Shown here: piece by piece, positions 1 through 64,000 of the stretch
How positions within the stretch are numbered: the first letter of the stretch is position 1
Layout of the letters: each line of letters opens with the position of its first letter
Origin: Candidatus Omnitrophota bacterium
Lineage (GTDB): Bacteria; Omnitrophota; Gorgyraeia; Gygaellales; Profunditerraquicolaceae
Reading direction: 5' to 3'
Assembly: GCA_041661605.1 (NCBI GenBank)
Contig: JBAZUE010000001.1
Location: forward strand, 478,928-542,927
Length of the DNA: 64,000 nucleotides
Translations under genes and position numbers: made by a program
The notes under the pieces: model-generated
What the model was told of the DNA's origin: nothing
Database searches by the model: none
Seen by the model: only the letters and a program-made list of their open reading frames with translations

Positions 1-357
1 CATAAGAGAAAACCCGCCTTCGCATAGCATAATTGCCAGATCAAATTCACTGTCAAACGGAAGATTGCGGGCATCTTGTGTTTGGAAGTCGATGGTCACC
101 CCTGTCTCTTGCGCCTTTTCCTTTGCCCTTTTGATCTGATTCTCGGAAAGGTCAACGCCGGTCACATTATATCCCCTCTTTGTCAGTTCAATCGCATGAC
201 GGCCGGTACCACAACCGATGTCGATGATCTTTAAGGACTTATCGCGGGCTATCTCCTCTTCGATAAAATTACATTCACCCGCAGTGCCCTGAACAAAACA
301 CTCTTTATCGTATTTGCGCGCGTAATTTTCAAATAATGCTTCGTACCATTGTTTCAT
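1..357 (-). CDS. class I SAM-dependent methyltransferase, partial (3' end beyond window start)
   Basis: Absent from the ORF track because it runs off the edge. Minus-strand ATG at 355-357. Translation reads MKQWYEALFENYARKYDKECF...SLKIIDIGCGTGRHAIELTKRGYNVTGVDLSENQIKRAKEKAQETG...FDLAIMLCEGGFSLM. DIGCGTG is SAM-binding motif I. Confidence 0.7.
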   Translation of the reverse strand, partial: MKQWYEALFENYARKYDKECFVQGTAGECNFIEEEIARDKSLKIIDIGCGTGRHAIELTKRGYNVTGVDLSENQIKRAKEKAQETGVTIDFQTQDARNLPFDSEFDLAIMLCEGGFSLM

Positions 358-573
358 TATTGTCCTCCCATTTACCAAATGTTACTTAAATAGTTCAGGA
401 TAGTCGTATAATACTGCACCCAACGGCCAACCGAACGATCTCAGGAATACCGTTTTATTTTTAACTGTTTTATTTTCCATTGGTTACGTAAACTTACAAG
501 TCTCTACTTTTCATAATTTTGAGTCAAAATGTCTCGCACATCCATCGGCCATGAACTAAGATTAGATTTCTAA

Positions 574-1347
574 CTAATTAATCCCCTTCCAACGACCGGT
601 AATCCAAGGTCCTTGTACTGGACAAACAATCTGACGATAATCAACTTCATATTCTTTATGTTCAAAGTAACCAAAACGATGTATATTCCTCTTAAATACA
701 ATATTTCTCGTTTTCATAAAATCTTTTTCCATTTCACTGAATTGATCGCCAGGATTGTGCTTACCAGTGAAATAAAAATCGGCAAAATCTTCGAGCTCAT
801 CTAAGTGCCAATGAAAACCATTACCACAAAACATAAGAATACAGCGCATCGTATTATCTGTTTTATAAGCAACCAACTTACTCTCGCATTCAAGAGTATA
901 CTGCAACATAGCTGATCTTGCACTTCGCATGTTATGGTATATTTCCCCACCCATCCATTCTTGCTCAAGCTCAATATGCGTGTTGACAGGGAAATACTTT
1001 TGTTCCTTTTGAAATTTCTCCCAAGAATCAACCATATCCGGTTTAATTGTTTTAACATCGCACAATACAGTAGCCCCACCGGATATACTATAGACTAAAT
1101 CAATTGTTTTACTTGATCTAGAGCAATAAGGCTCATATTCAAACGATTCACATGTAAATTTATTGTTATTCAAAATTAAATTTGCCAAAATTACTTCATT
1201 AATTATTTGAGGTCTCTTATCCTTGCGAAATTTATCGAGCAGCTTATCCCGATTAACAAAACGCTTATCTTTTGCCAAAGGCTGACACCACTTTTCTTCG
1301 ATTTTTACCCACAAATCATGCAACTCTTTAGCAACTTTGCCATCCAT
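574..1347 (-). CDS. hypothetical protein (orphan, AT-rich gene)
   Basis: The track ORF is 574..1359 from TTG. ATG at 1347 (MDGKVAKE...) has GAGG 8 nt upstream, so it is preferred. No signal peptide or TM helix and no recognised motif. Visibly more AT-rich than its neighbours. Confidence 0.45.
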   Translation of the reverse strand: MDGKVAKELHDLWVKIEEKWCQPLAKDKRFVNRDKLLDKFRKDKRPQIINEVILANLILNNNKFTCESFEYEPYCSRSSKTIDLVYSISGGATVLCDVKTIKPDMVDSWEKFQKEQKYFPVNTHIELEQEWMGGEIYHNMRSARSAMLQYTLECESKLVAYKTDNTMRCILMFCGNGFHWHLDELEDFADFYFTGKHNPGDQFSEMEKDFMKTRNIVFKRNIHRFGYFEHKEYEVDYRQIVCPVQGPWITGRWKGIN

Positions 1348-1662
1348 ATACAACCTCAATCGAATTCTAAATTCCAGTCTCCCCGGAATATACCATCCTT
1401 ATTTAAACCCACGTTATATAACTCCATCAAGAACGAAACAGCCGTAACGTAGAACTGCATCCATTTGACAACCCAGGGTTTTGATATAAACATTTTTTCC
1501 CTTGCCAAACACTTTTCGATTTTTATTTGTCTCGTTCATAGTTTACATAAAATTGTTAAAACCGATGGATGGCTTCGCCTATTTATTTTGCTTATCCAAT
1601 GCAGCCTTTAATCCTTTCCTACACCCGTGGATGTATTTCTTGTATAACTCTATGTGTAAGAA

Positions 1663-2220
1663 TCAGTTAGATAAACTGTCTACTAAGCTTTCGATTCTTT
1701 CCCCTGCAACATACAAACTTTCGATTACCGCCATGCCATCTTGTATCCTGATAATCGCGTAAGCATCTTCTTTGCCGCTGCGGACGTGCTGCTGGTAAAC
1801 TTTCTCCGCCCGGGGTGCAGCTGACTCTTCCATATAATAGCGGTCAATGGGGATATCCAAATACGCTTTATCTCCGGAAATATAGTTTAACCTTGTTTTG
1901 ATATAAGGCCCTGTATCAGGCCTATTCACAGCCAATCCGGAAAACTTTGCAAATCCATGGTCATCCACGTTTATCAACGCGTAAACCTGCTGACCTGAAT
2001 TCAGCTTATCTTCCTTCGCGCATAAACAATAATCTTCTTCGAAACGCAAAGCAACATATCTGCCCCGAAAGGCATCATAGGGATCAACCGGGGCAACTTT
2101 AAATTTATATTGCGCTCCATGCTTAAGAACAAACTCCCTCCTTGCTATCATGGACAAAGGCGTTATAATTTGCGCAAAGCAGACGCACAGAAACAAACCA
2201 ATAATTAATTTAATCTTCAT
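1663..2220 (-). CDS. GDYXXLXY domain-containing protein
   Basis: 185 aa with an N-terminal signal/anchor (MKIKLIIGLFLCVCFAQ). The C-terminal part has GDKAYLDIPIDRYYMEE, which matches the GDYXXLXY family pattern. Overlaps the upstream DUF2157-like gene by 4 nt, which is the usual pairing. Confidence 0.65.
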   Translation of the reverse strand: MKIKLIIGLFLCVCFAQIITPLSMIARREFVLKHGAQYKFKVAPVDPYDAFRGRYVALRFEEDYCLCAKEDKLNSGQQVYALINVDDHGFAKFSGLAVNRPDTGPYIKTRLNYISGDKAYLDIPIDRYYMEESAAPRAEKVYQQHVRSGKEDAYAIIRIQDGMAVIESLYVAGERIESLVDSLSN

Positions 2221-3527
2221 TTTACACCTCCTAAGCGGCGGGTGTATACCAGGTTAGCCGTTAGAAAACCTATACCTACAATTATAAACACCAGGCCTTT
2301 AACTATAAAACTGATATCGCTGTCAAAGAACCTGGCGATAATCAGTACGGATAACATCAACATCCCGGTATTAAGAAGAGCCTGATTATTAAGGCGGAAT
2401 CCGGCAACTATGCGGCTGAGGCTTAAAACAAATAAATAGAGGTTAAAAATCAATAACGGCAGAAAGGTTGATTGCATATTAAGAAAATAAGCAACTACGG
2501 CCAGCAAAGGAACTGCCCCGAACATTGCAACCTGATTATTCTTACGCTTGAGATTATCGTAGAATAACAATACCGCCGTTCCTATTATTGCCAAGGTTAT
2601 TATGTAATCAGGCAATAAACCAATAAAAGAAATATCCCGGTTAACCCCATAAGTATAGCTGCCCAGATATTGCCAGCAATATTTAAAAGTAAATTGGAAA
2701 ACAAGTATGAACAGGCCTATGCCTCCTATAAAACGTAAAGGTTTTTGCCAATTGGTAGTTATTTGATTGAATTTCCAATTCCCGGTAAAATAAATAACCG
2801 CAAAAATACTCGGGAAAATAACCACCCATAAACCAGGCCAGTTCCTTCCCAGGCTAAAGCTTGCGGCGGATAAAATACACACAGCCATAACCAGTGAAAC
2901 TATCGCGGCACGCAAGGCATAAATCTCCCGCTTTAACGCCCAGATAAGATGAGGAACAATTACAGCTGCCAATGGCCAGAAGATAACCGCCTTCACGGGA
3001 TTATCCCAATTATTCCCAGCCCAGGCAGTTATACCGATCAAGTAAATTACTGCCGGCAAAGATGCCTGCATAATATAAACAAGGGGCAAGATCAGCAACA
3101 TCCAGGTAAAGATAAAAGTTCCGGCATCGCCATGTATATTATATGTCTGGCTGATCAGGGCTATCGCAGCACCAACCATGAGGCTTAAAAAAGTTGCCGT
3201 ACTTTCCTTTAACGCGCTGGATTGAGGCCTTTTAAGCAAAACCCATAATACCAGGAGCTGCCCAATAATTAACGGGGTTAAGGACAGCACCGCCCGGCTC
3301 AGGCGGGACAGCTGATCCCAATTATGCGCGAACAATAAAATTATGCCTAAGCCTATTAAGAAAGCCCCGATAGTGCCAAAAATAACCAACCCCACATTCA
3401 TTCTCCCGGGATTTTTTACTTGTCCATAAAATTGCCGTATTTTATCAGCTGCTTCTTGAGAAAGAACGCCTTTTTCTACTAATCCGGGCAATTCCTGGTA
3501 GAGCCACCTTAGGAATACTTTATTCAT
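2217..3527 (-). CDS. DUF2157-like polytopic membrane protein
   Basis: 436 aa. A soluble N-terminal helix (LYQELPGLVEKGVLSQEAADKIRQFY) is followed by about 12 TM helices. This architecture and the coupling to a GDYXXLXY gene are typical of DUF2157/DUF4401 proteins. Confidence 0.55.
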   Translation of the reverse strand: MNKVFLRWLYQELPGLVEKGVLSQEAADKIRQFYGQVKNPGRMNVGLVIFGTIGAFLIGLGIILLFAHNWDQLSRLSRAVLSLTPLIIGQLLVLWVLLKRPQSSALKESTATFLSLMVGAAIALISQTYNIHGDAGTFIFTWMLLILPLVYIMQASLPAVIYLIGITAWAGNNWDNPVKAVIFWPLAAVIVPHLIWALKREIYALRAAIVSLVMAVCILSAASFSLGRNWPGLWVVIFPSIFAVIYFTGNWKFNQITTNWQKPLRFIGGIGLFILVFQFTFKYCWQYLGSYTYGVNRDISFIGLLPDYIITLAIIGTAVLLFYDNLKRKNNQVAMFGAVPLLAVVAYFLNMQSTFLPLLIFNLYLFVLSLSRIVAGFRLNNQALLNTGMLMLSVLIIARFFDSDISFIVKGLVFIIVGIGFLTANLVYTRRLGGVK

Positions 3528-3600
3528 AGTTCATCCACCCCCTAAAAATTAAACCCCGCACCAAGACGGCGCGGGGTTTAAGATTGGCAAAAAAACTGCA

Positions 3601-4278
3601 TTATTTCTTTTTCAGTTTTTCCACTAATTCAGCTACAAACTTTCCTGCTATATCCTTACAGCCAAGCCCAAAAGCTAAAGCCAGGCCTAAACCAAGCGAA
3701 CCCAAAATAATTCCTATGGTAAGCTCGGTAACACGCATACCGATGTTAAGCTGTTCCAAACCTATAATTACCGCAAAAACCACAACAACGGTTTCTACGA
3801 TTTGCCCTAATAATTTACCCTGGCTAAGCCCGGCATTATTAGCAGCGGTCATCACAATATTCTTCAGCGCCGTAGCGGCAAACATACCGATAATCAAAAT
3901 AAATATACCGGCAATAACATTCGGGATGTAAAGGACAATCTGATTCAATAAATCCGCGGCTACAGTCAGGCCTATGGCATTAATCGCCACCATAAAGGTA
4001 ACTAAAAGACCAAGCCAATAACAGATTACCCCGATTAAATCAGAAAGCGAATAAGTAATCCCGCCTCTGCCAAGGATCTTGTCCAATTCAATGCGGCTGG
4101 AGAGCGCATCAATTTTTATTGTCTTTAAAGCTTTACTTACTACTGCCTTAATTAACTTAGAAATCAACCAGCCAATGATCAAAATAACAATAACCAACAG
4201 CACATTAAGCATAAACTGGCTGATCTGGGTGAGTACATTTCTTGCCGGTTCAAGTAACACGACTTGCCAACTACTCAT
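3601..4278 (-). CDS. small multi-TM membrane protein (conserved-TM-helix / MscS-N-terminal-like)
   Basis: 225 aa with repeated Gly-rich TM helices (IIGWLISKLIK, IAGIFILIIGMFAA, IILGSLGLGLALAFGLG). The family assignment is from memory only. Confidence 0.4.
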   Translation of the reverse strand: MSSWQVVLLEPARNVLTQISQFMLNVLLVIVILIIGWLISKLIKAVVSKALKTIKIDALSSRIELDKILGRGGITYSLSDLIGVICYWLGLLVTFMVAINAIGLTVAADLLNQIVLYIPNVIAGIFILIIGMFAATALKNIVMTAANNAGLSQGKLLGQIVETVVVVFAVIIGLEQLNIGMRVTELTIGIILGSLGLGLALAFGLGCKDIAGKFVAELVEKLKKK

Positions 4279-4469
4279 ATCTGCCTCCTTTTTAATTTAT
4301 GTTTAATAACTTTAACATACTTAAGCGGTTATGTCAAGAATATTCCTTATTCAATACTTCTCGTATAGGCCTAAAGAAAACTTTAGAATTTTTTATAACA
4401 TCAACCGATATTAGCCATAAATATCGTATTATCAATAAGTTAGGTAAATAAATATTTTTTCGCGGCTTA

Positions 4470-4497
4470 TTGAAATTTTCAAATTATGTGTTATACT
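4470..4497 (+). promoter_or_regulatory. sigma70-type promoter for riboswitch 1
   Basis: TTGAAA (4470-4475), 16-nt spacer, TATACT (4492-4497), about 20 nt upstream of the aptamer. Confidence 0.45.
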
Positions 4498-4515
4498 TTT
4501 AATACAATCAGGAAC

Positions 4516-4600
4516 AGCTTTGAAAAAGGCTAACTAGCAGTAATGCTGGGGCGCAAAATGACAGCTCCGAGTTTTCTTGGAGGGCTGCATTGCCAAAGGA
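4516..4600 (+). promoter_or_regulatory. c-di-GMP-I (GEMM-I) riboswitch aptamer
   Basis: Sequence is AAGGCUAAC-UAGCA-GUAA-UGCUG-GGGCGCAAAAUGACAG-CUCCGAG-UUUU-CUUGGAG-GGCUGCAUUGCCAAAGG. It has a first hairpin with a GNRA loop, the conserved CGCAAA junction, a second hairpin, and a GCAUUGCC 3' element. This parallels the V. cholerae Vc2 aptamer (GGCAAACC..GAAA..GGGACGCAAAGCC..CCGG..AGCGGGGUUACCGA). A second copy at 23900-23990 shows compensatory stem changes. Confidence 0.85.
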
Positions 4601-4604
4601 TGAG

Positions 4605-4633
4605 AACCCTAAAATATCCTTTTAGGGTTTTTT
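4605..4633 (+). terminator. intrinsic terminator (riboswitch 1 expression platform)
   Basis: AACCCUAAAA-uauc-CUUUUAGGGUU followed by a U-tract. The aptamer 3' segment AAAGGAU can alternatively pair with AUCCUUU of this hairpin. Confidence 0.75.
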
Positions 4634-4637
4634 ATGG

Positions 4638-4667
4638 CCCCGGCTCAGTCAAGAACCGGGGTTTTTT
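4638..4667 (+). terminator. second tandem intrinsic terminator-like hairpin
   Basis: CCCCGG-cucagucaagaa-CCGGGG followed by UUUUUU, located 8 nt before the SD AAGGAGG of the 98-aa gene. Confidence 0.55.
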
Positions 4668-4687
4668 AATGGGCAAGGAGGTGCAAG

Positions 4688-4984
4688 ATGGGGAAAAAAG
4701 AGATTTTAACGGTTTTATTGGTTCTTTTAATGGCTTCCACTGTTTGGGCTGGTGATAGTGTGACGATCAGTATGTCTTGCACTATTCCTTCTATTCCGGG
4801 AGTGAATGCTCCTGCTCGTATGTCGGAGAGATTAGTCAGTAATCATCAGAGAGAAGATGTAATCAATAACAACGCAGCTGCCACGGTAGATGAAGAAATT
4901 ATAGAAAAGGAGGAGAGAAAAGAAAACCTTCTTGCCCAAGGAGAAAAAGTTACCAGAGAAGTAAGAACAATTTATAGCCGGTAA
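4688..4984 (+). CDS. small secreted protein, riboswitch-controlled (98 aa)
   Basis: SD AAGGAGG upstream of ATG 4688. Signal peptide MGKKEILTVLLVLLMASTVWA|GDS. The mature N-terminus is SVTISMSCTIPSIPG, and the rest is a charged, low-complexity tail. This is the only convincing plus-strand gene in the window. Confidence 0.7.
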   Translation: MGKKEILTVLLVLLMASTVWAGDSVTISMSCTIPSIPGVNAPARMSERLVSNHQREDVINNNAAATVDEEIIEKEERKENLLAQGEKVTREVRTIYSR

Positions 4985-4994
4985 CCCCCTCCTC

Positions 4995-7511
4995 CTATTT
5001 CTGTATTTTACGCAGAGGAATGTTCCAAACAGAAGATTCCCCCTCTTGAAGGGGGAATCTTTTTTTAAGGGCAACTAAAGGCAAATAATAAACAGGGATC
5101 GAGTTTAAGTCCGCGGATAATTCGTGGATTCCAGGCTGCGCCTGAGGATAGATATAGCTGCCATCTATTCCGGTAGTCATTGTTTTATCCCCATCGAGGG
5201 TTATTGTTACTCCAGAAACGCCTTTTTCTCCCGCCGAATATTCACCATCTTCATTTAAATCCTCAAAAACAATACCGCGGATCTCCGAACGCGAGGTAAT
5301 CCCGAAATAAACTTTGGAGCTGGCGGCATTTGCAATAGCAACCCCCTGGGTCACCGGAACGGTAAGCATATAGCCTGCCGGGAGAGTACCGGTATCCAAA
5401 GTTACATAAGCCATCTTACCGTGAACCTTGTCGAATTTAAAATACCCAAGTTCATCAGTAAGCTGGTTCCGTTTCTTGCCCAGCCAAATCTTAATACCAA
5501 AGACCGGAGGCTCATCACGATCCATCAGGCCGTTGGAATTATAATCTTTAAAGACATACCCCTGGATGGTAGAAACCGCGTCCCAACGCAGGCCGGTATC
5601 CCAAAGCAGCTTCATCCCTACGTTAAAACTGGCTTCCACCCTGCTAAGAACCGTAGGATTTTCTTTCCATACATTTCTGATCCTGGCAGAAGCATAAACC
5701 TCCTGTCCATCAGCAGGCCGGTATGAAAGCTCCCCATATCCCTCGATATAATCTTCCCCAGAAAGAAACGATAACGGGGAATTGGCGCGCTCTTCATCGC
5801 GCCAGGCAAAGCGCATTGACCCCCAAAATGGAGACGTACCGATACGGTCATACCAATCAAGCCCGGTTTCCGTAACATTGGGCCGTACGTGGTTACTGGT
5901 AGAGCGTTCAGTAAGCCAATTCAATTCTTTATTAAAATAATAGTATAAGGAGCCGATAACGCTGAAACGCAATCCCGCAAAAAACTTTTCATTAGCATAA
6001 TCCAAAGAATTGGCAGAAAAATTTTTATTATCCTGATGAGAATATTTTGCATAAGTAGAAACCTCTTTACCAAATACCGAGAGCAGCCTGTCCACGCCCA
6101 AGCCGGAAGACTGGTATCTTACCTGCGATAACTTACCCAGGTCATTCTGAAGGGTATAACTGATCTCAAAATTAGTAAACGGATCCATCTTGTAGTCAAG
6201 CGTAGCATCCAAATCTTCGTTAAAACGATTAGGGTTATCTTCCGCCGGATAAAGCCGGTCGCGATATATATCAAAACGCTGAATATAAGTAAGCTTATCC
6301 GTAGGCCTATAGTTTAAGTTTAAGAGGGCGCCAAATTCACCCTGCCGCCATCCAGGACCGGTAAGGCTCACAAACTCCTTATCGATATCCCTGAATTGCA
6401 GGTCCGCATAAAGGTCGGTACCATTATAACGGCTGGTAAATAACTGGGCTAAGTTCTTAGTATCGCTGGCAATTTCATAACTATAACCGTGATTTTTAAA
6501 ATTCCAACCTCCAATCAAATCATAGGCATAATCTTTAAGGAAATCCTGCCGGTCGCGGCCCCAGCCGTGAGCCACGCTAAATTTATAATTTTGCCATACT
6601 TCGGGAGAGAAATTTAAATTAATACCGCTCATAAATGAATGCTGAGCTTTGCTAAAGGTTTCCGTAGCTAATGTCCCGTAACGGCCGCCGTTTTCCCTTC
6701 CCCAAAAATAGGTATAATCAAATTTATTATTGAAAGCAGGCGAATAAAAATAAACGCCCCTTAAATCCGCCCCCGGTATAGCCAGATTATTAAAATAAGG
6801 ATTGTAATCTCCCGCCCGCAGGTTAAATCCTTTAAAATCACCCAGTTTACCATTAGTCAGGCCCGCGCTGACATAGGTCATATCAGTGGAAGTAGAAAGG
6901 GTCCTCTCTGTTATCGCCGCGTCAACTAACCCATAAGGAGTGGCCCCATACATATTTAAATTATGGATCCAAGAGTAAGTTCCGTTACGCCTGACTGTTT
7001 GCAGCCTGCGGCCAGTATAATAAGAATACCAGTCTAAATTATAGCGGAACTTGAAATTACCCATGTTTTCCTCTTCCTTGCGCATTGTTTCTTCCAGGGT
7101 CGGAGAATCAGTGACCGGCATAATACCGGTACATTCAATGCTTGTACGGCCATTATCATCCCAGACGATAATTGAGGCTAAGCCCCTATTCTTAGCCATA
7201 ACAGAAATCTCATTATCATTTAACCTTTCCGCATAGAGGATATCCGGCTGAACAACCAGAAAACGTTTAATATTACTGCCGGTGATAATAACATACTTGC
7301 CTTCTTCAATCTCAATAGGCTGCTGCATAGAAAGCCTGGGGTCATTAAGTAAATAAATTGCCTGGGTTTTTATTTTTGCGTTAGTATCGGATTCGCCTGC
7401 TTCTGTCAACTCCGGGATAAAGATCTGGGAAGGGCTTATTCCCTCTTTTTCGATAGTTTTCTTGACCTTAACCTGGTCAAGGGTATTCTCCATTACTGCC
7501 TGCCTATCCAA
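4995..7511 (-). CDS. large outer-membrane beta-barrel protein, usher-like candidate (N-terminus probably extends to about 7837 across a frameshift)
   Basis: 838 aa from TTG 7511, with no signal peptide in this ORF. IEIEEGKYVIITGSNIKRFLVVQPDILYAERL..ISVMAKNRGLASIIVWDDNG resembles the pilus-formation N-terminal beta-domain of CpaC/RcpA-type secretins. It is followed by about 550 aa of Y/F/W/G/N/D-rich beta-strand pattern. The C-terminus has two Ig-like repeats (GYVFKDYNSNGLMDRDEPPVFGIKIWL; IRGIVFEDLNEDGEYSAGEKGVSGVTITLDGD) like SdrD-B / CarboxypepD_reg domains. Confidence 0.6.
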   Translation of the reverse strand: MDRQAVMENTLDQVKVKKTIEKEGISPSQIFIPELTEAGESDTNAKIKTQAIYLLNDPRLSMQQPIEIEEGKYVIITGSNIKRFLVVQPDILYAERLNDNEISVMAKNRGLASIIVWDDNGRTSIECTGIMPVTDSPTLEETMRKEEENMGNFKFRYNLDWYSYYTGRRLQTVRRNGTYSWIHNLNMYGATPYGLVDAAITERTLSTSTDMTYVSAGLTNGKLGDFKGFNLRAGDYNPYFNNLAIPGADLRGVYFYSPAFNNKFDYTYFWGRENGGRYGTLATETFSKAQHSFMSGINLNFSPEVWQNYKFSVAHGWGRDRQDFLKDYAYDLIGGWNFKNHGYSYEIASDTKNLAQLFTSRYNGTDLYADLQFRDIDKEFVSLTGPGWRQGEFGALLNLNYRPTDKLTYIQRFDIYRDRLYPAEDNPNRFNEDLDATLDYKMDPFTNFEISYTLQNDLGKLSQVRYQSSGLGVDRLLSVFGKEVSTYAKYSHQDNKNFSANSLDYANEKFFAGLRFSVIGSLYYYFNKELNWLTERSTSNHVRPNVTETGLDWYDRIGTSPFWGSMRFAWRDEERANSPLSFLSGEDYIEGYGELSYRPADGQEVYASARIRNVWKENPTVLSRVEASFNVGMKLLWDTGLRWDAVSTIQGYVFKDYNSNGLMDRDEPPVFGIKIWLGKKRNQLTDELGYFKFDKVHGKMAYVTLDTGTLPAGYMLTVPVTQGVAIANAASSKVYFGITSRSEIRGIVFEDLNEDGEYSAGEKGVSGVTITLDGDKTMTTGIDGSYIYPQAQPGIHELSADLNSIPVYYLPLVALKKRFPLQEGESSVWNIPLRKIQK
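5035..5066 (+). terminator. intrinsic terminator of the 98-aa gene, embedded in the 3' end of the convergent gene
   Basis: GAUUCCCCCU-cuuga-AGGGGGAAUC followed by U7 on the plus strand. There is no U-tract on the minus strand. It lies inside codons ...KKRFPLQEGES... of the minus-strand ORF. Confidence 0.65.
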
Positions 7512-7758
7512 TCTGGCAGCAGAAGGATGAGTAGAGACGTTAGGCTTGTGGCTACCGGTATCTTTATTTAATTCTTCGCCGATGAGCCCAAGATAGTAGA
7601 TTGCGGGAGGATAACCGGGTTCAGCAATAAGGGCTCTATTGAATTCATCTTCAGCCTGCTGAAAATTACCTTTTTTCAGATCCTTGATACCTTCTTCACA
7701 GAGGTATCCGGCAATCTGGCTATAAGCAAAAACCGGTTGAGGATTTACGATAATGCAG

Positions 7759-7768
7759 AAAAAAAAAA
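7759..7768 (-). repeat. A10 (T10 on coding strand) homopolymer at a reading-frame junction
   Basis: The run of 10 A sits exactly where the upstream frame (TTG 7837, MFISRRLPKKLSFSLESSFLIFAFFF) and the main frame (..FFCIIVNPQPVFAYSQ..) of the barrel gene would join if one T were added. Confidence 0.9.
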
Positions 7769-7841
7769 TGCAAAAATCAGGAAGGATGATTCCAGGCTAA
7801 AAGAAAGTTTTTTGGGTAATCTCCTAGAGATAAACAAGATT

Positions 7842-8726
7842 TTAATGAAGCTTGCCGACTTGGACAATTTTATTATTCTCTCCTATTGTAACCGAGGCCT
7901 CTTTGGTAATCACAGGCCCCCTGCCCATTCCTGCGTCTGTAAGCGCTTTACCAAGATCAACGGTTATTACCAGATCATAATCTCCGGCAGGGATTTCATC
8001 TTTCCAGACACCCAATAAACTTCCCTTACCGCCCGGGAAAGTATAGACATTATTAAAAGCCCCCCGGGCGCTGACTATCCCGTCGCTATTCATAAGGCTG
8101 AAACTACCAGAAGTAGTTATGTCTGTATTGCCGGTATTTTCAAAATCCAGGGTTATATCCAAACCATCTTTTGCGTCTTTTGAAGGCTGAATATTTAAAT
8201 TGCCTATTTCAGCTCTCCTTGAGACCGTCCCCTTTACTTCGACATAAAATAAAGTAGCCACCCTGACATTAACATCCAGCCCCGCGGAACGGCCGGAGTC
8301 CGCCAGAGAACCTTTCCCTATTGCTGTCTCAAAAAACAAGGTAGCAAAACGCGCTCCGGTAGCATCAGAAGGGATATTGACTGAATAGCTTATCCTTTGT
8401 TTCCCGAATGCCGGCATAGTTACCTCTGCCGGAGAAAAGGTTATCCATGAACAAGCTGAAGCAGGAGTTGAGCCGGCAGGAAGAAACTCCTTGGCCCCTT
8501 CTCCTCCAGGCAAATAATACCAATCCTCAAGATAAAGCCGCATGCTTTTACTTTCATCAGTCGGATTATCAAGCATAATTTCTCCGAATGCACGTTCTCC
8601 GGGAGCTGCCACAACCCTGATTTTTGACTGATTCATAAAAGGCAACTTATCCGCCTGGGCAACAGAAACAAAAAGGCTGCCCATAAGAAATAAACAAGTA
8701 CTTATAAGACGCATTAATGATAACAA
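7842..8726 (-). CDS. periplasmic two-domain Ig-like protein, PapD-like chaperone candidate
   Basis: TTG start with SD AAGGGGG. Signal peptide ..LFVSVAQA|DK. IRVVAAPGERAFGEIMLDNPTDESKSMRLYLEDW resembles the first strands of fimbrial chaperones (RV.y......sl.l.N......l.Q.W). ITFSPAEVTMPAFGKQRISYSV resembles the chaperone l.vtPPlfrl.pg..q..Ri pattern. A second beta-sandwich domain follows at the C-terminus. Confidence 0.4.
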   Translation of the reverse strand: MLSLMRLISTCLFLMGSLFVSVAQADKLPFMNQSKIRVVAAPGERAFGEIMLDNPTDESKSMRLYLEDWYYLPGGEGAKEFLPAGSTPASACSWITFSPAEVTMPAFGKQRISYSVNIPSDATGARFATLFFETAIGKGSLADSGRSAGLDVNVRVATLFYVEVKGTVSRRAEIGNLNIQPSKDAKDGLDITLDFENTGNTDITTSGSFSLMNSDGIVSARGAFNNVYTFPGGKGSLLGVWKDEIPAGDYDLVITVDLGKALTDAGMGRGPVITKEASVTIGENNKIVQVGKLH

Positions 8727-8767
8727 AATACCCCCTTTTGCAATACTTAAGCCTGACTGCTGATTGA

Positions 8768-9349
8768 TTACGGCGTAAGTGTAATGGTGACAGAACCAAT
8801 ATATGTGCCTGCCGGTGTATCCAGGCCGATCGGCGTTACTCCCGTAGCATCTTTACCTGCTTCTCCAGTGCCGATTCCGTAATATATACGCAACCAGCCG
8901 CCGGATAACTGCGTCTTGGTGTAAGCAATATTCTGGCTGTTTCCAAAACTATACTTAGCTAACTCAGTACTGACAGTGCTGCTGGTTTGCTTATTGAAAG
9001 AAACATTGACCTTACCGTTTAAATTATTAGTCGCATCCTTCTGAAGCGACACGCGTGTATGCGTCAAGGTCCAGACAGTGCCGGAATTATCTGTTACCCC
9101 GACATCCACAGCATAATAACTTGCAGGTAAAAATATCTTGTTTATGCTGTCCCAGGTCAAGGTACCAAAACTAATTGTTGAAGCAGTGGTCCAGACAGTG
9201 CCGGTAACTTTACTGACAGTAACAGTTAATCCCCCGGTCATGGTAGGGACAGTGGCATTAACAGTAACAGTCTGGCTTGCCGCAGCCCAGGCGCTTGTCG
9301 TACAAAAAACAGCAGCCACAAGAACCATAGAAATAAATATGTTCTTCAT
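8768..9349 (-). CDS. secreted single-domain fibre subunit candidate (pilin-like)
   Basis: The track ORF extends to 9403. ATG 9349 has SD GGAGGTGA. Signal peptide MKNIFISMVLVAAVFCTTSAWA|AAS. The protein is T/S/G/V-rich and all-beta. The C-terminus PAGTYIGSVTITLTP resembles the terminal strand of SCPU/Csu-type and other fimbrial subunits (aGtY.g..t.tv). Confidence 0.5.
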   Translation of the reverse strand: MKNIFISMVLVAAVFCTTSAWAAASQTVTVNATVPTMTGGLTVTVSKVTGTVWTTASTISFGTLTWDSINKIFLPASYYAVDVGVTDNSGTVWTLTHTRVSLQKDATNNLNGKVNVSFNKQTSSTVSTELAKYSFGNSQNIAYTKTQLSGGWLRIYYGIGTGEAGKDATGVTPIGLDTPAGTYIGSVTITLTP

Positions 9350-9418
9350 TTTTATCACCTCCTTTATTGATTTTTCCATTTTACAATTATTATTCTCAAA
9401 CATCCCGATCCCTCCTCC

Positions 9419-10852
9419 TTAAATTTCGGTTAATGTATAAGTTATCCGCGATGAATAGTTGCCCGCGCCTAAATCAGGCGGGCAAATTAATTCATAGATT
9501 ATTTTAAATTTATCTGCAGAGCCATATGAATCAGAAATAAATAAAAGCTGGCTGCCTTTTTTTACCGGCTCTTTACCAGGAATCCTCAAACTACCTTTAG
9601 TTTTATCCACCGGAAGGGTCTGCAAAGAAAAGTTTTTAGAGGGGATCTTGTCCCCACGGTCATTCACCAATTCCGAAAGGACGTTTTGCGTTACCTGGTA
9701 TGGCCGGCCGAGGTTCGATCTTACTTCAATGAGCACCTCATTTAAACGCGGCCCATCGCTGGGTTTTATATTCACGAAATCAATATTATAACGTTGATCC
9801 TGGGGGGAAATATAAATCTCAAAGATACGCTCCTGCCTGATCTCTAAATCCAGGCCCCCCAAATTTATCTGCTTGCCCGCGGATTCCAGAAGATACTGGA
9901 TACGCGAATGATAATTACCCGCTACCAGGCTTAATGGATCAGCTAAAGAATACGCAATTATAAAAACCTTATCCGCGCTGCCATCAGGCCGCGAAGAATA
10001 TATTGTCTGGATATTGCCTGAAACCGGAACCGGCTGATTTATGGCCACCCCCTTCTGGGCATCAGGGACACTAAAAAGAAGGTTGTTATTGCTGATAAAT
10101 TTTCCCTCCTGGGATTGAACCGACTTTGAGAGCATTTGCATGATCCTAAACGGACCGCTAAAAGAACTGTTAATTGTAACTACCGCCTTGGCTGATCCAC
10201 GAATATCATTAGTATCCGAAGGATTAATTATAATAGAGCCTGCTCCTTCTGCCGGGGCAACAGAAACCGACAAAGAGCCGCCATCATTGGAAATAAACAC
10301 ATATATCTCAATAATTTTGGTTACCGGGAGAGCAGATGAACCGATTGGGTTTAAAACCAAGCTAATCCTTCCGGTATAATATCCAGGAGCCAACTCCTGT
10401 GTATTTTTAATGGCATATACCAAAGTAAATGAATCGGCTGTTCCGGCGGGATTGGAGACATAGATAAGCTCATCATTCCTTACTACGATATCTCCGGGAG
10501 GAATACGTAAATCGCCGAATCTATTCGAACCGCGAAACCCCCTGACTACAAAATTATCCCTTATGGTAACCGAGGGATTGTCACGGTTCCGCAAAGGGCT
10601 TTCAATACGCTGGCGTATCTCATAACGATTATTAACCGTATCATTTGAAGTCGTAAATGTTATCCCGCGCGAAAAATTGTTCCGGTCAAACTCAAGCCGG
10701 CTTCCACCTTGATCAAGTATGAAGTTCAAATCAAATATGGCAAAGGCTTCCTGGCAGAAAATTCCGGAAGCTGCCAACGTAAGAATAAAGATAACTGCCG
10801 CAAATAATTTTTTCATTTTCATTATTGTAACATTTTTTAGCTTAAATTTCAA
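9419..10852 (-). CDS. secreted three-domain fibre/tip subunit candidate
   Basis: Signal peptide ..LAASGIFCQEAFA|IF. Contains three tandem domains of about 140 aa, each ending in G(T/S)AD..(F/V)..(I/V)Y........(A/P)G.Y..RI...L. The three endings are NPAGTADSFTLVYAI..LAPGYYTGRISLVL, RPDGSADKVFIIAYSL..LVAGNYHSRIQYLL and DSYGSADKFKIIYEL..LGAGNYSSRITYTL. The start is uncertain (TTG 10852, ATG 10822 or ATG 10816). Confidence 0.5.
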   Translation of the reverse strand: MKFKLKNVTIMKMKKLFAAVIFILTLAASGIFCQEAFAIFDLNFILDQGGSRLEFDRNNFSRGITFTTSNDTVNNRYEIRQRIESPLRNRDNPSVTIRDNFVVRGFRGSNRFGDLRIPPGDIVVRNDELIYVSNPAGTADSFTLVYAIKNTQELAPGYYTGRISLVLNPIGSSALPVTKIIEIYVFISNDGGSLSVSVAPAEGAGSIIINPSDTNDIRGSAKAVVTINSSFSGPFRIMQMLSKSVQSQEGKFISNNNLLFSVPDAQKGVAINQPVPVSGNIQTIYSSRPDGSADKVFIIAYSLADPLSLVAGNYHSRIQYLLESAGKQINLGGLDLEIRQERIFEIYISPQDQRYNIDFVNIKPSDGPRLNEVLIEVRSNLGRPYQVTQNVLSELVNDRGDKIPSKNFSLQTLPVDKTKGSLRIPGKEPVKKGSQLLFISDSYGSADKFKIIYELICPPDLGAGNYSSRITYTLTEI

Positions 10853-10858
10853 TAAAAC

Positions 10859-10894
10859 AAAAAACCGGACAAACCCATATTAGGTTTTATCCGG
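10859..10894 (-). terminator. intrinsic terminator inside the 5' leader of the fibre operon (attenuator candidate)
   Basis: On the minus strand, CCGGAUAAAACC-uaauau-GGGUUUGUCCGG (11 of 12 pairs) is followed by UUUUUUGUUUU and ends about 7 nt before TTG 10852. Confidence 0.6.
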
Positions 10895-10965
10895 TTAGAT
10901 CACATGGCTCCTTTACTCCTCCAAGCAAAGGATCCCGAATATATTACTTTCACTTGTGTGTTATA

Positions 10966-10994
10966 AATTTAACACTATTTTGGCTATTCGTCAA
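10966..10994 (-). promoter_or_regulatory. sigma70-type promoter candidate for the fibre operon
   Basis: On the minus strand: TTGACG (10994-10989), 17-nt spacer, TAAATT (10971-10966). Confidence 0.4.
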
Positions 10995-11029
10995 GATGAA
11001 TTTTGGGCAAAAAGGAAAGCGCTTTCATA

Positions 11030-11809
11030 TTAGAAATCCAGCTTCATACCGTCATAAGCGGCAATTACCTCTACCCCTAATTCTTTGGATAATTTTTCCG
11101 CCTGCTTTAAGGGATTCGCCTTAAGCATCGTCATACCAAAGTGGGTAAGCACGGCTTTTCCGGGTTTCAGCGTGCTGATAATCATCCCCGCTTCATTCAG
11201 ACTAAGATGGTCAATGCCCTGACGCGGTTCATAAAATACCACCGCGATAATCAGGACATCTGTCTTATAAAAATCGGCTAATTCCGGAAAATACCTGGTG
11301 TCAGAAATCAAACCAACAGTCGTCTTTCCAATTTTAAACTTCAAGCCATAAGTTTCACATGGATGGATATGACGCATAGAAGTAAGAAAACTAAAATCCC
11401 CTACCCGGTAATTATGGTTTGCCTTGATAATCTGTATCTTTTTAGGAAAGTTGGCCGCATGCCTGAGGATAACCGAATCATTACCAACCGCATCAGAGGG
11501 GCAAAAGACTATCCCCCTTTTCTTAAATCCGCCTTCAGTCATTGCCTCAATCATTACGTTTATATCATTGGCATGGTCTAAGTGACGGTGAGTCAAGATA
11601 ATAGCATCCAGCTTTCCCGGATCAAGCCTTGGCCGGCTTGAGGCGCAGCGCACAATGCTTCCCGGACCGGGATCAATCAGGATATTAGTCAGGCCGGAAG
11701 AAACCCACAAGCCTCCGGAAGCGCGCAGCTGCTTAATCATAACAAAACGCGCCCCTGCAGTACCCAGAAATTTAATATAATTTTCTTTCTCCTGCCTTAC
11801 TCCAACCAT
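11030..11809 (-). CDS. MBL-fold metallo-hydrolase
   Basis: THRHLDHANDI (HxHxDH motif), 259 aa. Confidence 0.8.
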   Translation of the reverse strand: MVGVRQEKENYIKFLGTAGARFVMIKQLRASGGLWVSSGLTNILIDPGPGSIVRCASSRPRLDPGKLDAIILTHRHLDHANDINVMIEAMTEGGFKKRGIVFCPSDAVGNDSVILRHAANFPKKIQIIKANHNYRVGDFSFLTSMRHIHPCETYGLKFKIGKTTVGLISDTRYFPELADFYKTDVLIIAVVFYEPRQGIDHLSLNEAGMIISTLKPGKAVLTHFGMTMLKANPLKQAEKLSKELGVEVIAAYDGMKLDF

Positions 11810-12285
11810 TTCTTCTTAAGTTCCGCGTTAATTGCCTGTATTTGAGAATAAGGGATTGTTTTTTCTTCTTTTTCCCGACGCAAGGAATCAAGCGCCCTCC
11901 CGATCTTACTGCCGCAGATAAACTCTTCTACCGGACAAACCCGAGCTTTTAAAAACCTGACAGCCATTTGTACGCCCTTATCATCCGAAACTACAACGAT
12001 ATTTCCGGGATTGCCGGATTCCTCAACCAATCTTTTTATCAACTCATCCGCCTCAATCATGCGCGAAAACAGACAGAGCAGGCCATCCTCTTCAGGAACC
12101 TGCCCCCTGGCAGGAGGATAACCATCAAAAACAAGAATAACCCTGTTCTTGGGGCTTCCGGACAATCTATTTAATTTTATAAATTCTGCAAGTGAATTTT
12201 GGATGTTTGAGTGAACTTTTGCGCCTGGTTTAAACCGGGGATGATTGATTAGGTTGTATGCGTCGATGATGTACTGTAAAGACAT
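11797..12285 (-). CDS. NYN/YacP-like RNA-binding nuclease domain protein
   Basis: ATG 12285 with SD GGAGGGG. MSLQYIIDAYNLINH...RVILVFDGYPP...IVVVSDDKGVQ matches the YacP/Rae1-like NYN pattern. The track ORF starts at 12309. Confidence 0.6.
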   Translation of the reverse strand: MSLQYIIDAYNLINHPRFKPGAKVHSNIQNSLAEFIKLNRLSGSPKNRVILVFDGYPPARGQVPEEDGLLCLFSRMIEADELIKRLVEESGNPGNIVVVSDDKGVQMAVRFLKARVCPVEEFICGSKIGRALDSLRREKEEKTIPYSQIQAINAELKKKWLE

Positions 12286-13216
12286 AAATAACCCCTCCAA
12301 TAGCTGCATAAAAAACCATGGAAGAAAATGATAAAAGAGACATGGCCAGGGCTAATTGTTTTATTACTCCGGCCTTGGCAAAATAAACTACGAATAAGCC
12401 TTCCCTCAACCCCAAGCCTCCTATAGAAATTGGAAGCAATGTAATCGCGCTGATTATCGGCAAGAAAATAAGAAAATAGCTGAACTTTATTTTTACGCCT
12501 AAAGAAAGCCCGATCAAATACACGCTTAGGGGAAAGATTATCTGGATGATAAAAGAAAGAATCAAGTTAGCGATAATTATATTCTTCTGATTACGGAAAA
12601 CGTGGATTTCCCGGTGCATATCCTTAATCATCTCCCTTATCTTTCCTGCGCCAGGCACAGACAAGAATCTGGTTATTCTGGCATATATGAAACTATTGAA
12701 TAGCAACAAAAGGATAACCACCAGCAAAGTTGTGATTATTGCGACAGAAAAGAAAACTATTTTATCGCTTATAATCGTGCCACCCAATACAACAGCAATC
12801 AAGACTATAATCACCAAACCTATATAGCCGCTCAATCTATCCAAAAAAACCGTAGCGATAACCTGCTTGGCTTTCTGGGTATGCGAAACAATGTCCGCCG
12901 TCCTTACCAGGTCTCCTCCAATAGTAGAGGGAAGAAAAATACTAAAAAAAATACCCCCGCAAAAAGAACTGATTAGTTTTTTTAAGGGAGCATTGATCCC
13001 GGCAGCTTTAACCAGCATCTGCCAGCGCCAGAAGCCAAGAACATAACTCAGAGAAAAAATTAAGAAACCCAGGGCTAATAATAATCTGTCCGCGCCCTTT
13101 ATGTCATTTACTAAAACAACAAGATCAATCTTGTTTAGTTTAAACAAGAGTACCAGAAACGCTGCGCTAATAACGATTCTTAATAAAAAGGATAACGCTT
13201 TTTTAAATCCGGACAT
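12230..13216 (-). CDS. flippase-like (UPF0104 / lysyl-PG synthase TM region-like) membrane protein
   Basis: 328 aa with about 8 TM helices. The motif GGDLVRTADI is typical of the family. Confidence 0.6.
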   Translation of the reverse strand: MSGFKKALSFLLRIVISAAFLVLLFKLNKIDLVVLVNDIKGADRLLLALGFLIFSLSYVLGFWRWQMLVKAAGINAPLKKLISSFCGGIFFSIFLPSTIGGDLVRTADIVSHTQKAKQVIATVFLDRLSGYIGLVIIVLIAVVLGGTIISDKIVFFSVAIITTLLVVILLLLFNSFIYARITRFLSVPGAGKIREMIKDMHREIHVFRNQKNIIIANLILSFIIQIIFPLSVYLIGLSLGVKIKFSYFLIFLPIISAITLLPISIGGLGLREGLFVVYFAKAGVIKQLALAMSLLSFSSMVFYAAIGGVIYVFTVHHRRIQPNQSSPV

Positions 13217-13218
13217 TT

Positions 13219-14112
13219 CTATTTAAGTTCCTTAGCGGTTAATTTACGATAGGCTTCCAGGTATTTTTCTGTTGTCCTGGAAATTATTTCTTCAGGCAGC
13301 GTAGGCGCAGGAGCTTCCTTATTCCAATCCAGGGTTTCCAAATAGTCCCGCACAAATTGCTTATCAAAACTCGGCTGGGGCCTGCCTGGCTGGTATTGCT
13401 CAAGCGGCCAGAAGCGCGATGAGTCGGGGGTAAGGACTTCATCAATAATAATCATCCGGTTATTATAAATTCCAAATTCAAACTTTGTATCCGCGATAAT
13501 AATCCCTTTTTGCAGGGCATAATCCCTTGCGTGTTCATAAACTTCTATGCTTGTTTTCTTCAAGTTATCGGCCATATCCCGGCCCAAGAGGCTTTCAACG
13601 TACTTCTGATTTACATTCTCATCATGGCCTGCATCCGCTTTAGTCGAAGGGGTAAATATAACTTCCGGAAGCTTATCTGACTCCCTTAACCCCGCGGGCA
13701 AATTTATTCCGCAAACTGACTGTTTTTGCTTATACTCTTTCCAGCCTGAACCGGAAAGATACCCCCTTACCACGCACTCAACCGGCAGGGGTTTAGTTTT
13801 TAGAACCAACATTGAACGGCCGGCTAAATCATTTTTATATTTCTTCAGCTCAGGCGGATATTTTTCCACATCCGGGGTTACCAAGTGATGCGCGATTATA
13901 TGCTTAATAAAATCAAACCAGAAAACGGATATACGGGTTAAGACCTCACCCTTATACGGTATAGCGCAAGGCAGGACCACATCAAAACAAGATATGCGGT
14001 CGGTAGAAACAATTAAAAGCTTATCCCCCAAATCATAAACATCCCTGACCTTGCCTCTGCGAAAAAGCTTGAGATCACTAAATTCTGTTTTTAACAAAAC
14101 ATTACTTCTCAT
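13219..14112 (-). CDS. purC: phosphoribosylaminoimidazole-succinocarboxamide (SAICAR) synthase
   Basis: [32 protein letters not shown] and [10 protein letters not shown] motifs, 297 aa. Confidence 0.9.
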
Positions 14113-15898
14113 ATTTCTTTAATCTTTCCATCAATGCGTTGTATTCATCCCAAAGCTCTTTTGGCAGGTCCTTTTTAAAATCCCCAAAGAATTTATTTAC
14201 CCCCTTTAATTCATCGAGCCACTCGGTCTTTTCAACCTTAAGCAGCTTCTCCAATGCTTTGTCCGGAAGAGTTAACCCGGTCATATCAATATCAAAAGGA
14301 TACGGCAGATAGCCAATAGGAGTTTCCATGGCATTTACCTTATTATTGCAGCGGTCTATTATCCATTCCAGTATCCTCAAATTATCGCAAAAACCCGGCC
14401 AGAGGAATTTACCGTGCTCATCTGTCTTAAACCAATTAACATGAAATATCTTAGGCGGCTTGGCCATAAGCTTGCCCATATTTAACCAATGTTTAAAATA
14501 ATCCGCCATATTATAGCCGCAAAAAGGCAACATAGCCATGGGATCCCTGCGTACCTGACCCAGCTTGCCTACCTGGGCAGCGGTCAACTCAGAGCCCATA
14601 GTCGCCCCCACAAATACTCCATGCTGCCAGTTAAATGATTGATATACCAGCGGAGCTACATGCTGACGCCTGCCGCCAAAAATTATCGCTGAAATCGGCA
14701 CCCCATGGTGCTGCTCCAACCTAAAGGAAGCCGAAGGGCAATTCACAATAGGAGCGGTAAACCGAGCATTTGCGTGCGCCCCCTTAATTATATTGCCTTG
14801 CGCATCCTTCATATTCGGCTTCCAGGGATTACCCTTCCAATCTATACCCTGATTAGGAATTTCTCCGTCTGCGCCCTCCCACCAAACAGTATTATCCGGT
14901 TTTAGAAGCACATTTGTATAGATAGTATCCTTCTTGATTGTCTCTATCATATTAGGGTTGGACTTAGAATTCGTGCCAGGGGCTACCCCGAAAAATCCTG
15001 TTTCGGGATTGACTGCCCATAGTGAACCGTCTGAATCAACGCGCATCCAGGAAATATCATCGCCTAATGTCCAGATACGGTAACCTTTCTGCTTAAGCCC
15101 TTCCGGAGGCACAGACATCGCCAGGTTTGTCTTACCACAGGCGCTGGGAAAAGCCGCGGCAATATATTCAACATGCCCGTTAGGTTCCTCAATACCCATA
15201 ATCAGCATATGCTCAGCCATCCATTTTTCTTTCCGGGCGACATAGCTGGCAATACGCAAAGAGAGGCATTTTTTACCCAGGAGAACATTTCCTCCATAGC
15301 CTGAACCTACGCTCCAGATGGTATTGTCTTCCGGAAAATGCAAAATCAATCTTTTATTGATATCCAACTGGGCTTTTGAATGCAGACATTTAGTAAAATC
15401 ACCCTCTTTCTCCAAATGATTTAATACGGCTTGGCCGCAGCGGGCCATAATTAACATATTCAACACAACATAACGCGAATCTGTCAATTCCACGCCGATT
15501 TTGCTAAAAGGCGAACCTACCGGCCCCATGGAAAACGGAATTACGTACATGGTCCTTGCCGCCATAGACCCCTTAAATATAGATCTTGCCTTCTGATAAG
15601 CCTTGACCGGAGCCATCCAATTATTATTCGGACCGGCATCATGTTTTTTCTTAGTACAAATAAAAGTTAAATGTTCTGTGCGCGAAACATCATCATGGGC
15701 AGTGCGATGAAGGAAACAACCCGGTAATTTATCCTTATTTAAACGCAGCAATTCTCCCGAAGCAACGCATTCTTTCTCGAGAAATATTTTCTGCTCCTCG
15801 GAGCCGTCAATCCAGACAATGCGCTCAGGGCCGCAGAGTTTAGCCATCTTAACTACCCAATCAGTCAATTTCTTATTAGACGTAGGAAAGCTTTTCAT
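14102..15898 (-). CDS. pckG: phosphoenolpyruvate carboxykinase (GTP)
   Basis: 598 aa. Motifs [19 protein letters not shown] (P-loop) and FGGRR are typical of GTP-PEPCK. Confidence 0.9.
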
Positions 15899-16813
15899 CT
15901 ACCTGCTCCTATCCGCAATAAATTTGTACGCAGAATCAGCTGCCACTGCCCCATCCCCACAGGCGTTTATCACCTGGTATAAACTCTTCTTACGGCAATC
16001 TCCGCAGGCAAATACGCCTTCAACTGAAGTAGTCATAGATTCGTTTGAGATAATAAAACCGGCTTCATCCATCTGCAGCTTGCCTTTTAAAAATACCGTC
16101 TCAGGATCATAACCAATATAAATAAAGACGCCATCACATGCAAAATCGCTTTCTTTAGCGGATAACAAGTCTTTTATCCTTACTGCCTCAACTTTTTTAG
16201 TCCCTTTAATTTCGGTAACCAGGCTGCTTAAAATAAAACTGATTTTCTTATCCTGCCGCATCTTTTCCTGTAATATTTCTGAAGCACGCAAATCCTGGCG
16301 GCGGTGGATTATATTTACTGAACTGGCAAAGCGGCTAAGATATATTGCCTCTTCAGCAACCGCATTGCCGCCTCCAACAAGAACCACCTTTTTCCCTTTG
16401 TAAAAAGGAGCGTCGCAGGTAGCGCAATAAGAAACCCCACGGCCGGTATACTCTTTTTCCCCGGGAACATTTAATTTACGCGGATGCGCCCCGCTGGCAA
16501 TAATAACCGCACGAGCCGCATATGTACCGCTTGAGGCCGTAATTGTCTTTTTTTCACAATCTAAATCTAATACTTCATCACTTTGGATCTTTACGCCTAA
16601 TTCTTTTACCTGCTGTTCCATGCGGCTGATCAATTCAACCGTAGATATACCGCCAGGGAAACCCGGGTAATTCTCAATACTCTCGCTCATCAGGATCCTG
16701 CCGCCGGGAGCCATCTTCTCGATTAAAAGCGTCTCTAACCGGCTGCGGCCGGCATATAAAGCTGCGGTAAGCCCTGCAGGACCAGCTCCGACAATAATTA
16801 AATCATATATCAT
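15899..16813 (-). CDS. trxB: thioredoxin-disulfide reductase
   Basis: [15 protein letters not shown] (FAD binding), redox CATCDAPFY, GGGNAVAEEA (NADPH binding). Confidence 0.9.
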   Translation of the reverse strand: MIYDLIIVGAGPAGLTAALYAGRSRLETLLIEKMAPGGRILMSESIENYPGFPGGISTVELISRMEQQVKELGVKIQSDEVLDLDCEKKTITASSGTYAARAVIIASGAHPRKLNVPGEKEYTGRGVSYCATCDAPFYKGKKVVLVGGGNAVAEEAIYLSRFASSVNIIHRRQDLRASEILQEKMRQDKKISFILSSLVTEIKGTKKVEAVRIKDLLSAKESDFACDGVFIYIGYDPETVFLKGKLQMDEAGFIISNESMTTSVEGVFACGDCRKKSLYQVINACGDGAVAADSAYKFIADRSR

Positions 16814-16825
16814 TTAATAACCTCG

Positions 16826-17344
16826 TTAAAGCTGCAATTTAGCGGCCTTTGCGTTTTTCTTTAATACCGCCAATTTCCTTTTGATTCTCAACTTCTCCAG
16901 GAATGATGTGTAATCAATTATCAGTTTTCCTTCTAAATGGTCGATCTCATGCTGCAAAACACAAGCAAAGAGGTCTTTGGCTTCTATTTTCAGCGGCCGG
17001 TTATTTTCATCAAGCGCCTCAACCCAAACTTGCTTTGAACGCCTTACCTTGATACATATTCCCGGTACACTAAGGCAACCCTCCTGGATAGCTTGAGAGC
17101 CCTGGCGCTTTACAATTTTAGGATTGGCCAGTTTATAAAGGCCCTCTCCTATATCTACCACAATTAACCGCGTGCTTATGCCAATCTGCGGAGCGGCTAA
17201 GCCGATCCCGGAGCTCCCATACATAGACTCCGCCATTAAATTCAGAATCCTGCGGTGTTCAGCAGTAACCTCTTTGGCCGGTTTCGCTTTCTTCCTTAAT
17301 ACAGGATCCCCTAATATTCTAACCTTTAATCTGGTTTCTGGCAT
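16826..17344 (-). CDS. def: peptide deformylase
   Basis: GIGLAAPQIG, EGCLSVPG and HEIDHLEG motifs. Confidence 0.95.
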   Translation of the reverse strand: MPETRLKVRILGDPVLRKKAKPAKEVTAEHRRILNLMAESMYGSSGIGLAAPQIGISTRLIVVDIGEGLYKLANPKIVKRQGSQAIQEGCLSVPGICIKVRRSKQVWVEALDENNRPLKIEAKDLFACVLQHEIDHLEGKLIIDYTSFLEKLRIKRKLAVLKKNAKAAKLQL

Positions 17345-17669
17345 TTACTTTTATGACTTTTGGTTTAATTTTATTTGCCGGGCCATCCTCAAGTAAAACG
17401 TAAGAAACAATAATCACCTGGTCTCCGACACAAGCCCCCCGGGCAGCCGGGCCATTCAAACAAACCACTCCGCTTCCGGGCTTACCTTTAATCACATAAG
17501 TTTCAATACGCTGCCCATTACTGAGATTAAGTACCTCGACTTTTTCATACTCCAGCATATCTGCAGCCTGGATCAGGCGAGCATCAATGGTAATGCTCCC
17601 TTCATAGTAAAGGTTGGCTTCAGTTACCGTTGCCCTGTGAATTTTAGATTTTAACATCGTCCTTAACAT
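17319..17669 (-). CDS. panD: aspartate 1-decarboxylase
   Basis: MLRTMLKSKIHRATVTEANLYYEGSITID, including the Gly-Ser self-cleavage site. Confidence 0.9.
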   Translation of the reverse strand: MLRTMLKSKIHRATVTEANLYYEGSITIDARLIQAADMLEYEKVEVLNLSNGQRIETYVIKGKPGSGVVCLNGPAARGACVGDQVIIVSYVLLEDGPANKIKPKVIKVNARNQIKG

Positions 17670-18733
17670 TTTATCCCTCCCCCAATCAATTTATAGGCCT
17701 GACGGGCAATCATCAATTCTTCATTTGTAGGAATAACTATAATCGCCGGTTTCTTCTTTAAATACCTGAATAATCCGTTGCAAATACTCCTCCTGACACT
17801 TGCCTGATTCTCGCCTATACCGGCGGTAAATATCAAGGCATCTAAACCTCCCAAAACCGACAGATACGCCCCGATATATTTCCTGATCCTGTAAACAAAT
17901 ATATCAATAGCAAGCCTGGCGCGCCTGTTGCCCGCATTAGCCTTTATTTCAAGAGAGCGCATATCATTGCTGATGCCGGATATTCCTTTCAGCCCGCTTT
18001 CTTTATTTAAAATACGCTCCATTTCATGGCTGCTTATTTTCTCCTTACCCATAATATGCGTGACTAGCGCCGGGTCAACATCACCGCAGCGCGTGCCCAT
18101 AACTAAACCTTCTAAAGGCGTAAATCCCATGCTTGTATCTACTGACTTGCCCTTATCAATAGCGGTAATACTACAGCCATTGCCTAAATGGCAACTAATC
18201 AATTTCAATTTTTTAAGCGGTTTCTTAAGTATCCTGCCGGCTTCGGCAGCAACATACTCATGGCTGGTACCATGAAAACCATATTTTCTTATTTTTAGCC
18301 TCTGGTAATAATCATAAGGCAAGCCATATATATAAGCATGCGCCGGGATACTTTGATGAAACGCCGTATCAAAAACCGCAACCTGTTTTACCCCGGGTAG
18401 AAGTTTTTGACAAGCAAGTATGCCGGATAAATTCGCCGGATTATGCAGAGGAGCGATAGCGCAGCATTCTTTAATTCCGTTTATGACCTTGGCGTTAACT
18501 TGCGCCGGCTTTTTAAATTTTTCGGCGCCATGGACTACGCGGTGGCCTATGGCCTGGACAGAATCAACTTTTTCCAGTATGGTTTTTAAACCGGAATAGT
18601 GGTCGGCAAATTCGGAACCCTTCTCTCCTATGTGCTCAAGTGTACCTTTTGAAATCAAAAGTTCCGCGGGCATATCAAAAAGCTTATACTTGATGGAAGA
18701 ACTTCCGCTGTTAATTACCAATATCTTCATCAT
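17663..18733 (-). CDS. ackA: acetate kinase (short form, 356 aa)
   Basis: ILVINSGSSSIKYKLFD, HRVVHGAEKF, VAVFDTAFHQSIP, YGFHGTSHEYV, IFTAGIGEN, IPTNEELMIA. Confidence 0.85.
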   Translation of the reverse strand: MMKILVINSGSSSIKYKLFDMPAELLISKGTLEHIGEKGSEFADHYSGLKTILEKVDSVQAIGHRVVHGAEKFKKPAQVNAKVINGIKECCAIAPLHNPANLSGILACQKLLPGVKQVAVFDTAFHQSIPAHAYIYGLPYDYYQRLKIRKYGFHGTSHEYVAAEAGRILKKPLKKLKLISCHLGNGCSITAIDKGKSVDTSMGFTPLEGLVMGTRCGDVDPALVTHIMGKEKISSHEMERILNKESGLKGISGISNDMRSLEIKANAGNRRARLAIDIFVYRIRKYIGAYLSVLGGLDALIFTAGIGENQASVRRSICNGLFRYLKKKPAIIVIPTNEELMIARQAYKLIGGGIKC

Positions 18734-19659
18734 TGGGCCCTTATTGCCGAAACCGCCACGCTATCAACGATATCCTGCGCAAAACACCCGCGGGATAAAT
18801 CACTTGCCGGTTTATTCAAACCCAAAAACAACGGCCCGATTGCCCGGCAGCCGCTGAGCCGCTGTGAAAGCTTATAACCAATGTTTCCGGCCTCCAGATT
18901 AGGAAAAATAAGCACGTTGGCTTTTCCATGAATCGGGCTATCCGGGCATTTTATTTCAGCTACCTCCGGCACGATTGCCGCATCCGCCTGCAATTCTCCG
19001 TCAGCTAATATCCCGGGAGATTGCGCCTTAAGTAAAGCCAGAGCTTCAGCTATCTTTTCGGCAGACTTTGTTCTGGCTGAACCCTTGGTAGAGTAACTTA
19101 AAAAAGCTATGCGCGGAGTAATATCCAGCACCTTACCCGCTAATTCCGCGGAGGTCAAAGCAATACAGTATAACTGACGGGCATTAGGATCAGGGATAAT
19201 CCCGCAATCCGCAAAAATAAATGTCCCGTTATCCCCATACTGATTGCCCGGAAGATCCATAATAAAACAACTGGAAACAATAGTAAAACGCTCATCCATC
19301 CCGATGCAGCGTATACAAGCGCGCGCTACATCAGCAGTAGTATGAACTGCCCCGGCAACCAGGCCATCGGCTTTTCCGTGGCGCGTCATCATCGCCGCGT
19401 AATAAATGTTATCGGAGAAAAGTTTTTTTACTGTGTCCAGGCTGACATCCTTGGACTGGTATAATTGATAATATTCCTGGATATAGTTATCCAACTGGTT
19501 TTTATCAATCATATCAGGGGTCAAAACCAACGGGTTAGCTATTTTCTCCTCCTGGACAATGCGCGCAGCCTCCAAGGTCCTTTTGTCCTCATATTCCGGC
19601 AGGACAATTGTCATAAGCTTTCTTTTAGCAAGGTTTCGAATCCGGGTAATCGCATCCAT
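18730..19659 (-). CDS. pta: phosphate acetyltransferase, catalytic PTA_PTB domain only
   Basis: 309 aa with GAVHTTADV, SGCRAIGPLFLGLNKPASDLSRG. Adjacent to ackA. Confidence 0.85.
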   Translation of the reverse strand: MDAITRIRNLAKRKLMTIVLPEYEDKRTLEAARIVQEEKIANPLVLTPDMIDKNQLDNYIQEYYQLYQSKDVSLDTVKKLFSDNIYYAAMMTRHGKADGLVAGAVHTTADVARACIRCIGMDERFTIVSSCFIMDLPGNQYGDNGTFIFADCGIIPDPNARQLYCIALTSAELAGKVLDITPRIAFLSYSTKGSARTKSAEKIAEALALLKAQSPGILADGELQADAAIVPEVAEIKCPDSPIHGKANVLIFPNLEAGNIGYKLSQRLSGCRAIGPLFLGLNKPASDLSRGCFAQDIVDSVAVSAIRAQ

Positions 19660-19660
19660 T

Positions 19661-20752
19661 TTAAATTCCTTTCAAAATTTTCTTAAAATCAACGTTTTCC
19701 CTGATCAATTTAATTACAGTATTAATCTTATCCTTATCGCACGGCCGGATCTTTACCGTCAGGTCATGCAGGCAAGTAGCCACATCATAAGTATCGGATT
19801 TAGCCAACAAAACCGGAATCTGAGCCTTTGACAAAAGGTTCATGATCGGCGGCTCCGGAGTAATCCCACCGGTCAAAATCATTCCGCAGATTTTTAACTT
19901 ATTATTACTGGCATCCTGAAAACTGCTAAGTCCGCAGATAATCATATCTTCACGGTCCCCGGGAGTAATCATAAGGCTGTCTTCGCAGATATAGCGCACT
20001 GCGTCACGGGCCTCCATTGCCGCAACAATCACCTTGGCAACAGAGCGTTCCAAATACTCTTTTCCACAAAGTACCTGAAAATCGGTTTCCTCCAGAATCT
20101 GCTCAAACGTAGGCCGCGCCAACATGGGGTTAAAAGGCAAAACACCCAATACGTCAATCCCTTTTCTTTCCAGGCCCTTCCTTACCAGGCGGCTGATTTT
20201 CTCAAATTTATCAGGCAGGACCTTGTTTACAATTACACCTAAAACCTTAACTCCCTCTTTTTCAAAAAGAGCCTTATTTAAAATAATTTCGTCAATCGGC
20301 CGTCCCACTCCACCCGAAGAAATAATTATTACTTTTGAACCTAAGAGCCTGGCAACTGAAGCGTTGGAATGGTCAAATACTGAACCAACCCCGGCATGGC
20401 CCGTGCCTTCGATTACCACTAATTGTTGATTTTTAGAAATCCTACGGAAAGAATTCTGAATTTGGCCGGTAATATTCTTCTTGTCCGGCTTCATAATATA
20501 TTTTTCAGTGAAACCTTTCTCTACCGCGATCGGGCTCATATCCTTGAGCCCGGATTTTATCCCGCAAACCTCCTCGATAAGGATAGAATCCTCGTCAATC
20601 TTTAAACCTTCTTCCTCCAGGTATCTCTGGCCGATAGGCTTAATAAAACCTACTTTGCCGAATTTTTCCTGCAGGTTTTTGATTATCCCCAGAGAAACCG
20701 TAGTCTTGCCGTCATTTTGCTTGGTGGCGGCAATAAATATTTTACGCATCAA
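19661..20752 (-). CDS. phosphotransacetylase N-terminal-like protein (BioD/CobQ-like P-loop plus DRTGG domain)
   Basis: IFIAATKQNDGKTTVSLG P-loop, and a DRTGG-like LMITPGDREDMI. It corresponds to the N-terminal half of long Pta enzymes and ends 1 nt before the pta start. Confidence 0.7.
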   Translation of the reverse strand: MMRKIFIAATKQNDGKTTVSLGIIKNLQEKFGKVGFIKPIGQRYLEEEGLKIDEDSILIEEVCGIKSGLKDMSPIAVEKGFTEKYIMKPDKKNITGQIQNSFRRISKNQQLVVIEGTGHAGVGSVFDHSNASVARLLGSKVIIISSGGVGRPIDEIILNKALFEKEGVKVLGVIVNKVLPDKFEKISRLVRKGLERKGIDVLGVLPFNPMLARPTFEQILEETDFQVLCGKEYLERSVAKVIVAAMEARDAVRYICEDSLMITPGDREDMIICGLSSFQDASNNKLKICGMILTGGITPEPPIMNLLSKAQIPVLLAKSDTYDVATCLHDLTVKIRPCDKDKINTVIKLIRENVDFKKILKGI

Positions 20753-21069
20753 AGATTTTCTTCTATTTTACGCTTTATATCAAGCTTGCTGGCCGCGCCA
20801 ACGATCTGGTTAAAAACCTTACCGTTTTTAAAGAAAATGATGGTAGGAATCGACATTACCCCATATTCAGTGGCGACCTTAGGGTTGGTATCGACATCTA
20901 CTTTGCCGACTTTTACCCTGCCGGCATACTCTTTAGCCAATTCATCAATATGCGGAGCAATCATCTTGCAAGGCCCGCACCAGGCAGCCCAAAAATCAAC
21001 CAGGGCCAACTGGCTGGATTCCAATACCTCTTTCTTAAAATTAGCATCCGTAAAATGTAGTGCGCTCAT
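20749..21069 (-). CDS. trxA: thioredoxin
   Basis: VDFWAAWCGPCKMIAP, 106 aa. Confidence 0.95.
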   Translation of the reverse strand: MSALHFTDANFKKEVLESSQLALVDFWAAWCGPCKMIAPHIDELAKEYAGRVKVGKVDVDTNPKVATEYGVMSIPTIIFFKNGKVFNQIVGAASKLDIKRKIEENL

Positions 21070-21118
21070 AGATGAAATCCTTCACAATAAAAGGGTTAAT
21101 AAAATGGCAGGTCGTAAT

Positions 21119-21147
21119 AAATTATCACAAACAGGGGCTATTTGCAA
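21119..21147 (-). promoter_or_regulatory. sigma70-type promoter candidate for the trxA-pta-ackA... operon
   Basis: On the minus strand: TTGCAA (21147-21142), 17-nt spacer, TAATTT preceded by TGa (extended -10). Confidence 0.35.
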
Positions 21148-21328
21148 GAAATTTCATGAGCGGATAACTTACGGAAGCGACAGCGACGTAAGTTATAGCG
21201 AAGCGTCCGCGAATGAATCCCCGAAGTTGCGAGCAAATTCCGAAGGGATTTGCGAAGCGGTTAACTGCGGGGATATCCACAACTTGAGGAATAACAGAGT
21301 GAGTAAGGGGACACTTCTGCGATTGGAT

Positions 21329-22903
21329 TCAGAAACGTCCCTTGTTTATCAATTGCAGTTGGTCTGAATAATACCCTGCCGTAAGCGAGTCCAGGGAGGC
21401 AGTCAGCTCCTCAAGCTTCAACTGTTTATCAAACCTTTTATTCCTATCCTCAATAGCCAGATTATCCAGCTCAGATTTCACCCGTATACGCTCAAAATAA
21501 AGTTTATTTACCTGGTCTAAAATATCATCACGCAGCTCTACCATCAGCTTTGAACGCACATCAATGCTCGTTTGGGCCTCATTCCAGATCAAGTCGCTTA
21601 AATCCCAACTCAAACCAACATCCCAATCAATGCTATCCTGGCCGTGGCGCAAAATATCATCATCATTCTTAGTTGATGAACCGGTCTCCCAATGCCAAAG
21701 ATCAGTTGAATTGCGGTCTAAGCCAATACTTACCTGCGGCAATAATGCTTTTTTCGCCGCCTTCCTTCTCCATTGAGCTATCTTTTCCGGGCTTACTTCA
21801 GCATATTCTATTGCCGCTTTTTGCACATCCGTTATTTTTGGCTCGTATTTAAAATATTCCTGGACTATAATCTGCCCGAGAATAGCAGTAGAACTTTTCC
21901 GGCTGCTTTTAAATACCCCCTTTTCTCCTGCGGCATAAATATCACCCTTACTATCTAAAGCGAGATAATTTAATTTCCCCGCGGCTAAATCGAAAGAAAC
22001 CTCATTCCAGCGGTCATTTTGATAAAGAAACACACCCGACTGGCTAAGGCCAAAAATCCCGGAATCAACCGATAAGCAAAACATTTTTACATCGCGGTCC
22101 AATAAACCATATTCGCCTAACTTGTTCCAGGTTTTAGCTTGATCCTGGCTTCTATAAACTCCTTTAATACTGGAAAAATAGACACAATTAACATCATTGA
22201 TATCGGATTTTACAAAATGTATATCAGATAAACCTCTTTCCTCGTCAGTTTTATCAATATCAACATCCCCTTGCTGATTATCCTCTTTAAGATAACTCAC
22301 AAAAACCCTTTTCCAGCTTTCCCCGTTGTCCAAGGATTTAAATATTCCGCAAGCAGCAGCCAAGTAAACAACCTTACTCAGACTGGGGTTAAAATCAATA
22401 TTAAAGATAACAGAATTATTTATTTCACCGTTGTCCTTCCGCCAGTGCCGGCAGCTATCATTACTTATGAAAAGCCCTGCTCTTGTCCCCACGAAAACAG
22501 CATAAGGAGCAGCCAACACAGCAATGCACTGATTCTCTTTATTATTTTTACCCCGAAATACCCTTTCCCAGCGTTCGCCTAAATCCTTACTTAGGTATAA
22601 ACCATTATCCGTACCCGCATAAATAAAGTTTAAGTTGGAAGGAGCAAACATCAAAGCATTAATATTCTTTAATCCTCCTCTTATCGATAATACCCTGCGC
22701 CAAGTTTTACCCGCATCCTCACTCTTCAGCACGCTTCCACCGGAGCCTGCAAAGATAATACCGCTATCCTCTGGATTTACCAAGATAACCCGCACATTAA
22801 GATTGCCCCCGCTTATATCCTCCCAGGTAAAATCCTGAGCCAAAAGAAAACCCGGCAGAATAATTAACCAGGCCGTTACAAAGCTAATAATTTTCTTCCG
22901 CAT
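21329..22903 (-). CDS. secreted BNR/Asp-box repeat beta-propeller protein with C-terminal coiled-coil region
   Basis: Has a signal peptide and repeated SxDxGxxW boxes: SEDAGKTWRRV, SKDLGERWERV, SLDNGESWKRV, SQDQAKTWNKL. Confidence 0.65.
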   Translation of the reverse strand: MRKKIISFVTAWLIILPGFLLAQDFTWEDISGGNLNVRVILVNPEDSGIIFAGSGGSVLKSEDAGKTWRRVLSIRGGLKNINALMFAPSNLNFIYAGTDNGLYLSKDLGERWERVFRGKNNKENQCIAVLAAPYAVFVGTRAGLFISNDSCRHWRKDNGEINNSVIFNIDFNPSLSKVVYLAAACGIFKSLDNGESWKRVFVSYLKEDNQQGDVDIDKTDEERGLSDIHFVKSDINDVNCVYFSSIKGVYRSQDQAKTWNKLGEYGLLDRDVKMFCLSVDSGIFGLSQSGVFLYQNDRWNEVSFDLAAGKLNYLALDSKGDIYAAGEKGVFKSSRKSSTAILGQIIVQEYFKYEPKITDVQKAAIEYAEVSPEKIAQWRRKAAKKALLPQVSIGLDRNSTDLWHWETGSSTKNDDDILRHGQDSIDWDVGLSWDLSDLIWNEAQTSIDVRSKLMVELRDDILDQVNKLYFERIRVKSELDNLAIEDRNKRFDKQLKLEELTASLDSLTAGYYSDQLQLINKGRF

Positions 22904-22950
22904 TTTACACCTCCTGGCATAATTGACGCAGAAGGCGAAGAAATCTAACC

Positions 22951-22989
22951 AAAAAAAAGAGCGTCCCTGAAAAAGGACGCTCTTTTTTT
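22951..22989 (-). terminator. bidirectional intrinsic terminator ending the riboswitch-2 operon
   Basis: A8-GAGCGUCC-cugaaaaa-GGACGCUC-U7. Confidence 0.75.
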
Positions 22990-23008
22990 CAAGATTATTG
23001 CCTTTTAT

Positions 23009-23431
23009 CTACCAGAGCAAGGCCCTTATCTTATCATCCGCTGTTTTCCAGGCATATTCCGGTTTCATCGCCGGCTTAGTATACGAGGGGATTGGGAAAG
23101 TAACTGTATCATAGATTCCGGCCAAGCCGCGTATAACGCTGGTGATTGTTCCGTTGACCACTCCTATACTGGCTCCAGCCGCAGGATCCTGCTCATTAGA
23201 AACTCTTGCTACTTCAGCAGGCAACTCCATCCAGCATGTAGCCATGTTAATTACCCCGCGTTCAAGCTTATTAATCGGAGTATTGCCATATGGGATTTGA
23301 TCACGGTCAATCTCCATAACAGGAGCAGGATAATCAACCTCACTATCAGCTCCGTAATCATAGCAATATCCAATCGCCAACCCCCCAAAGATCAATACGA
23401 GTACGCTTAGAATCAAAATCAAGTTTTTCAT
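23009..23431 (-). CDS. secreted protein resembling the exosortase-system-associated TIGR04073 family
   Basis: 140 aa with a signal/anchor. PINKLERGVINMATCWMELPAEV fits the family K.gRG..N......E.P motif as I remember it. Confidence 0.55.
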   Translation of the reverse strand: MKNLILILSVLVLIFGGLAIGYCYDYGADSEVDYPAPVMEIDRDQIPYGNTPINKLERGVINMATCWMELPAEVARVSNEQDPAAGASIGVVNGTITSVIRGLAGIYDTVTFPIPSYTKPAMKPEYAWKTADDKIRALLW

Positions 23432-23694
23432 CAGTTTCCTCCTTGTTTAATCCCTATTCTGCCTAATTGATATGATAATTTCTCTTTAAAAGTCTTAGCT
23501 GAATCTATTTTCTCACCAGATATCCCCGCCTCCATAGCAAAATCAATAAGACCGCGCAAGATATCATTATAGGAAAGCTTATGGCCGGTAGAAAACAAGG
23601 CATCTTTGCCTAGTTTATCAAGATAATCCATCTCCTGACGACCCAACATGGTGATTACTCTATGCGTAGTTACTTGACCTTTATTATCATGCAT
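23431..23694 (-). CDS. small ribbon-helix-helix-like protein (hypothetical)
   Basis: SD AAGGAGGTGG. THRVITMLGRQEMDYLDKLGKD looks like an RHH beta-strand plus helix. No family identified. Confidence 0.4.
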   Translation of the reverse strand: MHDNKGQVTTHRVITMLGRQEMDYLDKLGKDALFSTGHKLSYNDILRGLIDFAMEAGISGEKIDSAKTFKEKLSYQLGRIGIKQGGN

Positions 23695-23708
23695 ATTTAA
23701 CCACCTCC

Positions 23709-23828
23709 TTAGCGGCGAATCCCAAACAACGGCATACCCTCAAATAACCTCAATGCTTTAAGAAAATTCATATGCTTTTTATGCTGCTTCTTGGCTCTTG
23801 CCAAGGCCCTATGTAAAATCTTTTTCAT
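23709..23828 (-). CDS. 39-aa highly basic upstream ORF (leader peptide candidate)
   Basis: Below the track cutoff. AAAGGGGGG SD, then ATG 23828. Translation is MKKILHRALARAKKQHKKHMNFLKALRLFEGMPLFGIRR with stop TAA at 23709-23711, which overlaps the SD of the next gene. Confidence 0.3.
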   Translation of the reverse strand: MKKILHRALARAKKQHKKHMNFLKALRLFEGMPLFGIRR

Positions 23829-23866
23829 CTTAACCCCCCTTTCCCTAAATTGAGCCCCCCATAAAC

Positions 23867-23898
23867 AAAAAACCCTAAAAGGCATATTTTAGGGTTTT
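23867..23898 (-). terminator. intrinsic terminator (riboswitch 2 expression platform)
   Basis: AAACCCUAAAA-uaugc-CUUUUAGGGUU plus a U-tract. Nearly identical to the 4605-4633 terminator. Confidence 0.75.
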
Positions 23899-23899
23899 A

Positions 23900-23990
23900 T
23901 CCCTACTTGGCAACCCCGCTTTCCTCTTTTTAAGAGGACCGGAAGCTTTGCGACCCAGCATTACTGCTGGTTAGCCCTTATCATTAGGTG
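23900..23990 (-). promoter_or_regulatory. c-di-GMP-I (GEMM-I) riboswitch aptamer, copy 2
   Basis: On the minus strand: AAGGGCUAAC-CAGCA-GUAA-UGCUG-GGUCGCAAAGCUUCCGG-UCCUCUU-AAAA-AGAGGA-AAGCGGGGUUGCCAAGUAGGG. This is a very close match to the Vc2 core (GGGACGCAAAGCCUCCGG...AGCGGGGUUACCGAUGG). Confidence 0.9.
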
Positions 23991-24032
23991 TGTGTTAAAA
24001 TACCAAATTGTCAAAATGTCAATTTACACAGA

Positions 24033-24061
24033 ATTATAACATATTTTGAGCTATTTTTCAA
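24033..24061 (-). promoter_or_regulatory. sigma70-type promoter for riboswitch 2
   Basis: On the minus strand: TTGAAA (24061-24056), 17-nt spacer, TATAAT (24038-24033). Confidence 0.55.
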
Positions 24062-24107
24062 GCCCACCCCCCGGGAGAGGAAATTCTTCAAAATCCATTA
24101 AAACAGG

Positions 24108-24881
24108 CTAAAACCTTTTAATCAAATCTCCGGCAACTTTTTTACCTGCCAAAAGCATCCCCCCGAATATCGGGCCCATGCGCGGACCGCCAAATACGGC
24201 GTTTGCGCACATGCCGCAGGCATATAAACCTGGGCAAATCTCCTTTGAGTTCTTCACGATTGTTTCTTCCCCTGCCTCTGCCCACATCGACTGCTCTCCC
24301 AGGGTTTTTCCGGTTTTAGTATTAAGCCTTATCCCTGATTTTCTTTCAACAATACGGGCTACCTCCGCCGGATGCCCTGTTGCATCAACGACGACCTTAG
24401 CCCGCATGGTAATTGGATCAACATGCAATTTCGCCATCTCAACCGCGCTCCAATTCAATACTAATCCTTTCACTTTATTACTGCGCACCATTACATCTTC
24501 GACACTCATCAGATTAAAGATTTTTAACCCTGCCTTTACTGCTTTGGAGCAGATGGTTGAAACTGATTCAATGGAATCAGCTAAATAATAACCCTCCTCA
24601 TAACGCCTGCTTTTAATGCCAAATTCATCAAGGATACCCTTGGCTTTCTCCTGGACCACTATTTCATTAAACATGATCCCGCCGCCCCACATGCCGCCGC
24701 CAACCGAAAGCTTCCTTTCAAAGAGTACTACATTTTTACCTGCCTTAGCCAGATAATAACCACATACCATACCGGCAGGGCCTGCTCCGACTATGGCGAC
24801 ATCAACATCGAGAGCCTTTATTAACTTTTTGTTGTACGATTCGATAATTGCCTTAGAAATTTTTATCTCATCTAATTGCAT
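24108..24881 (-). CDS. thi4: thiazole synthase, Thi4 family (sulfide-dependent ADP-thiazole synthase)
   Basis: [45 protein letters not shown]. Preceded by a TPP riboswitch. Confidence 0.85.
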
Positions 24882-24908
24882 AATATCCTCCTTGTTAATA
24901 ATAAAAAC

Positions 24909-24939
24909 AAAAAACCCTTAAGCCAAATGCATAAGGGTT
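24909..24939 (-). terminator. intrinsic terminator (TPP riboswitch expression platform)
   Basis: AACCCUUA-ugcauuuggc-UUAAGGGUU plus U6, about 25 nt before the thi4 SD. Confidence 0.7.
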
Positions 24940-24949
24940 ATAAAAAACC

Positions 24950-25050
24950 ATCTCTTCTTCCCTCCGCTGGCATTATCCAGATCAGGTATTTTAGGGTAAT
25001 CCGCTTATTTCGCGGAACTCTCAGGCTGCTTGACAGCCTCCCCGTTTCTG
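24950..25050 (-). promoter_or_regulatory. TPP (THI-box) riboswitch
   Basis: On the minus strand: CGGGGAGGCUGUCAAGCAGCCUGAGAGUUCCGCGAAAUAAGCGGAUUACCCUAAAAUACCUGAUCUGGAUAAUGCCAGCGGAGGGAAG. It contains the invariant CUGAGA and ACCUGAUCUGGAUAAUGCCAGCG elements. Confidence 0.9.
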
Positions 25051-25056
25051 TTTATA

Positions 25057-25085
25057 ATATTACAATTTTAACAACCGATTGTCAA
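25057..25085 (-). promoter_or_regulatory. sigma70-type promoter for TPP riboswitch/thi4
   Basis: On the minus strand: TTGACA (25085-25080), 17-nt spacer, TAATAT (25062-25057). Confidence 0.55.
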
Positions 25086-25112
25086 ACTATTTTGTAATGA
25101 TAGCCGACATAT

Positions 25113-26456
25113 TTAATAGAACTTAAAATGCAACTTAAACAAAATACCCAGATAACTTACGAACAGAGCAGCTATTCCGGGCGGCAAAGCTAATTTTATC
25201 CAGCGGCCCCAACCAATCTTTATGCCTTCTTTTTCCAGAGAAGAATAAGCAACTACATTAGCTGAAGCGCCAATCGGCGTGAGATTGCCCCCCAAATCAA
25301 CCCCTAAACTGGTTGCCCAGACTAAAATCCCGGCGCCTGAAACAATCTTAGCGGCAACCGCCTGTTTAATAATAAAAGTCGTAGCCATCGCCAGAGGCAC
25401 ATTATCCACCAAAGCCGAGATTATGCCTGTTCCCCAGAAAATAGAACTTACAAAACCTGGGGGAGATTTAAATAAATCTCCGAGAAAATTCGCTGCCATT
25501 TGAATAATAAATCTTTTTTCCAAAGCACCAATAAGTATAAATAACCCGATGAAAAACATGATTGTTTCCGCATCAATACGGCGCATAAAATGATGCCTAT
25601 ACACACGTTTCCCGCCAAAGGTAAGAATAATAAATGCCGGAAGCAGTGAAGATGTAGAAACATACATCGGGATACCTAATTTTTCAAAAAATGGCCTTCC
25701 GATAAGAAAAATCAATGCCGCAGCCATTCCGATCAAGCCAAGTTTAAGCAGAAACCAGTCCTTTACCTGAGAACGCGGTTCGATATTTTTTATTCCCTCT
25801 AACTCTAGATGTGGATGTAGTTTTAAAAACCCCCTCCTGTGCATTAAAAAACTAACTCCCAAAGCAGCCAAGGCAGCTGCTATTGCAATCGGCGCATTAT
25901 GTATAAGAAAATCGTTAAAATTAAACCCGAGTACCGTACCCAATATAACATTAGGCGGATCGCCTACTAGCGTGGCTGCGCCTCCGATGTTAGCTAAAAC
26001 CACTTCGCTAATAATCACCGGCACAGGATCAAATTTCAGCAATCTGCTTAACTCTAGCGTAACTACGCTTAAAAAAACCATCACGGTTATGGAATTAACA
26101 AGAGCAGATAAGCCAAAGGACAGCAAAGGAAAGAAAATAAGAATCTTTATCGGTTCATAATTTAACTTTTTGGCTAAAATTAAAGCTACCCAACGGAAGA
26201 AACCTGATTCAATCAATATTTCGATTAAAAGAAACATTCCCACCAAGAATCCGATAGTTTCCCAACTTACCGTATTTATGGCTTCTTGTATGTCAAAAAC
26301 ACCCAAAGCAATAACAAAAACTGCCCCACATATCGCCAGATACATCCGCGGGATTTTTTCCCAGACAATCAATCCGAATATAAAAATAAAAACCAGGAAA
26401 GTAAGGAAACAAATAAAATTCATGCTGTGAGCGCCAACAGCAGCCCGAACTATCAT
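25113..26456 (-). CDS. ArsB/NhaD (CitMHS-like) family anion/ion permease
   Basis: 447 aa, polytopic. SALVDNVPLAMA and GGNLTPIGASANVV motifs. Confidence 0.65.
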   Translation of the reverse strand: MIVRAAVGAHSMNFICFLTFLVFIFIFGLIVWEKIPRMYLAICGAVFVIALGVFDIQEAINTVSWETIGFLVGMFLLIEILIESGFFRWVALILAKKLNYEPIKILIFFPLLSFGLSALVNSITVMVFLSVVTLELSRLLKFDPVPVIISEVVLANIGGAATLVGDPPNVILGTVLGFNFNDFLIHNAPIAIAAALAALGVSFLMHRRGFLKLHPHLELEGIKNIEPRSQVKDWFLLKLGLIGMAAALIFLIGRPFFEKLGIPMYVSTSSLLPAFIILTFGGKRVYRHHFMRRIDAETIMFFIGLFILIGALEKRFIIQMAANFLGDLFKSPPGFVSSIFWGTGIISALVDNVPLAMATTFIIKQAVAAKIVSGAGILVWATSLGVDLGGNLTPIGASANVVAYSSLEKEGIKIGWGRWIKLALPPGIAALFVSYLGILFKLHFKFY

Positions 26457-26474
26457 TATCTTTTCTCCAAATTT

Positions 26475-29400
26475 TTAATGTTTCTGTAATTCTGGCATGA
26501 GAAGTTTATTTAGATCAACCGCCCCAAACTTCATTTCATATTTCCATTTCCATATTGAATAAATAGGAGGATATACCAATAGTTCCATAATAAAACTGGT
26601 AAATATGCCGCCAATCATAGGCGCGGCGATCCGTTTCATCATATCGGCTCCTGCGCCCATGGACCACATGATAGGAATCAAACCGATAAATGTCGTCATC
26701 ACGGTCATCATCTTAGGCCGGATGCGCTTTACGGCACCATGCATAATCGCTTCATGCAAGTCAGCGCGTGTCTTCATCGTCCCTGCCCTCACGCGCTCAT
26801 CATAAGAGAGATCAAGAAAAAGTAACATGAAAACTCCCGTTTCAGCATCCAGCCCCATCAACGCAATCATTCCCACCCAAACCGCAATCGACATATTATA
26901 ATGTAAAATATACAGGAACCATACAGCGCCGACCAAAGAAAACGGCACCGCCAGCATGACTATGGAAGCCTTAATGGGAGATTTGGTATTCATGTACAGT
27001 AAAATAAAAATCAGAAAGATAGTGATAGGAATGACTATCTTCAATCTCTCCCGGACCCGCAGCATATTCTCGTATTGGCCGCTCCAGGCAAGCGCATAGC
27101 CGGCAGGCAGTTGAATCTTCTGGCGGACGATTTTGCGAGCTTCTGTAACATAACTTCCCACGTCGCGCCCGGCAATATCGACATATACATATCCTGCGAG
27201 CATGCCGTTCTCATCCCGGATCATAGCCGGCCCCAATGACAAGTGTATATCGGCAAGCTGTTCAAGCGGTATCTGCGCTCCCGACATCGTCGGCACAAGT
27301 ACTCTCCTTAACTTATCCAAATCATCGCGAAATTCCCTGGCATAACGGACGTTAACGGTGTAGCGCTCCCGTCCTTCAATAGTTGTAGTGACCGGCTCGC
27401 CACCGATAGCCGATGTAATAATCATTTCCGCCTCTTTTATCGTGAGACCGTAGCGTGCGAGCTGTTCACGCTTTATTTCAAAATCTATAAAATATCCTCC
27501 GGTAACCCGTTCGGCAAAAACAGAACGCGTGCCTTTAATATCTTTCATGGTTGATTCAAGGTTCAGGCCAATCTTTTCAATCTCTTTAAGGTCGGCGCCG
27601 TATATCTTTATCCCCACCGGAGTACGCACACCCGTGGACAGCATATCGATCCTGGCCTTGATAGGCATGGTCCAAGCATTCGATACGCCGGGGAATTTCA
27701 TCTTCTGATCCAGATCTTCGATCAGGTCTTCGTAGGTGATACGGTCGCGCCAAACAGGCCGAAAAGGTGTTTGCATAAAAGATGGCATCCAAGAATACCA
27801 GCGGTGGACTTTCCGCCACTGACTCTCCGGCTTTAATACAACCGTGGTTTCCATCATCGAAAACGGCGCCGGGTCAGTAGAAGACTCCGCACGGCCTGCC
27901 TTGCCAAAAACCCTTTCAACCTCAGGAGTATCCTTAATAATCTTGTCCATCGACTGGAGAAGCTTCTGGGTCTCGGTAACCGAAATACCCGGCAACGTCG
28001 TGGGCATATACAATATCGTACCCTCATTAAGCGGAGGCATAAACTCGGAACCCAGTTGAAAATATACCGGAATAACGGTGAGCATTAATATTCCCGCAGT
28101 TATGATCGTGGCCTTTCGATACTTTAATACAAACTTACAGGCTGGTTCATAAATACGGAATAACATCTTGCTGATCGGATGTTTTTCTTCGGAATAATAC
28201 TTGCCTACGGCAACAGTATTGAACAAATTAGAAAGCCAGCGCGGCTTAAAATGCTTATAGTCCATCCGAGTAAACAGCATCCTGACCGCGGGATCGAAAG
28301 TTATAGCCAGAAGCGCCGCGATAGCCATTGCGAGGTTTTTACTGAAAGCCAGCGGTTTAAAAAGCCGGCCCTCTTGATCCACAAGAGTAAATACCGGCAG
28401 GAAAGCGACCGCGATCACCAGAAGAGAAAAAAATACGGAAGGCCCGACTTCTTTTAACGCAGTGAGCCTTACGTCATGGAAATCGCCCTTGCGCCCTCCG
28501 GCATCCCAAAGCTGTATTTTGTTATAGGCATTCTCAACCTCTACAATGGCACCGTCGACCAATACGCCAATCGAGATCGCTATACCCGAAAGGCTCATAA
28601 TATTCGAAGTCAGTTTCATCCCTAACATAGGAATGAATGAGAGTAATACCGCTATGGGTATAGTGACGATAGGAATGATCGCGGATGGGAAATGCCAGAG
28701 AAAAATGAGAATAACCAAGCTTACGACGGTTATTTCCTCGATCAACTGGTGTTTCAACGTTTCCATAGAACGTTTAATCAGATCCGACCTGTCATAGGTG
28801 GTGACGATCTCAACGCCTTCGGGAAGGGATGGCTTAATTTCTTCAATCTTAACTTTTACGCGGTTGATTACATTCAGGGCGTTTTCACCATAGCGCATAA
28901 TGACAATTCCACCGACAGTATCACCTTGCCCATCAAGATCTGCCACCCCGCGTCTCATATCCGGCCCCAAAACAACCTTGGCTATATTTTTTACGAGGAC
29001 TGGCGTGCCATTTGCATCAGAGCCTACGGCAATATTCTCAATATCTTGAGTGGATTTCGCATACCCCCTGCCCCGGATCATATACTCGGCTCCGGAAAAT
29101 TCTACAAGCCGGCCTCCCACATCATTATTGCTGTCACGAATAGCATCGACAACCTTAGTAAGCGGTATTTTGTAGGAAAGAAGCGCATTAGGATCAATAT
29201 TGACTTGATATTGTTTCTGGAACCCTCCCACAGAGGCAACTTCAGCTACTCCGGGAACACTCTGAATCCAATAGCGCAGGTACCAATCCTGGAATGAACG
29301 AAGTTTTGCTAAATCGTTTTTGCCTGTCTTATCAACAAGGGCATATTGATACACCCAGCCAACGGAACTGGCGTCTGGCCCCATCTCGGTTTGAACACCT

Positions 29401-29765
29401 TCAGGAAGCCTGGGGATGATTTTACTAAGATATTCAAGCGTGCGGCTACGCGCCCAATAAATATCCGTCCCGTCTTTAAAAATAACATAAACGTAGGAAA
29501 ACCCGAAATCAGAGAATCCCCTGATCGCCTTGACGTTTGGCGCTCCCAGCATTGCGCTGACGATAGGATACGTCACCTGGTCTTCTATAATATCGGGAGA
29601 CCTATCCCAACGGGAATAAATGATGACCTGCGTGTCGGAAAGGTCCGGGATAGCATCCAAAGGTATATTTTTTATACTATATACCGCGCCAACCATCGCC
29701 GCTATGACGATGATAATAACGATGTATTTATTTTTTGCTGAAAATTCAATAATCTTTTCAATCAT
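26475..29765 (-). CDS. CusA/CzcA-family heavy-metal efflux RND permease
   Basis: 1096 aa with 12-TM RND architecture. Motifs DAIPDLSDTQVIIY, VDGAIVEVENAY. Sits in an operon with an adaptor and a TolC-like gene. Confidence 0.85.
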   Translation of the reverse strand: MIEKIIEFSAKNKYIVIIIVIAAMVGAVYSIKNIPLDAIPDLSDTQVIIYSRWDRSPDIIEDQVTYPIVSAMLGAPNVKAIRGFSDFGFSYVYVIFKDGTDIYWARSRTLEYLSKIIPRLPEGVQTEMGPDASSVGWVYQYALVDKTGKNDLAKLRSFQDWYLRYWIQSVPGVAEVASVGGFQKQYQVNIDPNALLSYKIPLTKVVDAIRDSNNDVGGRLVEFSGAEYMIRGRGYAKSTQDIENIAVGSDANGTPVLVKNIAKVVLGPDMRRGVADLDGQGDTVGGIVIMRYGENALNVINRVKVKIEEIKPSLPEGVEIVTTYDRSDLIKRSMETLKHQLIEEITVVSLVILIFLWHFPSAIIPIVTIPIAVLLSFIPMLGMKLTSNIMSLSGIAISIGVLVDGAIVEVENAYNKIQLWDAGGRKGDFHDVRLTALKEVGPSVFFSLLVIAVAFLPVFTLVDQEGRLFKPLAFSKNLAMAIAALLAITFDPAVRMLFTRMDYKHFKPRWLSNLFNTVAVGKYYSEEKHPISKMLFRIYEPACKFVLKYRKATIITAGILMLTVIPVYFQLGSEFMPPLNEGTILYMPTTLPGISVTETQKLLQSMDKIIKDTPEVERVFGKAGRAESSTDPAPFSMMETTVVLKPESQWRKVHRWYSWMPSFMQTPFRPVWRDRITYEDLIEDLDQKMKFPGVSNAWTMPIKARIDMLSTGVRTPVGIKIYGADLKEIEKIGLNLESTMKDIKGTRSVFAERVTGGYFIDFEIKREQLARYGLTIKEAEMIITSAIGGEPVTTTIEGRERYTVNVRYAREFRDDLDKLRRVLVPTMSGAQIPLEQLADIHLSLGPAMIRDENGMLAGYVYVDIAGRDVGSYVTEARKIVRQKIQLPAGYALAWSGQYENMLRVRERLKIVIPITIFLIFILLYMNTKSPIKASIVMLAVPFSLVGAVWFLYILHYNMSIAVWVGMIALMGLDAETGVFMLLFLDLSYDERVRAGTMKTRADLHEAIMHGAVKRIRPKMMTVMTTFIGLIPIMWSMGAGADMMKRIAAPMIGGIFTSFIMELLVYPPIYSIWKWKYEMKFGAVDLNKLLMPELQKH

Positions 29766-29766
29766 A

Positions 29767-31032
29767 TTATTTCTCTATAGAAGGAGATTTTAACTTTGAC
29801 TCGGAATCAACAAGAAAGTTTCCACTGGTAACAACAACATCACCTTCTTTAAGACCGCTTAAGACCTCATAATAATTGCCTGCTTTCTGCCCAAGCATTA
29901 CTTCCCTAGATTCAAGCACGCTATTTTCTTCCGAAAGGTACACAATCTTTCTTAAACCGGTATCTAAAACAGCTGTCTCAGGAACTGCTAATTTGGACCC
30001 TAAGCCTTCTTTTATCAGGGCATTCACAAACATCTCCGGCTTTAGCTTATTATCCGGATTCGGAACTTCAACACGCACCTGATTTGTTCTTGTGTTCGGG
30101 TCTAATACAGGACTAATAGACACGACCTTGCCTGTAAATTTCTCCCCAGGATAGGCAACTGCTTCAATATCCACAGAGTCACCGACTTTAATAAATCCTA
30201 TTTCATATTCGTATACGTTAATATAAGCCCAAACGTTTTCTCCCTTGCCAGGCAGGTAGAGGTTAGTTTCTGCCTTGCGCGAATTTTCAAGAGCCGCAAT
30301 CTGATCATCATTCATCCCTAAAAGTTTTAATTTATTACGGCTGGCTTGCGTAAGGCTTTTGGCCCTGTCAATAACATCTTGCAAAGGAGAATCTTTGACA
30401 TTATTCTGGACGTTTAACGCCTGAATAAACTCCTCTTGTGTTATGGCCAACTCCGGGTCATAGGCGATTTTGCCGGACACCCGCACTACTTTAGTTAAAT
30501 CCATTACCTTAACTGGATCTGTTGTAACGCCGATCATCTGCTGCCTCTCGGGGGTTATGATGACGGTAGGCCCTCCATAGGTCGCTGTTGGAGCTTCCTC
30601 TGCGTACACAGGGACATAATCCATTCCCATTGAATCTTTCATAGGCACTGGTGACGTAGCCAGGGGGTTCATCGGGTTTCTATAGTAAAGGAGCTTCCGC
30701 TCATTCTTGATACTTGCTGAAACAGGCCCCTTAGGCAGTCTCTCATTAGGAATTTCCACGACTTTCCCGTTTGTCGTGGCGATGACTTCTCCGCAGACTG
30801 GACAGACAAGCCGCTCACCGGGCTTTAAATGTGCCTTAATAGTCATCGGACAATTCTTTACAGTACATTTATATGTAACACAAACCTCTTCCAAAGCCTT
30901 CTCCTTAGATAACGCTGGTGTATTTGTTTCTGCGCCACGGTCTCCTGATCTTCCGCAACCCGCAAACACAAAAACCACCCCCACCAACATGACTGCCGCG
31001 ATAAAAAATAAACCTTTTTTATATGTCTTCAT
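29767..31032 (-). CDS. efflux RND periplasmic adaptor (CusB-like) with N-terminal Cys-rich metal-binding ribbon
   Basis: Lipoprotein-like signal (VFAGC). CxxC..CPxC cluster CTVKNCPMTIKAHLKPGERLVCPVCGE, then barrel-sandwich/beta-barrel adaptor domains. Confidence 0.8.
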   Translation of the reverse strand: MKTYKKGLFFIAAVMLVGVVFVFAGCGRSGDRGAETNTPALSKEKALEEVCVTYKCTVKNCPMTIKAHLKPGERLVCPVCGEVIATTNGKVVEIPNERLPKGPVSASIKNERKLLYYRNPMNPLATSPVPMKDSMGMDYVPVYAEEAPTATYGGPTVIITPERQQMIGVTTDPVKVMDLTKVVRVSGKIAYDPELAITQEEFIQALNVQNNVKDSPLQDVIDRAKSLTQASRNKLKLLGMNDDQIAALENSRKAETNLYLPGKGENVWAYINVYEYEIGFIKVGDSVDIEAVAYPGEKFTGKVVSISPVLDPNTRTNQVRVEVPNPDNKLKPEMFVNALIKEGLGSKLAVPETAVLDTGLRKIVYLSEENSVLESREVMLGQKAGNYYEVLSGLKEGDVVVTSGNFLVDSESKLKSPSIEK

Positions 31033-31053
31033 AATAATCTTTCTCTCCTTGCA

Positions 31054-32325
31054 TTAAAAATCCACATCAGTTCCGATAACTCTCTCAAGATCAGCTAAGG
31101 CAATTCTCAAATCCAATATTGCTTTGTAATGCTCCAATTTAAAGCTTATCAGCATCCGTTGGCTGTCAAGAACGGTCAGGAAATCCGATTTCTCGGTTTC
31201 ATACCCTTTTATGGCAACGGTTACCGCTTCAAATGCCTGAGGGATAAAAGCTGTTTCATATAACTCAATAAGTTTCTTATTTGCCACAGCTCTTGCATAA
31301 GCATCATTGACTTCAAATAAAACAGAATTTTCCTTGCCCTTGTATTCGGCTTGTACCATAGCAAGATCACTTTTCATCTCTTTGACACCGAAAGATTGTT
31401 TTTCAAAAAACCATAATGGAATGGTGACCCCTATCATTCCCGCCCAGGAGCCGCTTTCGGGACGGCCATTAGCAATCATCTGTTTAAATCTAATACTAAA
31501 ATCAGGCAAGAATTCGTTAAGCGCAAGATCATACGCCGCTTTACCGCGATCAATCGCATACCGATACGCCTTAAGCTCCTGATTATTATCACGGGTCAGG
31601 CGGTAAAAATCATCTAACGTGTGGTTAAATTTAATTACCGGTTCAGGAGGAGGAACCCCGAGATCATCCTTAGGGTCTCTATCAAGTAATACATTTAATT
31701 TCGCCTGCGCGGTGAGCCGCTTCTGCTCAAGCATAATCAACTCGTTATCGACTCTTGCAAGCTCAACCTGAGCCTTAATGGCATCTGCCTGTGTTCCCTG
31801 GCCGGCTCCATATCGGGTCGTTGCAGTTTTCGAAAGCTGATCCAAGAAATCCTTGTTTTCATTATTGATTTCAATTGCTTTATAAATAAGCGCAAGTTCA
31901 GAATAAGCACTCTTCAGGCGGGCAATAACATCCCGCTCCTTTGCCTTGTAGTTTTCATACGCCATTTTGGCAAGTTTTGATGAGATCTTTGCGCGTAAAT
32001 ATAACTTGGTGGGAAATGGGATATCCTGAGAAATAGAATATGTATTCATTGGTTTTCCGGTCAACATTCTATCGGCAGTTATCCGGTCGTATTCAAATTC
32101 AATCGTAGGATCGTTTAAACTTCTGGCTTGGGGAATCCGCGCGCTGGCGGACTCAAAAGCATTTTTGGTAGAGAGGATTTCGGGATTTAAAATAAGAGCT
32201 TCTTTTATCAGGGAGTCAAGAGTGTAGGGCCGGGTGTTTTCGGCTTGGACCGCAGAAGAAACAAGGAAAATGAATAAAAATAACGGGAGAACTTTGCAGC
32301 CTGCGTTTAATTTCAATATGGTCAT
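31054..32325 (-). CDS. TolC-family outer-membrane efflux protein (CusC/CzcC-like)
   Basis: 423 aa with a signal peptide and two coiled-coil repeats typical of the OEP family. Confidence 0.8.
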   Translation of the reverse strand: MTILKLNAGCKVLPLFLFIFLVSSAVQAENTRPYTLDSLIKEALILNPEILSTKNAFESASARIPQARSLNDPTIEFEYDRITADRMLTGKPMNTYSISQDIPFPTKLYLRAKISSKLAKMAYENYKAKERDVIARLKSAYSELALIYKAIEINNENKDFLDQLSKTATTRYGAGQGTQADAIKAQVELARVDNELIMLEQKRLTAQAKLNVLLDRDPKDDLGVPPPEPVIKFNHTLDDFYRLTRDNNQELKAYRYAIDRGKAAYDLALNEFLPDFSIRFKQMIANGRPESGSWAGMIGVTIPLWFFEKQSFGVKEMKSDLAMVQAEYKGKENSVLFEVNDAYARAVANKKLIELYETAFIPQAFEAVTVAIKGYETEKSDFLTVLDSQRMLISFKLEHYKAILDLRIALADLERVIGTDVDF

Positions 32326-32398
32326 AATTATATTAATTTTACCATACCGTTTATTTAATTAACAGCAGTTTAATTATAATTTTGGCCAATTAAATTAA

Positions 32399-32578
32399 TT
32401 AGCCAAAAAACTTATCGCCTTTAGCCCAATTCTCCCCGCTTACCTCATCGATAACCAGATAAAGGCTGTCTTTGGGTTTTCCCGCTACTTTCAAAAGTGT
32501 TTCAGAGAATTCTTTGGCAATCTTTTCTTTTTGATCTTTACTCAGCTTTCCCACTAATTTCAAATTAATATATGGCAT
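32399..32578 (-). CDS. 4-oxalocrotonate tautomerase family protein (59 aa)
   Basis: Missed by the track (under 60 aa). SD GGAGGGGG, then ATG 32578. Translation is MPYINLKLVGKLSKDQKEKIAKEFSETLLKVAGKPKDSLYLVIDEVSGENWAKGDKFFG, with catalytic Pro-1 and the beta-alpha-beta pattern. Confidence 0.75.
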   Translation of the reverse strand: MPYINLKLVGKLSKDQKEKIAKEFSETLLKVAGKPKDSLYLVIDEVSGENWAKGDKFFG

Positions 32579-32610
32579 ACCCCCTCCAATAGTTAGAACC
32601 TTGGCCGCTG

Positions 32611-33210
32611 CTATTTCGCAATTAAGAATATCCCGGTTTGGGCGAACAAATTAGGCAAGAAATGGACTCTCCTTAGCTGTCCGGTACAGACACTGCGCTC
32701 GATATTGATGCCTTTAATACGGCAGTAATTCTTAAAATCAGATATGCTCAGGAAATGCAGGTTAGGCGTCTCATACCACTGATAAGGAAGCGCTCCGGTT
32801 ACCGGGGTCCTCCCCAGAAAGAGCATCTGCAGCCTTGATCTGTAATGCGCGAAGTTGGGAAAACCGACAATTACCTTTTTCCCCACCCGCAAAGCATCGA
32901 TAAGGACTTTATCCACATGAAGGATCTGCTGTAGGCTTTGGTTAAGCACCACATAATCAAAAGACTTGTCTTTGAATTCAGCCAGCCCGCTGTCAACGTC
33001 TCCGTGAAAAACATTTAAGCCCTTGGCTACACACTTATAAATCGCCTGCTCGTCAATCTCGATACCCTGGACACGCGCATTCTTCTCCTTAATTAACAAA
33101 TACAAAAGGTCTCCGTTACCGCAGCCTAAATCTAAAACAGTAGATTGCGGTTTAATCAAGTCCAGGATCACCTCATGGTCCAGCTGGATATCTTTACGCG
33201 CCATAATCAC
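32611..33210 (-). CDS. metW: methionine biosynthesis protein MetW
   Basis: [15 protein letters not shown]-MTase-like fold. Overlaps metX, which is the classic metXW pair. Confidence 0.85.
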
Positions 33211-34354
33211 CGGTCACCTCATAAGCATAAAGCATTTTTTTAAGAAAATGTTTGATCAAATGTGTTTCCTCTTCAACCTCTAAAAGAAAAGCGTCGTGCC
33301 CATAGGTTGAGGCAATTTCACAGTAGGTTGTTTCCACCCCCGCAAGCTTACAGGCCCTGACTATCTCTTTTGACTGATAAGCCGGGTACAGCCAGTCAGA
33401 TTTAAAAGAAATAACCAAAACCTTTACTTTAGTGCCTTCCAAAACCTCCTCAAAACGCTGTCCTCCTGAAGCATCGAAATTATCCATTGCTTTGGTAATA
33501 TAAAGATAAGAGTTGGCGTCAAAACGCTTTACAAAATTATCCCCGCGGTAACGCAAGTATCCCTCCACTTCAAAGTCAGCGGTAAATTTAAAATGCTCCC
33601 CAGCGTCTTTCTTGGCCCGGCCAAATTTTTCGGCCATGGATTTATCGCTCATATACGTAATATGGCCTATCATCCTGGCTACCGCCAAACCTTTAGACGG
33701 AGCCTGGCCTTCATAATAGTTGCCGCTTTTCCAATGCGCATCAGCCATAATCGCCTGCCTGCCTACTTCATTAAAAGCAATCTGCTGGGGCGAATGTTTA
33801 ATTGTCGTGGCAATAGGAACTACGCTGCGTAAATTCTGAGGATAATTAACCAGCCAGGATAAAGCCTGCTGGCCTCCCATTGAACCGCCAACCACTGAAA
33901 GCAATTTCTCTATCCCCAGGTAATCAACCAGACGCTTCTGGGCATTAACTATATCATTGATGGTGATCAGAGGAAAATCCAAAGCATAAGGCTTGGCTGT
34001 CTTTGGATTTATGCTTGATGGACCGGTTGAACCCTTGCAGCCTCCCAGTATATTCGAGCAAATCACAAAATATTTATCCGTATCAAATGCTTTTCCCGGG
34101 CCGATAAAATCATCCCACCATCCGGGGTTATCCTGGCCTTCGTGAACCCCGGCAGCATGGGCATCCCCTGAAAGAGCATGCGTAATAAGAACGGCGTTAG
34201 ACTTGTCTTTATTTAAAGAGCCATAGGTCTCATAAGCCAGGCTGACCGGGCCAAACTTCTCCCCGCTTTCAAGTTTAAGCGGATCAAAAGTAAAGGTTTG
34301 AGTCTTCACAGTGCCTACACTGTTATTTTGGATTATTTTATTTTCTTTATTCAT
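33194..34354 (-). CDS. metX: homoserine O-acetyltransferase
   Basis: [14 protein letters not shown] and [10 protein letters not shown] (nucleophile elbow), 386 aa. Confidence 0.9.
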
Positions 34355-35289
34355 ACCTTCCCCTCTTGAAAAAGCCAGGTAGTCAGATACCTCTCCCCTG
34401 TGTCAGGAAGAATAACCACAATAGTTTTTCCTTTATTCTCTTTACGTTTTGCTACTTCTAAAGCTGCCCATAACGCCGCCCCGCTTGAGATACCAGCCAA
34501 AATCCCATCAGATTTGGCCAATGCCCGGGCAGTGGTTCCGGCATCATCATTAGTTACCCGTATAACTTCATCAATTATATCACGGTTTAAAACCTGCGGG
34601 ATAAACCCTGCTCCTATTCCCTGAATCTTATGCGGTCCGGCAGCGCCTCCGGATAGAACCGGAGAAGCGTCAGGTTCAACTGCGATTGCCTTAAACCCAG
34701 GTTTACGCTTCTTAATGACTTCGGCAATGCCTGTTATAGTGCCTCCTGTACCAACTCCAGAAACCAAGATATCAACCTCACCATCAGTATCATTCCAGAT
34801 CTCTTCGGCAGTCGTCTTGCGATGGATCTCCGGATTAACGGGATTATTAAATTGCTGCGGCATGAAACTACTATTTGGAGTAGCTTTTACTATCTCTTCA
34901 GCCTTCTCCACCGCTCCCTCCATTCCTTTCGCTCCTTCAGTTAATACCAATTCAGCACCCAAAATTTTGAGCAGCTGCCTGCGCTCAACACTCATGGTCT
35001 CAGGCATAGTTAAAACCAACCTATAACCTTTTGACGCGGCCACAAATGCCAAAGCGATTCCGGTATTGCCACTGGTAGGTTCAATAATAATTGTATTCTT
35101 CTTGAGAAGACCTCTGCGTTCTGCATCTTCAATTAAAGCAACTCCCAGCCTATCCTTAATACTTGAAAGCGGATTAAAGGACTCAAGTTTTGCCAATATC
35201 GTTGCTTGAACCCCTTCAGCAATACGATTCAATTTCACTAATGGAGTATTACCAACAGTTTCCGTAATGTCTGAAAATATTCTTCCCAT
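34351..35289 (-). CDS. cysK: cysteine synthase A (O-acetylserine sulfhydrylase)
   Basis: NPLSSIKDR (PLP lysine), [20 protein letters not shown]. Confidence 0.9.
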
Positions 35290-35309
35290 CGTTTCCTCCT
35301 TTTACTGCC

Positions 35310-36605
35310 CTATACTGTTTTTACCAAAGCCCTATCAATATCAGAGATTATATCATCAACATGTTCAATGCCTATGGACAAACGGATAAAATCAGGGGTG
35401 ACACCTGTAGATAACTGCTCCTGGCTGGATAGCTGCTGATGAGTAGTAGTCGCCGGATGGATTGCCAGGCTCTTAGCATCACCGACATTAGCAAGATGCG
35501 AAATCAGCTCAAGAGAATCGATAAATTTCTTGCCCGCCTCAAGCCCTCCTTTAATTCCAAAACCGATGATCGCCCCTGCCCCTTTAGAAAGATATTTCTT
35601 CACTCTTTCCTTTTCCGGACTATCATCTAAACCCGGATAATTCACCCAGTTCACCTTTGGATGCTTTTTCAAGAATTTAGCAACAGCCAACGCATTTTCA
35701 GAATGCCGGGGCAGCCTTAAATGCAAAGTTTCTAAACCCTGCAAGAACAAAAATGAATTAAACGGAGACAATGCCGGCCCTAAATCCCGCAATAAAGTTA
35801 ACCGCGCCTTGATAATATAAGCGATATTACCCAGCGGCTTAAGCGCTTCGACAAAATTGATCCCATGGTAGCTTGGATCCGGAGCGGCAATCAAAGGGAA
35901 CTTTCCGCCGGTCCAATCAAATTTGCCGGAATCAACAATTATGCCGCCTAAACTTGTACCATGGCCGCCGATGAACTTAGTCGCTGAATAGACTACGATA
36001 TCTACGCCAAAATCAATCGGCCGCAATAAATACGGCGAAACAGTATTATCCAATACAAAAGGCAGGCCATTTTTATGCGCAATTTTAGAGATTCCCTCTA
36101 AGTCGGCCACATTTAACTTAGGATTACCGATAGATTCGGCATAAACTGCCTTAGTTTTAGGAGTTATGGCTTTTTCCAAGGCATTCAGATCATTTGAAGG
36201 CACAAAGTTAACCTTTATTCCCATCCGGGAGAAAGTATAATGAAAAAGGTTATAGGTACCGCCATAAAGATTATCCGCGGAAACAATTTCGTCTCCGGCT
36301 TGAGCGATATTAAGCAAAGCCAGAGTTATTGCCGATGAGCCACTTGCTACAGCTAATGAGCCCACTCCCCCGTCTAATAAGGCTAATCTTTTTTCAAACA
36401 CATCAGTGGTAGGATTCATCAGGCGCGTATAGATATTGCCAAACTCCTTTAAACCAAAAAGATTAGCAGCATGCTCCGTGCTTTTAAACTGGTATGATGT
36501 TGTCTGGTAAATCGGAACCGCCCGGGAACCTGTTGCAGGATCAGGCTCCTGCCCACCGTGCAAAGCCAGCGTCTCTATTCTTAATTTGCTGTCTATCTTA
36601 CTCAT
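35310..36605 (-). CDS. metY: O-acetylhomoserine aminocarboxypropyltransferase (sulfhydrylase)
   Basis: ATG 36605 with SD AGGGGGGG (the track ORF starts at 36638). [11 protein letters not shown] contains the PLP lysine. About 430 aa. Confidence 0.85.
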
Positions 36606-36621
36606 TTTGCCCCCCCTATTT

Positions 36622-37062
36622 CTAAATTGAATAAGCAAAAACTTCTTTCTTAGCGTTAACCTGATTGGCTAAATCGCCGAAGGTAACATTATCAATTATG
36701 CCGGAAGTAGCATTGGCTACTTTTTGCCAAATATCTTTAAAAAGGCAACAACTCAAATCACTGCATTTGGTATAGCCCTTTTCTACACATGAGATTGGCT
36801 CAATAGGGCCCTCAATATAACGCACTACCTGGCCTAAAGTAATCTTAGCCGGGTCCTTGGCTAAATGGTAACCGCCGACATTGCCGCGTTTGCTCTCTAC
36901 AAAACCACCCTTTTTCAAATCCAGAAGAACCTGTTCCAGGAATTTAACCGGCGCATCAATACGTTTAGCAATATCATTAATCGTAGATACCCCCAAATCA
37001 TGATGAACAGCTAAATCTAACAGCGCTTTTAACGCGTAATCACCTTTGTAAGTTATTCTCAT
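36622..37062 (-). CDS. Rrf2-family transcriptional regulator (CymR/IscR-like)
   Basis: [18 protein letters not shown]..., wHTH, and 3 Cys ([15 protein letters not shown]) for a possible cluster. First gene of the met/cys operon. Confidence 0.85.
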
Positions 37063-37092
37063 TTTAGCTCCTTACCTGCCAAAGGCAGGCTT

Positions 37093-37149
37093 TACTCTAT
37101 TATCCCTATGAACATAGTAGAGTATAACCCAAAAAAAATATTAAGTCAA
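37093..37149 (-). promoter_or_regulatory. promoter (TTGACT-17-TATACT) overlapped by an inverted repeat operator candidate
   Basis: -35 at 37149-37144 and -10 at 37126-37121. The inverted repeat TACTCTA(37093-37099)...TAGAGTA(37118-37124) spans the -10 to +20 region. Confidence 0.45.
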
Positions 37150-37159
37150 GGAATATTTA

Positions 37160-39355
37160 TTAAATAATATCCAGCTCCAGTAATTGCCTGCGTACCTCCA
37201 GATATTTGTCAGAATCAACCAGCCTATATATCTCTTGCGCCTTGCGCCAATGCTCCCTGGCCATATTCTTTCTCCTCTGTTTTTTATATAACAAACCAAG
37301 ATTAAAGTTAACATCGGCTAAATCCATACGGTTATCAATCTCTTCCGAGAGTTTAGCTGAATCCTTAAAATACTTTTCCGCCTTTGCCAGATCATCAATT
37401 TCCATATAAAGTTCACCGATCATATTATAGCCGCCGGACAAATTTACCTTATTATTTTGTTCCTGGTCTATCTTCAGGCCCCTGAAATAATAATCTAACG
37501 CCCTTCCATACTCCTTCTCAAAAAGATAGATCTCTCCTAAATTAAAATAGCAGTCGCTTAACTCATTCTTTAAATTTAAGCGCTCAAATATTTTCCGGCT
37601 TTTTTCATAGAAATTTTCCGCCGCGGCGTAATCGTTTTTATTTACAAACACTAAACCGATATCAAAATAATCGCAGGCCAGGTTCCTGGAATTTTCAAAA
37701 TTGCCCGAACGCTCTAAATTAATGGAAACGCTCTTAGTTAAGAGGTCCAGGGCCTGATCAAAATTATTTTTATCTATATGCCAAACCGCCAATTTTCTTA
37801 AAACCACCGCCTCATTGGTTTTATCATTAAGCCTGCGGCTTAAATTCATTGCCTTATCATAGAACTCCCACGCTTTAGTATATTGGCCATCCATCTGGTA
37901 AAACCACCCCAGCTTAATATAAGCCTGGATAAGATGCTTATTGTTATTAAGCCCGCCGCTCTTAAGCACGTAATCAAAATAATATTTCAGGGCCCTCTCT
38001 TTATTACCCAGGCGTTGATAGGCATTGGCAATTACAGGATAAACCGGTAAAAAATTCTGATCTTTGGAAACCAAACGTTCCCCAAGGCCTATCGCTGACT
38101 GATTATTTCCTTTGCGATACTCAGCTTGCGCATTAAGAAACAGATAAATCTTAGCCGGGTTAAGCTTAGGCAACCAAACTGCCAAAAGGACAGCGGAACA
38201 AATAAAAAATACCGCCAGAGCGGTTTTCATCATAACCCCTTTATGGATAACAGGTATTTTATACTTACGTTCTCTATGGCGCTTAAACTTGAAGAAAACA
38301 AACCCGGGGTCTCCGTAAAGAAGATAGTTTACCCAATGCAAACTAAACAGTCCGAATTCATCCACCAGCTTCAATTTTGATAAACGCATTGACTCCCCCA
38401 CGCTGACGCCTGAAATAAGCTGCGTATAAAATTCCCGGGCAAATACAAGGCTGGGGCTATCTTCGATTTTGCGGATTGCGCCTATATAATGCCTGACTCC
38501 CGCGAACAAAAATGCGCTGGCCATCCCATAACCTGCTTTCTGGTATCCCGAATCAATCAAACCGGTATTTTCCTCGGCTGAATGGCAGGCGTTAGAAAAC
38601 ACCATGGCCGGCAGGCTGCAGCTCTGGCCCATCTTAAGGATATCCTCAGCCTTAAATAACCCGTCACTTAAAACCCAACCGCTTAACTGCGGCTCTTTTT
38701 TATCAAATTCGCAATGGCCGGCAAAATGCACAATATCATAATCACAAATATTTTTTTTGACATAGGCATTACTTATATCGGTTGATTTAAAATCAATATA
38801 TACCTTTCTGGTTTTATGGCTAAACTGGTTCTTAATACTCAGGCCTTCGGTATAGGCGGATTTTAAATCGGCGTTCGGATCAGCCAAAATCAGCATTTTT
38901 AAACTTTCAGCTAAATCACGGTACTGCAGCAGGGCCGGATCCCCCCTGCTGCGCACCAACCTGCCCAGGCTGAATTTAAGAGATAAAAATTGCGTGCCGT
39001 CAAAGATTAATTCCCATGGTAGATAAATCAACTCTTCATCCAAAGAAAGGGTTAATACGCAAGGCGGGGTGTTTTTAAGTTTTTCCTTGATCGAACGGCT
39101 CAGTAAATGATTCCAGAATAGTTGACCGGATTTTTGTAAAGACCTTAGCTGATCAAACTTGGCCGCTTGATCTTTGGCAGGACGGTTTAAAATACCGATT
39201 AAATCCGCGCTTAGACTTATTAACTCATCAAAAGAAACGGCAACTAAGCTGTAATGCCGTAAAGTAGGGGCTGTTTGACCCTGCCCAAAAAGGCTCATCT
39301 TAAGAGAATCATTCTGCTTAAAAACCTCTAAGATTAACGCTTCCGCGCAAGGCAT
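37160..39355 (-). CDS. membrane-spanning CHAT-domain protease-like protein with C-terminal TPR repeats
   Basis: 731 aa. CHAT dyad context is YDIVHFAGHCEF and PAMVFSNACHSAEE. One TM helix (TALAVFFICSAVLLAVWL), then about 8 TPR-like repeats. Confidence 0.75.
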   Translation of the reverse strand: MPCAEALILEVFKQNDSLKMSLFGQGQTAPTLRHYSLVAVSFDELISLSADLIGILNRPAKDQAAKFDQLRSLQKSGQLFWNHLLSRSIKEKLKNTPPCVLTLSLDEELIYLPWELIFDGTQFLSLKFSLGRLVRSRGDPALLQYRDLAESLKMLILADPNADLKSAYTEGLSIKNQFSHKTRKVYIDFKSTDISNAYVKKNICDYDIVHFAGHCEFDKKEPQLSGWVLSDGLFKAEDILKMGQSCSLPAMVFSNACHSAEENTGLIDSGYQKAGYGMASAFLFAGVRHYIGAIRKIEDSPSLVFAREFYTQLISGVSVGESMRLSKLKLVDEFGLFSLHWVNYLLYGDPGFVFFKFKRHRERKYKIPVIHKGVMMKTALAVFFICSAVLLAVWLPKLNPAKIYLFLNAQAEYRKGNNQSAIGLGERLVSKDQNFLPVYPVIANAYQRLGNKERALKYYFDYVLKSGGLNNNKHLIQAYIKLGWFYQMDGQYTKAWEFYDKAMNLSRRLNDKTNEAVVLRKLAVWHIDKNNFDQALDLLTKSVSINLERSGNFENSRNLACDYFDIGLVFVNKNDYAAAENFYEKSRKIFERLNLKNELSDCYFNLGEIYLFEKEYGRALDYYFRGLKIDQEQNNKVNLSGGYNMIGELYMEIDDLAKAEKYFKDSAKLSEEIDNRMDLADVNFNLGLLYKKQRRKNMAREHWRKAQEIYRLVDSDKYLEVRRQLLELDII

Positions 39356-39359
39356 AAGG

Positions 39360-40064
39360 CTAAGCCTTAACTTTAAGATTAATTACAGCCAATATCCGGG
39401 ATCCCTGTGATACTTCAACCTTATAATTATCCGGCAAAATATTTTCAAAAAAAATGTTTCCGGTATCTGAAACATAAGACTCCAGCTCAATTCCGTCTTT
39501 TATAAGCGTTATCCTCAAAGTTTTATCAATCTGCCTGCCCTGTTTATCCTTAATAGTAACCGCAAGGTTGAAAATTTTATCACCTTTATTCTCCACCTTG
39601 ACTAAAACCCTGAATTCTTTTAAGTCCTTCAAGATACTTACCTCTTCTTTAAATTCATTTATCTGCCTGCTGCGTAAAACCGGCGCAGGAATTAACTCCT
39701 GGCCCACAAGCACATCCCCGCTTGTCTGGATAATCTCCAGGGTTTTTTCCTTAAGCATAAGGAATATCTCCAATATATTATCCTTAACATCGCTATCAAT
39801 CATCTTCCTGACTCTTTCTAATAGGACAAGCGGGACATCTTTGCTTAAATGTGCCTCTATTTTAAGTTGGGTACCTAAATATTCGGCGCATATATCGCAT
39901 TTCAGCAAGTGCTCCTGGATCAAATCCCTGTCTAATTTAGGGAGCTTATCCTCAAGAAAAGAAACCAGGGTTTCTTCATTAGGATGCTCCTTTTCAATAA
40001 AACAGGGGGAACCTTTCCATTCCAGATAGATAATCCTGATTATCCTCTCAAAATAATTAAACAT
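39360..40064 (-). CDS. zf-HC2 anti-sigma factor-like protein with C-terminal Ig-like domain
   Basis: LIQEHLLKCDICAEYL (H-x3-C-x2-C). No TM helix evident. C-terminal beta-sandwich-like segment NIFFENILPDNYKVEVSQGSRILAVINLKV. Confidence 0.6.
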   Translation of the reverse strand: MFNYFERIIRIIYLEWKGSPCFIEKEHPNEETLVSFLEDKLPKLDRDLIQEHLLKCDICAEYLGTQLKIEAHLSKDVPLVLLERVRKMIDSDVKDNILEIFLMLKEKTLEIIQTSGDVLVGQELIPAPVLRSRQINEFKEEVSILKDLKEFRVLVKVENKGDKIFNLAVTIKDKQGRQIDKTLRITLIKDGIELESYVSDTGNIFFENILPDNYKVEVSQGSRILAVINLKVKA

Positions 40065-40091
40065 ATACCTTCTCCTGGCTCAATAGACGTA

Positions 40092-40703
40092 TTATTTCAG
40101 AAAATCTAACCTAAAACCTTTCACTTTAAAGCAATCTTGCAATTTTTGAAATATCCTGCTCTTTCGCATATCTACCGCTCCACGGTTAATTTTGAGATAT
40201 TCCCTTATCTGCTCCAGGCTTAAGCCTTGATTTAAAAATAACTCCATAAAATACTGCTCTGCGGGCTCAAGTGAATCAACGCAATCCCGCAGGGTCTTAC
40301 GCCTGTCCTGATCGCTTAAAAACTCAACCGCGTCTTTCGAAAGATCCTTAAGGACATCCTTTAAACTAAGGCCTTGCTCAATTTCAGCGTCAATTGAAAA
40401 CATGGGCTTAAGCTTACGCAAATAGTCAATTGTGAAATTAATCGTGACCTGTCTAAGCCAACTGGCTAAAGAACAGCCGTTTTTTCCCTGATAGCTGGAT
40501 AATTTCTTATAATTATCCTTAATTAAGGAATAAAAGATCTCCTGAAAAATATCTTCAATTTGCTCTTCAGTGAGGGAGCGGCCTTTTACAGCTAAAACAC
40601 TATAGATATAGTTATAAATCAGGCGGGAATAACGTGAGAGGAATTCATTCCAGGATTGCTTGTCCCCTTTGACGCAAGCTTGGACAAACTTTAAGTCGTC
40701 CAT
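40092..40703 (-). CDS. ECF-type RNA polymerase sigma-70 family factor
   Basis: Region 2 (WNEFLSRYSRLIYNYIYSVL) and region 4 HTH (LSLEQIREYLKINRGAVDMRKSRIFQKLQ). Confidence 0.8.
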   Translation of the reverse strand: MDDLKFVQACVKGDKQSWNEFLSRYSRLIYNYIYSVLAVKGRSLTEEQIEDIFQEIFYSLIKDNYKKLSSYQGKNGCSLASWLRQVTINFTIDYLRKLKPMFSIDAEIEQGLSLKDVLKDLSKDAVEFLSDQDRRKTLRDCVDSLEPAEQYFMELFLNQGLSLEQIREYLKINRGAVDMRKSRIFQKLQDCFKVKGFRLDFLK

Positions 40704-40710
40704 AGCTTTA

Positions 40711-40737
40711 ATTATATCACTAAAATTAATTTGTCAA
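40711..40737 (-). promoter_or_regulatory. extended -10 promoter only 7 nt from the sigma-factor ATG (leaderless candidate)
   Basis: On the minus strand: TTGACA (40737-40732), 15 nt with TGa, TATAAT (40716-40711), then taaagct-ATG (40703). No SD. Confidence 0.45.
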
Positions 40738-40747
40738 ATAAAGAAAT

Positions 40748-40777
40748 GAGGACTGTCCCCGGTTGGGGACAGTCCTC
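40748..40777 (-). terminator. intrinsic terminator downstream of hppA
   Basis: Perfect 13-bp stem GAGGACUGUCCCC-aacc-GGGGACAGUCCUC followed by AUUUCUUUAUUU. Confidence 0.65.
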
Positions 40778-40821
40778 CGATTGGGTCCAGAAACGTCCCT
40801 CGATTGGGGAGGGACCTGTCC

Positions 40822-42921
40822 CTATTTAAAGAAGGTGTTTTTGATGATAAATGAAGCAAATACGATAGAAACCATAGACATAAGCTTAATCAAGATGTTT
40901 AAGCTTGGTCCGGAGGTATCTTTAAACGGGTCTCCAACAGTATCGCCAACCACCGTGGCTTTATGCGCAAGCGAACCTTTGCCGCCATGATGGCCCTCTT
41001 CCACGAATTTCTTGGCATTATCCCAAGCGCCTCCGGAGTTAGCCATCATAACTGCCAACACAAACCCGGTAACAGTTGCCCCGACAAGCAGACCGGCAAC
41101 CGCATCGATACCTATTAATAACCCTACGGCTATAGGAGCAACAATTGCCAAAAGGGACGGGGCAATCATTTCTTTTTGAGCTGCCGCGGTTGCGATACTT
41201 ACACAACGCGCATAATCCGGCTTAGCTTTACCTTCCATAAGGCCAATAATCTCTTTAAACTGCCTGCGCACCTCTACGACAATCTTGCCTGCTGCCCTGC
41301 CTACCGCGCGCATAGTCATAGAGCAGAATAAGAACGGTAACATCCCGCCTAAGAATAAACCCACCAATACCGTTGGATTCATCATGCTCGTATTCACTTC
41401 TCTTCCTAAAAGCAAAACCTGATCTTTATAAGCAGCAATCAATGCCAACGCGGTTAAGGCTGCCGAACCTATAGCAAAACCCTTACCGGTTGCCGCAGTA
41501 GTATTACCTAATGAATCTAATGCGTCAGTTCTCTTGCGTACTTCAGGAGGTAATTTGGCCATCTCCGCGTTTCCACCGGCATTATCAGCAACCGGCCCGT
41601 AAGCATCAGTAGCCAGCGTAATACCTAAGGTTGAAAGCATACCCACCGCGGAAATCGCGATACCATATAATCCCGCATTAAAATTCGCCGCTCCACCTGA
41701 CACAAAGAAGCTAATCAAGATAGCAACGCAAACAATAATTACCGGAATCGCGGTAGACATCATTCCTACGGCAATACCGCTGATAATTACAGTCGCGGGC
41801 CCGGTTAAAGAAGCATCGGCAATTGTACGCGTAGGTTTAAAACCGCTGGAAGTATAATACTCAGTGCACAAGCCAATCAACACACCGGCAATTAAACCTG
41901 CCAGGACTGACCAGTAAGTGCCGATATGAGCAATACCTAAAGTACTTCTGATCAAGAAGAATGAGATTATCGCAACTATAAATGAACTGGTAAATACACC
42001 TTTACGTAAAGCTGCCAGAAGGACTTTTTGACTTGCCTGTTCGCCGCTTTTTACAAAGAAGGTTCCGATGATTGAAGCAATAACGCCTACCGCTGCCATA
42101 ACCATAGGTACAGTTACTCCGGCAACACCAAGACCGGCAGCAACACCTAAAGCAGAAGTAGCGACAATCGAACCAACATAAGATTCATAGAGATCGGCTC
42201 CCATTCCAGCGACATCACCGACATTATCACCTACATTATCGGCAATAACTGCCGGGTTACGCGGATCATCTTCGGGGATTCCGGCTTCCACCTTACCTAC
42301 TAAGTCAGCGCCAACATCAGCGGCCTTAGTAAAAATACCGCCGCCTACCCTGGCAAAAAGAGCCATAGAACTGGCGCCCATACCAAAGCAAAGCATAGTA
42401 GATGTAATGGCGGCAATTTTATCGGTTCCCATAGGAATAGAGTGGCAGGAATAATACCAATTCAGAAAATAATACCAAATACTTAAATCCAACAGGCCTA
42501 AGCCGACTACGGTAAGCCCCATTACCGCGCCGCTGGAAAAAGCCACACGCAAACCTGAATTCAAACTTTTAGAAGCTGCCTGGGCAGTACGATTAGATGA
42601 CTGCGTGGCAATGGTCATGCCTATAAAACCTGATAAACCGGAAAAAAATCCTCCGGTTAAGAAAGCAAACGGGACAAAGATAACCAGGTAATTCTTCAAG
42701 GCCATAGCCAGAAGAATAAAAAATACCACAATAAAAAACATGGAAACGCCAAGATACTGCCTTTTTAAATATGCCTGAGCCCCCACGCGCACAGCCTGGG
42801 CAATCTCCTTCATTTTATCCGTTCCTTCGTCCATCTTCAGGATACTTAAGGCCAGATAAAACGCGAAACTTAAAGCTAGAATCGAACCTACCGGTGCCAA
42901 CAACAACAAATCAAAACCCAT
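40822..42921 (-). CDS. hppA: membrane-bound pyrophosphate-energised pump (K+-dependent-type signature)
   Basis: 699 aa, about 16 TM helices. Motifs [47 protein letters not shown] has Ala where K+-independent enzymes have Lys. Confidence 0.9.
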
Positions 42922-43025
42922 TTTTACTCCGCTCCTTTCAGAAACATTTGTTATTTTGTGCTACTGTGCAGCCTATCAAAAATTAGGCAATATGTTAACA
43001 TAACCGTGACACTTGTCAATAACAA

Positions 43026-43325
43026 TTACTCCAGTTTCTTTTCCTCCTCAACTACCCTGCCTTCCACATCAATAACCCTGCCATGAGGACCCCCTGGACG
43101 ATGGCTTCGGCTACCGGAAGCCGAACCACGGGCCGCTGGTCCGAACTGCTGGAGGATTTTCCGCATAAAGATATGAATCTTAATAAGAAATATTAGAATA
43201 AGGACTGCTTCAACACCCAGCCAAAGATAAGTTGAATTAAAGATTGCCCTGCCGAATAAAAGGTTAAGGATAATAAGCAACGGCAACAAACAACCGGTTT
43301 GCCCTGACCAGATAATTTGAGGCAT
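43026..43325 (-). CDS. small 2-TM membrane protein (hypothetical)
   Basis: ATG 43325 overlaps the upstream stop (TGATG coupling). Two TM helices and a G/S/R/P-rich tail. Confidence 0.4.
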   Translation of the reverse strand: MPQIIWSGQTGCLLPLLIILNLLFGRAIFNSTYLWLGVEAVLILIFLIKIHIFMRKILQQFGPAARGSASGSRSHRPGGPHGRVIDVEGRVVEEEKKLE

Positions 43326-43837
43326 CAAAAATTCTCCCAATGCAAAAGTTCTTTAAGCTGGCGTTTATCTGTTTGTTTAAAAGAATCTTTTTCTTGCGGA
43401 TAGCCCAAAGCAATCAAGCTGATCAATTTCATCTCTATAGGTGCATTCAATAAAACACTTACCTGTCCCGCATAAGGCTTTTTATCCCCGGCTACCCAGC
43501 AAGAACCAATACCTAAAGCTGTAGCCGCTAAAAGGATATTACAAGTAGCCCCGCATCCATCTTCAAGGTAATATTTTGTGTCAAGGCAAAAAACCGCGAT
43601 GCAGGCAGCTGCCTGGGCAATAAACCTCCCATTTTCAGCTAATTTAGACAACTCAGTCAATTTATGTTTATCCGTGACCACCACAAACTCCCAAGGCTGC
43701 ACATTTCTTGCCGTAGGGGCAAACCTGGCGCAATCAATAAGCTTCTCCAGATCCTTACTGTCGATACTTCTATCTTGAAACACCCTTATACTGCGCCTGG
43801 AGCGTAATAACTCTAAGTTTTCCATTCTTTTCTCCAA
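43325..43837 (-). CDS. nitroreductase family protein
   Basis: RRSIRVFQDRSI...APTARNVQPWEFVVV, 170 aa. Confidence 0.8.
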   Translation of the reverse strand: MEKRMENLELLRSRRSIRVFQDRSIDSKDLEKLIDCARFAPTARNVQPWEFVVVTDKHKLTELSKLAENGRFIAQAAACIAVFCLDTKYYLEDGCGATCNILLAATALGIGSCWVAGDKKPYAGQVSVLLNAPIEMKLISLIALGYPQEKDSFKQTDKRQLKELLHWENF

Positions 43838-43862
43838 TATTATTAAAAATTAAATGCCTTGG

Positions 43863-44240
43863 CTAAGTCAGTTTCTTACGGAGGTCTTCGGGAATGGCCT
43901 GCGGCTTTAAATGCTTATCCACGCAAACAAGGAGGGTTTTAGCTTTAACAATAAGCTGTTTATTTTGATTGTATATTTCATGCAAGAATTCGATGCGTAC
44001 CCCGCTAACTGTTCCTACCTGGGTCAAAATATCCAGATCATCGCCGTATACAGCCGGGAATTTATAATCTATCTCCTGCCGGGCGACCACAAACATAATC
44101 CCGGAATCAGACAATTGCTTGATAGAAGCGTTTTTTAACGCAAAATATTCTGTACGCGCCTCTTCAAGAAAATTAAGGTAGTTGGCGTAATAAACTACCC
44201 CTCCGCAGTCAGTATGATGATAGTAGATTCGCGTTTTCAT
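43863..44240 (-). CDS. YbgC/FadM-family acyl-CoA thioesterase (hotdog fold)
   Basis: YYHHTDCGGVVYYANYLNFLEEARTEYF, 125 aa. Confidence 0.8.
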   Translation of the reverse strand: MKTRIYYHHTDCGGVVYYANYLNFLEEARTEYFALKNASIKQLSDSGIMFVVARQEIDYKFPAVYGDDLDILTQVGTVSGVRIEFLHEIYNQNKQLIVKAKTLLVCVDKHLKPQAIPEDLRKKLT

Positions 44241-44263
44241 ATTATTATAAATATAGCTCTAAA

Positions 44264-45487
44264 CTAATAATTGTCAATATATTCCCCAAGAAAACTATCC
44301 CCCGCAATGCGTTTTAACTTCACCCGCACAATCTTGCTGATGAACCCGGGTTTAAAGGGTATCCTGACATTAAGGTAATTATCGGTTAAGCCCTCCAAAT
44401 AGCAAGTTTGGTCTTTGGCAACACCCTCTATCAAAACCGAAAACTCCTCACCGATAAACTGGCGCATAAATTTATCCCGGCACTCCTTAGAGACCTTTTC
44501 CAGATCAGCGCAACGGGCATTAACTGTTTTCGCATCAACTAATCCGCTGAAACAGGCAGCTTTTGTACCCGGACGGACGGAATAAGGGAATATATGCGCC
44601 TTTAAAGGCATTATCTTTCTGACCAAACTAACGGTATTATCAAAATTCTCATCCATCTCTCCGGGAAAACCAATCAAGCAATCCGTGGTAATGGAAACTC
44701 CGGGGATATTACACTTAATCCTGGAAATTAAATCCTCATAATTCTCTCTGGTGTACTTACGGTTCATGCGTTTGAGTATGCTGTTGTCTCCGCTCTGAAT
44801 GGGAATATGCAGATGCCGGCAAAATTTTTTGCTGCCTGCCAGGAGCTTAATCAGCTTGACAGAAACATCCCCTGCTTCAATTGAACTTAATCTTATGCGG
44901 GATAATCCTTCTATTTTCGACAGGGAATCGACAACATCAACCAGGTCTTTCTTAGGAGAAAGATCCTTACCATATTCGCCCAGGCAAATTCCCGTCAGAA
45001 CAATCTCTTTAAACCCGCAGGCAACCAGCTTTCTTGCTTCTGTTAATACCTGCTTAAAGCTTTTGCTGCGTTTTTTGCCCCTTACCAGGGCTACTTTACA
45101 GTATGTGCAGAAATTATCACAGCCATCCTGGATTTTCAAGAAAGCGCGGGTATGCCTGCTAAAGCCGCTTATGCCTTCGGGGAAAAAACTTTTTTTCACG
45201 ACTAAACTAACCCCTTTGATATCCGCCAATAAATCCCAGTCTTTTTCCGCCATGCAACCGGTAACAATAACTTTCGCCTTTGGATTTGATTGGATGCATC
45301 TACGGATAATATTGCGGGATTTCCGGTCAGCCCCGGAAGTAACAGTGCATGTATTTATCAGAAAATAATCCGGGTTTTGGCTTTTGCCGGCTTCTCTGAA
45401 CCCCTTGCTTAAAAATCTTTCCAGGATACTTTGCGTATCATATTGGTTGGCTTTACATCCGAGGGTAAAAAGTTTAACAAGTTTCAT
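44264..45487 (-). CDS. mtaB: MiaB-like methylthiotransferase, MtaB type (radical SAM)
   Basis: N-terminal TLGCKANQYDT, radical-SAM CDNFCTYC, C-terminal TRAM-like region, 407 aa. Confidence 0.75.
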   Translation of the reverse strand: MKLVKLFTLGCKANQYDTQSILERFLSKGFREAGKSQNPDYFLINTCTVTSGADRKSRNIIRRCIQSNPKAKVIVTGCMAEKDWDLLADIKGVSLVVKKSFFPEGISGFSRHTRAFLKIQDGCDNFCTYCKVALVRGKKRSKSFKQVLTEARKLVACGFKEIVLTGICLGEYGKDLSPKKDLVDVVDSLSKIEGLSRIRLSSIEAGDVSVKLIKLLAGSKKFCRHLHIPIQSGDNSILKRMNRKYTRENYEDLISRIKCNIPGVSITTDCLIGFPGEMDENFDNTVSLVRKIMPLKAHIFPYSVRPGTKAACFSGLVDAKTVNARCADLEKVSKECRDKFMRQFIGEEFSVLIEGVAKDQTCYLEGLTDNYLNVRIPFKPGFISKIVRVKLKRIAGDSFLGEYIDNY

Positions 45488-46211
45488 TTAATTTAATAAA
45501 ACTGGCGACTGCTATAGCTGCCGTATCTACACGCAGGACCCGCTCACCAAGCGAGACAGGAAGAAACCCGGCTTTTGTTGCCAGGGCAACCTCCTGAGGA
45601 GTAAAATCACCTTCCGGACCAATCAAAACTATTATCTTTTTAATATTCTTGCATTCATGGGCAAGCGCCTCCTTGAGGCTCTTGCGTTTACCCTCTAAAG
45701 TAGGCATTAATTTTAAATCAAAATCATCCACAGACAAAAGCACATCCTTTAGCGGGCTTACCGGTTTAATCACCGCAAGCCTGCTCCCCTGGCTTTGTTT
45801 GGCAGCACTCAAAGCAATTTTTTCCCAACGCTGGAATCGTTGTATTTTTTTCTGTTTATCCAGCCTGACAATTACCCTTTCTGTCTCAAGCGGTATTATA
45901 CATTCAACTCCTAATTGAGTAAGCTTATCCACAATATCATCCATCTTTACTTTCTTGGGGATAGCGCAGGCAACTGTCAGACTCAAGGACAGAACCTTAG
46001 GAGGCCTTTTTTCTTTTATCTCCAGTTTTACCGCTCCAGGCCCAATTTCAACCACCGCGGCAATAAATTCATTACCCCGGTTATCAAAAACCGCTACCTG
46101 TTCAGAAAGTTTTATCCTGAGCACATCCCTCAAATGATGCAGCTGCTCAGGATCATTCAAAAAGATGTTTTTATCTTTTACATCAATTTTATCGACGAAG
46201 AAACGGTTCAT
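45474..46211 (-). CDS. rsmE: 16S rRNA (uracil1498-N3)-methyltransferase
   Basis: MNRFFV...HHLRDVLRIK, and the C-terminal SPOUT knot IGPEGDFTPQEV...LGERVLRVDTA. Confidence 0.85.
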   Translation of the reverse strand: MNRFFVDKIDVKDKNIFLNDPEQLHHLRDVLRIKLSEQVAVFDNRGNEFIAAVVEIGPGAVKLEIKEKRPPKVLSLSLTVACAIPKKVKMDDIVDKLTQLGVECIIPLETERVIVRLDKQKKIQRFQRWEKIALSAAKQSQGSRLAVIKPVSPLKDVLLSVDDFDLKLMPTLEGKRKSLKEALAHECKNIKKIIVLIGPEGDFTPQEVALATKAGFLPVSLGERVLRVDTAAIAVASFIKLNETC

Positions 46212-47668
46212 TTTGCTTTTTCTTTCTCAGAAAAAACCTCGGCGTTAAATATATAAAGCTCGGTATCCTTGTCCTTCCAGGCATCCTGAGGCAGGCCGGC
46301 TTTATGGGCACAAAGATTATTCAAGAATTCTTCCTTGCTCCAGCCGGTCTCCATGGCTACCTGAGGCAGGAAAACACCGCTTTGATAACCTTTACGCACA
46401 AGTACTCCATGTTTGCCCAACTCTATATTTTCTGCCGAATCCACTTTTTTTAAAGGTGATAAAACGGAGATTTCTATTTCCACATCCTTAAGCTCCGATG
46501 AAGTAAGCGGGGAAAACCGCGGATCATCAAATGCCGCTTCAACCGCCATGTCCCTCACAGTCAGATAAAGAGGCTGGCTGGCGGAAAGATTACCGATACA
46601 ACCCCTTAACTGGCCATGCATATTGAGCGTGACAAAAGCTCCCATTTCCTGTTTTAATACCGGCTCATCCCCGGTAAGTTCCATTTTCTTGCCTGTACGC
46701 AGATATGTATCGATCGAGCCGCGGGCAATCTCAAGCAGCTTATTTCTTTGCTGGTTATTCAACATATGGTCTCCTTCCGGATTATAAATGGCTATACTAG
46801 TATAACCTACTGTCCATTGGCCATCAGTATTGCGGCCGGTTACTACCGCAGAATTCGTATGATTCAAGATTTCAACTTTATCATATCCGGCTTCCTTTGC
46901 TATATTTAAGGCAATCACCGCGCCAAACCCGCCGCAGGCTTGCGCCTTTTCATCGCGTAAAGAATAATATAAGCCCTCATAATCCATTTTCTTAATCAGT
47001 TCCAGGGTCAACATATCTGTTTGATCCGCTTCTTTAATATTATAACCATGGTATAAATCCGTAGATACAACCAATAAAACATCCTTGCGGTTGCCTATTG
47101 CCTCCTTAAGCAAAGAGGCAATGATTTTACAAGCAGAAAACGAACAATCTCCGATAACTACCGGGACAATCTTAAAATCACCAAGCACGCTTTGTAAAAA
47201 CGGCAGCTGCACCTCGACTGAATGCTCTTGGCTAAAAGCGGATTCATCAGCAAAAATATCATTGCTCTTACCGATCAACTTACTAGTGAACTGGTCATCT
47301 ACTTTCAATATGCCGAGACTTGTCTTAAAAGACCCCTGGGCATAGACAGCGGCTCCGCTGAAAGGTTTATGGTGGCTGGTGCCGAGTATAACTACGGTTT
47401 TATAAGGCCTTCCTTTGATAAGCTTATAACCATATGCGGCGGTTTGGCCAGAATAACCATACCCCGCATGAGGGCTGATAAGGACAAAAACCTGTCCAAG
47501 TACGGGGTTAGGGCATGCCTTTTCCAGGAAATTACCCAGCATTGCAGATAATGCTGCTTTTCCGTCGGGATAAAACTCTCCGGAAAAATCAGGCTGTTTT
47601 GTTCCGGCAAAACAAGTAGAAAAATGGAATAATGATAAAAATAATAAGGAGATTGTTTTAAGTTTCAT
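46208..47668 (-). CDS. Memo-like (AmmeMemoRadiSam protein B) fused to AMMECR1 domain (protein A), with N-terminal signal peptide
   Basis: MKLKTISLLFLSLFHFSTCFA|GTK. The Memo part has GEFYPDG, ISPHAGYGYSG, HSVEVQLPFL. The AMMECR1 part has GAFVTLNMHGQLRGCIG. Confidence 0.75.
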   Translation of the reverse strand: MKLKTISLLFLSLFHFSTCFAGTKQPDFSGEFYPDGKAALSAMLGNFLEKACPNPVLGQVFVLISPHAGYGYSGQTAAYGYKLIKGRPYKTVVILGTSHHKPFSGAAVYAQGSFKTSLGILKVDDQFTSKLIGKSNDIFADESAFSQEHSVEVQLPFLQSVLGDFKIVPVVIGDCSFSACKIIASLLKEAIGNRKDVLLVVSTDLYHGYNIKEADQTDMLTLELIKKMDYEGLYYSLRDEKAQACGGFGAVIALNIAKEAGYDKVEILNHTNSAVVTGRNTDGQWTVGYTSIAIYNPEGDHMLNNQQRNKLLEIARGSIDTYLRTGKKMELTGDEPVLKQEMGAFVTLNMHGQLRGCIGNLSASQPLYLTVRDMAVEAAFDDPRFSPLTSSELKDVEIEISVLSPLKKVDSAENIELGKHGVLVRKGYQSGVFLPQVAMETGWSKEEFLNNLCAHKAGLPQDAWKDKDTELYIFNAEVFSEKEKAK

Positions 47669-47764
47669 GGATGTTGACTTAAGGCACTACGCTCGCTGCT
47701 CGGCTTGTCGCCTCGCTACGCTCGCTTAAGTGCCACTTGAATTTTCCTTGCCGGAAAATTCAAG

Positions 47765-47837
47765 TGGAGCTGGGGAGAATCGAACTCCCGACCCCCTCGT
47801 TGCGAACGAGGTGCTCTCCCAACTGAGCTACAGCCCC
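47765..47837 (-). tRNA. tRNA-Ala (anticodon CGC)
   Basis: GGGGCUGUAGCUCAGUUGGGAGAGCACCUCGUUCGCAACGAGGGGGUCGGGAGUUCGAUUCUCCCCAGCUCCA. It folds as a cloverleaf with G3:U70, anticodon loop UUCGCAA and a T-loop GGUUCGAUU-like element. CCA is not encoded. Confidence 0.95.
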
Positions 47838-47864
47838 GGTTTATTAAAACCCGTAAATTTCTAA

Positions 47865-48449
47865 CTAATTCCAGGTCTTGCCAAATCTTACGTTTTCCTG
47901 CTTACCATTAATTTCTATATCCACAGAATCAACATTAACTTTAATAATCCTAAAATCGCCCATCGTGTCCCCTTCAAAAACAACTTTATTATTTATTAAA
48001 ACCGAATTTCTCTTGTTATTAGCGTCAAAATATATATCCTGAAGAGCATATTGTTCTTTTTTAATCTCCAAATTCTTCCCCTTTGTTCCTTCTATCTTTG
48101 ATTTTACATATTTGTACAAAGGGTTTTTAGTTAAAGCGCCCCTGATTTCTTCCCAACCTGCCTGGAATTTTTTATTTATTAACAGATTGAACCCATTGGT
48201 ATATTGAGATCTTTCATTTACCTGAATACCATATGTGCCAAACGCGCAGACCAAGAGAATAACAATAGGTGATAATATTTTCTTAAATAATCCTATTGCT
48301 GTCTTAAATATTTCTACTAGATAATACCGCCAAAAAAAACTTCTTAACGTTTTCTTGCAGGTAGGACATACTTTCCAGGGGGTAGGAAAATATTCGTTGC
48401 ATTTGGGGCAGTATTTCAAAAATTGTTTTTCAAGTTTACCTTTTTCCAT
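47865..48449 (-). CDS. zinc-ribbon / single-TM protein with GspB/PilP-like C-terminal domain
   Basis: CPKCNEYF...CPTCKK, a TM helix, and the C-terminus NSVLINNKVVFEGDTMGDFRIIKVNVDSVDIEINGKQENV (the a.ing.....GD...g..v..I....V.l pattern). Confidence 0.45.
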   Translation of the reverse strand: MEKGKLEKQFLKYCPKCNEYFPTPWKVCPTCKKTLRSFFWRYYLVEIFKTAIGLFKKILSPIVILLVCAFGTYGIQVNERSQYTNGFNLLINKKFQAGWEEIRGALTKNPLYKYVKSKIEGTKGKNLEIKKEQYALQDIYFDANNKRNSVLINNKVVFEGDTMGDFRIIKVNVDSVDIEINGKQENVRFGKTWN

Positions 48450-48485
48450 TTTATTCCTTTTTTAAAGGTGAGAGGATACGAATTT

Positions 48486-49070
48486 TTATTGCGCGGGAGA
48501 ACTAGGGCAAACTAAACGCGTTTTCATGGCAATTTGGGGGTTGTCTGAACTAACCGCAACAGCAGGATCATACCTGCCTACCAAACCAACATCAACTGCC
48601 ATGCCATTATCAGTAATCCGGGCATAAAAACCTGCGGTTGGATAATCCGGCATTACAGTGGCCGAAAAATTACTGATAATTTTTTCACTTAAAACTTCGG
48701 TAGTAGCAATGAATATAACCTTTAAGGCATTACCGTCTAAATAAAAAGTGATCCATGGATCATCAACTAAGTTACCCGGAGTCCTGGGGGTATTTAAATC
48801 CACACGTACCTGAAAACCTGTTTGCACTCCCGCAGCAGGATACCTCCTGATCGCAGGGTTGTCAAATTCTCCGACACCCTGCTGCACATATTTACTTATA
48901 TAGTCAAGAGCATAAGAAATCTGATTCTGCACTTTAACCCGCTTATCCGAACTGATTACATGATTCCTGCTGAATAAATCAATGCTGAAGAAACCCAAAA
49001 GAACCAGCGACATCAAAATTATCGCCATAATCAACTCTATCAGGCTTGAAGCAGATTTGCTCTTAGGCAT
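48486..49070 (-). CDS. prepilin-type minor pseudopilin
   Basis: MPKSKSA|SSLIELIMAIILMSLVLLG is a class III signal-like sequence with E at +5 and Ala at -1. Confidence 0.6.
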   Translation of the reverse strand: MPKSKSASSLIELIMAIILMSLVLLGFFSIDLFSRNHVISSDKRVKVQNQISYALDYISKYVQQGVGEFDNPAIRRYPAAGVQTGFQVRVDLNTPRTPGNLVDDPWITFYLDGNALKVIFIATTEVLSEKIISNFSATVMPDYPTAGFYARITDNGMAVDVGLVGRYDPAVAVSSDNPQIAMKTRLVCPSSPAQ

Positions 49071-49073
49071 TTG

Positions 49074-49499
49074 TTAAGGAGAGACTTCGGTCCAGTTAAT
49101 CGTAACTTTTACCCTGCGCAAATTTGTGCTAAAAGTAGCAACATCATATCGCGCCGTGTAATCAATATTATTTACTTTTCTATGGAGTGCCAACGAAGGA
49201 CACGCTGGATTTTGGTTAGTCCCGCTTGCATCGCAATAAGTGGTGCCAACGGTCAAAGCGTTATTAACCGTATCCCAGTTGTCCTGCCGCACGGCTAATT
49301 GGAGCGGATCAAGAAAAAGCTTACCCATTTCACTGCTGGTCATACGCTCCATGGAATGCAGGACTTGGCGTTTACCAGAAACAAAAACACTAGCTAATCC
49401 GCCCATTACCAGAGCAAATATAACTGTTGATATAATTACCTCAAACAGCGTAGTAGAACGCTTACCGCAGATTAAGGCGGGCATCCCGTACCAGAGCAA
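49074..49499 (-). CDS. prepilin-type minor pseudopilin
   Basis: ..CGKRS|TTLFEVIISTVIFALVMGG, with E at +5 and Ser at -1. Start uncertain (TTG 49499 or ATG 49484). Confidence 0.5.
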   Translation of the reverse strand: MLWYGMPALICGKRSTTLFEVIISTVIFALVMGGLASVFVSGKRQVLHSMERMTSSEMGKLFLDPLQLAVRQDNWDTVNNALTVGTTYCDASGTNQNPACPSLALHRKVNNIDYTARYDVATFSTNLRRVKVTINWTEVSP

Positions 49500-49873
49500 G
49501 TAGGAGCGCTCCCAGTATTAGTTAAAGTCCAAACCCTGCCGCCACTGCCTACGCGCGTAGCAGTAGTTTGGTTTCCAATTCCATCCGCAGTATAACCCCA
49601 AGATACTCCACTAGAAGGCAGGTTAACCTTTAGATAAGTGTTTATATCAGCAATTACGCTGGTAGCGCCGCCCGGAGGATAGTAAGAACCTCCTGACTCC
49701 ATCCTATAAATCTTTTCCGCTGCCTGCATAAGCCCGAGGCTAGCCCTGGCTTCCCTATCCAATGCCCGTTCCCTGCTGGTCGCAAAACCAGGCAAGGCCA
49801 AAGCAGCCAGGACACCAATAATAACGATTACAATCAACAGTTCCATTAAAGTAAAGCTTCTTTTAATCAGCAT
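49472..49873 (-). CDS. type IV pilin / GspG-like pseudopilin
   Basis: MLIKRS|FTLMELLIVIVIIGVLAALALPGF. C-terminal Cys pair PTCSGTGCPP. Confidence 0.75.
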   Translation of the reverse strand: MLIKRSFTLMELLIVIVIIGVLAALALPGFATSRERALDREARASLGLMQAAEKIYRMESGGSYYPPGGATSVIADINTYLKVNLPSSGVSWGYTADGIGNQTTATRVGSGGRVWTLTNTGSAPTCSGTGCPP

Positions 49874-49889
49874 TCTTTAACTACTCCTC

Positions 49890-50270
49890 TTAATAACCCG
49901 CAGAACCGCCCCAGGTACCGCCAACATCCACAGTCTTGGTATAAGCTGCTGCGCCTTGGGGAGTTTTTCCACCGGCAGTACATCTGGTTGCAGTACAGGT
50001 CCCGGTAGCCGCAGAACATGAATAAGAAAAATAATGCGTAGTGGCACAGGCTGAAGGAGCCGACACACCTAAGTTAGCTACTGTCGCATATGCTCCATTC
50101 TCCATGTTTTCAGCTATTTCGGCGCTTCTAAGGGAACCTAATATCAACCTTGCTTCAGCAGCACGGCCTTTTTCAACTACCTTAGTATACTGCGTCATAC
50201 CTACAGAGGCCAGGATACCGACGATAATGATAACTACGATAAGTTCAATAAGCGTAAAACCTTTTCTCAT
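49890..50270 (-). CDS. type IV pilin / GspG-like major (pseudo)pilin
   Basis: ATG 50270 with SD AGGAG. MRKG|FTLIELIVVIIIVGILASVGMTQY is canonical (G-1, F+1, E+5). The C-terminus is Cys-rich. The track ORF (to 50345) includes a duplicated RBS/start. Confidence 0.8.
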   Translation of the reverse strand: MRKGFTLIELIVVIIIVGILASVGMTQYTKVVEKGRAAEARLILGSLRSAEIAENMENGAYATVANLGVSAPSACATTHYFSYSCSAATGTCTATRCTAGGKTPQGAAAYTKTVDVGGTWGGSAGY

Positions 50271-50301
50271 CTTAACTCCTCCTTTTCTCATTTTAACTCC
50301 T
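50260..50301 (-). repeat. 21-bp tandem duplication of the pilin RBS plus start codon
   Basis: ccttttctcatcttaactcct (50260-50280) and ccttttctcattttaactcct (50281-50301), with 1 mismatch. On the coding strand this reads AGGAGTTAAaATGAGAAAAGG AGGAGTTAAgATGAGAAAAGG. Confidence 0.9.
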
Positions 50302-50348
50302 CCGTTGCTTGGAAACATTTTAAACCATATTTTTGGAAATGTCAATAA

Positions 50349-51587
50349 TTATCCTCCGATTTTTGAAATCTCAAATATCGGCAAAAAGATACCCGTAATC
50401 ATAATACCTATAACCCCTCCGATAAAAACCAGCACAAAAGGCTCAAACATAGAAACAAAACGCGCCAGGAAGACCTCGCAATAATCCTGATAAAAAGTGT
50501 TGATCTTTTTAAACATCTGGGGCAGTTCTCCAATCTCTTCCCCGATGCTTACCATTTGCACGAACATGGGGTCAAAAAAAGCGCTTTTCTCCAAAGGTTC
50601 ACGTAAAGATTTTCCCTCGCGCACATCTTCTTTAACTTTACGGATGATATCAGCCATAATCAAATTGCCCACGCTGCGTTCGGATATTTCCAGAGAATAA
50701 AGAATGGGTACCCCCGATTCCAAAAGCGTGGACATTTCCGATGAAAATCTTTCTACGTTCAAAGCTACAAAAAACTCGCCAAATACCGGAATTTTAAACT
50801 TAAAATTCTCAAAATTTCTCCTGCCTGTTTTAGTCTTAACGTATTTCTTAAAAGCAAAGATAATTCCGGCGATACCCAGGATTATCGTAATCATATTAAA
50901 CCTTAAGAAATCACTTACTTTTAATAATATCTGCGTAAGCACGGGCAGGGTGATATTGAACCCCTTGAATATCTCCGCAAAAGTAGGCACTATTTTTACC
51001 GCCATTAAAAACAACGCCGCTAAACCCGCGGTCAAAAGTATACCCGGATAAATCAAAGCCGAGATAATCTTGCCCCTGAACTCGGCGTCCCTTTCCAAAT
51101 ACGTAGCCAGACGGCTTAACACTACTGCCAAATTTCCGCTGGCCTCCCCGCTCTCAACAAGGTTTACCCAAAGATCCGTGAAAACTTTTGGATGTTTGGC
51201 CATTGCCTCATGGAAGCTTAAGCCGGACTCCATGTTTTTTTGTAAATCCAGGACAACAAAGTAAAGTTTTTTACTGACTACCTGTTTAGAGATAATATCC
51301 AGGCTTTTAAGAATGGTAACCCCTGCCCCAAGTAAAGTTGCTAATTGCCGGCAGAAAAGGGTAAGGTCATCAGCGCTGATACTATTACGCTTCTGCTTGA
51401 TTTTGTCTTTGATAACCGGCTTAATTGTGCTGCTCTTAAAAGCTTCGGTATTCTCAGGAATAACACTGATTACAATCAATCCCCGGGATTGAATCCTGCT
51501 TACCACATCTTCCTGATCCAGCCCTTCTTCTATCCCGGTTTCTTTCTTTCCCGAAGTATCTCTGGAAATATAATAAAATTTCGGCAT
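50349..51587 (-). CDS. pilC: type II secretion / type IV pilus platform protein (GspF/PilC family)
   Basis: 412 aa with two T2SSF repeats and 3 TM helices. Motifs LATLLGAGVTILKSL and LLESGVPILYSL. Confidence 0.85.
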   Translation of the reverse strand: MPKFYYISRDTSGKKETGIEEGLDQEDVVSRIQSRGLIVISVIPENTEAFKSSTIKPVIKDKIKQKRNSISADDLTLFCRQLATLLGAGVTILKSLDIISKQVVSKKLYFVVLDLQKNMESGLSFHEAMAKHPKVFTDLWVNLVESGEASGNLAVVLSRLATYLERDAEFRGKIISALIYPGILLTAGLAALFLMAVKIVPTFAEIFKGFNITLPVLTQILLKVSDFLRFNMITIILGIAGIIFAFKKYVKTKTGRRNFENFKFKIPVFGEFFVALNVERFSSEMSTLLESGVPILYSLEISERSVGNLIMADIIRKVKEDVREGKSLREPLEKSAFFDPMFVQMVSIGEEIGELPQMFKKINTFYQDYCEVFLARFVSMFEPFVLVFIGGVIGIMITGIFLPIFEISKIGG

Positions 51588-53302
51588 TACTCCACTCCCA
51601 ATGTCACGGAGAAAACCTCTTCTAATGAAGTTATCCCGCTTTCAACCTTCTTAATCCCTGATTCATATAGAGTTTGCATACCCGCAGCCCTGGCTACCTC
51701 ACGTATTTTTAGATAAGGAGCCCTCTGGTTAATCAAATCCTGAATTTCTATAGTACAAGGCATAACCTCACAAATATTGGTCCTGCCCCTATAACCTGTA
51801 TTATTGCATTTAGGACATCCTTTATGCCGATAGATTAAATCCCCTTTAATTTTAGCGCCCTTTAATTGTTCGATAGTAGGTTCATAAGCCTCTTTACATT
51901 CCGGGCATAGCTTTCTAATCAATCTCTGGGCAATAACCACCAATAACGACGGGCCGAGCATATACGGCTCAACTCCAATATCCATAAGGCGGCTTGCCGC
52001 TGAAGGAGCATCATTAGTATGTAAAGTACTTAAAACCAAATGCCCGGTGAGCGCTGAACGGATACAGATCTGGGAAGTTTCCAAGTCCCTGACTTCCCCC
52101 ACCATCATAATGTCCGGATCCTGGCGCAAAAAACTGCGCAAGGCAGCGGCAAAAGTAAGGCCGACTTCAGGCTTGATCTGAACCTGGTTGATCCCGTCCA
52201 TTTTATACTCTACCGGGTCTTCAACGGTAACAATATTCTTCGAAGGATTCTTGATTTCGTTTAAAATCGCATAAAGAGTAGTTGACTTTCCACTCCCGGT
52301 AGGCCCGGTAACAAAAACTAAACCATACGGCTGGTTAATTGCTTTACGCACATGCTCCAGCTGCGTAGCATCAAAACCGGCAGAGCTTAAATCCAAAACT
52401 TTGTTGCCGCGGTCCAATATCCTCAATACCGCTTTTTCACCATAGATAGTCGGAATAATAGAAACACGGATATCAATAGGCCGGTCATTGATACGCACCA
52501 AAATTGCTCCGTCCTGCGGAAGTCGCTTCTCCGCGATATCCATCTTCGATAAGATCTTTACGCGTGAAACAATCGGCAGGTGCAGATGTTTTGCCGGAGG
52601 AGGTATTTCGCAAAGTTTTCCATCAATGCGATACCTTAAGGAAGTCCTTTCCTTAAAAGGCTCGATATGTATATCCGAAGCGCCTTCTTCAATTGCCTGG
52701 CGGATAATTAAATCCACTATTTTGACCACTGGCGCTTCTTCAGCGCGGGCAATCAGCTTGTCAAGGCTTAACTCCTGGCCTAACTCATCCCCTGTATCCT
52801 GCTCCGTTGTATCAATATCATAACTGGACTCGACAGCATCCCGCAACATCGCGGATTTACCGTAAAATTCCTCAATTGCTTTCTTTATATCCGAACGCGT
52901 GGCAATAACCGGGTTAATTTCACACCCGGTGAGTTTCTTTAGATTGTCTATAAGAATGAAATCCAGAGGATCGAACATTGCCACTGTAAGCGACCTGGCC
53001 GTACGCGATAAAGGCAACACATAATTCTTAAACGCGAACTCCTGCAAGATCAAATGCTCTAATCCCTGGCCAGCCACTGGTTTGAGCATGCCTGTGCCGA
53101 GAGCAAAAAATGGGACATTCAACTGTTTACCTAAAACAGCTACAATCTGCTCCTCTTTAACCATCTCCAGTTTAATCAAGACCTCTCCCAACCTGCCGGA
53201 TTCTTTCCTTTGAACGCTGATAGCTTTTTCCAGCTGGGTGGGCGTAATCAAACCTTCCCTGATAAGGAGTTCCCCGAGTCTTAAATACTTATCTTTTTGC
53301 AT
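51587..53302 (-). CDS. pilB: type II/IV secretion ATPase (GspE/PilB family)
   Basis: N-terminal T2SSE_N (LGELLIREGLITPTQLEKAI), Walker A GPTGSGKST, Asp/His boxes, tetracysteine CPECK...CPKCNNTGYRGR. Confidence 0.9.
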   Translation of the reverse strand: MQKDKYLRLGELLIREGLITPTQLEKAISVQRKESGRLGEVLIKLEMVKEEQIVAVLGKQLNVPFFALGTGMLKPVAGQGLEHLILQEFAFKNYVLPLSRTARSLTVAMFDPLDFILIDNLKKLTGCEINPVIATRSDIKKAIEEFYGKSAMLRDAVESSYDIDTTEQDTGDELGQELSLDKLIARAEEAPVVKIVDLIIRQAIEEGASDIHIEPFKERTSLRYRIDGKLCEIPPPAKHLHLPIVSRVKILSKMDIAEKRLPQDGAILVRINDRPIDIRVSIIPTIYGEKAVLRILDRGNKVLDLSSAGFDATQLEHVRKAINQPYGLVFVTGPTGSGKSTTLYAILNEIKNPSKNIVTVEDPVEYKMDGINQVQIKPEVGLTFAAALRSFLRQDPDIMMVGEVRDLETSQICIRSALTGHLVLSTLHTNDAPSAASRLMDIGVEPYMLGPSLLVVIAQRLIRKLCPECKEAYEPTIEQLKGAKIKGDLIYRHKGCPKCNNTGYRGRTNICEVMPCTIEIQDLINQRAPYLKIREVARAAGMQTLYESGIKKVESGITSLEEVFSVTLGVE

Positions 53303-54848
53303 TTTTGTCGAAATTATTCAAACTGGAATTAATCAAATAATCACGGTTAATATGCGTAACTACATTCTGTTCACGAATAGGCAGGCTGAACCTCTGCATC
53401 TGCTCTAATTTTACCTGGTTACTCTTGACAATCCGGGGAGTAATAAACACCAAAAGCTCCCTTTCTCTGTCCTTATCTTTATTCTTGTGCCTGAACAGTA
53501 AGCCAATTATAGGAATATCCCCTAAAACAGGCAGCTTGGTTATAGTTTCAGAGGTATCATTACGTATCAGGCCTCCGATAACCACTGTTTCACCATCTTT
53601 AATCCTTACTATGGATTTTGTGGAACGTTCTTCAGGATCTTTAAACGTAGTGTTAAAAGTGCTGGTAGATGCATCCTTTACCTTAGGATAAATAAACATG
53701 GTGATCTCCCCGGTATCGGAATTAATCTGAGGAGTTACCCTGAGGGAAACGCCGGTCTCCACTCTTTCGGCGCTGGTGGTAGTTGTTGAAGCCGTGCCCT
53801 GGCCTTGAGTATCGGTAATCTGGCCGATAGCCTCATTAGTAGTGATCTTAATTTCCGCGGGTTCATTATTTAGAGTCATAATCCTCGGCCTGGCTAATAT
53901 CTTAGTATCAGATTGCGATTTCAAGAAGTCAAATTGGATCTGATAAGGATTGCCTTGAGCAGTGCCCGTATCGTCAATAGAACCCGGATTAATATTCAAG
54001 GTCCCATCACCGGTGTTAAAAAGCTTGGTCCAACCGGCATAGGGGAACCCCGTACTTGCGGCAGCGCCAAATATATATGCTGTTAACGGTGTCTGGCCAT
54101 ATTTTACCCCCAGTTTATCTATCGCATTCTTGCTTACATCAAGCATTTCCACCTCTAACATAATTTGGGGAATTTCAATATCAAGAGCGGTAACTACCTG
54201 GATAATGACCTTCATCCGCGCAGGCGTATCCGTAACAATCAAGCTGTTAGTGCGGTAATCCTCAATTAATGAGCCATTAGCGGAAAGGAGCTTCTTGACG
54301 GCATAAGTGATCCCGGATTCATCTTCCACTTTCCATTTACCGGTTGAACTATCCCCTGAAGAAGAACTGCTTGAGGACCCGGAAGTAGACCCGGAGGACC
54401 CGGAAGTAGAGCTAGTGACTATATTTTTTGACTCCTCATCCTTCAGTGAAGAAGATGATACGCTGGCATGTTTTAAATAAAACACCTTGGTGGTTGTTTC
54501 AATTTCTATTTTTCCCAAATCCTTAACCACAAAAATATTAGCCTTTTTGTCAAGTTCATAAGAAAGGTTATTCGCGCTAAAGATCTTATCCATTGCCTGG
54601 CTCAAGGGGACCTTATCCAGGTAAAGAGTTACTTTCCTGTCAGCCACGCCCTCGGAAGCGATAAAATTCATCCCTGACTGCATGGAAAAAATCTTGAGTA
54701 TGTCCTTTATCCCGGCGTCCTGGAAATCCATAGAGATGATCGGCTCAGTTTCAGCGGGAGGCTGCTGCGTCTGCGCATTTAGATGCGGGATAAAAAATAC
54801 GCATACTATTGAAAAAATAAAAGCTAAAGTTAAAAAAGTTTTTTTCAT
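53289..54848 (-). CDS. secretin (GspD/PilQ family)
   Basis: Signal peptide, N-domains, a Ser-rich linker, and the secretin core ending in VPVLGDIPIIGLLFRHK...LLVFITPRIV. Confidence 0.85.
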   Translation of the reverse strand: MKKTFLTLAFIFSIVCVFFIPHLNAQTQQPPAETEPIISMDFQDAGIKDILKIFSMQSGMNFIASEGVADRKVTLYLDKVPLSQAMDKIFSANNLSYELDKKANIFVVKDLGKIEIETTTKVFYLKHASVSSSSLKDEESKNIVTSSTSGSSGSTSGSSSSSSSGDSSTGKWKVEDESGITYAVKKLLSANGSLIEDYRTNSLIVTDTPARMKVIIQVVTALDIEIPQIMLEVEMLDVSKNAIDKLGVKYGQTPLTAYIFGAAASTGFPYAGWTKLFNTGDGTLNINPGSIDDTGTAQGNPYQIQFDFLKSQSDTKILARPRIMTLNNEPAEIKITTNEAIGQITDTQGQGTASTTTTSAERVETGVSLRVTPQINSDTGEITMFIYPKVKDASTSTFNTTFKDPEERSTKSIVRIKDGETVVIGGLIRNDTSETITKLPVLGDIPIIGLLFRHKNKDKDRERELLVFITPRIVKSNQVKLEQMQRFSLPIREQNVVTHINRDYLINSSLNNFDKNAKR

Positions 54849-55318
54849 TATTCCTCCTTATTCCCTTTTATCTTACGTAAAGACGCATCATTACCGGGGG
54901 CAGCCAGATTGGCCGTCCTTCCGCCTAAATTCAAAGTAATTCCCTTTTTCTCTATGCTTACTATTTCGGCTCCGTTTATAGTATCCCCAACTCCTAATAT
55001 CTTATTATTAATAATGACTTGCGAAGTTTTACTGCCCAAGATTACTCCCTGCACTTTAAATTGCCCCAAATCAATCGCTGATTTCTCCGAATTTGCATCC
55101 TCTGGCGGCTCCTGGGCAGCCTTCTCCTCTTTTTCTTTTTTTTCTTTTTCTATGGCTGACTGCAAAAGGTCTCCAAATGGATCGCGAAGGTCTCCGGAGG
55201 TATATTCCATCACTGGGCGAGAAATTACCCCGTCGGGATTGCTATCCGCAAAGACAATAGGCGCAAAGCCCGCAGCAAATAGTAAAATAAACCATAGAAA
55301 TTTATCCGTTCTTCTCAT
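54848..55318 (-). CDS. PilP/GspB-like periplasmic protein
   Basis: Signal/anchor, an acidic KE-rich linker, and the C-terminus FKVQGVILGSKTSQVIINNKILGVGDTINGAEIVSIEKKGITL. Confidence 0.5.
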   Translation of the reverse strand: MRRTDKFLWFILLFAAGFAPIVFADSNPDGVISRPVMEYTSGDLRDPFGDLLQSAIEKEKKEKEEKAAQEPPEDANSEKSAIDLGQFKVQGVILGSKTSQVIINNKILGVGDTINGAEIVSIEKKGITLNLGGRTANLAAPGNDASLRKIKGNKEE

Positions 55319-55319
55319 A

Positions 55320-55847
55320 TTATATACAAATGATTGTGCTTATCTTCAAACTGATATCCAGACCCGCCTCTTCACTCCTATTCAACTGAGTACTAGTAGG
55401 CGTGGAGATGCTGACATCTTCCACAATAAACAAATCCTTGTAATTTTCAACCTTGCTGATGAACTGCCCCAGGGCATGATAGCTCTCAACCCTGACCACG
55501 ATCAAAAACGAAGTTTTTATATACTCCGGATATTTCTGCTCCGTACCCGGCTTAACCGAAACAATCTTAACTTTGGTCCCCTTTGAAATATCGGTCATCG
55601 CGTCGATAACCGAACCCAGGTCCTTCCTGTTAAAAGCCTGCTTATAAGTGTTGATCCTCTTCTCCACCCTGATTAAATTATCTATTACTTCGCTCTTTTT
55701 TATCTCTTCATTTTTGTTTTCTTCTAAAGTAGTAAGCTGCTGGTTTTGCATGTTAAACAGAAAAAGAGCCACGATTAGCGCCAGCAATATTACTCCAGCA
55801 TTTATAACCTTGTTTTTATTCTTGCTGAAGAAGTCCATCGTTATCAT
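55320..55847 (-). CDS. pilO: PilO-like pilus assembly protein
   Basis: ATG 55847 with SD GGAG. One TM helix, a coiled coil, then a ferredoxin-like C-terminus (SFLIVVRVESYHALGQFISKVENYKDLFIV). Confidence 0.6.
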   Translation of the reverse strand: MITMDFFSKNKNKVINAGVILLALIVALFLFNMQNQQLTTLEENKNEEIKKSEVIDNLIRVEKRINTYKQAFNRKDLGSVIDAMTDISKGTKVKIVSVKPGTEQKYPEYIKTSFLIVVRVESYHALGQFISKVENYKDLFIVEDVSISTPTSTQLNRSEEAGLDISLKISTIICI

Positions 55848-57393
55848 TTTTCTTTTTCTCCGGAAAATTTCTGCATGCGATATTAAAAACCGCCACGCTT
55901 TTATCCAAAACCGCCTTACGGTCAACAGAAGTGATGGTTATCTCTTTAAAATTACTGGTAAAAAACTTATTTGCCTTAAGATTGCCCAATAATGTACTTA
56001 CGGCCTCGAATTCCTTATCGCTGTCACCAAGATAAGCCTCCCCTTCAAGAATAACCTCAGGCCGGCCGTCTTCCTTGCGCGTAGAAACAAACTTGGTAAG
56101 CCAAACCCCCTCGGGTAGAACCCGGGGCATGATATCCAGGAAATAAGTGGCATAAAGCTGGTCTTTTATCAAACTATCCAGGTTAGCCAGTTTCTTTTTA
56201 AGATTTTTATCACGGGCAGCTAAAACTATGGAATCATCAGCCTCAGAGATAGAATCAAGCTTCGGCCTTTTATCTTTTATGACGTTTAATTCTTCACGCA
56301 CCGGCATAGTCCTGTATATACCATAACCAAAGGTAAGCGCGCATATTAAAAGACTCAAGGCAATCACTTTGAAATCTACCTTTACCCCTTCCATAAAAGC
56401 AAGGATATCTTCTTTGTTTTTAACGCTTTCAGACCTTACCCTGCTGCTAAAAAGGTTAATTTTTACTTTTAAAGGCAAATCTTTGCAAAGAACAGCCCCG
56501 AAGCTTTTGGCAATGACTGAAGAATACTTAACCCCTTTACCTAAAACTTTGCTGCTATCAATGAATTTCGCTGAAATTCCGGAACTGGCGAAGAAACTCT
56601 TGAGGTCCTCGTGCATATCCTTTCCGGAAAGCACATTAATAGTTTTAATCCCTTTATCCGGGAATTTACGGCGGTAATAATCCTGGGAAACGCGTATTTC
56701 GTTCTTTAACTTATCATACTTCTTCATCCTGTCGTTCTCAGCGGCAGTGTCCAAATCATTAATTCCGGTGGTAAGTACTATATCGCGGCTGAAAAAAGGA
56801 AAACCGTTTTCAGAAACCATGAAATTTATTTCATCGCTATTATCCAAATCAAAACAAAGGCTAGCAATAACCCCTTTTTCCTTTGCTCCGCATAATTTTA
56901 GAAAACGTAAAAGACTGAAAGCTGAATATTCAATAACGTTGATCTTGATATTTAACTGCCTGGAAATAGATATATACTTTTCCAATATTTCCTTCTTTAT
57001 GCCGACAAATAATACGGTATTCAGTTTAGTCTTGTTATCGGCCTCTACCTGAAAACTAAAGGCTAACTCCTCCAGCTTGAAAGGTATATATTTCTTAGCT
57101 TCAAAATTAATCGCGCTCTGCATCTCATTTGACGGCAACTTGGGGATCTCAAAAGTACGGATAATAAGGTCCTGTCCGGATATGCAGATAACCCCATGGT
57201 TGACATCTATATGGTTGGTACGCAAGGCATCCTTGACCAAAGCGGTTATCTTTACGTCTGTGGGCACTTTTTCCTCAAAATTACCGGAAAACAAGCCCCC
57301 CTGGGAGATAACCACACTATTGACCAGCTTCTTGTTGTTTAGCTCTGCCAGACCAATGGAATCAGTCCCAAAATATATACCTAAAGAGTTCAT
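55816..57393 (-). CDS. PilM-PilN fusion (actin-like ATPase domain plus TM plus PilN-like domain)
   Basis: 525 aa. The N-terminal about 330 aa is PilM-like (LGIYFGTDSIGLAEL...). Then a TM helix (VIALSLLICALTFGYGIY) and a periplasmic PilN-like region. Confidence 0.7.
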   Translation of the reverse strand: MNSLGIYFGTDSIGLAELNNKKLVNSVVISQGGLFSGNFEEKVPTDVKITALVKDALRTNHIDVNHGVICISGQDLIIRTFEIPKLPSNEMQSAINFEAKKYIPFKLEELAFSFQVEADNKTKLNTVLFVGIKKEILEKYISISRQLNIKINVIEYSAFSLLRFLKLCGAKEKGVIASLCFDLDNSDEINFMVSENGFPFFSRDIVLTTGINDLDTAAENDRMKKYDKLKNEIRVSQDYYRRKFPDKGIKTINVLSGKDMHEDLKSFFASSGISAKFIDSSKVLGKGVKYSSVIAKSFGAVLCKDLPLKVKINLFSSRVRSESVKNKEDILAFMEGVKVDFKVIALSLLICALTFGYGIYRTMPVREELNVIKDKRPKLDSISEADDSIVLAARDKNLKKKLANLDSLIKDQLYATYFLDIMPRVLPEGVWLTKFVSTRKEDGRPEVILEGEAYLGDSDKEFEAVSTLLGNLKANKFFTSNFKEITITSVDRKAVLDKSVAVFNIACRNFPEKKKNDNDGLLQQE

Positions 57394-57581
57394 ACCTGTT
57401 CTCCTGAAGTATTGGTCCGTTTTTTGCTCCTTAACCAGGTATCGATATCACGGCGGTCAAATCTCCAAACTCCACCTACCTTAATTCCAGAGATCTTACC
57501 CTGGTTAAGCCAGTTATAGATAGTCTGTTTCTTTAATTTCAGGTATTCCGCTAATTCATCAATATCTATTAGTCTCGACAT
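57390..57581 (-). CDS. excisionase/MerR-type helix-turn-helix DNA-binding protein
   Basis: LIDIDELAEYLKLKKQTIYNWLNQGKISGIKVGGVWRFDRRDIDTWL. First gene of the pilM... operon, overlapping pilMN by 4 nt. Confidence 0.8.
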   Translation of the reverse strand: MSRLIDIDELAEYLKLKKQTIYNWLNQGKISGIKVGGVWRFDRRDIDTWLRSKKRTNTSGEQV

Positions 57582-57619
57582 AGTTTTACCTGCTTTACCC
57601 TTAAATTACTGTGGATTTA

Positions 57620-57648
57620 ATTAAAACATAATGGATATCTTTTGTCAA
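57620..57648 (-). promoter_or_regulatory. promoter candidate of the pilus operon
   Basis: On the minus strand: TTGACA (57648-57643), 17-nt spacer ending in TGt, TTTAAT (57625-57620). Confidence 0.4.
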
Positions 57649-57658
57649 GTGTTTTTTT

Positions 57659-57758
57659 ATATAGACTTACTCAAACTTACTTATGGGGAATATTGTCGTC
57701 GGAAGATAGTTTACTTGCTTCGCTGTTTAATATAATAGACTTACTTAATGTTACTTAT
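57659..57758. repeat. direct repeats ATAGACTTACT..N..TTACTTAT (two 26-nt copies plus a partial copy) upstream of the -35
   Basis: Copy 1 is 57659-57684 atatagacttactcaaacttacttat. Copy 2 is 57733-57758 taatagacttacttaatgttacttat (22 of 26 identical, 74-bp spacing). A partial copy agatagtttacttgc lies at 57705-57719. Confidence 0.8.
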
Positions 57759-57818
57759 ATTCTTGGAAGCAGTTCTAATATAGGATAAGGAATAAGGAAA
57801 ACGGCGATTCTTCAGAAA

Positions 57819-58223
57819 CTACGGGGTATAAGTAAAAACAGTTGTGGAATTGATACAAAAGGTTGAACCGCTTGGAGGAGAACAAAGGGCGGCATTACAG
57901 GTTCCTCCAGATGGACAAAAGATAATACGGAACTGCCGGCCAACGATTGAAGAGGGAAAATTAGGGTCGGAAACTAGACAGCCGGCAGGATTAGGGCAAG
58001 AGTTGGTTGGTGAATAGGTCCAGACATTGTTTCTGAGCATTTCTAACGCATAAACCATACCGGCCCTGGCAGCATATTGAGCCTGAATCCGGCTTATCTG
58101 ATGGTGGCTTAAGCGTGATTGGCTAAGCGATATTCTTAATATCACGGTGCACAAGATAGAAACCAGGATTATGGTCACCAAGACGATAAAAAGAACTACT
58201 CCTTTTCTCCTACGATCAGGCAT
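57819..58223 (-). CDS. PilX-N-like minor pilin / pseudopilin (Cys-rich)
   Basis: MPDRRRKG|VVLFIVLVTIILVSILCTVIL...RIQAQYAARAGMVYALEML fits the PilX N-terminal pattern. The C-terminal part has 6 Cys. Confidence 0.55.
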   Translation of the reverse strand: MPDRRRKGVVLFIVLVTIILVSILCTVILRISLSQSRLSHHQISRIQAQYAARAGMVYALEMLRNNVWTYSPTNSCPNPAGCLVSDPNFPSSIVGRQFRIIFCPSGGTCNAALCSPPSGSTFCINSTTVFTYTP

Positions 58224-58422
58224 CTTTCCTTAAAGAAATACGGTAATCATTACTGATTTTAACTAAAATAACGTGCCCCTCACGGGCAAGCCAGCCTAAG
58301 CTCATCAATATATAATCAGGGTTGCGTTCAATCCCCTTGGCTAAATCAGAAAAATTGACCTCTCCGTGCTGATCCAGGTAATGCCATATTTCACCCGCAA
58401 CAATACCGATTTCAATTATCAT
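58216..58422 (-). CDS. small winged-helix protein (DUF2582-like)
   Basis: IGIVAGEIWHYLDQHGEVNFSDLAKGI...ILMSLGWLAREGHVIL, 68 aa. Confidence 0.6.
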   Translation of the reverse strand: MIIEIGIVAGEIWHYLDQHGEVNFSDLAKGIERNPDYILMSLGWLAREGHVILVKISNDYRISLRKDA

Positions 58423-58500
58423 TTTATCTCCTCCTCCATTTGCTACCGGCTGGTAGGTTATAGATGTATTTTATAAATAAACCAGGATAAGTCAACTACT

Positions 58501-60975
58501 TTATTTAATATTCGCTTTAATCGCTTCAATCCTCTCCTGAGCGAACTTTGATTCTTCGGTTTTGCTCTGGGCGATTTTTCCGTATATATCTAAAGCTCTC
58601 CTGAAATCATCTTTGTCTTCATAAAGCTTGGCGGCGCGTAAAAACGCGCGGGCTGATAACTGCGCATCAAAGCTATAAGCATCAGCTGCTTTAAGATAAG
58701 TATCAATTGCCGTCTCCAATTCATTCTTGGCCTCATATACCTCGGCTAAACTAAACTGGATATCTCCGGCATCTTTGGCCTCAACTGACTCCAGGGCCTT
58801 TTGATAAAACAGCTTCGCCTGCTCATAATCCTGTAATTTATAATAACATTTAGCTATCCTGGGAAAAAGCAGGGAACCTGAATCAGGAGAAATTTCAATA
58901 ACCTGCTTGTATTGGTTAATAGCCTCTTCAAGTTTTCCTTGCTGGGCATAAATGTCCGCTACGGCTAAAGCAGCCTCATCCCTTGATTCTCCTTCTTTAA
59001 ACTTAAATGCCATTTTGAAATTATCAACTGCCTGGTCAAGCTTGTTTTCATCTCTAAAAACTAAACCTAAAGCATATAAGGCATCCCCGGCTAAGCTATT
59101 GTCCGGATATTCTTTCGCTAAAGAGCTAAAATACCTGGCTGCGAGGTTTAAATCATTCAGGCGGTAATAATACTGCCCCAGCCACCACATAATCTCCGGG
59201 GTAATCTTGGAATCAGGATATTTAGCGCGCAAGAGCTTAAACTGCCCGAGGGCCTCTTTTTCCCGACCCAGCTTGTAATAACAATCGGCAATTTCATATT
59301 CGGCCTTCTGTATTAATTCGCTTTCCTTAGTATACTGCCTGGAGATATCCTTGAAAATATCGAGCGCTTCATCGATTTTACCTGAATTTAGAAGGCTTAA
59401 TCCCAGCATAAAAATGGCCTGCCCGGACAGTTTGCTGCCCTTAAACTCATCCCTGAATCTGGTTAAGATTTCAGAGCTTGAAGCGTAATCTTTTTCTTGA
59501 AAGTAAGCAGCCCCTAAAGAATAGGCCGCCCCTTCCAGAAACTTTGATTGCGGATAATTTTTTGGCAGAAGTTTAAATGAAGCAACGGCGGAGACGTAAT
59601 CCAATCTTTTTAGCTGTGAAAGCCCGGCCTGGTATAACGCGTAATCAGCAAAAGATGAATCGGGGAATTCTTTTAAAATCCCGGAGTATACCTCTTCCGC
59701 TTTCAGGTAATCAGCCGCTTCCTGATACGCATCAGCTATCTGGCAAAGCGCGTTAACTTTAGTATCCGGGTCAACACTTTCTCCGGCTATATCTTCAAAC
59801 AGGGTTATCCCGGGCTTAAAGGCTCCTTCTTTTATATACGCCCTGCCTAAATTATAACGTAACTTAGCCAGCAATTCAGTTGAGCCGTTAATTTGTTTTC
59901 CTGCTTTAGCCGCATCCTTAAGCCCCTCCTCATATGCTTTAACAGCCTGGGCATATTCGGCTAAATTATAAAACGCATCCGCCTTACCTATATATGCCTG
60001 TAGGCGTATCAAAGGATCATCGCTGGCATCAATAAGCTGTTGATATAGTTTCTTTGCTTCATAAACCCGGTTGGACTGCGACATTAATACTGCCTGCCCC
60101 AATATAAGTATATCCAGGCTCTTCTGATCCAGGACATCTTTTCTAGTATCGGCAAAAACCTCTTCAGCTTCATCATATTTCTTGAGCTTAAGATAAGACC
60201 AGGCCAGCCCCAATTTTGCCAAAGCCCGGGCTAATTCATCCTTAAAGGCCTGCGCCGATTTAAGATAATCCCTGGATGCCTCATTAAAATTATCCAGATA
60301 ATATTCGGACTCTGCCAGATAAAAATACAGATACGGCAGGCGCAATGTGTCATTCGCATAAAGCTTAAGCACAGATTTAACTTTATCCTTTAATTCAGGA
60401 TACTTTTTGAGGTTATATAAACACTCGATCAATTTAAAAGCGGCATCCTTGCTCTGCGGTTCGTTAGGGAACTTATCCAGCAGGCTTTTTAAGCTTTCCA
60501 AAGCCTGGCTGTATTTACCCAGGTACGAAAATGACCAGCCCAATGAATAATATGCCGCAGGGACATAAGATGAAGACGGAAAATCATTGATCAGCTTCTG
60601 ATAAAAAACAACGGCTTTCTCAAAATTATTGGCTTTAAAATGCAGTTCCGCCAGCCAAAAATAAATAGCATCCTTAAGGCTGGCGGCTTTAGGATCAACC
60701 TGCAAGGCCTCAAGAGTAGATAATGCCTCCATGTAACGGCCCAGATTAAAATAACTTTGTCCTTCCAAAAGGCGGGCTTCTGCTGTCTTAGCGGAATCAG
60801 GGAAATCCTTGCCGAACTTATCCAGCATACCCAGGGCAACCTCATAAAAACCATCTTCATAGGCTTTCTTGGCCATAAAAAGCAGTTCTGTTTCTTTAGC
60901 GGCGCTTTCCTGGGCAAAAGCAAAAGATGTTAGAAACATGGTTAAAATTAACGCGCAGGTTATCGCTCTTTTCAT
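58501..60975 (-). CDS. secreted tetratricopeptide-repeat protein (YbgF-like repeats)
   Basis: 824 aa, signal peptide ..SFAFA|QES, more than 15 TPR-like units. Confidence 0.75.
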   Translation of the reverse strand: MKRAITCALILTMFLTSFAFAQESAAKETELLFMAKKAYEDGFYEVALGMLDKFGKDFPDSAKTAEARLLEGQSYFNLGRYMEALSTLEALQVDPKAASLKDAIYFWLAELHFKANNFEKAVVFYQKLINDFPSSSYVPAAYYSLGWSFSYLGKYSQALESLKSLLDKFPNEPQSKDAAFKLIECLYNLKKYPELKDKVKSVLKLYANDTLRLPYLYFYLAESEYYLDNFNEASRDYLKSAQAFKDELARALAKLGLAWSYLKLKKYDEAEEVFADTRKDVLDQKSLDILILGQAVLMSQSNRVYEAKKLYQQLIDASDDPLIRLQAYIGKADAFYNLAEYAQAVKAYEEGLKDAAKAGKQINGSTELLAKLRYNLGRAYIKEGAFKPGITLFEDIAGESVDPDTKVNALCQIADAYQEAADYLKAEEVYSGILKEFPDSSFADYALYQAGLSQLKRLDYVSAVASFKLLPKNYPQSKFLEGAAYSLGAAYFQEKDYASSSEILTRFRDEFKGSKLSGQAIFMLGLSLLNSGKIDEALDIFKDISRQYTKESELIQKAEYEIADCYYKLGREKEALGQFKLLRAKYPDSKITPEIMWWLGQYYYRLNDLNLAARYFSSLAKEYPDNSLAGDALYALGLVFRDENKLDQAVDNFKMAFKFKEGESRDEAALAVADIYAQQGKLEEAINQYKQVIEISPDSGSLLFPRIAKCYYKLQDYEQAKLFYQKALESVEAKDAGDIQFSLAEVYEAKNELETAIDTYLKAADAYSFDAQLSARAFLRAAKLYEDKDDFRRALDIYGKIAQSKTEESKFAQERIEAIKANIK

Positions 60976-63770
60976 TTTCCTCTCAAAACTTCCTTAAGGA
61001 ACTTACCGGTAAAAGATTTATCTATTTTAATCAGCTCTTCCGGGCTGCAGGAAGCAAGAAGCTCTCCCCCTTTGTCCCCGCCTTCCGGACCCAGGTCAAT
61101 AATAAAATCGGCGCATTTGATTACCTCTAAATTATGCTCGACTACCACAACAGTATTGCCCCGCTCAACTAATTTCTGCAGCACGGATATCAACCTGGCT
61201 ACGTCGGCAAAATGCAGGCCGGTAGTCGGTTCATCCAGCAGATAAAGTGTTTTTCCGGTTGAACGCTTGCATAATTCCGAAGAAAGTTTGATCCTCTGTG
61301 CCTCTCCTCCGGAAAGGGTGGTGGCGCTCTGGCCCAGCTGGATATAACCTAACCCGACATCATTTAAATATTCAAAAGTGTTTTTTATCCTCGGGATATT
61401 GCTGAATAACTCCAGGCCTTCCTCAACGGTCATCTCCAGGACATCGGCAATAGATCTGCCTTTGTATTTTACATCTAAAGTCGCGTTATTGAACCTTAAT
61501 CCCCTGCACAACTCGCACTTTACATATACATCAGGCAGGAAGTGCATCTCGATCTTCTTTATCCCGTCTCCTCCGCATGCCTCGCAGCGGCCGCCTTTAA
61601 CATTAAATGAAAATCTCCCCGGCTTATAACCCCGTTGGCGGGCCTCCGGAAGCTGAGAGAATAAATCTCTTATATGAGTGAAAACCCCGGTGTAGGTTAC
61701 CGGGTTTGAGCGGGGGGTCCTGCCGATCGGCTGCTGGTCAACAACAATTACCTGGTCAATCTCCTGTGTTCCGCTTATAGCTTTAAATGCCCCGGGTTTT
61801 AACTTGGATCTATATATTTTCTGGGCCAAAGCGGGATAGAGTATGTCCGTAATCAAAGTAGACTTACCCGAACCCGATACGCCGGTTACGCAAATAAGGG
61901 TACCTAAAGGAAACCGCAAATCAATATTTTTAAGGTTATGTTCGCTTGCCCCTTTTATCTCAATACATTTCTTATTCCGCCAGGGCCGTCTATTTACAGG
62001 CGGCTGGATAACAAGCTCCTTACGGATATATTTTGCGGTTAGGGAATCTTTGTTTTTTAAAAGCTCCTCTTTATTCCCGGAGAAAATAACCCTGCCTCCG
62101 TGCCTGCCTGCCCCGGGGCCTAAATCCACGATATGATCCGCGCTCAAAATAGTAGCCTGATCATGTTCGACAACCACCAGGGTATTGCCTAAATCACGCA
62201 AGGCCTTTAAAGTGGATAGCAGCTTTTCATTATCCCTCTGATGCAGGCCAATGCTGGGCTCATCCAAAACATATAAAACCCCCACCAGGCCGGAACCAAC
62301 CTGCGTAGCCAGGCGTATTCTTTGCGCCTCCCCGCCGGACAAAGTCGAGCTTTTACGGTCCAGAGTTAAATAATCCAAACCGACGTCCACGCAAAATTTA
62401 AGTTTTTGGGTTATTTCTTTTAACGCCTGGTAACTGACTAATTTTTCTTTTTCGGTTAATTTCAGCCCGGAAAAGAAGTTTATCGCTTCTTTTATAGACA
62501 TACAGGTAATATCCCAAATATTCTTTTGATTAATTTTTACCGCTAAACTTTCCGGTTTAAGCCTGGCGCCTTTACATGCCGGACAGGGAAGGCTGGACAT
62601 AAACTTACTGATCTCTTCTTTCAAATAATCGCTGTCCGTCTGGCTAAAAAGCCTTTCTAAATTATGGATTAGCCCTTCAAATGGCTTGCTGCCGATTACT
62701 TCATCTGAGCCATAAAGAATTGCCCTTTGCGCAGATTTGGGTAATTTCTTAAAAGGTTCATCTAAAGAAAAATCCAGGCGCATGCTTAACTCCCGTATCA
62801 GCCAGCGGTAATAAAGAATATAGCCTCTGCCGCCGCGTTTCCACGGTTCAAGCGCACCGGCATTAATACTTTTATTTTTATCGGGAATAATTAAATCCGG
62901 GTCAAATTCAAGCTTAATTCCTAAACCGTTGCATTCGGGACAGGCCCCATAAGGGGAATTGAAAGAGAAATTTCGCGGGTTAATCTCGGCGTAACTTATA
63001 CCGCAGTTAGCGCAGGCATATTGCTCGCTAAATACCAGGTCGCCAGATACACCTGATTTAGTGATAATAACCGAGCCCTTTCCTATCTTAAGGGCTGTCT
63101 CTACAGAATCTGTAAGCCGCTTTAAAATGCCTGGTTTGATGTTAAGGCGGTCAACCACTACTTCTATATTATGGGCTTTATATTTAGCTAATTTTATCTC
63201 CGCGGGCAGTTCATAGATTTTGCCGTCTACCCTGGCGCGCACAAACCCTGACTTTTGAATCTGAGAGAAAATATCTTTATGTTCCCCTTTTTTCCCCTGG
63301 ATCAGGCCGGCAAGGATCTGAATATCGTTATTTGCCTGAGAAATCATAATCGACTCAACTATCTCCTGGGCGCTTTGGCTTTGGATGAGCCGGCCGCATT
63401 TATAACAGTAGACCTTTCCTATCCTGGCAAACAACAACCTCAGGTAATCATAGATCTCTGTCTGCGTAGCGACGGTCGAACGGGGATTCCCACCGGCAGA
63501 ACGCTGCTCAATGGCAATCGCCGGGGATAAACCGGAGATAAAATCCACATCCGGCTTCTGAAGCTGCTCCAGGAACTGCCGGGCATAGCTGGAGAGGCTT
63601 TCCACAAACCTGCGCTGGCCTTCGGCATAAATCGTATCGAACGCCAGGCTTGATTTTCCGGATCCTGATAAACCGGTTACAACAATCAGTTTATTGCGCG
63701 GCAAATCCAGGTTGATATTTTTAAGGTTGTGCTCCCTGGCGCCGCGGATAATTATGTTTTCGCTTTTCAT
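60972..63770 (-). CDS. uvrA: excinuclease ABC subunit A
   Basis: 932 aa. [41 protein letters not shown], two ABC modules, zinc fingers. Confidence 0.95.
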
Positions 63771-63796
63771 TTTTGATGGTCCGGCCGGAAAAGTAA

Positions 63797-63839
63797 GCCC
63801 CTGTAAAATTAGAATGATTAATCCATTTTAAACAGGGGC
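63797..63839 (-). terminator. terminator-like hairpin upstream of uvrA
   Basis: GCCCCUGU..(AU-rich inner stem)..ACAGGGGC. The U-rich flank on the minus strand is weak (UUACUUUUCC). Confidence 0.35.
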
Positions 63840-63863
63840 ATTACTTTTTTTAAAGCCGGAAAG

Positions 63864-64000
63864 TTACTTCTTTTTCTTCTTTCCGCCTCTTTTCATCTTA
63901 GCGCAAGAAACATCGCCCTTCTTATCCAAGAAATACAAGTAACCTACTTTTCTTTTAATACCGCATTTGGCTACCTTCTTGGGGCTACCTCCCTTTTTAG
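63864..64000 (-). CDS. small basic protein, partial (5' end beyond window end)
   Basis: The minus-strand frame reads ..KKGGSPKKVAKCGIKRKVGYLYFLDKKGDVSCAKMKRGGKKKKK, with stop TAA at 63864-63866. Confidence 0.4.
   Translation of the reverse strand, partial: KKGGSPKKVAKCGIKRKVGYLYFLDKKGDVSCAKMKRGGKKKKK

Follow-up and report, generated by a model that had tools for sequence, protein, structure and literature searches.

A c-di-GMP-I riboswitch with two serial terminator-like hairpins upstream of a small secreted protein gene in Candidatus Omnitrophota

A genuine c-di-GMP riboswitch of the textbook class was present in an uncultivated member of the Omnitrophota (a MAG of Candidatus Omnitrophota), within a 64,000-nt stretch of DNA that was analysed as a whole and is referred to here as the window. 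The riboswitch, a canonical one of class c-di-GMP-I, preceded the gene for a 98-aa secreted protein (small98) and on balance appears to be a transcriptional OFF switch for it, the ligand-bound aptamer letting one or both of two downstream hairpins, T1 and T2, form. Most likely, small98 is tied to the neighbouring pilus-assembly operon and is switched off by the riboswitch. The less ordinary trait was the terminator pair, found phylum-wide, both members of which may be controlled by one sensor. New for the c-di-GMP-I class were the host phylum and the regulated gene family.

Promoter, aptamer and serial hairpins of the leader

The elements of the leader were as follows.
4470-4497, plus strand: sigma-70-type promoter, with -35 TTGAAA (4470-4475), a 16-nt spacer and an extended -10 TG-n-TATACT ending at 4497
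4518-4598, plus strand: c-di-GMP-I (GEMM-I) aptamer, match to the RF01051 covariance model
4518-4522 with 4594-4598, plus strand: aptamer P1, CUUUG with CAAAG, 5 bp
4534-4549, plus strand: aptamer P1a (first hairpin), GUAA loop
4558-4591, plus strand: aptamer P1b (second hairpin)
4602-4633, plus strand: T1, first intrinsic-terminator-like hairpin, AACCCUAAAA-UAUCC-UUUUAGGGUU plus U6
4636-4667, plus strand: T2, second intrinsic-terminator-like hairpin, GGCCCCGG...CCGGGGU plus U6
23985-23905: second aptamer of the window, labelled RF03167

The promoter scored 10/12 in a consensus scan and had the TG of an extended -10, and its TTGAAAT and TGTTA...T were kept in 14 related loci, in agreement with a sequence-only reading that had placed a promoter at 4470-4497. 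All elements named in that reading were found where it had put them or a few bases off. Its statement that small98 is the only plus-strand gene holds for one size class: all ORFs of at least 130 aa without overlap to a longer minus-strand ORF were on the minus strand; smaller plus-strand genes may exist besides.

The region 4518-4597 (plus strand) matched Rfam RF01051 over the full model (1-87) with 62.4 bits, compared with a gathering score of 35 bits, and an E value of 8e-10 for the whole window, so the search by which the sequence-only reading had proposed to check its aptamer was positive. The GEMM-I hallmarks that it had listed, namely the GUAA loop (4540-4543), CGCAAA (4552-4557) and UUGCCAAAGG (4590-4599), were also present, and the architecture was that of two hairpins at a P1-closed three-way junction, the first hairpin with a GNRA-type loop (GUAA). 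P1 possessed a compensatory insertion (CUUUUG/CAAAAG) in L005, L010 and L015, and P1a was nearly invariant in sequence across related loci. In the covariance-model alignment, the ligand-contact equivalents were G4528, A4555 and C4593, corresponding to G20, A47 and C92 in the numbering of the Vc2 crystal structures; all related loci shared these G/A/C contact bases, apart from L020 and L030, which are divergent. An A20 in place of G20 (Vc2 numbering) would mark the 3'3'-cGAMP type. Such an aptamer was rejected here, the G kept at the G20-equivalent position pointing to the c-di-GMP type. The positions of the canonical 11-nt tetraloop receptor were deleted, appearing as gaps in the RF01051 alignment; this receptor is usually missing where the tetraloop is other than GAAA.

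In 35 of the 39 related loci, the aptamer reached the gathering score and stood upstream of the same small gene, and degraded copies were observed in 3 further loci. For the second aptamer of the window and for 15 related loci, the c-di-GMP-I-GGC variant (RF03167), which is defined by a G in place of the A equivalent to A47 (consensus CGCGAA), was rejected, as all read CGCAAA; the RF03167 label was due to P1 and the short second hairpin of that model, not to the variant base. T2 was missing at this second riboswitch. Its downstream region encoded a small conserved protein, ORF-X, whose gene likewise followed the riboswitch in distant loci.

T1 (stem 4602/4605-4629, U6 4628-4633; -17.7 kcal/mol with the extended stem) and T2 (stem 4637-4662, U6 4662-4667; -15.6 kcal/mol) were both recovered by ViennaRNA and by RNAalifold on 17 loci, which bore out the proposal of two tandem hairpins with U tracts. 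Neither was flagged by a simple consensus terminator scan, the loop of T2 being above the limit of the scan. T1 was observed once per locus, always immediately 3' of the aptamer, in 33 of 39 loci; the window had two occurrences, each after an aptamer. The two hairpins differed in their conservation, T1 being near-invariant in sequence whereas T2 covaried, with compensatory changes at 3-4 stem pairs, and the U tracts of both were conserved. T2 was found in about 31 of 37 leaders and is dispensable, since it was absent from about 6, including the second riboswitch of the window. As GC-containing hairpins with a U tract immediately behind, lying between the aptamer and the start codon and able to be drawn into alternative pairings with aptamer nucleotides, T1 and T2 have the arrangement expected of the intrinsic terminators of a transcriptional riboswitch.

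The small98 gene and the convergent usher-like operon

Downstream of the leader, the following features were located.
4675-4683, plus strand: Shine-Dalgarno site AAGGAGGTG, which begins 8 nt past the U tract of T2 and stops 4 nt short of the ATG
4688-4984, plus strand: small98, 98-aa secreted protein, ATG at 4688, signal peptide predicted
4939-4996, minus strand: H-A, putative terminator of the usher operon, in the last 16 codons of small98
5031-5066, plus strand: H-B, predicted to terminate small98 transcription, with a stem of 13-14 bp and U7, within the terminal 24 codons of the usher-like gene
4995-7511, minus strand: usher-like outer-membrane protein (838-aa ORF); N-domain PF13629, then a beta-barrel (~24-26 strands), then two C-terminal domains of the SdrD_B/Ig-like type
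7842-10852, minus strand: rest of the convergent operon beyond the usher gene (p294, p211 and p477)
7842-8726, minus strand: p294, two-Ig, chaperone-like
8768-9403, minus strand: p211, pilin-like subunit
9419-10852, minus strand: p477, three-repeat subunit or adhesin

The strong Shine-Dalgarno site and the secreted protein predicted from the letters were both recovered, the former as AAGGAGGTG, with GGGCAAGGAGG kept in 16 leaders, and the latter as a member of a conserved family. The gene started 20 nt past T2, too close for a promoter of its own to fit in between. In the small98 protein, the signal peptide was followed by GDSVTISMSCTIPSIPGVNAP, which is conserved, then by a charged linker and, at the C-terminus, by TIY[ST]R; its family comprised 347 clusters, all of about 80-130 aa and from Omnitrophota, with a mean column identity of 77%. 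It had no match in Pfam or NCBIfam, and the AF2 model (pLDDT 60) lacked a globular fold. In hhalign, the N-terminal segments of small98 and p211 aligned with 80% probability (E 1.3e-5), a match that takes in the end of the signal peptide, suggesting that small98 carries the N-terminal extension of p211 without the pilin body. Its probable role is to modulate how the fibre is assembled, for instance by capping the chain or ending its growth, and this role might be donor-strand-like.

The outer-membrane gene of a fibre locus, as the convergent ORF had been called, found support in the predicted structure. The model of the 838-aa protein (pLDDT 85) comprised a large beta-barrel besides an N-domain and two Ig-like domains, and among solved structures it best matched FimD and PapC, both pilus ushers (E 5e-19 to 3e-15), with a TM of 0.43-0.49 to ushers for the barrel only. 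The protein had no Pfam Usher match, its N-domain was PF13629 and not the usher N-terminal domain, and no plug insertion was obvious in the secondary-structure string of the model. Its homologues were about 930-970 aa, relative to which the N-terminal region of the window copy had an in-frame stop. The p294 profile matched the EcpB fimbrial chaperone weakly (E 0.0034), and one member of the p294 family gave a PapD_N match with an E value of 0.11; the operon had no Pfam PapD match. The p211 family was confined to Omnitrophota, and a sequence search found no solved relative of it. Synteny of the convergent operon was kept in nearly all related loci.

In related loci, the small98 gene was always convergent to the usher-like operon, a layout kept phylum-wide with a gap of 10-20 nt, even where protein identity falls to 28%. 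The plus-strand terminator that had been described as embedded in the convergent ORF was recovered as H-B (hairpin 5031-5063, U7 5060-5066; stop codon of the usher-like ORF at 4995-4997), with compensatory changes in L014 (CUUCC/GGAAG), L017 (UCACCC/GGGUGA) and L030. H-A, formed by GUUACCGG (4985-4978) with CUGGUAAC (4956-4949) followed by U5 (4948-4944), with a lower stem of GGAGGAGGGGG and UUUUUCUCCUU, had a folding energy of -24.3 kcal/mol, was kept in the close clade (window, L001-L006 and L008-L015) and is probably the terminator of the operon. Since each unit thus appears to have its terminator in the coding sequence of the other, properly terminated transcripts would overlap by ~120 nt, and transcription past T1 and T2 into small98 would also create this 3' antisense overlap with the usher mRNA. 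The sequence-only reading had expected antisense products from read-through; the overlap with the 3' end of the fibre operon stood, but read-through is unnecessary, the terminator of small98 already lying ~70 nt inside the usher gene.

Alternative pairings and the proposed switch

Two candidate antiterminators were considered.
4595-4622, plus strand: candidate antiterminator 1, AAAGGAU (4595-4601) with AUCCUUU (4616-4622)
4545-4552, plus strand: aptamer strand of candidate antiterminator 2, P1a 3' strand plus junction GCUGGGGC, whose partner is the T2 5' arm (4637-4644)

The AAAGGAU:AUCCUUU pairing had already been pointed out from the letters. It was complementary and showed some covariation (GGAA:UUCC in L023, L026 and L027; an extra A and U gained jointly in L005, L010 and L015), but it was weak, spanning just the top 3 pairs of T1, with a duplex energy barely above that of a generic-terminator null (p 0.05-0.08). 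In the clade of the window, it consisted of 6-7 AU-rich pairs and left the GC-rich lower half of T1 free; it was incompatible with P1 and with the top of T1. Complementarity of the T1 loop to the aptamer 5' strand was longer in distant loci (11 bp, perfect, in L024; 8-9 bp in L022, L028 and L032), and a G preceded CCUUU in about 14 of 20 T1 loops. For the second candidate, pairing of GCUGGGGC with the T2 5' arm was the minimum-free-energy pairing of nascent transcripts ending at 4645-4652. Minimum-energy structures likewise joined the 5' arm of T2 to the aptamer in about 16 of 20 loci versus 7 of 51 grafted generic terminators, with a median duplex energy of -15.3 kcal/mol versus -7.6 for generic terminators and -8.5 for C-rich controls (Mann-Whitney p 3e-7 and 2e-4, respectively). 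Aptamer CUAGGGC co-occurred with T2 GCCCUGG in L023, L025, L026 and L033, and the covariation amounted to about 3 independent events. Part of this complementarity is simply that of a C-rich arm with a strand rich in G; nevertheless, this pairing appears better supported than AAAGGAU:AUCCUUU.

The ON/OFF question left by the sequence-only reading may thus be answered, provisionally, with OFF. Transcription is predicted to start ~13 nt upstream of the aptamer. With c-di-GMP bound, P1, P1a and the junction would be locked, and the downstream RNA would fold into T1 and then, for polymerases escaping T1, into T2, leaving little full-length mRNA. When ligand is lacking, aptamer segments would be free to capture terminator arms: A-A-A-G-G tracts (5' junction AAAGGC or 3' tail AAAGGAU) would pair with CCUUU in the loop and 3' arm of T1, GCUGGGGC of the P1a 3' strand would pair with GCCCCGGC, the 5' arm of T2, while the 3' arm of T2 is still untranscribed, and polymerase would pass into the small98 gene. 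P1 (4518-4522 with 4594-4598) did not overlap T1, and the candidate antiterminators use nucleotides of P1 and of the pocket. T1 and T2 were always the most stable structures at equilibrium; therefore any regulation must be kinetic.

Whether both hairpins are gated bears on a rather unlikely alternative, in which only one is ligand-controlled: T1 could be regulated and T2 a constitutive fail-safe keeping a low-copy protein very low, or T1 could mainly be a hairpin-dependent pause giving a slow-binding aptamer time, with the decision at T2. The loss of T2, and never of T1, from about 6 of 37 leaders, the energetic weakness of antiterminator 1, the better statistics of the T2-aptamer pairing and the conserved U tracts on both hairpins are consistent with it; however, a strong constitutive terminator before a promoterless gene would waste most transcripts, and the T2 5' arm was far more aptamer-complementary than generic terminator arms. 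Pili and adhesins are as a rule up-regulated by c-di-GMP; its repressing a gene linked to a pilus runs contrary to the usual adhesin induction and is sensible only if the protein is inhibitory. An ON switch, with c-di-GMP promoting read-through and the small protein induced along with the fibre, would fit that expectation, and an alternative fold could escape recognition in sequence alone. It is nonetheless distinctly improbable, since the terminator arms do not overlap the aptamer helices, so that ligand binding cannot sequester a terminator strand, and since all alternative pairings found consume nucleotides needed by the bound aptamer.

The remaining alternatives place the output elsewhere than in the small protein. 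Riboswitch-controlled convergent transcription might chiefly act by disturbing the usher operon at its 3' end, through cleavage of the RNA duplex or colliding polymerases, with the small ORF mattering less. The phylum-wide convergence at 10-20 nt, the interlocked terminators and the antisense tendency of c-di-GMP riboswitches, the strongest of any class (PMC9943018), agree with this; we consider it improbable, as conservation of small98 itself is strong (347 clusters, with a mean column identity of 77%) and the embedded hairpins were clear just in the clade of the window, distant loci having separate intergenic terminators. A slim chance is also given to a leader that serves mainly as a free-standing small RNA, terminated early and binding c-di-GMP, a sponge or store whose gene receives residual read-through; the near-consensus promoter, the two strong terminators straight after the aptamer and the massively expressed riboswitch RNA (merRNA) of Bdellovibrio (PMC3627812) are compatible with it, but two things speak against it: the terminator arms are complementary to the aptamer, and 35 of 39 loci differ from merRNA in having, within 20 nt, a conserved ORF preceded by a strong Shine-Dalgarno site. 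Very improbable is the conservation of T1 as a DNA operator, an inverted repeat ACCCTAAA-N-TTTAGGGT bound by ORF-X. Although T1 was kept in sequence, beyond structure alone, in loci with 30% identical proteins and ORF-X co-occurred with it, T1 always had a U tract and always lay immediately 3' of the aptamer, ORF-X belonged to no recognised DNA-binding family, and complementarity to the conserved aptamer core explains part of the T1 conservation.

Comparison with known riboswitches and pilus systems

Known c-di-GMP-I examples include Vc2 of Vibrio cholerae and Cd1 of Clostridioides difficile, the latter, upstream of flgB, reportedly described by Sudarsan et al. in 2008 (ref. 29 of PMC12448109) as a transcriptional OFF switch. 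The aptamer found here was the same in its full-model match, two hairpins, GNRA-type loop, CGCAAA junction and G/A/C contacts, and resembled Cd1 in having an intrinsic terminator after the aptamer, with ligand-induced termination as the probable logic. It differed from the class in the two serial terminators per aptamer, phylum-wide, in the near-invariance of P1a and T1 and in the deleted positions of the 11-nt receptor. In tandem riboswitches, two aptamers, or even two entire riboswitches, follow one another (reviewed in PMC12452182). The present leader likewise had two successive termination checkpoints but a single aptamer, and its second, sensorless checkpoint appears to reuse another strand of that aptamer; no description of this one-aptamer, two-checkpoint layout was found in the literature searched.

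Among riboswitches, those for c-di-GMP are the class most often antisense to a neighbouring gene (PMC9943018). The small98 transcript would similarly run antisense into a neighbour of related function, but here a conserved protein gene would be driven as well, and the ~120 nt 3'-3' overlap would arise from mutually embedded terminators. Bdellovibrio merRNA, which has no conserved downstream ORF (PMC3627812), is comparable in its GEMM-I aptamer followed by early termination, and the Omnitrophota are likewise a bacterial group suspected of a host-dependent lifestyle; the conserved ORF downstream in 35 of 39 loci sets the present leader apart. The locus resembled chaperone-usher pili in the usher-like layout predicted for the 838-aa protein, with FimD and PapC as top structural matches, and in the two-Ig chaperone-like and pilin-like proteins of the operon, and departed from them in lacking Pfam Usher and PapD matches and an obvious plug and in its PF13629 N-domain. 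Unlike PapH and FimI, which are full pilins, small98 was devoid of any pilin body, but it is like these terminator subunits in sharing the N-terminal extension of the pilin-like p211.

The aptamer and its leader

A whole-window Rfam scan matched nt 4518-4597 of the plus strand to RF01051 (c-di-GMP-I) over the full model with 62.4 bits (E 8e-10), against a gathering score of 35, bearing out the GEMM-I aptamer that a sequence-only reading had proposed there. In the RF01051 alignment, the first hairpin was capped by a GUAA loop (nt 4540-4543) and followed by the CGCAAA junction (nt 4552-4557), a shortened second hairpin without the 11-nt receptor positions, and a 3' end carrying UUGCCAAA; a 5-bp P1 (CUUUG, nt 4518-4522, with CAAAG, nt 4594-4598) closes the aptamer. 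The ligand contacts in the Vc2 structures, G20, A47 and C92, corresponded to G4528, A4555 and C4593. Because G, A and C occupy these three positions, the aptamer is, judged by its sequence, of the c-di-GMP type and not the A20 cGAMP type, and a cGAMP-type or GGC-variant aptamer was ruled out on the same grounds. It belongs fully to a well-known family and would be annotated by any Rfam run. The elements of the leader and of the gene end behind it were as follows.

4470-4497, plus strand: promoter match (TTGAAA, 16 nt, TG-n-TATACT)
4518-4597, plus strand: GEMM-I aptamer
4602-4633, plus strand: T1, first terminator, hairpin and U6 (folding)
4636-4667, plus strand: T2, second terminator, hairpin and U6 (folding)
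4675-4683, plus strand: Shine-Dalgarno site, AAGGAGGTG
4688-4984, plus strand: ORF for a 98-aa protein with a signal peptide
5031-5066, plus strand: H-B, hairpin of 13-14 bp and U7
4996-4939, minus strand: H-A, hairpin directly 3' of the stop codon of the convergent usher-like gene, -24.3 kcal/mol

The promoter, already picked out by eye, was the best match of the region (score 10/12), and its -35 element and TGTTA...T were conserved across 14 related loci. The two successive terminators, the Shine-Dalgarno site and the secreted 98-aa protein described from the sequence were likewise recovered, whereas a simple terminator scan flagged neither T1 nor T2. A promoter concealed in the 20 nt that separate T2 from the ATG was rejected, the stretch being so short and the scan empty, and neither a plausible leader peptide nor a minus-strand ORF antisense to the small gene was found. 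For sizeable genes, the description of this one as the only plus-strand gene held, essentially all others in the 64 kb lying on the minus strand. In the window's clade, the order aptamer, T1, T2, Shine-Dalgarno site and gene was kept within a span of about 90 nt, and the leader was better conserved than the protein encoded downstream.

Related loci and the convergent operon

The 98-aa protein matched, at 100% identity, a hypothetical protein from a Candidatus Omnitrophota MAG, and had no hit in Pfam or NCBIfam. Its own family was confined to Omnitrophota (115 close matches), and a profile search gave 347 clusters at 50% identity, every one of about 80-130 aa. A genome scan provided 39 related loci, in 35 of which a GEMM-I aptamer preceding the gene on its strand reached the gathering score. 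Three further loci had degraded copies, suggesting that the sensor was lost or diverged in some lineages: L035:3397-3562 is an aptamer fragment with T1, and the sub-threshold matches in L037, L038:3780-3870 have lost the first hairpin. The label RF03167 ('GGC' variant) fell on 15 related-locus aptamers and on a second GEMM-I aptamer of the window (nt 23985-23905, minus strand); these are regarded as canonical because all read CGCAAA at the variant-defining position, the second window aptamer having the canonical A there. Literature searches found no riboswitch literature for Omnitrophota.

T1 was present once per locus, invariably right behind the aptamer, and its only two occurrences in the window were each 3' of an aptamer. 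Its sequence, AACCCUAAAG...CUUUAGGGUUUUUU, was nearly invariant even across loci with 30% protein identity. T2 was found in about 31 of 37 leaders, those without it being L017, L020, L024, L032 and the window's second riboswitch, and its stem showed compensatory changes such as CCCCGG/CCGGGG, CCUCGG/CUCGAGG, CCCUGG/CCAGGG and CCCCAGC/GCUGGGG. RNAalifold on 17 loci predicted T1 and T2 each independently. The T1 copies (nt 4605-4629 and 23873-23894) form a near-perfect DNA inverted repeat, ACCCTAAA-N-TTTAGGGT, conserved in sequence and not in structure alone, which exceeds a terminator's need. Complementarity to the aptamer core explains part of this conservation, and a protein-binding role of the repeat is possible.

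The second riboswitch had the same T1 hairpin at nt 23894-23873. Downstream, to about nt 21329, it was followed by a tiny ORF, the 87-aa conserved ORF-X (nt 23694-23431, minus strand), a 140-aa secreted protein and a 524-aa BNR/sortilin-repeat protein. In distant loci (L018-L036, e.g. L021:3640-4000), ORF-X, of about 100 aa with the motif QRVVTFLNRDEVDFLDKLGKDALFSTG, separates T2 from the small secreted gene; the window's homologue accompanies the second riboswitch instead of the first. It had no Pfam match and could be a small regulator. Just 5' of the small gene's Shine-Dalgarno site, L017, L019 and L021-L033 carried one to three copies of CCCACC[AT]GCCACGG; the sole near match to CCACC[AT]GCCACGG in the window (nt 4874-4886, 2 mismatches) was inside the small gene and not significant.

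In nearly every locus, down to 28% protein identity, the small gene faced the same operon convergently across a gap of 10-20 nt. The first protein across this gap, an 838-aa ORF in the window with homologues of about 930-970 aa, possessed a PF13629 N-domain and SdrD_B domains. Its model (pLDDT 85.3) combined the N-domain with a barrel of about 24-26 strands and two domains of Ig-like fold; among solved structures, FimD and PapC, both ushers, matched best (E 5e-19 to 3e-15, about 780-820 columns aligned), other outer-membrane barrels being ten orders of magnitude worse. Of the other operon proteins, p294 weakly matched the fimbrial chaperone EcpB (E 0.0034), and the C-terminal ends of p211 and p477 carried pilin-like AG.Y.G..T.TL motifs. 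These findings make the earlier term 'fibre locus' a fair description. By sequence profile, the operon proteins gave only marginal matches to solved structures, and because the operon failed the sequence-family tests for Usher and PapD, the system is here called usher-like and not counted as a chaperone-usher member. The usher-like homologues are about 120 aa longer; homologous N-terminal sequence lies in frame at nt 7512-7800 (minus strand), but it is preceded by an in-frame stop (KTFF*PGIILPDF versus KTFPFLGISLL in homologues), and there is no ATG, GTG or TTG before nt 7511. This suggests that the start codon is unusual, that the gene is disrupted or that the sequence contains a sequencing error.

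Elsewhere in the window, nt 51587-57393 (minus strand) hold a type IV pilus/type II secretion cluster with a secretin, PilM/PilN and an ATPase with MshEN, a known c-di-GMP-binding domain; this cluster is a candidate second, protein-based c-di-GMP output. A 731-aa protein with TPR repeats and a CHAT domain, of the caspase-like protease family, at nt 37160-39355 (minus strand) is unrelated to the riboswitch.

Proposed control of the two terminators

No arm of T1 or T2 overlaps an aptamer helix, so bound ligand cannot hide a terminator strand, which argues against an ON switch. All alternative pairings found draw on nucleotides required by the bound aptamer, and the layout would be that of a classic OFF switch. 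For T1, the AAAGGAU:AUCCUUU pairing put forward from the sequence exists, covarying as GGAA:UUCC in L023/L026/L027 and gaining an extra A and U jointly in L005/L010/L015. In distant loci, the better partner of T1 was the aptamer 5' pocket strand, UAAAGGCAAAC with GUUUGCCUUUA (11 bp, perfect, in L024; 8-9 bp in L022, L028 and L032), and the T1 loop base preceding CCUUU was G in about 14 of 20 leaders. Since the T1-aptamer duplex energy barely exceeded that of generic terminators (p 0.05-0.08, unconvincing for AAAGGAU:AUCCUUU) and the GC-rich T1 base stays free in the window's clade, the pairings argue weakly for ligand control of T1, and AAAGGAU:AUCCUUU is a weak candidate antiterminator.

For T2, the nascent transcript was folded at successive lengths. 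With the T2 5' arm (nt 4637-4644) out and the 3' arm not, the arm was paired in the MFE structure with the aptamer, at the P1a 3' strand and junction GCUGGGGC (nt 4545-4552). This intermediate was seen in about 16 of 20 loci, whereas grafting in generic terminators of the same genomes gave it in only 7 of 51 cases. The median duplex energy was -15.3 kcal/mol (-13.4 for 15 less redundant loci), compared with -7.6 for generic and -8.5 kcal/mol for C-rich generic arms (Mann-Whitney p 3e-7 and 2e-4, respectively). Aptamer CUAGGGC coincided with T2 GCCCUGG in L023, L025, L026 and L033, and in L025 and L033 the U of GCCCUGG is Watson-Crick with the aptamer and a wobble inside T2.

In the proposed mechanism, the c-di-GMP-bound aptamer would permit termination at T1 and then again at T2, and the ligand-free aptamer would pre-empt both. 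Control would be kinetic, not at equilibrium, because folding always favoured T1 and T2 at equilibrium. Given the slow binding of GEMM-I aptamers, as in Vc2 kinetics, the sensor would profit from a second checkpoint. A simpler version, with only one of T1 and T2 regulated and the other serving as a pause or fail-safe, is quite possible. A leader acting as a merRNA-style sponge has a precedent in Bdellovibrio (PMC3627812); unlike that RNA, the leader here has a conserved ORF 3' of it, and the sponge is disfavoured.

The small protein and the proposed interlocked 3' ends

The AF2 model of the 98-aa protein (pLDDT 60) showed a signal peptide and one helix, with no further fold. The first mature residues, GDSVTISMSCTIPSIPG, are hydrophobic at alternating positions and aligned with the p211 N-terminal extension, AASQTVTVNATVPTMTG (hhalign 80% probability, E 1.3e-5, the match taking in the signal-peptide end). 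The corresponding segment of chaperone-usher pilins serves as their donor strand. By analogy, the protein may be a donor strand without an acceptor groove, which would cap the growing fibre; capping would make an OFF switch sensible, high c-di-GMP giving less capping and more fibre.

H-B falls within the final 24 codons of the convergent 838-aa ORF (stop codon nt 4995-4997), agreeing with the claim that the small gene's terminator is embedded in the outer-membrane gene, and also codes for part of the usher C-terminus. It was conserved in the close clade, two-sided changes keeping the hairpin in L014, L017 and L030. H-A, conserved in the same clade, lies within the small gene's last 16 codons; in it GUUACCGG pairs with CUGGUAAC, followed by U5. 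The conserved, C-rich 10-nt spacer between the convergent stop codons (nt 4985-4994, CCCCCTCCTC) makes the H-A lower stem by pairing with the U-rich tract, and on the minus strand reads GGAGGAGGGGG, Shine-Dalgarno-like with no ORF behind. More distant loci had ordinary intergenic terminators. If H-A and H-B both terminate, the mRNAs would overlap by about 120 nt (roughly nt 4944-5066) without read-through; the overlap with the usher 3' end would stand, and the read-through earlier invoked for antisense into the fibre operon would become needless. An antisense contribution to regulation is plausible because c-di-GMP riboswitches are the class most often reported in antisense arrangements (PMC9943018).

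Less ordinary than the aptamer, on comparative and thermodynamic inference, would be a phylum-wide two-terminator platform whose second terminator has evidence of reading the aptamer, a conserved association with a highly divergent usher-like system, and terminators embedded in each other's genes. That these combine, one aptamer gating T1 and T2 by its own different strands, with a donor-strand-only capper as target and read-through antisense to the usher mRNA, we consider rather unlikely as a whole. If true, a slow-binding sensor would get a second chance on each transcript, the target mini-protein would cap or terminate an usher-like Omnitrophota fibre not described before, and high c-di-GMP would lengthen or stabilise fibres by a double negative, through less terminator peptide and less antisense. 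To our knowledge, Omnitrophota are uncultivated, ultra-small and possibly host-dependent, with signalling almost unknown; the locus offers them a concrete c-di-GMP effector with a likely output, a surface fibre. Literature searches gave no relevant paper on tandem terminators in riboswitches and no match to the one-aptamer, two-terminator layout, and the conserved leader would be a compact in vitro test case for a single aptamer against successive termination sites. The convergent operon, found outside Proteobacteria, looks very distantly related to chaperone-usher pili, and a riboswitch-controlled protein whose one pilin-like part is the N-terminal extension would be a simple means of controlling fibre growth.

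Follow-up and report, generated by a model that had tools for sequence, protein, structure and literature searches.

Ushers, the outer-membrane proteins of chaperone-usher systems, have a barrel of 24 strands. In the class of phase-variable genes that includes Neisseria opa and the Helicobacter pylori outer-membrane protein (OMP) genes, simple repeats lie within the signal-peptide codons. Endosymbionts such as Buchnera and Blochmannia (Blochmannia vafer) reportedly carry genes that are frameshifted at poly(A) tracts and are rescued by polymerase infidelity. In many bacterial genomes, selection against A/T runs within coding regions becomes evident at about nine nucleotides, and a run of at least nine A or T is also the threshold for slippage (PMC1088944). 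Such slippage can be substantial: an 11A run in tssM1 of C. rodentium allows transcriptional slippage that restores the reading frame in about 20-25% of products, and mxiA, mxiE and spa33 of Shigella show 15-30% slippage (PMC4256274). For the Omnitrophota, a survey of the phylum (PMC10066038) discusses Tad and type-4a pili, and a term search of that paper found no mention of ushers or secretins.

The locus described here lies within a stretch of 64,000 nt from a metagenome-assembled genome (MAG) of the Candidatus Omnitrophota, analysed as a whole and referred to below as the window. It concerns the last gene of a cluster of four, which encodes a predicted outer-membrane protein whose signal peptide and mature part are found in different reading frames.

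Two reading frames meet at a run of ten T

Of the 54 ORFs of at least 100 aa in the window (nt 1-64000), 52 are on the minus strand, and among the 16 1-kb intervals that were profiled (nt 1-16000) 15 have a negative GC skew. The mechanical ORF call for the outer-membrane gene runs on the minus strand from TTG 7511 to a stop at nt 4995-4997 (838 aa), and an exact look-up of its product, with either an L or an M at the start, returned no record. The first-pass annotation had taken TTG 7511 to be the annotated start, which is incorrect, as the NCBI entry (MFA6129856.1) begins at ATG 7493 and has 832 aa. The same truncated product is recorded in JGI/IMG, on a contig of 922,655 nt that is presumably the source of the window.

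Re-reading of the sequence agrees with the earlier observation that this frame (frame B) stays open for a further 95 codons upstream of TTG 7511, as far as a TAG at nt 7797-7799, and there is no ATG, GTG or TTG in frame anywhere along this extension. That the extension is real coding sequence, specifying a signal-peptide h/c-region and then a TPR, is borne out by the alignment of homologue N-termini, by the family profile and by the structural model.

Frame A, as had been described, can be read from TTG 7837, which lies 4 nt past the TAA (nt 7842-7844) of the preceding 294-aa gene. It then translates as MFISRRLPKKLSFSLESSFLIFAFFFSALS before a stop at TAA 7745-7747, four codons past the T run, and its tail is ..SRRLPKKLSFSLESSFLIFAFFFSALS whether TTG 7837 or TTG 7867 is used as the start. 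The proposed codon and its spacing are correct, but TTG 7867 appears the likelier start, since an AGGAG motif is found 12 nt upstream of it and homologues begin with M/L-FRSASFSNMF at the equivalent position (Table 1). Many homologues have ATG or TTG at this point, overlapping the end of the upstream gene, and the AGGAG motif is kept in the two related loci L001 and L004 (see below). The product of the mini-ORF consists of the n-region and most of the h-region of a signal peptide (…SRRLPKK…SSFLIFAFFF).

The T10 run at which the two frames meet (A10 on the plus strand) had been located correctly. It is the longest homopolymer and the sole A/T run of at least nine in the 64 kb, the next longest having 8 bases, and it occupies codons 24-27 (counted from 7837) or 34-37 (counted from 7867) of the usher-like protein. 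The frames are rejoined by the gain of one T or the loss of two bases, and the earlier arithmetic, by which one added T gives a continuous protein of 947 aa, is valid. Only when the frames are joined is a Sec-type signal peptide complete, as judged by eye (..SRRLPKK, then SSFLIFAFFFCIIV, then NPQPVFA), with predicted cleavage between nt 7725 and 7724, that is, between NPQPVFA and YSQ. The pattern of a basic n-region, a hydrophobic h-core (10-15 residues) and small residues at -3/-1 is kept across 21 aligned N-termini. The 909-aa mature part has neither a start codon nor an export signal of its own. Both the frames and the N-termini of homologues agree with the original description of an outer-membrane component severed from its signal peptide.

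Table 1. Coordinates of the features discussed, numbered from the first letter of the window
Feature	Position (nt)	Strand	Description	Basis
Frame-B open region	4995..7796	-	End of h-region, c-region and 909-aa mature protein	
Frame-A mini-ORF	7745..7867	-	40 codons from TTG 7867, 30 from TTG 7837	
Two extra bases, CT (= TC at 7758-7759)	7757..7758	-		Comparison with nearest intact orthologue, STD1_97
T10 run	7759..7768	-	Junction of frames A and B	
AGGAG motif	7880..7884	-	Shine-Dalgarno-like; inside 3' end of 294-aa gene	Read from sequence
294-aa secreted protein	7842..8726	-	Two Ig-like beta-sandwich domains	Predicted model and Foldseek
211-aa secreted protein	8768..9403	-	Putative fibre subunit; no family match	
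477-aa ORF	9419..10852	-	Secreted, repeated units, no family match; first gene of four-gene cluster	

Comparison with relatives

The joined 947-aa sequence retrieved 127 protein homologues, nearly all of which are intact and 900-970 aa in length; those with a source name are all from Candidatus Omnitrophota MAGs. Their N-termini match frame A first and then frame B (consensus MFRSASFSNMF..GRSPKK..FLVFSLFFSIIxTPxxAFAYSQIAEFLCEEG), and with 127 proteins matching the joined sequence the observation is far beyond chance. At the DNA level, 27 relatives recovered from genomes and metagenomes are in frame, with a start codon 28-63 codons upstream of FAYSQ. Two more homologues, annotated without a signal peptide, are also in frame when examined at this level, so that 29 of 29 are continuous and the window carries the only broken copy among the relatives checked. 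Because each of these relatives has one continuous ORF, the comparison shows the joined protein, a single ORF of ~946-957 aa with a predicted Sec-type signal peptide, to be the ancestral state. The opposite outcome, orthologues that start at the equivalent of nt 7511 with no coding sequence upstream, was not what was found, as the orthologues have a continuous N-terminus.

Recurrent frameshifting within the family was considered for P0058, P0091 and P0029 (P0078 was left out) and was rejected, as in all three the start has been mis-called and another start, in frame and followed by a signal peptide, lies further upstream. Their public calls begin inside or after the signal peptide (L038, nt 1139-1200; L039, nt 1123-1200; L022, about nt 1450-1636). 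Locus L039 has an in-frame T9 within its signal-peptide codons.

The closest full-length relative is MAG STD1_209 (locus L001), at 79% nucleotide identity. Gene order there is identical: LPG synthase, NYN, metallo-beta-lactamase, 465 aa, 211 aa, 264 aa, the 960-aa outer-membrane protein and an MS channel. The nearest intact relative is MAG STD1_97 (locus L004), at 92% nucleotide identity. A second STD1_97 locus, L003, overlaps L004 by 348 nt within the outer-membrane gene (L003 nt 1-348, L004 nt 5102-5449; JAQUSM010000064 and JAQUSM010000027) at 97.7% identity. As the overlap between these contigs is only 97.7% identical, the STD1_97 bin mixes two strains, the assembly having broken at this point.

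At the junction the window reads GCA-T10-CT-GCATTATCGTA, where STD1_97 reads GCA-T10-GCATTATCGTA and translates in frame as AFFFCIIV. Both STD1_209 and the metagenome contig Ga0265297_10027096 (L005) have T10 at the same spot, again in frame (ttt-ttt-ttt-tcc). The run is thus ten T in the three closest intact relatives, and judged from these alignments T10 is the normal in-frame tract length in this clade, the frame being broken by a 2-nt insertion at its 3' edge. The earlier placing of the junction at T10 holds in so far as the frames do meet there, but relative to STD1_97 the lesion is a 2-nt insertion (nt 7757-7759), and the length of the tract is unchanged. No other coding indel breaks a frame in the 10.5 kb aligned to STD1_97. 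A different history is possible, in which an ancestral T11-CTGCA suffered an in-frame loss of 3 nt in STD1_97 and a loss of 1 nt in the window; in that case the lesion would be a change in tract length after all.

Selection on the gene and its neighbours

With STD1_209 as outgroup, the window branch of the outer-membrane gene has 51 synonymous and 24 non-synonymous changes (dN/dS 0.13), and the sister branch leading to STD1_97 has 68 and 29 (dN/dS 0.12; Fisher p = 0.87 between the two branches). Along the same branch, the 294-aa, 211-aa and 477-aa genes and the neighbouring beta-lactamase-fold gene show dN/dS of 0.10-0.19. Neutrality is rejected for the window branch (p = 1.5e-17), and the neutral share of the branch is at most about 9%. 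A long-standing pseudogene is ruled out by these values. The lack of relaxed selection on the window branch implies that the frameshift is very recent, is bypassed, or is not real; an error, or a frameshift that is efficiently bypassed, fits this result equally well as a very recent mutation.

The outer-membrane protein and the four-gene cluster

Pfam detected a T2SS-T3SS_pil_N domain and two SdrD_B domains in the outer-membrane protein, and a TPR at its N-terminus was detected by the family profile. In frame B the TPR comes first and is followed by the pil_N domain, a barrel with roughly 26 strands and the two SdrD_B domains. The 909-aa mature protein, modelled with AlphaFold2 (pLDDT 83.8), combines TPR-like helices and a disordered linker with a small beta domain, a barrel of ~26-27 strands and, at its C-terminal end, two beta-sandwiches. 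When this model was searched against the PDB with Foldseek, the top 12 matches were FimD and PapC (E 9e-20 to 1e-14, about 800 aligned columns), with identities of 10-12% and TM-scores of only 0.3-0.4. Neither Pfam Usher (PF00577) nor PapC_N/C was found at E <= 1, whether in the window protein or among 53 homologues, and the family profile, searched against PDB sequences, matched TPR and SdrD only and no usher. As modelled, the protein resembles the FimD/PapC ushers. The name 'fibre pore' that had been given to it is supported at the level of fold by these top matches, but membership of the chaperone-usher family is not established.

The model of the 294-aa protein has a pLDDT of 89, and Foldseek placed WxLIP first among its matches, which also include RbmA, CfaA, FimC, CsuC and Caf1M. 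The matches to chaperone-usher chaperones (E 1e-9 to 1e-7, target-normalised TM-scores 0.5-0.63) rank below WxLIP. No Pfam domain is recorded for any match of this family, and the matches with a source name are all from the Omnitrophota. Its Ig-like domains and the matches to CfaA, FimC, CsuC and Caf1M uphold the label 'chaperone-like', at fold level only.

The synteny of the 211-aa gene is kept in L001 and in a further related locus, L036, and comparison of its product with PDB sequences gave nothing meaningful. In the 477-aa ORF (TTG 10852), an indel of 2 nt relative to STD1_97 lies in an A-rich stretch (window nt 10800-10852; about nt 1021 of L004), just upstream of a conserved ATG (MKKLFA..). 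In view of this indel the ORF probably starts later, and the protein more probably has 465-467 aa, read from the internal ATG; the gene calls for its equivalents give 465 aa (L001) and 467 aa (L036). A Pfam and NCBIfam search of the three proteins encoded upstream of the outer-membrane gene (294, 211 and 477 aa) gave no match. The 211-aa and 477-aa secreted proteins may be fibre subunits.

The cluster occupies nt 4995-10852 of the window (minus strand), nt 3024-8883 of L001 and nt 300-6127 of L036. Its make-up, a ~465-aa repeat protein, a 211-aa protein, the 294-aa protein with two Ig domains and the ~950-aa outer-membrane protein, is conserved in the Omnitrophota. Annotation of the cluster is limited to 'hypothetical' or 'SdrD B-like', with no family match at the sequence level, and, judged by the models, it resembles a very remote chaperone-usher system. 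G+C-rich inverted repeats bordered by A/T runs (e.g. AAAAAACCCCGG..CCGGGGCC..AAAAAAC) are found at about nt 4630-4670 and 3545-3585, in the intergenic gaps downstream of the outer-membrane and MS-channel genes, and show small indels relative to STD1_97; these repeats look like terminators.

Interpretation of the frameshift

On balance, the window probably carries a real, recent and strain-specific frameshift allele of the last gene of the cluster, situated beside a conserved T10 and leaky at best. The extra TC/CT at the 3' edge of T10, within the signal-peptide h-region, breaks the frame, and ribosomes starting from TTG 7867 or 7837 halt at TAA 7745 after 30-40 codons. Most transcripts would then give no exported pore, and the fibre system would be off or strongly reduced in this population. 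The frames could be rejoined by one additional T/U or by the loss of two, whether the RNA polymerase slips, the ribosome makes a -1 slip on U-UUU-UUU or slippage occurs in replication, and published cases suggest that full-length precursor could still come from a small share of transcripts with U11 or of cells with T11 or T8. As the lesion abuts T10, where small slips rejoin the frames, the allele is probably leaky and reversible. The lack of a stimulatory structure, and of conservation in relatives, argues for a strain-specific break rather than a conserved recoding device.

The frameshift is most likely genuine, a judgement based on two assemblies, which may share reads and hence, possibly, a read-level artefact. 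The Logan assembly of SRR18595301 includes a 7510-nt contig that corresponds to nt 3768..11121 of the window and is 99.986% identical to it over 7354 nt, with a single mismatch (nt 4067), no gaps and the same T10-CT; an identical sequence in a separate assembly makes an assembler artefact unlikely. A sequencing or assembly error would mean that the true gene is intact (T11-CTGCA or T10-GCA) and that the consensus is wrong at the longest homopolymer of the region. Such an error would account for a break at the only homopolymer of at least nine in 64 kb, for the normal purifying selection seen in the gene as well as in its three partners, and for the lack of a second defect within the gene. It is nevertheless unlikely, given that the Logan contig was built independently, that the difference from STD1_97 includes a C and so is no simple length miscount, and that no frame error is present in any eight-base run or in the 10.5 kb of coding sequence that was aligned. 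Repair to T11, arithmetically sound as had been noted, would also insert a residue found in none of the 20 aligned homologues. The plain homopolymer miscount offered as one of three earlier readings has lost ground for similar reasons: intact relatives have the same T10, the window has the extra TC/CT, and the second assembly is identical. An error-riddled long-read assembly was rejected, as neither the 10.5 kb alignment nor the ORF tiling shows another coding frame error; coding sequence makes up 91% of the window, which is tiled by 54 ORFs, and no further gene is obviously broken. None of four repaired proteins (TC deleted or T11, start at 7837 or 7867) was present in a collection of 15 billion proteins, a weak test in that whole-protein identity was required. 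A metagenome search for tract variants of the same species, with the pattern CCTGATTTTTGCA-N8-18-ATTATCGTAAATCC, gave 0 matches, and a literature search on SRR18595301 found no paper.

If the frameshift is real, the T tract might have a function. The earlier suggestion of phase variation would make it an evolved switch, with the 5' tract toggling the pore by slipped-strand mispairing and the window caught in the off phase. The architecture is the classic one, in that a long homopolymer falls among the signal-peptide codons of a gene for an outer-membrane or fibre component; four lineages keep the T10 as the sole long run per locus, no other A/T run of at least nine being present in these loci, and such runs are expected to be hypermutable (PMC1088944). 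Yet the window, the Logan contig, STD1_97, STD1_209 and Ga0265297_10027096 all have exactly T10, no variation in tract length was seen among these four lineages and two assemblies, the off state differs by the TC insertion instead of by tract length, and every other relative checked is in frame. The idea that the tract itself is selected for was rejected as unproven: where F-F-F-S/C is conserved and TTT usage is 75%, T10 arises by default. An evolved switch is accordingly judged improbable. Functional recoding, in which useful expression is obtained through U10 to U11 slippage or a -1 ribosomal shift on U-UUU-UUU and the split is tolerated or exploited as in tssM1, appears rather unlikely, even though T10 reaches the length of at least nine A or T at a frame junction that transcriptional slippage calls for (as in T. 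thermophilus dnaX), and runs of 9-11 nt slip with 15-30% efficiency in enterobacteria (PMC1088944, PMC4256274). The heptamer U-UUU-UUU, which fits the slippery form X XXY YYZ of dnaX- or IS3-type sites, is present in frame A at the junction (within gca-ttt-ttt-ttt-tct), the 0-frame stop follows four codons past the run, there is no relaxation of selection on the gene or its partners, and the tssM1 precedent is lineage-specific too (PMC4256274). This reading is weakened by the relatives, as the two-frame layout occurs in 0 of 29 orthologues at the DNA level and the protein homologues are intact (900-970 aa). Moreover, the same slippage would cost intact relatives with T10 some of their product, a hint that the tract is incidental. 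Predicted folds of nt 7660-7758 (99 nt) and nt 7700-7800 (101 nt) are no better than those of shuffled sequences (z -1.26 and -0.41), and no Shine-Dalgarno-like (GGAGG-like) stimulator occurs within 20 nt upstream of T10. The programmed slippage proposed at the outset therefore finds no support in the relatives or in the downstream structure, and nothing in the sequence indicates an evolved recoding signal. It is very doubtful that the clade-conserved T10 acts as a slippage dial, in transcription and/or replication, that sets or switches the pore level of an undescribed chaperone-usher-like system confined to the Omnitrophota; on that reading, the window would represent a slippage-dependent state.

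As regards annotation, MFA6129856.1 (832 aa) represents a truncated product called from a gene with a frameshift; the record ought to be flagged accordingly and should not be taken as a cytoplasmic 'SdrD B-like' protein. The strain probably makes little or no pore for a conserved, Omnitrophota-specific surface-fibre cluster, though the gene and its partners seem to be under selection. Should reads or RNA show heterogeneity of the tract, this would be a rare case of homopolymer-based switching, or of rescue by slippage, in an ultra-small environmental bacterium that is uncultured. The cluster itself is the more lasting lead, with its usher-like barrel and chaperone-like protein and no sequence-level link to known chaperone-usher systems.

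Comparison with described systems

As modelled, the outer-membrane protein has in common with FimD and PapC a beta domain towards the N-terminus, a large barrel and a pair of beta-sandwiches at the C-terminus. It differs from them in its additional N-terminal TPR, in C-terminal domains of the SdrD_B type, and in having about 26-27 predicted strands, compared with 24, with no plug-sized insert evident in the AlphaFold2 model. The 294-aa protein, as modelled, is similar to the PapD-like chaperones in its two Ig-like domains and its matches to CfaA, FimC, CsuC and Caf1M, but its best match is WxLIP and not a member of the PapD family.

As in Neisseria opa and the H. pylori OMP genes, a repeat tract is located in the 5' signal-peptide codons of a gene for a surface structure, and loss of frame uncouples the export signal. 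Unlike those genes, the tract shows no length polymorphism in four lineages or two assemblies, and the host is an environmental member of the Omnitrophota rather than a host-adapted pathogen. The frameshifted genes of Buchnera and Blochmannia are similar in that a non-programmed indel lies at or beside a long A/T run in a gene that otherwise seems to be under selection; there, however, such tracts are many, while the window has a single run of at least nine in 64 kb.

The nearest parallels for the break itself are tssM1 of C. rodentium and mxiE, mxiA and spa33 of Shigella, where a gene for an envelope machine is likewise split at an A/T run of 9-11 nt, with a stop soon after, and the full-length protein requires one extra nucleotide in the run. 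The tssM1 case is, like that of the window, specific to one lineage (PMC4256274). In those genes both slippage and the functional need for it have been proven by experiment, whereas the window is known from its sequence alone. The break in the window falls within the signal peptide, and the resulting peptide of 30-40 aa cannot be a second functional isoform. The lesion also differs: it consists of two inserted nucleotides next to a tract that relatives carry in frame.

Follow-up and report, generated by a model that had tools for sequence, protein, structure and literature searches.

A type IV pilus-like assembly locus with a fused PilM-PilN protein is conserved across Candidatus Omnitrophota

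Introduction

What kind of machine is encoded by a compact cluster of pilus-like and T2SS-like genes in an uncultured bacterium, and how unusual is its composition? The question arose from a 64-kb stretch of a Candidatus Omnitrophota genome (the window), for which a preliminary description had proposed a compact type IV pilus/T2SS-like machine and had left its function open. That proposal is supported, and the underlying gene list proved correct, with all component calls upheld by the ORFs, Pfam and NCBIfam matches, and synteny. The cluster is the standard type IV pilus assembly locus of uncultured, ultra-small Omnitrophota and is conserved phylum-wide; the observation is real and mostly ordinary, representing a lineage-specific variant.

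Organization and distribution of the locus

The locus consists of 15 ORFs, all on the minus strand, between positions 47865 and 58422 of the window (Table 1). Synteny comparison revealed about 30 other Omnitrophota genomes with an identical gene order, in which uvrA and a gene for a TPR protein are followed by DUF2582, the PilX-like pilin, a gap of 190-335 nt and HTH_17, and then by the PilM-PilN fusion, PilO, the PilP-like protein, the secretin, the ATPase, PilC, and the pilins. The Omnitrophota loci have uvrA at one end and, in the five loci whose downstream flank was read, Memo/AMMECR1 at the other; PilM-PilN identity falls to about 40% in the syntenic genomes. The composition, described earlier as unusual, is so by comparison with proteobacterial models, but is the norm within Omnitrophota. 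The TPR neighbour has YbgF/CpoB-like repeats, and Tol-like genes adjoin the TPR gene in other genomes.

Neither pilD nor pilT is present in the 64-kb window, which contains no Peptidase_A24 domain and no second T2SSE-type ATPase, as had been stated for the prepilin peptidase and PilT-type ATPase. Their absence from the locus is typical of it in all relatives, and says nothing of the rest of the genome. The identifiers K02654 and K02669, used below, are taken by us to be PilD and PilT, respectively.

Table 1. Features of the locus, in order of window position.
Feature	Size	Position	Strand	Basis or remark
Zinc-ribbon accessory protein	194 aa	47865..48449	-	Lineage-restricted
Minor pilin 4	194 aa	48486..49070	-	Class III signal SA/SSLIE; N_methyl E=0.007
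Minor pilin 3	~136 aa	49074..49484	-	Class III signal RS/TTLFE; corrected start 49484
Pilin A2, GspG/GspH-like	133 aa	49472..49873	-	N_methyl 24.3 bits; syntenic
Pilin A1		49890..50270	-	N_methyl 31.2 bits
Promoter-like site P3, TTGACA-17-TAAAAT		50317..50345	-	Upstream of pilin genes; 11/12 match
Platform protein PilC/GspF	412 aa	50349..51587	-	T2SSF 190 bits, two stretches
Extension ATPase, PilB/GspE family	571 aa	51587..53302	-	T2SSE 452.8 bits, MshEN 60.5 bits
Secretin	519 aa	53289..54848	-	Secretin 154.8 bits, Secretin_N 40.1 bits
PilP/GspC-HR-like periplasmic coupler	156 aa	54848..55318	-	Sub-threshold matches and gene position
PilO	175 aa	55320..55847	-	Pfam PilO 26.2 bits (cutoff 22); syntenic in all loci
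PilM-PilN fusion	525 aa	55816..57393	-	PilM_2 43.3 bits and PilN 31.2 bits, both above Pfam cutoff
HTH_17/excisionase-family DNA-binding protein	63 aa	57390..57581	-	HTH_17 62.9 bits, TIGR01764 53 bits
Regulatory gap	237 nt	57582-57818	-	Boxes and predicted promoter P2
PilX/GspK-like minor pilin without Glu5	134 aa	57819..58223	-	PilX_N and GspK N-terminus matches
DUF2582 winged-helix protein	68 aa	58216..58422	-	Pfam DUF2582 47 bits (cutoff 24.2)
Promoter-like site P1, TTGACT-16-TAAAAT		58468..58495	-	Upstream of DUF2582 gene; consensus scan, 10/12 matches

The assembly machinery

The proposed fusion of PilM to PilN is borne out by the two Pfam matches within one protein and by structure prediction. 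An actin-like PilM domain (residues 1-305) is followed by the PilN N-terminal motif K311-I-N-L314, a transmembrane helix (341-374), a coiled coil, and a ferredoxin-like PilN domain (415-508). K311, I312, and L314 are conserved, and the fusion retains the PilM-binding peptide of PilN. Foldseek searches with the AlphaFold2 model (pLDDT 73.5) returned PilM structures (5eou, E=1e-18; also 2ych and 3jc8) and GspL/EpsL (about 3e-9), and a sequence search of the PDB returned PilM matches only; both sequence and fold assign the fusion to the PilM type and not to GspL. At 50% identity, fusions of the same length and architecture fall into more than 220 clusters, and all nine named organisms among 20 sampled clusters are Omnitrophota (9/9).

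PilO most likely starts at ATG 55847, in agreement with an independent gene call of 175 aa, and its ORF reaches back to TTG 55925. The PilP-like protein carries a signal peptide without a lipobox, and its residues 87-138 match CdsD_C (25.2 bits), T2SSB (21.6 bits), and GspC (24.4 bits) below threshold; these matches, together with a gene position that in every locus is flanked by pilO and the secretin gene, suggest the PilP-like assignment. The secretin comprises an STN/N0 domain, a single Secretin_N domain with a Ser-rich insert, and the secretin core, and Pfam detected no AMIN domain in it. The NCBIfam scores for GspD (218.8 bits) and PilQ (211.3 bits) both lie below cutoff. The secretin is PilQ-like, and the PDB search placed it nearer to PilQ (Neisseria, 150 bits; Vibrio, 128 bits) than to GspD (about 109 bits or less).

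For the ATPase, the NCBIfam scores for PilB (618.6 bits) and GspE (596.2 bits) are below cutoff, as are those for GspF (338.9 bits) and PilC (334.6 bits) for the platform protein. The ATPase core is 46-52% identical to, and equidistant from, PilB and GspE references, and the full-length protein is collinear with the delta-proteobacterial PilB of Geobacter and Myxococcus, including the MshEN domain. In a small NJ tree, the ATPase clade fell outside the GspE clade (89% bootstrap) and the proteobacterial PilB clade, with its deep placement at 12-18% bootstrap. The sub-cutoff NCBIfam scores and this tree leave the parts outside any one well-described T4aP or T2SS subtype. The N-terminus of the ATPase matches the MshEN cyclic-di-GMP motif (NF053729, 63.9 bits, cutoff 38). 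Its 24-aa motifs span residues 8-31 and 37-60 and are 5 aa apart, in agreement with the published description of a pair of 24-aa motifs joined by a 5-aa spacer (PMC11656802). This MshEN motif is intact and is conserved in 21 ATPase orthologs; a CxxC...CxxC motif is also present in the ATPase.

The zinc-ribbon protein consists of a cytoplasmic zinc ribbon, a transmembrane segment, a periplasmic helical linker, and a GspB/GspC-HR-like beta domain (134-188). All 12 homologs compared keep the four cysteines of the CxxC...CxxC pattern without exception. The second PilP/GspB-like domain noted behind the zinc ribbon is confirmed by similarity of the C-terminal domain to the PilP-like protein (BLASTP E=1e-5) and by structure prediction (pLDDT 54 overall, 71-82 in the C-terminal domain), the top Foldseek matches being GspB 4wfw (E=0.025; 62 aligned columns with an rmsd of 2.0 Å) and the HR domains of GspC (3oss_C) and PulC (6hcg_e). 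Only 13 homologs were found, always at the cluster end. The gene is absent at this position in loci L007 and L023, where Memo/AMMECR1 follows, and after minor pilin 4 in loci L012, L013, L018, L028, and L032. The protein is an accessory of a narrow sublineage and no conserved part of the machine, other genes replacing it in close relatives.

Pilins

Pilin A1 is probably the major pilin. It is the first gene after P3, occurs in one to three tandem copies in relatives, and matches PilA_Myxo (41 bits) and GspG (36.6 bits) below threshold; its start is most likely at 50270, or at 50291, an alternative created by a 21-nt duplication. Pilin A2 also matches GspG below threshold (41.3 bits). Minor pilin 3 has no Pfam or NCBIfam family match, the class III signal motif being its sole basis, and orthologs share both this motif and the position of the gene. 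Minor pilin 4 has orthologs in relatives, a weak match to the pseudopilin HpsC, and an N_methyl match below cutoff. The PilX-like pilin has a hydrophobic N-terminal segment (RRKG/VVLFIVL) with sub-cutoff matches to PilX_N (21.9 bits, cutoff 25.5) and the GspK N-terminus (25.6 bits), and is found in synteny in every locus (32-58% identity).

Promoters and small DNA-binding proteins

The regulatory gap contains distal AGTAAGT-type boxes at about 57731-57760, a proximal tandem box, AAGTAAGTTTGAGTAAGTCT, at 57663-57682, an A-tract, and the predicted promoter P2, with a -35 element TTGACA (57643-57648) and a -10 element TTTAAT (57620-57625) separated by a 17-nt spacer with TGT at its end. An alignment of 17 loci revealed the near-invariant pattern taAGTAAgTnTnaGTAAg...TATATAAAAAAACACTTGACAA...TTATGTTTTAATTAA, variants of which are present in all other loci. 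Each locus has a single tandem box, some 100 nt ahead of the start codon (ATG) of HTH_17. The window contains three exact matches to the box, all of them inside the gap, and the 32-nt promoter pattern occurs once in the window (0 expected); no Rfam family matched the gap. The direct repeats have a 10-bp period and lie just upstream of the promoter of HTH_17 itself. The gap is predicted to hold a promoter with tandem AGTAAGT boxes, conserved across the phylum. We know of no earlier description of the AGTAAGT box sequence. P1 and P3 may likewise act as promoters: the TTGAC(T/A)...TATAAAAT arrangement is kept in the TPR-DUF2582 spacer of most loci, and TTGACA...TAAAAT, the best consensus match in the region, recurs in about 10 loci immediately downstream of the pilC stop.

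HTH_17 opens the main operon, and no other protein of the locus is as well conserved, with a median identity in distant loci of 80%, compared with 78.5% for UvrA and 44% for PilMN. DUF2582, found at this position in every locus, has a median identity of 71% in distant loci, and its nearest solved structures are the uncharacterised proteins 2l02 and 2l01. The suggested translational coupling of small DNA-binding proteins to structural genes holds for both: the stop codon of HTH_17 and the start codon of pilMN share the sequence ATGA, and the start of the PilX-like gene overlaps the DUF2582 stop by 8 nt. The ATGA junction is present in 17/17 other loci examined, the HTH_17 stop inside ATGA having been read only in the window.

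Model and alternative explanations

The locus is probably a chromosomal, vertically inherited T4aP-like assembly locus common to Candidatus Omnitrophota. This working model takes the gene identities as observed, and draws interactions and function from homologous T4aP and T2SS machines. Three promoters would drive three units: P1, DUF2582 and the PilX/GspK-like tip pilin; P2, HTH_17, pilMN, pilO, the pilP-like gene, the secretin gene, pilB, and pilC; and P3, the pilins. Within the P2 unit, four junctions overlap (HTH_17-pilMN, pilMN-pilO, secretin-ATPase, and ATPase-pilC) and two are head-to-tail (pilO-pilP-like and pilP-like-secretin). A hexameric PilB-type ATPase would dock on the cytoplasmic actin-like domain of the membrane-spanning PilM-PilN fusion and turn the PilC platform, with assembly made responsive to cyclic-di-GMP by the MshEN motif. 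The PilN domain would pair with PilO, and the HR domain of the PilP-like protein would link this ring to the N0 domain of the short outer-membrane secretin, which the GspB-like zinc-ribbon protein probably also contacts in this sublineage. Four minor pilins (A2, 3, 4, and the Glu5-less PilX-like protein) may prime a fibre of pilin A1. The prepilin peptidase, and PilT if any, would be encoded elsewhere, and the locus most likely yields a surface pilus that would serve adhesion to surfaces or host cells.

HTH_17, and perhaps DUF2582, may bind the AGTAAGT direct repeats just upstream of P2, leading to autoregulation of the operon. A precedent is BldC, a small excisionase/MerR-like relative of 68 residues, which regulates transcription by assembling cooperatively, as multimers, on direct repeats (PMC5859096). 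As in BldC/Xis-type proteins, HTH_17 is a stand-alone 63-aa excisionase-family HTH, and conserved direct repeats adjoin the promoter of its gene; unlike BldC, it matches the BldC model weakly (19 bits), and its DNA binding is putative.

By sequence and fold, PilM, PilN, PilO, the PilQ-like secretin, and the PilB-like ATPase are of the T4aP kind, not GspL/GspM, and pilin A1, with its own strong predicted promoter and variable tandem copy number, also favors a T4aP. Several observations count against this explanation: no part reaches the curated T4aP, T2SS, or MSH equivalog cutoffs of NCBIfam; the single locus (T4aP are usually encoded in several; PMC6668835), the PilM-PilN fusion, and the GspC/GspB-like domains are features of T2SS or MSH; the ATPase core is equidistant from PilB and GspE, and its deep placement in the tree has low bootstrap values; the PilP-like assignment depends on sub-threshold matches and gene position; and the secretin lacks AMIN domains.

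A T2SS-like secretion system, in which a short periplasmic pseudopilus pushes folded proteins (adhesins, hydrolases, or anti-host effectors) through the secretin, is unlikely. The fusion does share its architecture with GspL/PulL (PMC10191384), but is PilM-type, and its partner matches PilO in Pfam, not GspM. The PilP-like and zinc-ribbon proteins match GspC, GspB, and HR domains best, but the locus has no PDZ-bearing GspC, full-size GspK, or GspN, and the secretin has just one Pfam N-domain after N0. GspD and GspF score marginally above PilQ and PilC in NCBIfam, and the locus is one compact unit without pilT; the ATPase, however, lies outside the GspE clade. A Bacteroidetes system that clusters with T4aP has been described as a T2SS (Denise et al., PMC6668835), so that clade does not fix function. 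Variable tandem pilin copies behind their own strong predicted promoter would be expected of an exposed fibre rather than of a pseudopilus, the window ORFs beside the locus include no obvious secreted substrates, and expressed type-4a pili are reported by Seymour et al. 2023 (Nat Microbiol, PMC10066038) for an Omnitrophota species, V. archaeovorus LiM.

There is a slim chance that the fibre is a DNA-uptake (competence) pilus, which would bind extracellular DNA and retract to a ComEA/ComEC pathway, supplying a genome-reduced organism with nucleotides or genes; such a role is compatible with adhesion. In the PDB, the secretin has as neighbours PilQ proteins labelled "pilus biogenesis and competence", and short-PilQ T4aP-type machines mediate transformation in Thermus, Neisseria, and Vibrio. 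Matches to the ComGA and ComGB/ComGC models are below threshold, but ComGA, at 249 bits (cutoff 300), is far below the PilB score, and no comEA, comEC, or dprA was recognised on reading through the window ORFs. The locus includes genes for two DNA-binding proteins, but HTH_17 and DUF2582 lack signal peptides and therefore cannot meet incoming DNA in the periplasm, and the conserved putative operator beside HTH_17 speaks for a regulatory role.

An MSH-type (mannose-sensitive haemagglutinin-like) pilus, that is, a T4aP-derived, single-locus, cyclic-di-GMP-gated adhesion pilus, would fit the single locus without pilT and the MshEN motif, MSH having arisen from T4aP by PilT loss (PMC10191384), but is highly improbable: the MshL model scores 137 bits (cutoff 250), well below PilQ and GspD, there is no MshM and no MshN (the repeats of the neighbouring TPR protein are YbgF/CpoB-like), and MshEN domains also occur in the T4aP PilB of Myxococcus and Clostridium (PMC11656802).

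Comparison with known systems

The Vibrio cholerae MSHA pilus resembles the Omnitrophota locus in the cyclic-di-GMP-binding MshEN N-terminus of its ATPase MshE, where a 5-aa spacer again separates two 24-aa motifs, and in being a single locus without pilT; it differs in its MshM and MshN, absent here, and the secretin and ATPase of the Omnitrophota locus do not score as an MshL/MshE-type system. In the T2SS (GspC-M; GspL; GspB), GspL/PulL corresponds to the PilM-PilN fusion (PMC10191384), HR-domain couplers to the secretin N0 domain and single loci are common to both, and GspB resembles the zinc-ribbon protein in its membrane anchor and C-terminal HR-like domain (fold match 4wfw). Unlike GspL, the Omnitrophota fusion is PilM-like and still has the INL peptide of PilN, and is therefore an independent, later fusion. 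PilO takes the place of GspM, the ATPase lies outside the GspE clade, and a PDZ domain, a GspA partner, and a large GspK are absent.

All core parts of the canonical T4aP of Myxococcus xanthus, Pseudomonas aeruginosa, and Thermus thermophilus (PilMNOPQ, PilB, PilC, PilA, and minor pilins) are present, and the parts are nearest to PilM (5eou, 2ych, and 3jc8), PilQ, and Geobacter/Myxococcus PilB including MshEN. In contrast to the canonical systems, which usually occupy several loci (PMC6668835), a single locus holds all but pilD and pilT; PilM and PilN are joined in a single chain; the secretin, a short one, has no AMIN domains; PilY1, TsaP, and a PilF/Tgl-type pilotin are absent from the locus; and the PilP-like protein is no lipoprotein, with all scores below equivalog cutoffs.

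The closest known systems are the T4aP clusters of the same phylum, which, according to Seymour et al. 2023 (PMC10066038), occur in nearly all Omnitrophota genomes of all classes, and are almost certainly of the same locus type. That study reports presence or absence only, includes K02654 and K02669 in the KO lists of two genomes, and describes a non-respiratory F-type ATPase that often adjoins the locus and is absent from the window; its searched text holds no PilM-PilN fusion, HTH_17/DUF2582 genes, promoter/operator, or MshEN motif. The existence of Omnitrophota T4aP loci has therefore been known since 2023, and what is new is the fused PilM-PilN protein, a motor that by its motif would sense cyclic-di-GMP, and a highly conserved small DNA-binding protein with a putative operator.

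Gene Content and Arrangement

The pilus cluster comprises 15 co-directional ORFs (see the table), and family searches confirmed the gene list of the preliminary description. Matches were obtained to DUF2582 (47 bits, Pfam), to the HTH_17 family (62.9 bits) and the excisionase model TIGR01764 (53 bits) for the same 63-aa protein (HTH_17), to PilM_2 and PilN, to PilO, to a secretin with STN and Secretin_N domains, to T2SSE with MshEN (the extension ATPase), to T2SSF (the platform protein, PilC), and to N_methyl in two pilins. Weaker but consistent evidence came from a PilX_N/GspK N-terminal match for a 134-aa protein, a T2SSB/CdsD_C/GspC-HR match for a 156-aa PilP-like protein, and class III signal motifs in two minor pilins. 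The proposed coupling of the small DNA-binding proteins to structural genes was borne out, as the HTH_17 stop and the pilMN start overlap in an ATGA, and DUF2582 overlaps the PilX-like gene by 8 nt. A gap of 237 nt separates the PilX-like and HTH_17 genes. Between HTH_17 and pilC, overlaps of 1-32 nt occur at four gene junctions, and the pilO/pilP-like and pilP-like/secretin junctions abut head to tail without overlap.

The class III-type leaders of all five pilin-like proteins would require a prepilin peptidase. Scanning the multi-pass membrane proteins of at least 120 aa turned up no Peptidase_A24, and the 64-kb window holds no second T2SSE-type ATPase, in agreement with the earlier statement that the window holds neither a prepilin peptidase nor a PilT-type ATPase.

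Features of the window and of two related loci, with their coordinates
Feature	Sequence	Positions	Strand	Remarks
Pilus cluster	Window	47865-58422	-	DUF2582 to zinc-ribbon gene
Promoter-like site	Window	58468-58495	-	Upstream of DUF2582
Tandem boxes, gap promoter	Window	57663-57682		AGTAAGTnTnAGTAAG; followed by an A-tract
TTGACA, gap promoter	Window	57643-57648		Followed by a 17-nt spacer ending in TGT
TTTAAT, gap promoter	Window	57620-57625		
HTH_17 match to MAD1 HTH model	Window	57390-57581	-	Sub-cutoff
Promoter-like site	Window	50317-50345	-	Upstream of pilin A1
Tandem duplication, pilin A1	Window	~50255-50296	-	21 nt, over ribosome-binding site and ATG; GGAGGAGTTAAAATGAGAAAA and GGAGGAGTTAAGATGAGAAAA
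Zinc-ribbon gene	Window	47865-48449	-	194 aa; last gene of cluster
tRNA-Ala (anticodon CGC)	Window	47764-47837	-	Directly downstream of zinc-ribbon gene
Sigma-70-family, zf-HC2 and TPR genes	Window	37160-40703	-	Trio
838-aa protein and three neighbours	Window	4995-10852	-	
Probable major pilin genes	L010	12146-13034		Two tandem copies
Probable major pilin genes	L012	17088-18281		Three tandem copies

The PilM-PilN Fusion

The claim that PilM is fused to PilN was upheld by the presence of PilM_2 and PilN in one protein of 525 aa (PilMN) and by the structure prediction that had been proposed for it. The AlphaFold2 model (pLDDT 73.5) shows both domains: an actin-like domain (1-305), a linker, a transmembrane helix (341-374), a coiled coil, and a ferredoxin-like domain (415-508). 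Foldseek ranked PilM first (5eou, E=1e-18; 2ych; 3jc8), followed by FtsA and then by the cytoplasmic domains of GspL/EpsL (~3e-9), and T4aP PilM was the only kind of match in a PDB sequence search. Directly after the actin-like domain lies a conserved K311-I312-N313-L314 motif with an invariant L314, which we interpret as the INLLP-type N-terminal peptide that PilN uses to bind PilM in PilM:PilN structures such as 5eou and 2ych. Its retention marks PilMN as a simple end-to-end fusion of pilM and pilN.

Distribution and Conserved Gene Order

PilMN has hundreds of relatives of 500-525 aa, and all of the named ones belong to Candidatus Omnitrophota. When 20 distant cluster representatives were looked up, each of the nine clusters with an organism name was from Omnitrophota. 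A synteny scan with one genome per species returned 32 loci, 31 of them Omnitrophota-type, although a few bear other bin labels. All sufficiently long loci share the order uvrA, an 824-aa TPR protein, DUF2582, PilX-like, a gap of 190-335 nt, HTH_17, PilMN, PilO, PilP-like, secretin, ATPase, PilC, pilin A1 (one to three copies), pilin A2, minor pilin 3, and minor pilin 4. A Memo/AMMECR1 gene follows downstream in five loci among those whose flank was read (L007, L023, L032, L034, and L036). The shared gene order and this flank therefore identify the locus as chromosomal and vertically inherited within the phylum rather than as an island. All parts save pilD and pilT are contiguous in the window and in about 30 relatives, and no genome of the scan has either gene within 10 kb of the locus.

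In the window, a tRNA-Ala gene lies between the pilus cluster and Memo/AMMECR1. The window has a single copy of the probable major pilin gene, to which the tandem copies in L010 and L012 are 81-86% identical. Pilin A1 carries a tandem duplication that creates two possible starts, with the leader MRKG or MRKGGVKMRKG; it was not seen in the relatives whose sequences were compared. Farther downstream, a sigma-70-family gene, a gene for a 234-aa protein with a weak zf-HC2 (anti-sigma-like) match, and a gene for a 731-aa TPR protein form a trio that is syntenic with the locus, recurring downstream of it in L034 and L036, where the orthologs of the TPR protein have CHAT and TPR domains. Elsewhere in the window, an 838-aa protein with a T2SS-T3SS_pil_N match ('pilus formation protein N-terminal region', 33 bits) and SdrD_B-like domains is encoded beside three proteins (294, 211, and 477 aa) that have N-terminal hydrophobic signal-like segments and no Pfam match; these four may constitute a surface-fibre or adhesin cluster of their own.

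The upstream 824-aa TPR protein was considered as a pilotin or MshN and is treated as a neighbour. It has YbgF/CpoB/BamD-like repeats and matches Tgl with 24 bits only. In three genomes (L019, L021, and L024), a block of 2.0-2.4 kb separates its gene from DUF2582, encoding TolQ/ExbB-like, TolR/ExbD-like, and TonB/TolA-like proteins (read by eye) and a small protein ending in CxxC...CxxC. This placement associates the TPR protein with a Tol-like system, not with the pilus.

The Zinc-Ribbon Protein

The last gene of the cluster had been described as encoding a second PilP/GspB-like domain behind a zinc ribbon, and structure prediction had been proposed for it as well. In the resulting model (overall pLDDT 54), the C-terminal beta domain is the sole confident part (pLDDT 71-82). 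Its top fold matches were GspB (4wfw), the GspC HR domain (3oss_C), and the PulC HR domain (6hcg_e), with an rmsd of ~2 Å over ~62 columns and E-values of 0.025-0.3. The protein also resembles the PilP-like protein of the same cluster (E=1e-5), and together these matches support the original domain call. The four cysteines of the ribbon are invariant. Pfam T2SSB did not match the protein, and there is no GspA-like gene near its gene. To our knowledge, a zinc ribbon is not a feature of GspB.

A core role for this protein was rejected. Its family comprises only 13 proteins (52-100% identity), each encoded at the cluster's distal end. In relatives whose PilMN is 76% identical, another gene occupies this position, and more distant relatives have none there. 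We conclude that the zinc-ribbon protein is a sublineage-specific accessory outside the conserved machine, plausibly providing an extra contact to the secretin.

Promoters and HTH_17, a Putative Regulator

The 237-nt gap contains a promoter whose sequence is nearly invariant throughout the phylum. Each locus has the tandem box once, at a constant place, and another two boxes are found ~60-80 nt farther upstream than this proximal pair. The three exact box matches in the window all fall within the gap, and the 32-nt promoter pattern occurs nowhere else in the window. The promoter-like sites before DUF2582 and pilin A1 are conserved in many loci, though not in all. An Rfam E-value scan, which returned solely the tRNA-Ala downstream of the cluster, disposed of a riboswitch or other known RNA in the gap.

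By median identity among distant loci, HTH_17 (80%) is the most conserved protein of the locus, compared with 78.5% for UvrA, 74% for the ATPase, 71% for DUF2582, and 44% for PilMN. BldC, an excisionase/MerR-like protein of 68 residues, binds direct repeats cooperatively (PMC5859096). Because a very conserved regulator-like protein is accompanied by an equally conserved direct-repeat element, and given the BldC precedent, the most economical reading is that HTH_17 would regulate its own expression through the direct repeats of its promoter. HTH_17 also scored 72.5 bits against the HTH model of the anti-phage MADS protein MAD1 (cutoff 80), which probably reflects shared similarity of the excisionase fold; no MADS genes were noted in its vicinity.

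Class Assignment

The components were compared with the models of the established systems. PilM_2, PilN, and PilO all exceed their Pfam cutoffs, and the closest fold is that of PilM, as in T4aP; a candidate PilP equivalent was recognized by sub-threshold HR-domain matches and gene position. The fused architecture resembles GspL, but the sequences match PilM, PilN, and PilO only, with no GspL/GspM assignment. Of the domains of GspC, only an HR-like one is present (24 bits to GspC), and no PDZ domain was found.

For the ATPase, secretin, and platform protein, the NCBIfam scores for T4aP and T2SS were nearly tied, and all were below cutoff. The ATPase (T2SSE domain, 452.8 bits) is collinear over its full length with PilB of Geobacter (517 bits) and Myxococcus (503 bits); it scored 618.6 bits against TIGR02538 (PilB, cutoff 675.65) and 596.2 bits against TIGR02533 (GspE, cutoff 630.25). 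The secretin (core 154.8 bits) scored 211.3 bits against TIGR02515 (PilQ, cutoff 284.35) and 218.8 bits against the GspD model, below its cutoff. Its nearest solved structures are PilQ (150 and 128 bits, versus at most 109 for GspD), although Pfam detected no AMIN domain in it, and it identified N0 and one N-domain rather than the N0-N3 of GspD. The platform protein scored 334.6 bits (PilC) and 338.9 bits (GspF), both below cutoff. Among the five pilin-like genes, GspG scores were 36-41 bits (cutoff 88.85), and the GspK match covers only the N-terminal 60 residues of the 134-aa protein.

The ATPase part of the proposed phylogeny against reference systems was carried out as a small neighbor-joining tree of the ATPase core with GspE and PilB references (371 columns, 19 taxa, 100 bootstraps; three references transcribed by hand from HMMER alignments). 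The Omnitrophota ATPases formed a clade (100%) outside both the GspE clade (89%) and the Acinetobacter/Myxococcus/Geobacter PilB clade (100%), with a clostridial ATPase as its sister (72%). The core is 46-52% identical to every reference, and deeper nodes had bootstraps of 12-18%. A tree of this size suffices to exclude membership of the two proteobacterial clades, though not to place the Omnitrophota clade. Placement in a well-described subtype with the same architecture had been named beforehand as decisive against the preliminary description; the near-tied, sub-cutoff scores and the position of the ATPase outside both clades therefore do not bear it out.

Predicted Cyclic-di-GMP Input and Probable Function

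In the published MshEN layout, a 5-aa spacer separates two 24-aa motifs (PMC11656802). The N-terminus of the ATPase fits it exactly, with RLGELLIREGLITPTQLEKAISVQ at residues 8-31, the spacer RKESG at 32-36, and RLGEVLIKLEMVKEEQIVAVLGKQ at 37-60. The motif is conserved in 21 orthologs, and the ATPase scored 63.9 bits against NF053729 (cutoff 38). Pilus assembly would accordingly be predicted to be under cyclic-di-GMP control, and a cyclic-di-GMP-responsive adhesion pilus is the best-supported function.

The locus may instead serve in secretion or DNA uptake. A competence (Com) pilus, built from ComGA/ComGB/ComGC-type parts without a secretin, fits poorly: a secretin is present, the ATPase scored 249 bits against ComGA (cutoff 300), and no comEA or comEC was recognized on reading the ORFs of the window. 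It is improbable, in our estimation, that the machine is a second, independent T2SS-like device derived from a T4aP ancestor that exports effectors or adhesins onto host cells. Such a device would combine its own PilM-PilN fusion with a PilN docking peptide, HR couplers of the GspC/GspB kind, and a single locus without PilT, and its expression would be set by a dedicated phylum-wide switch, HTH_17 with AGTAAGT repeats. Classification as an MSH pilus was rejected, as the secretin scored 137 bits against MshL (cutoff 250), MshN is missing, and no MshM is present at the locus.

Attachment to hosts or prey has been proposed as the role of Omnitrophota pili (PMC10066038). Seymour et al. (2023) found T4aP clusters in nearly all Omnitrophota and reported that V. 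archaeovorus expresses type-4a pili (PMC10066038). The presence of a pilus locus in the phylum was thus already reported; the finding is real and rightly described, and this is the ordinary pilus locus of the phylum. A literature search found no prior description of the fusion, the HTH_17 and DUF2582 genes, the operator, or the MshEN motif in Omnitrophota. We take K02654, K02669, and K02663 to denote PilD, PilT, and PilN, respectively. The KO lists of two Omnitrophota genomes contain K02652, K02653, K02654, K02662, and K02669, but not K02663 (PMC10066038), which is consistent with a location of pilD and pilT elsewhere and with a PilN concealed in the fused PilM.

Omnitrophota are uncultured, ultra-small, and probably host-dependent, and the analysis provides a precise parts list of their pilus machine with several directly testable handles, one of which is the predicted cyclic-di-GMP input on the motor. 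HTH_17, more conserved than UvrA, and its equally conserved putative direct-repeat operator could mark when cells make pili. The fusion with its PilN docking peptide offers a snapshot of the step that yielded GspL in the T2SS, and a ready construct for structural work. The general picture of type IV filament biology is unchanged.

Comparison with Known Systems

T4aP genes are usually distributed among several loci (Denise et al. 2019, PMC6668835), whereas those of Omnitrophota occupy a single one. GspL of the T2SS is analogous to a PilM-PilN fusion (PMC10191384; PMC4471445), but the Omnitrophota fusion is independent of it. The parts of the system are T4aP-like and its compactness is T2SS/MSH-like; the locus represents a lineage-specific variant within the T4aP/T2SS family rather than a new type of system.
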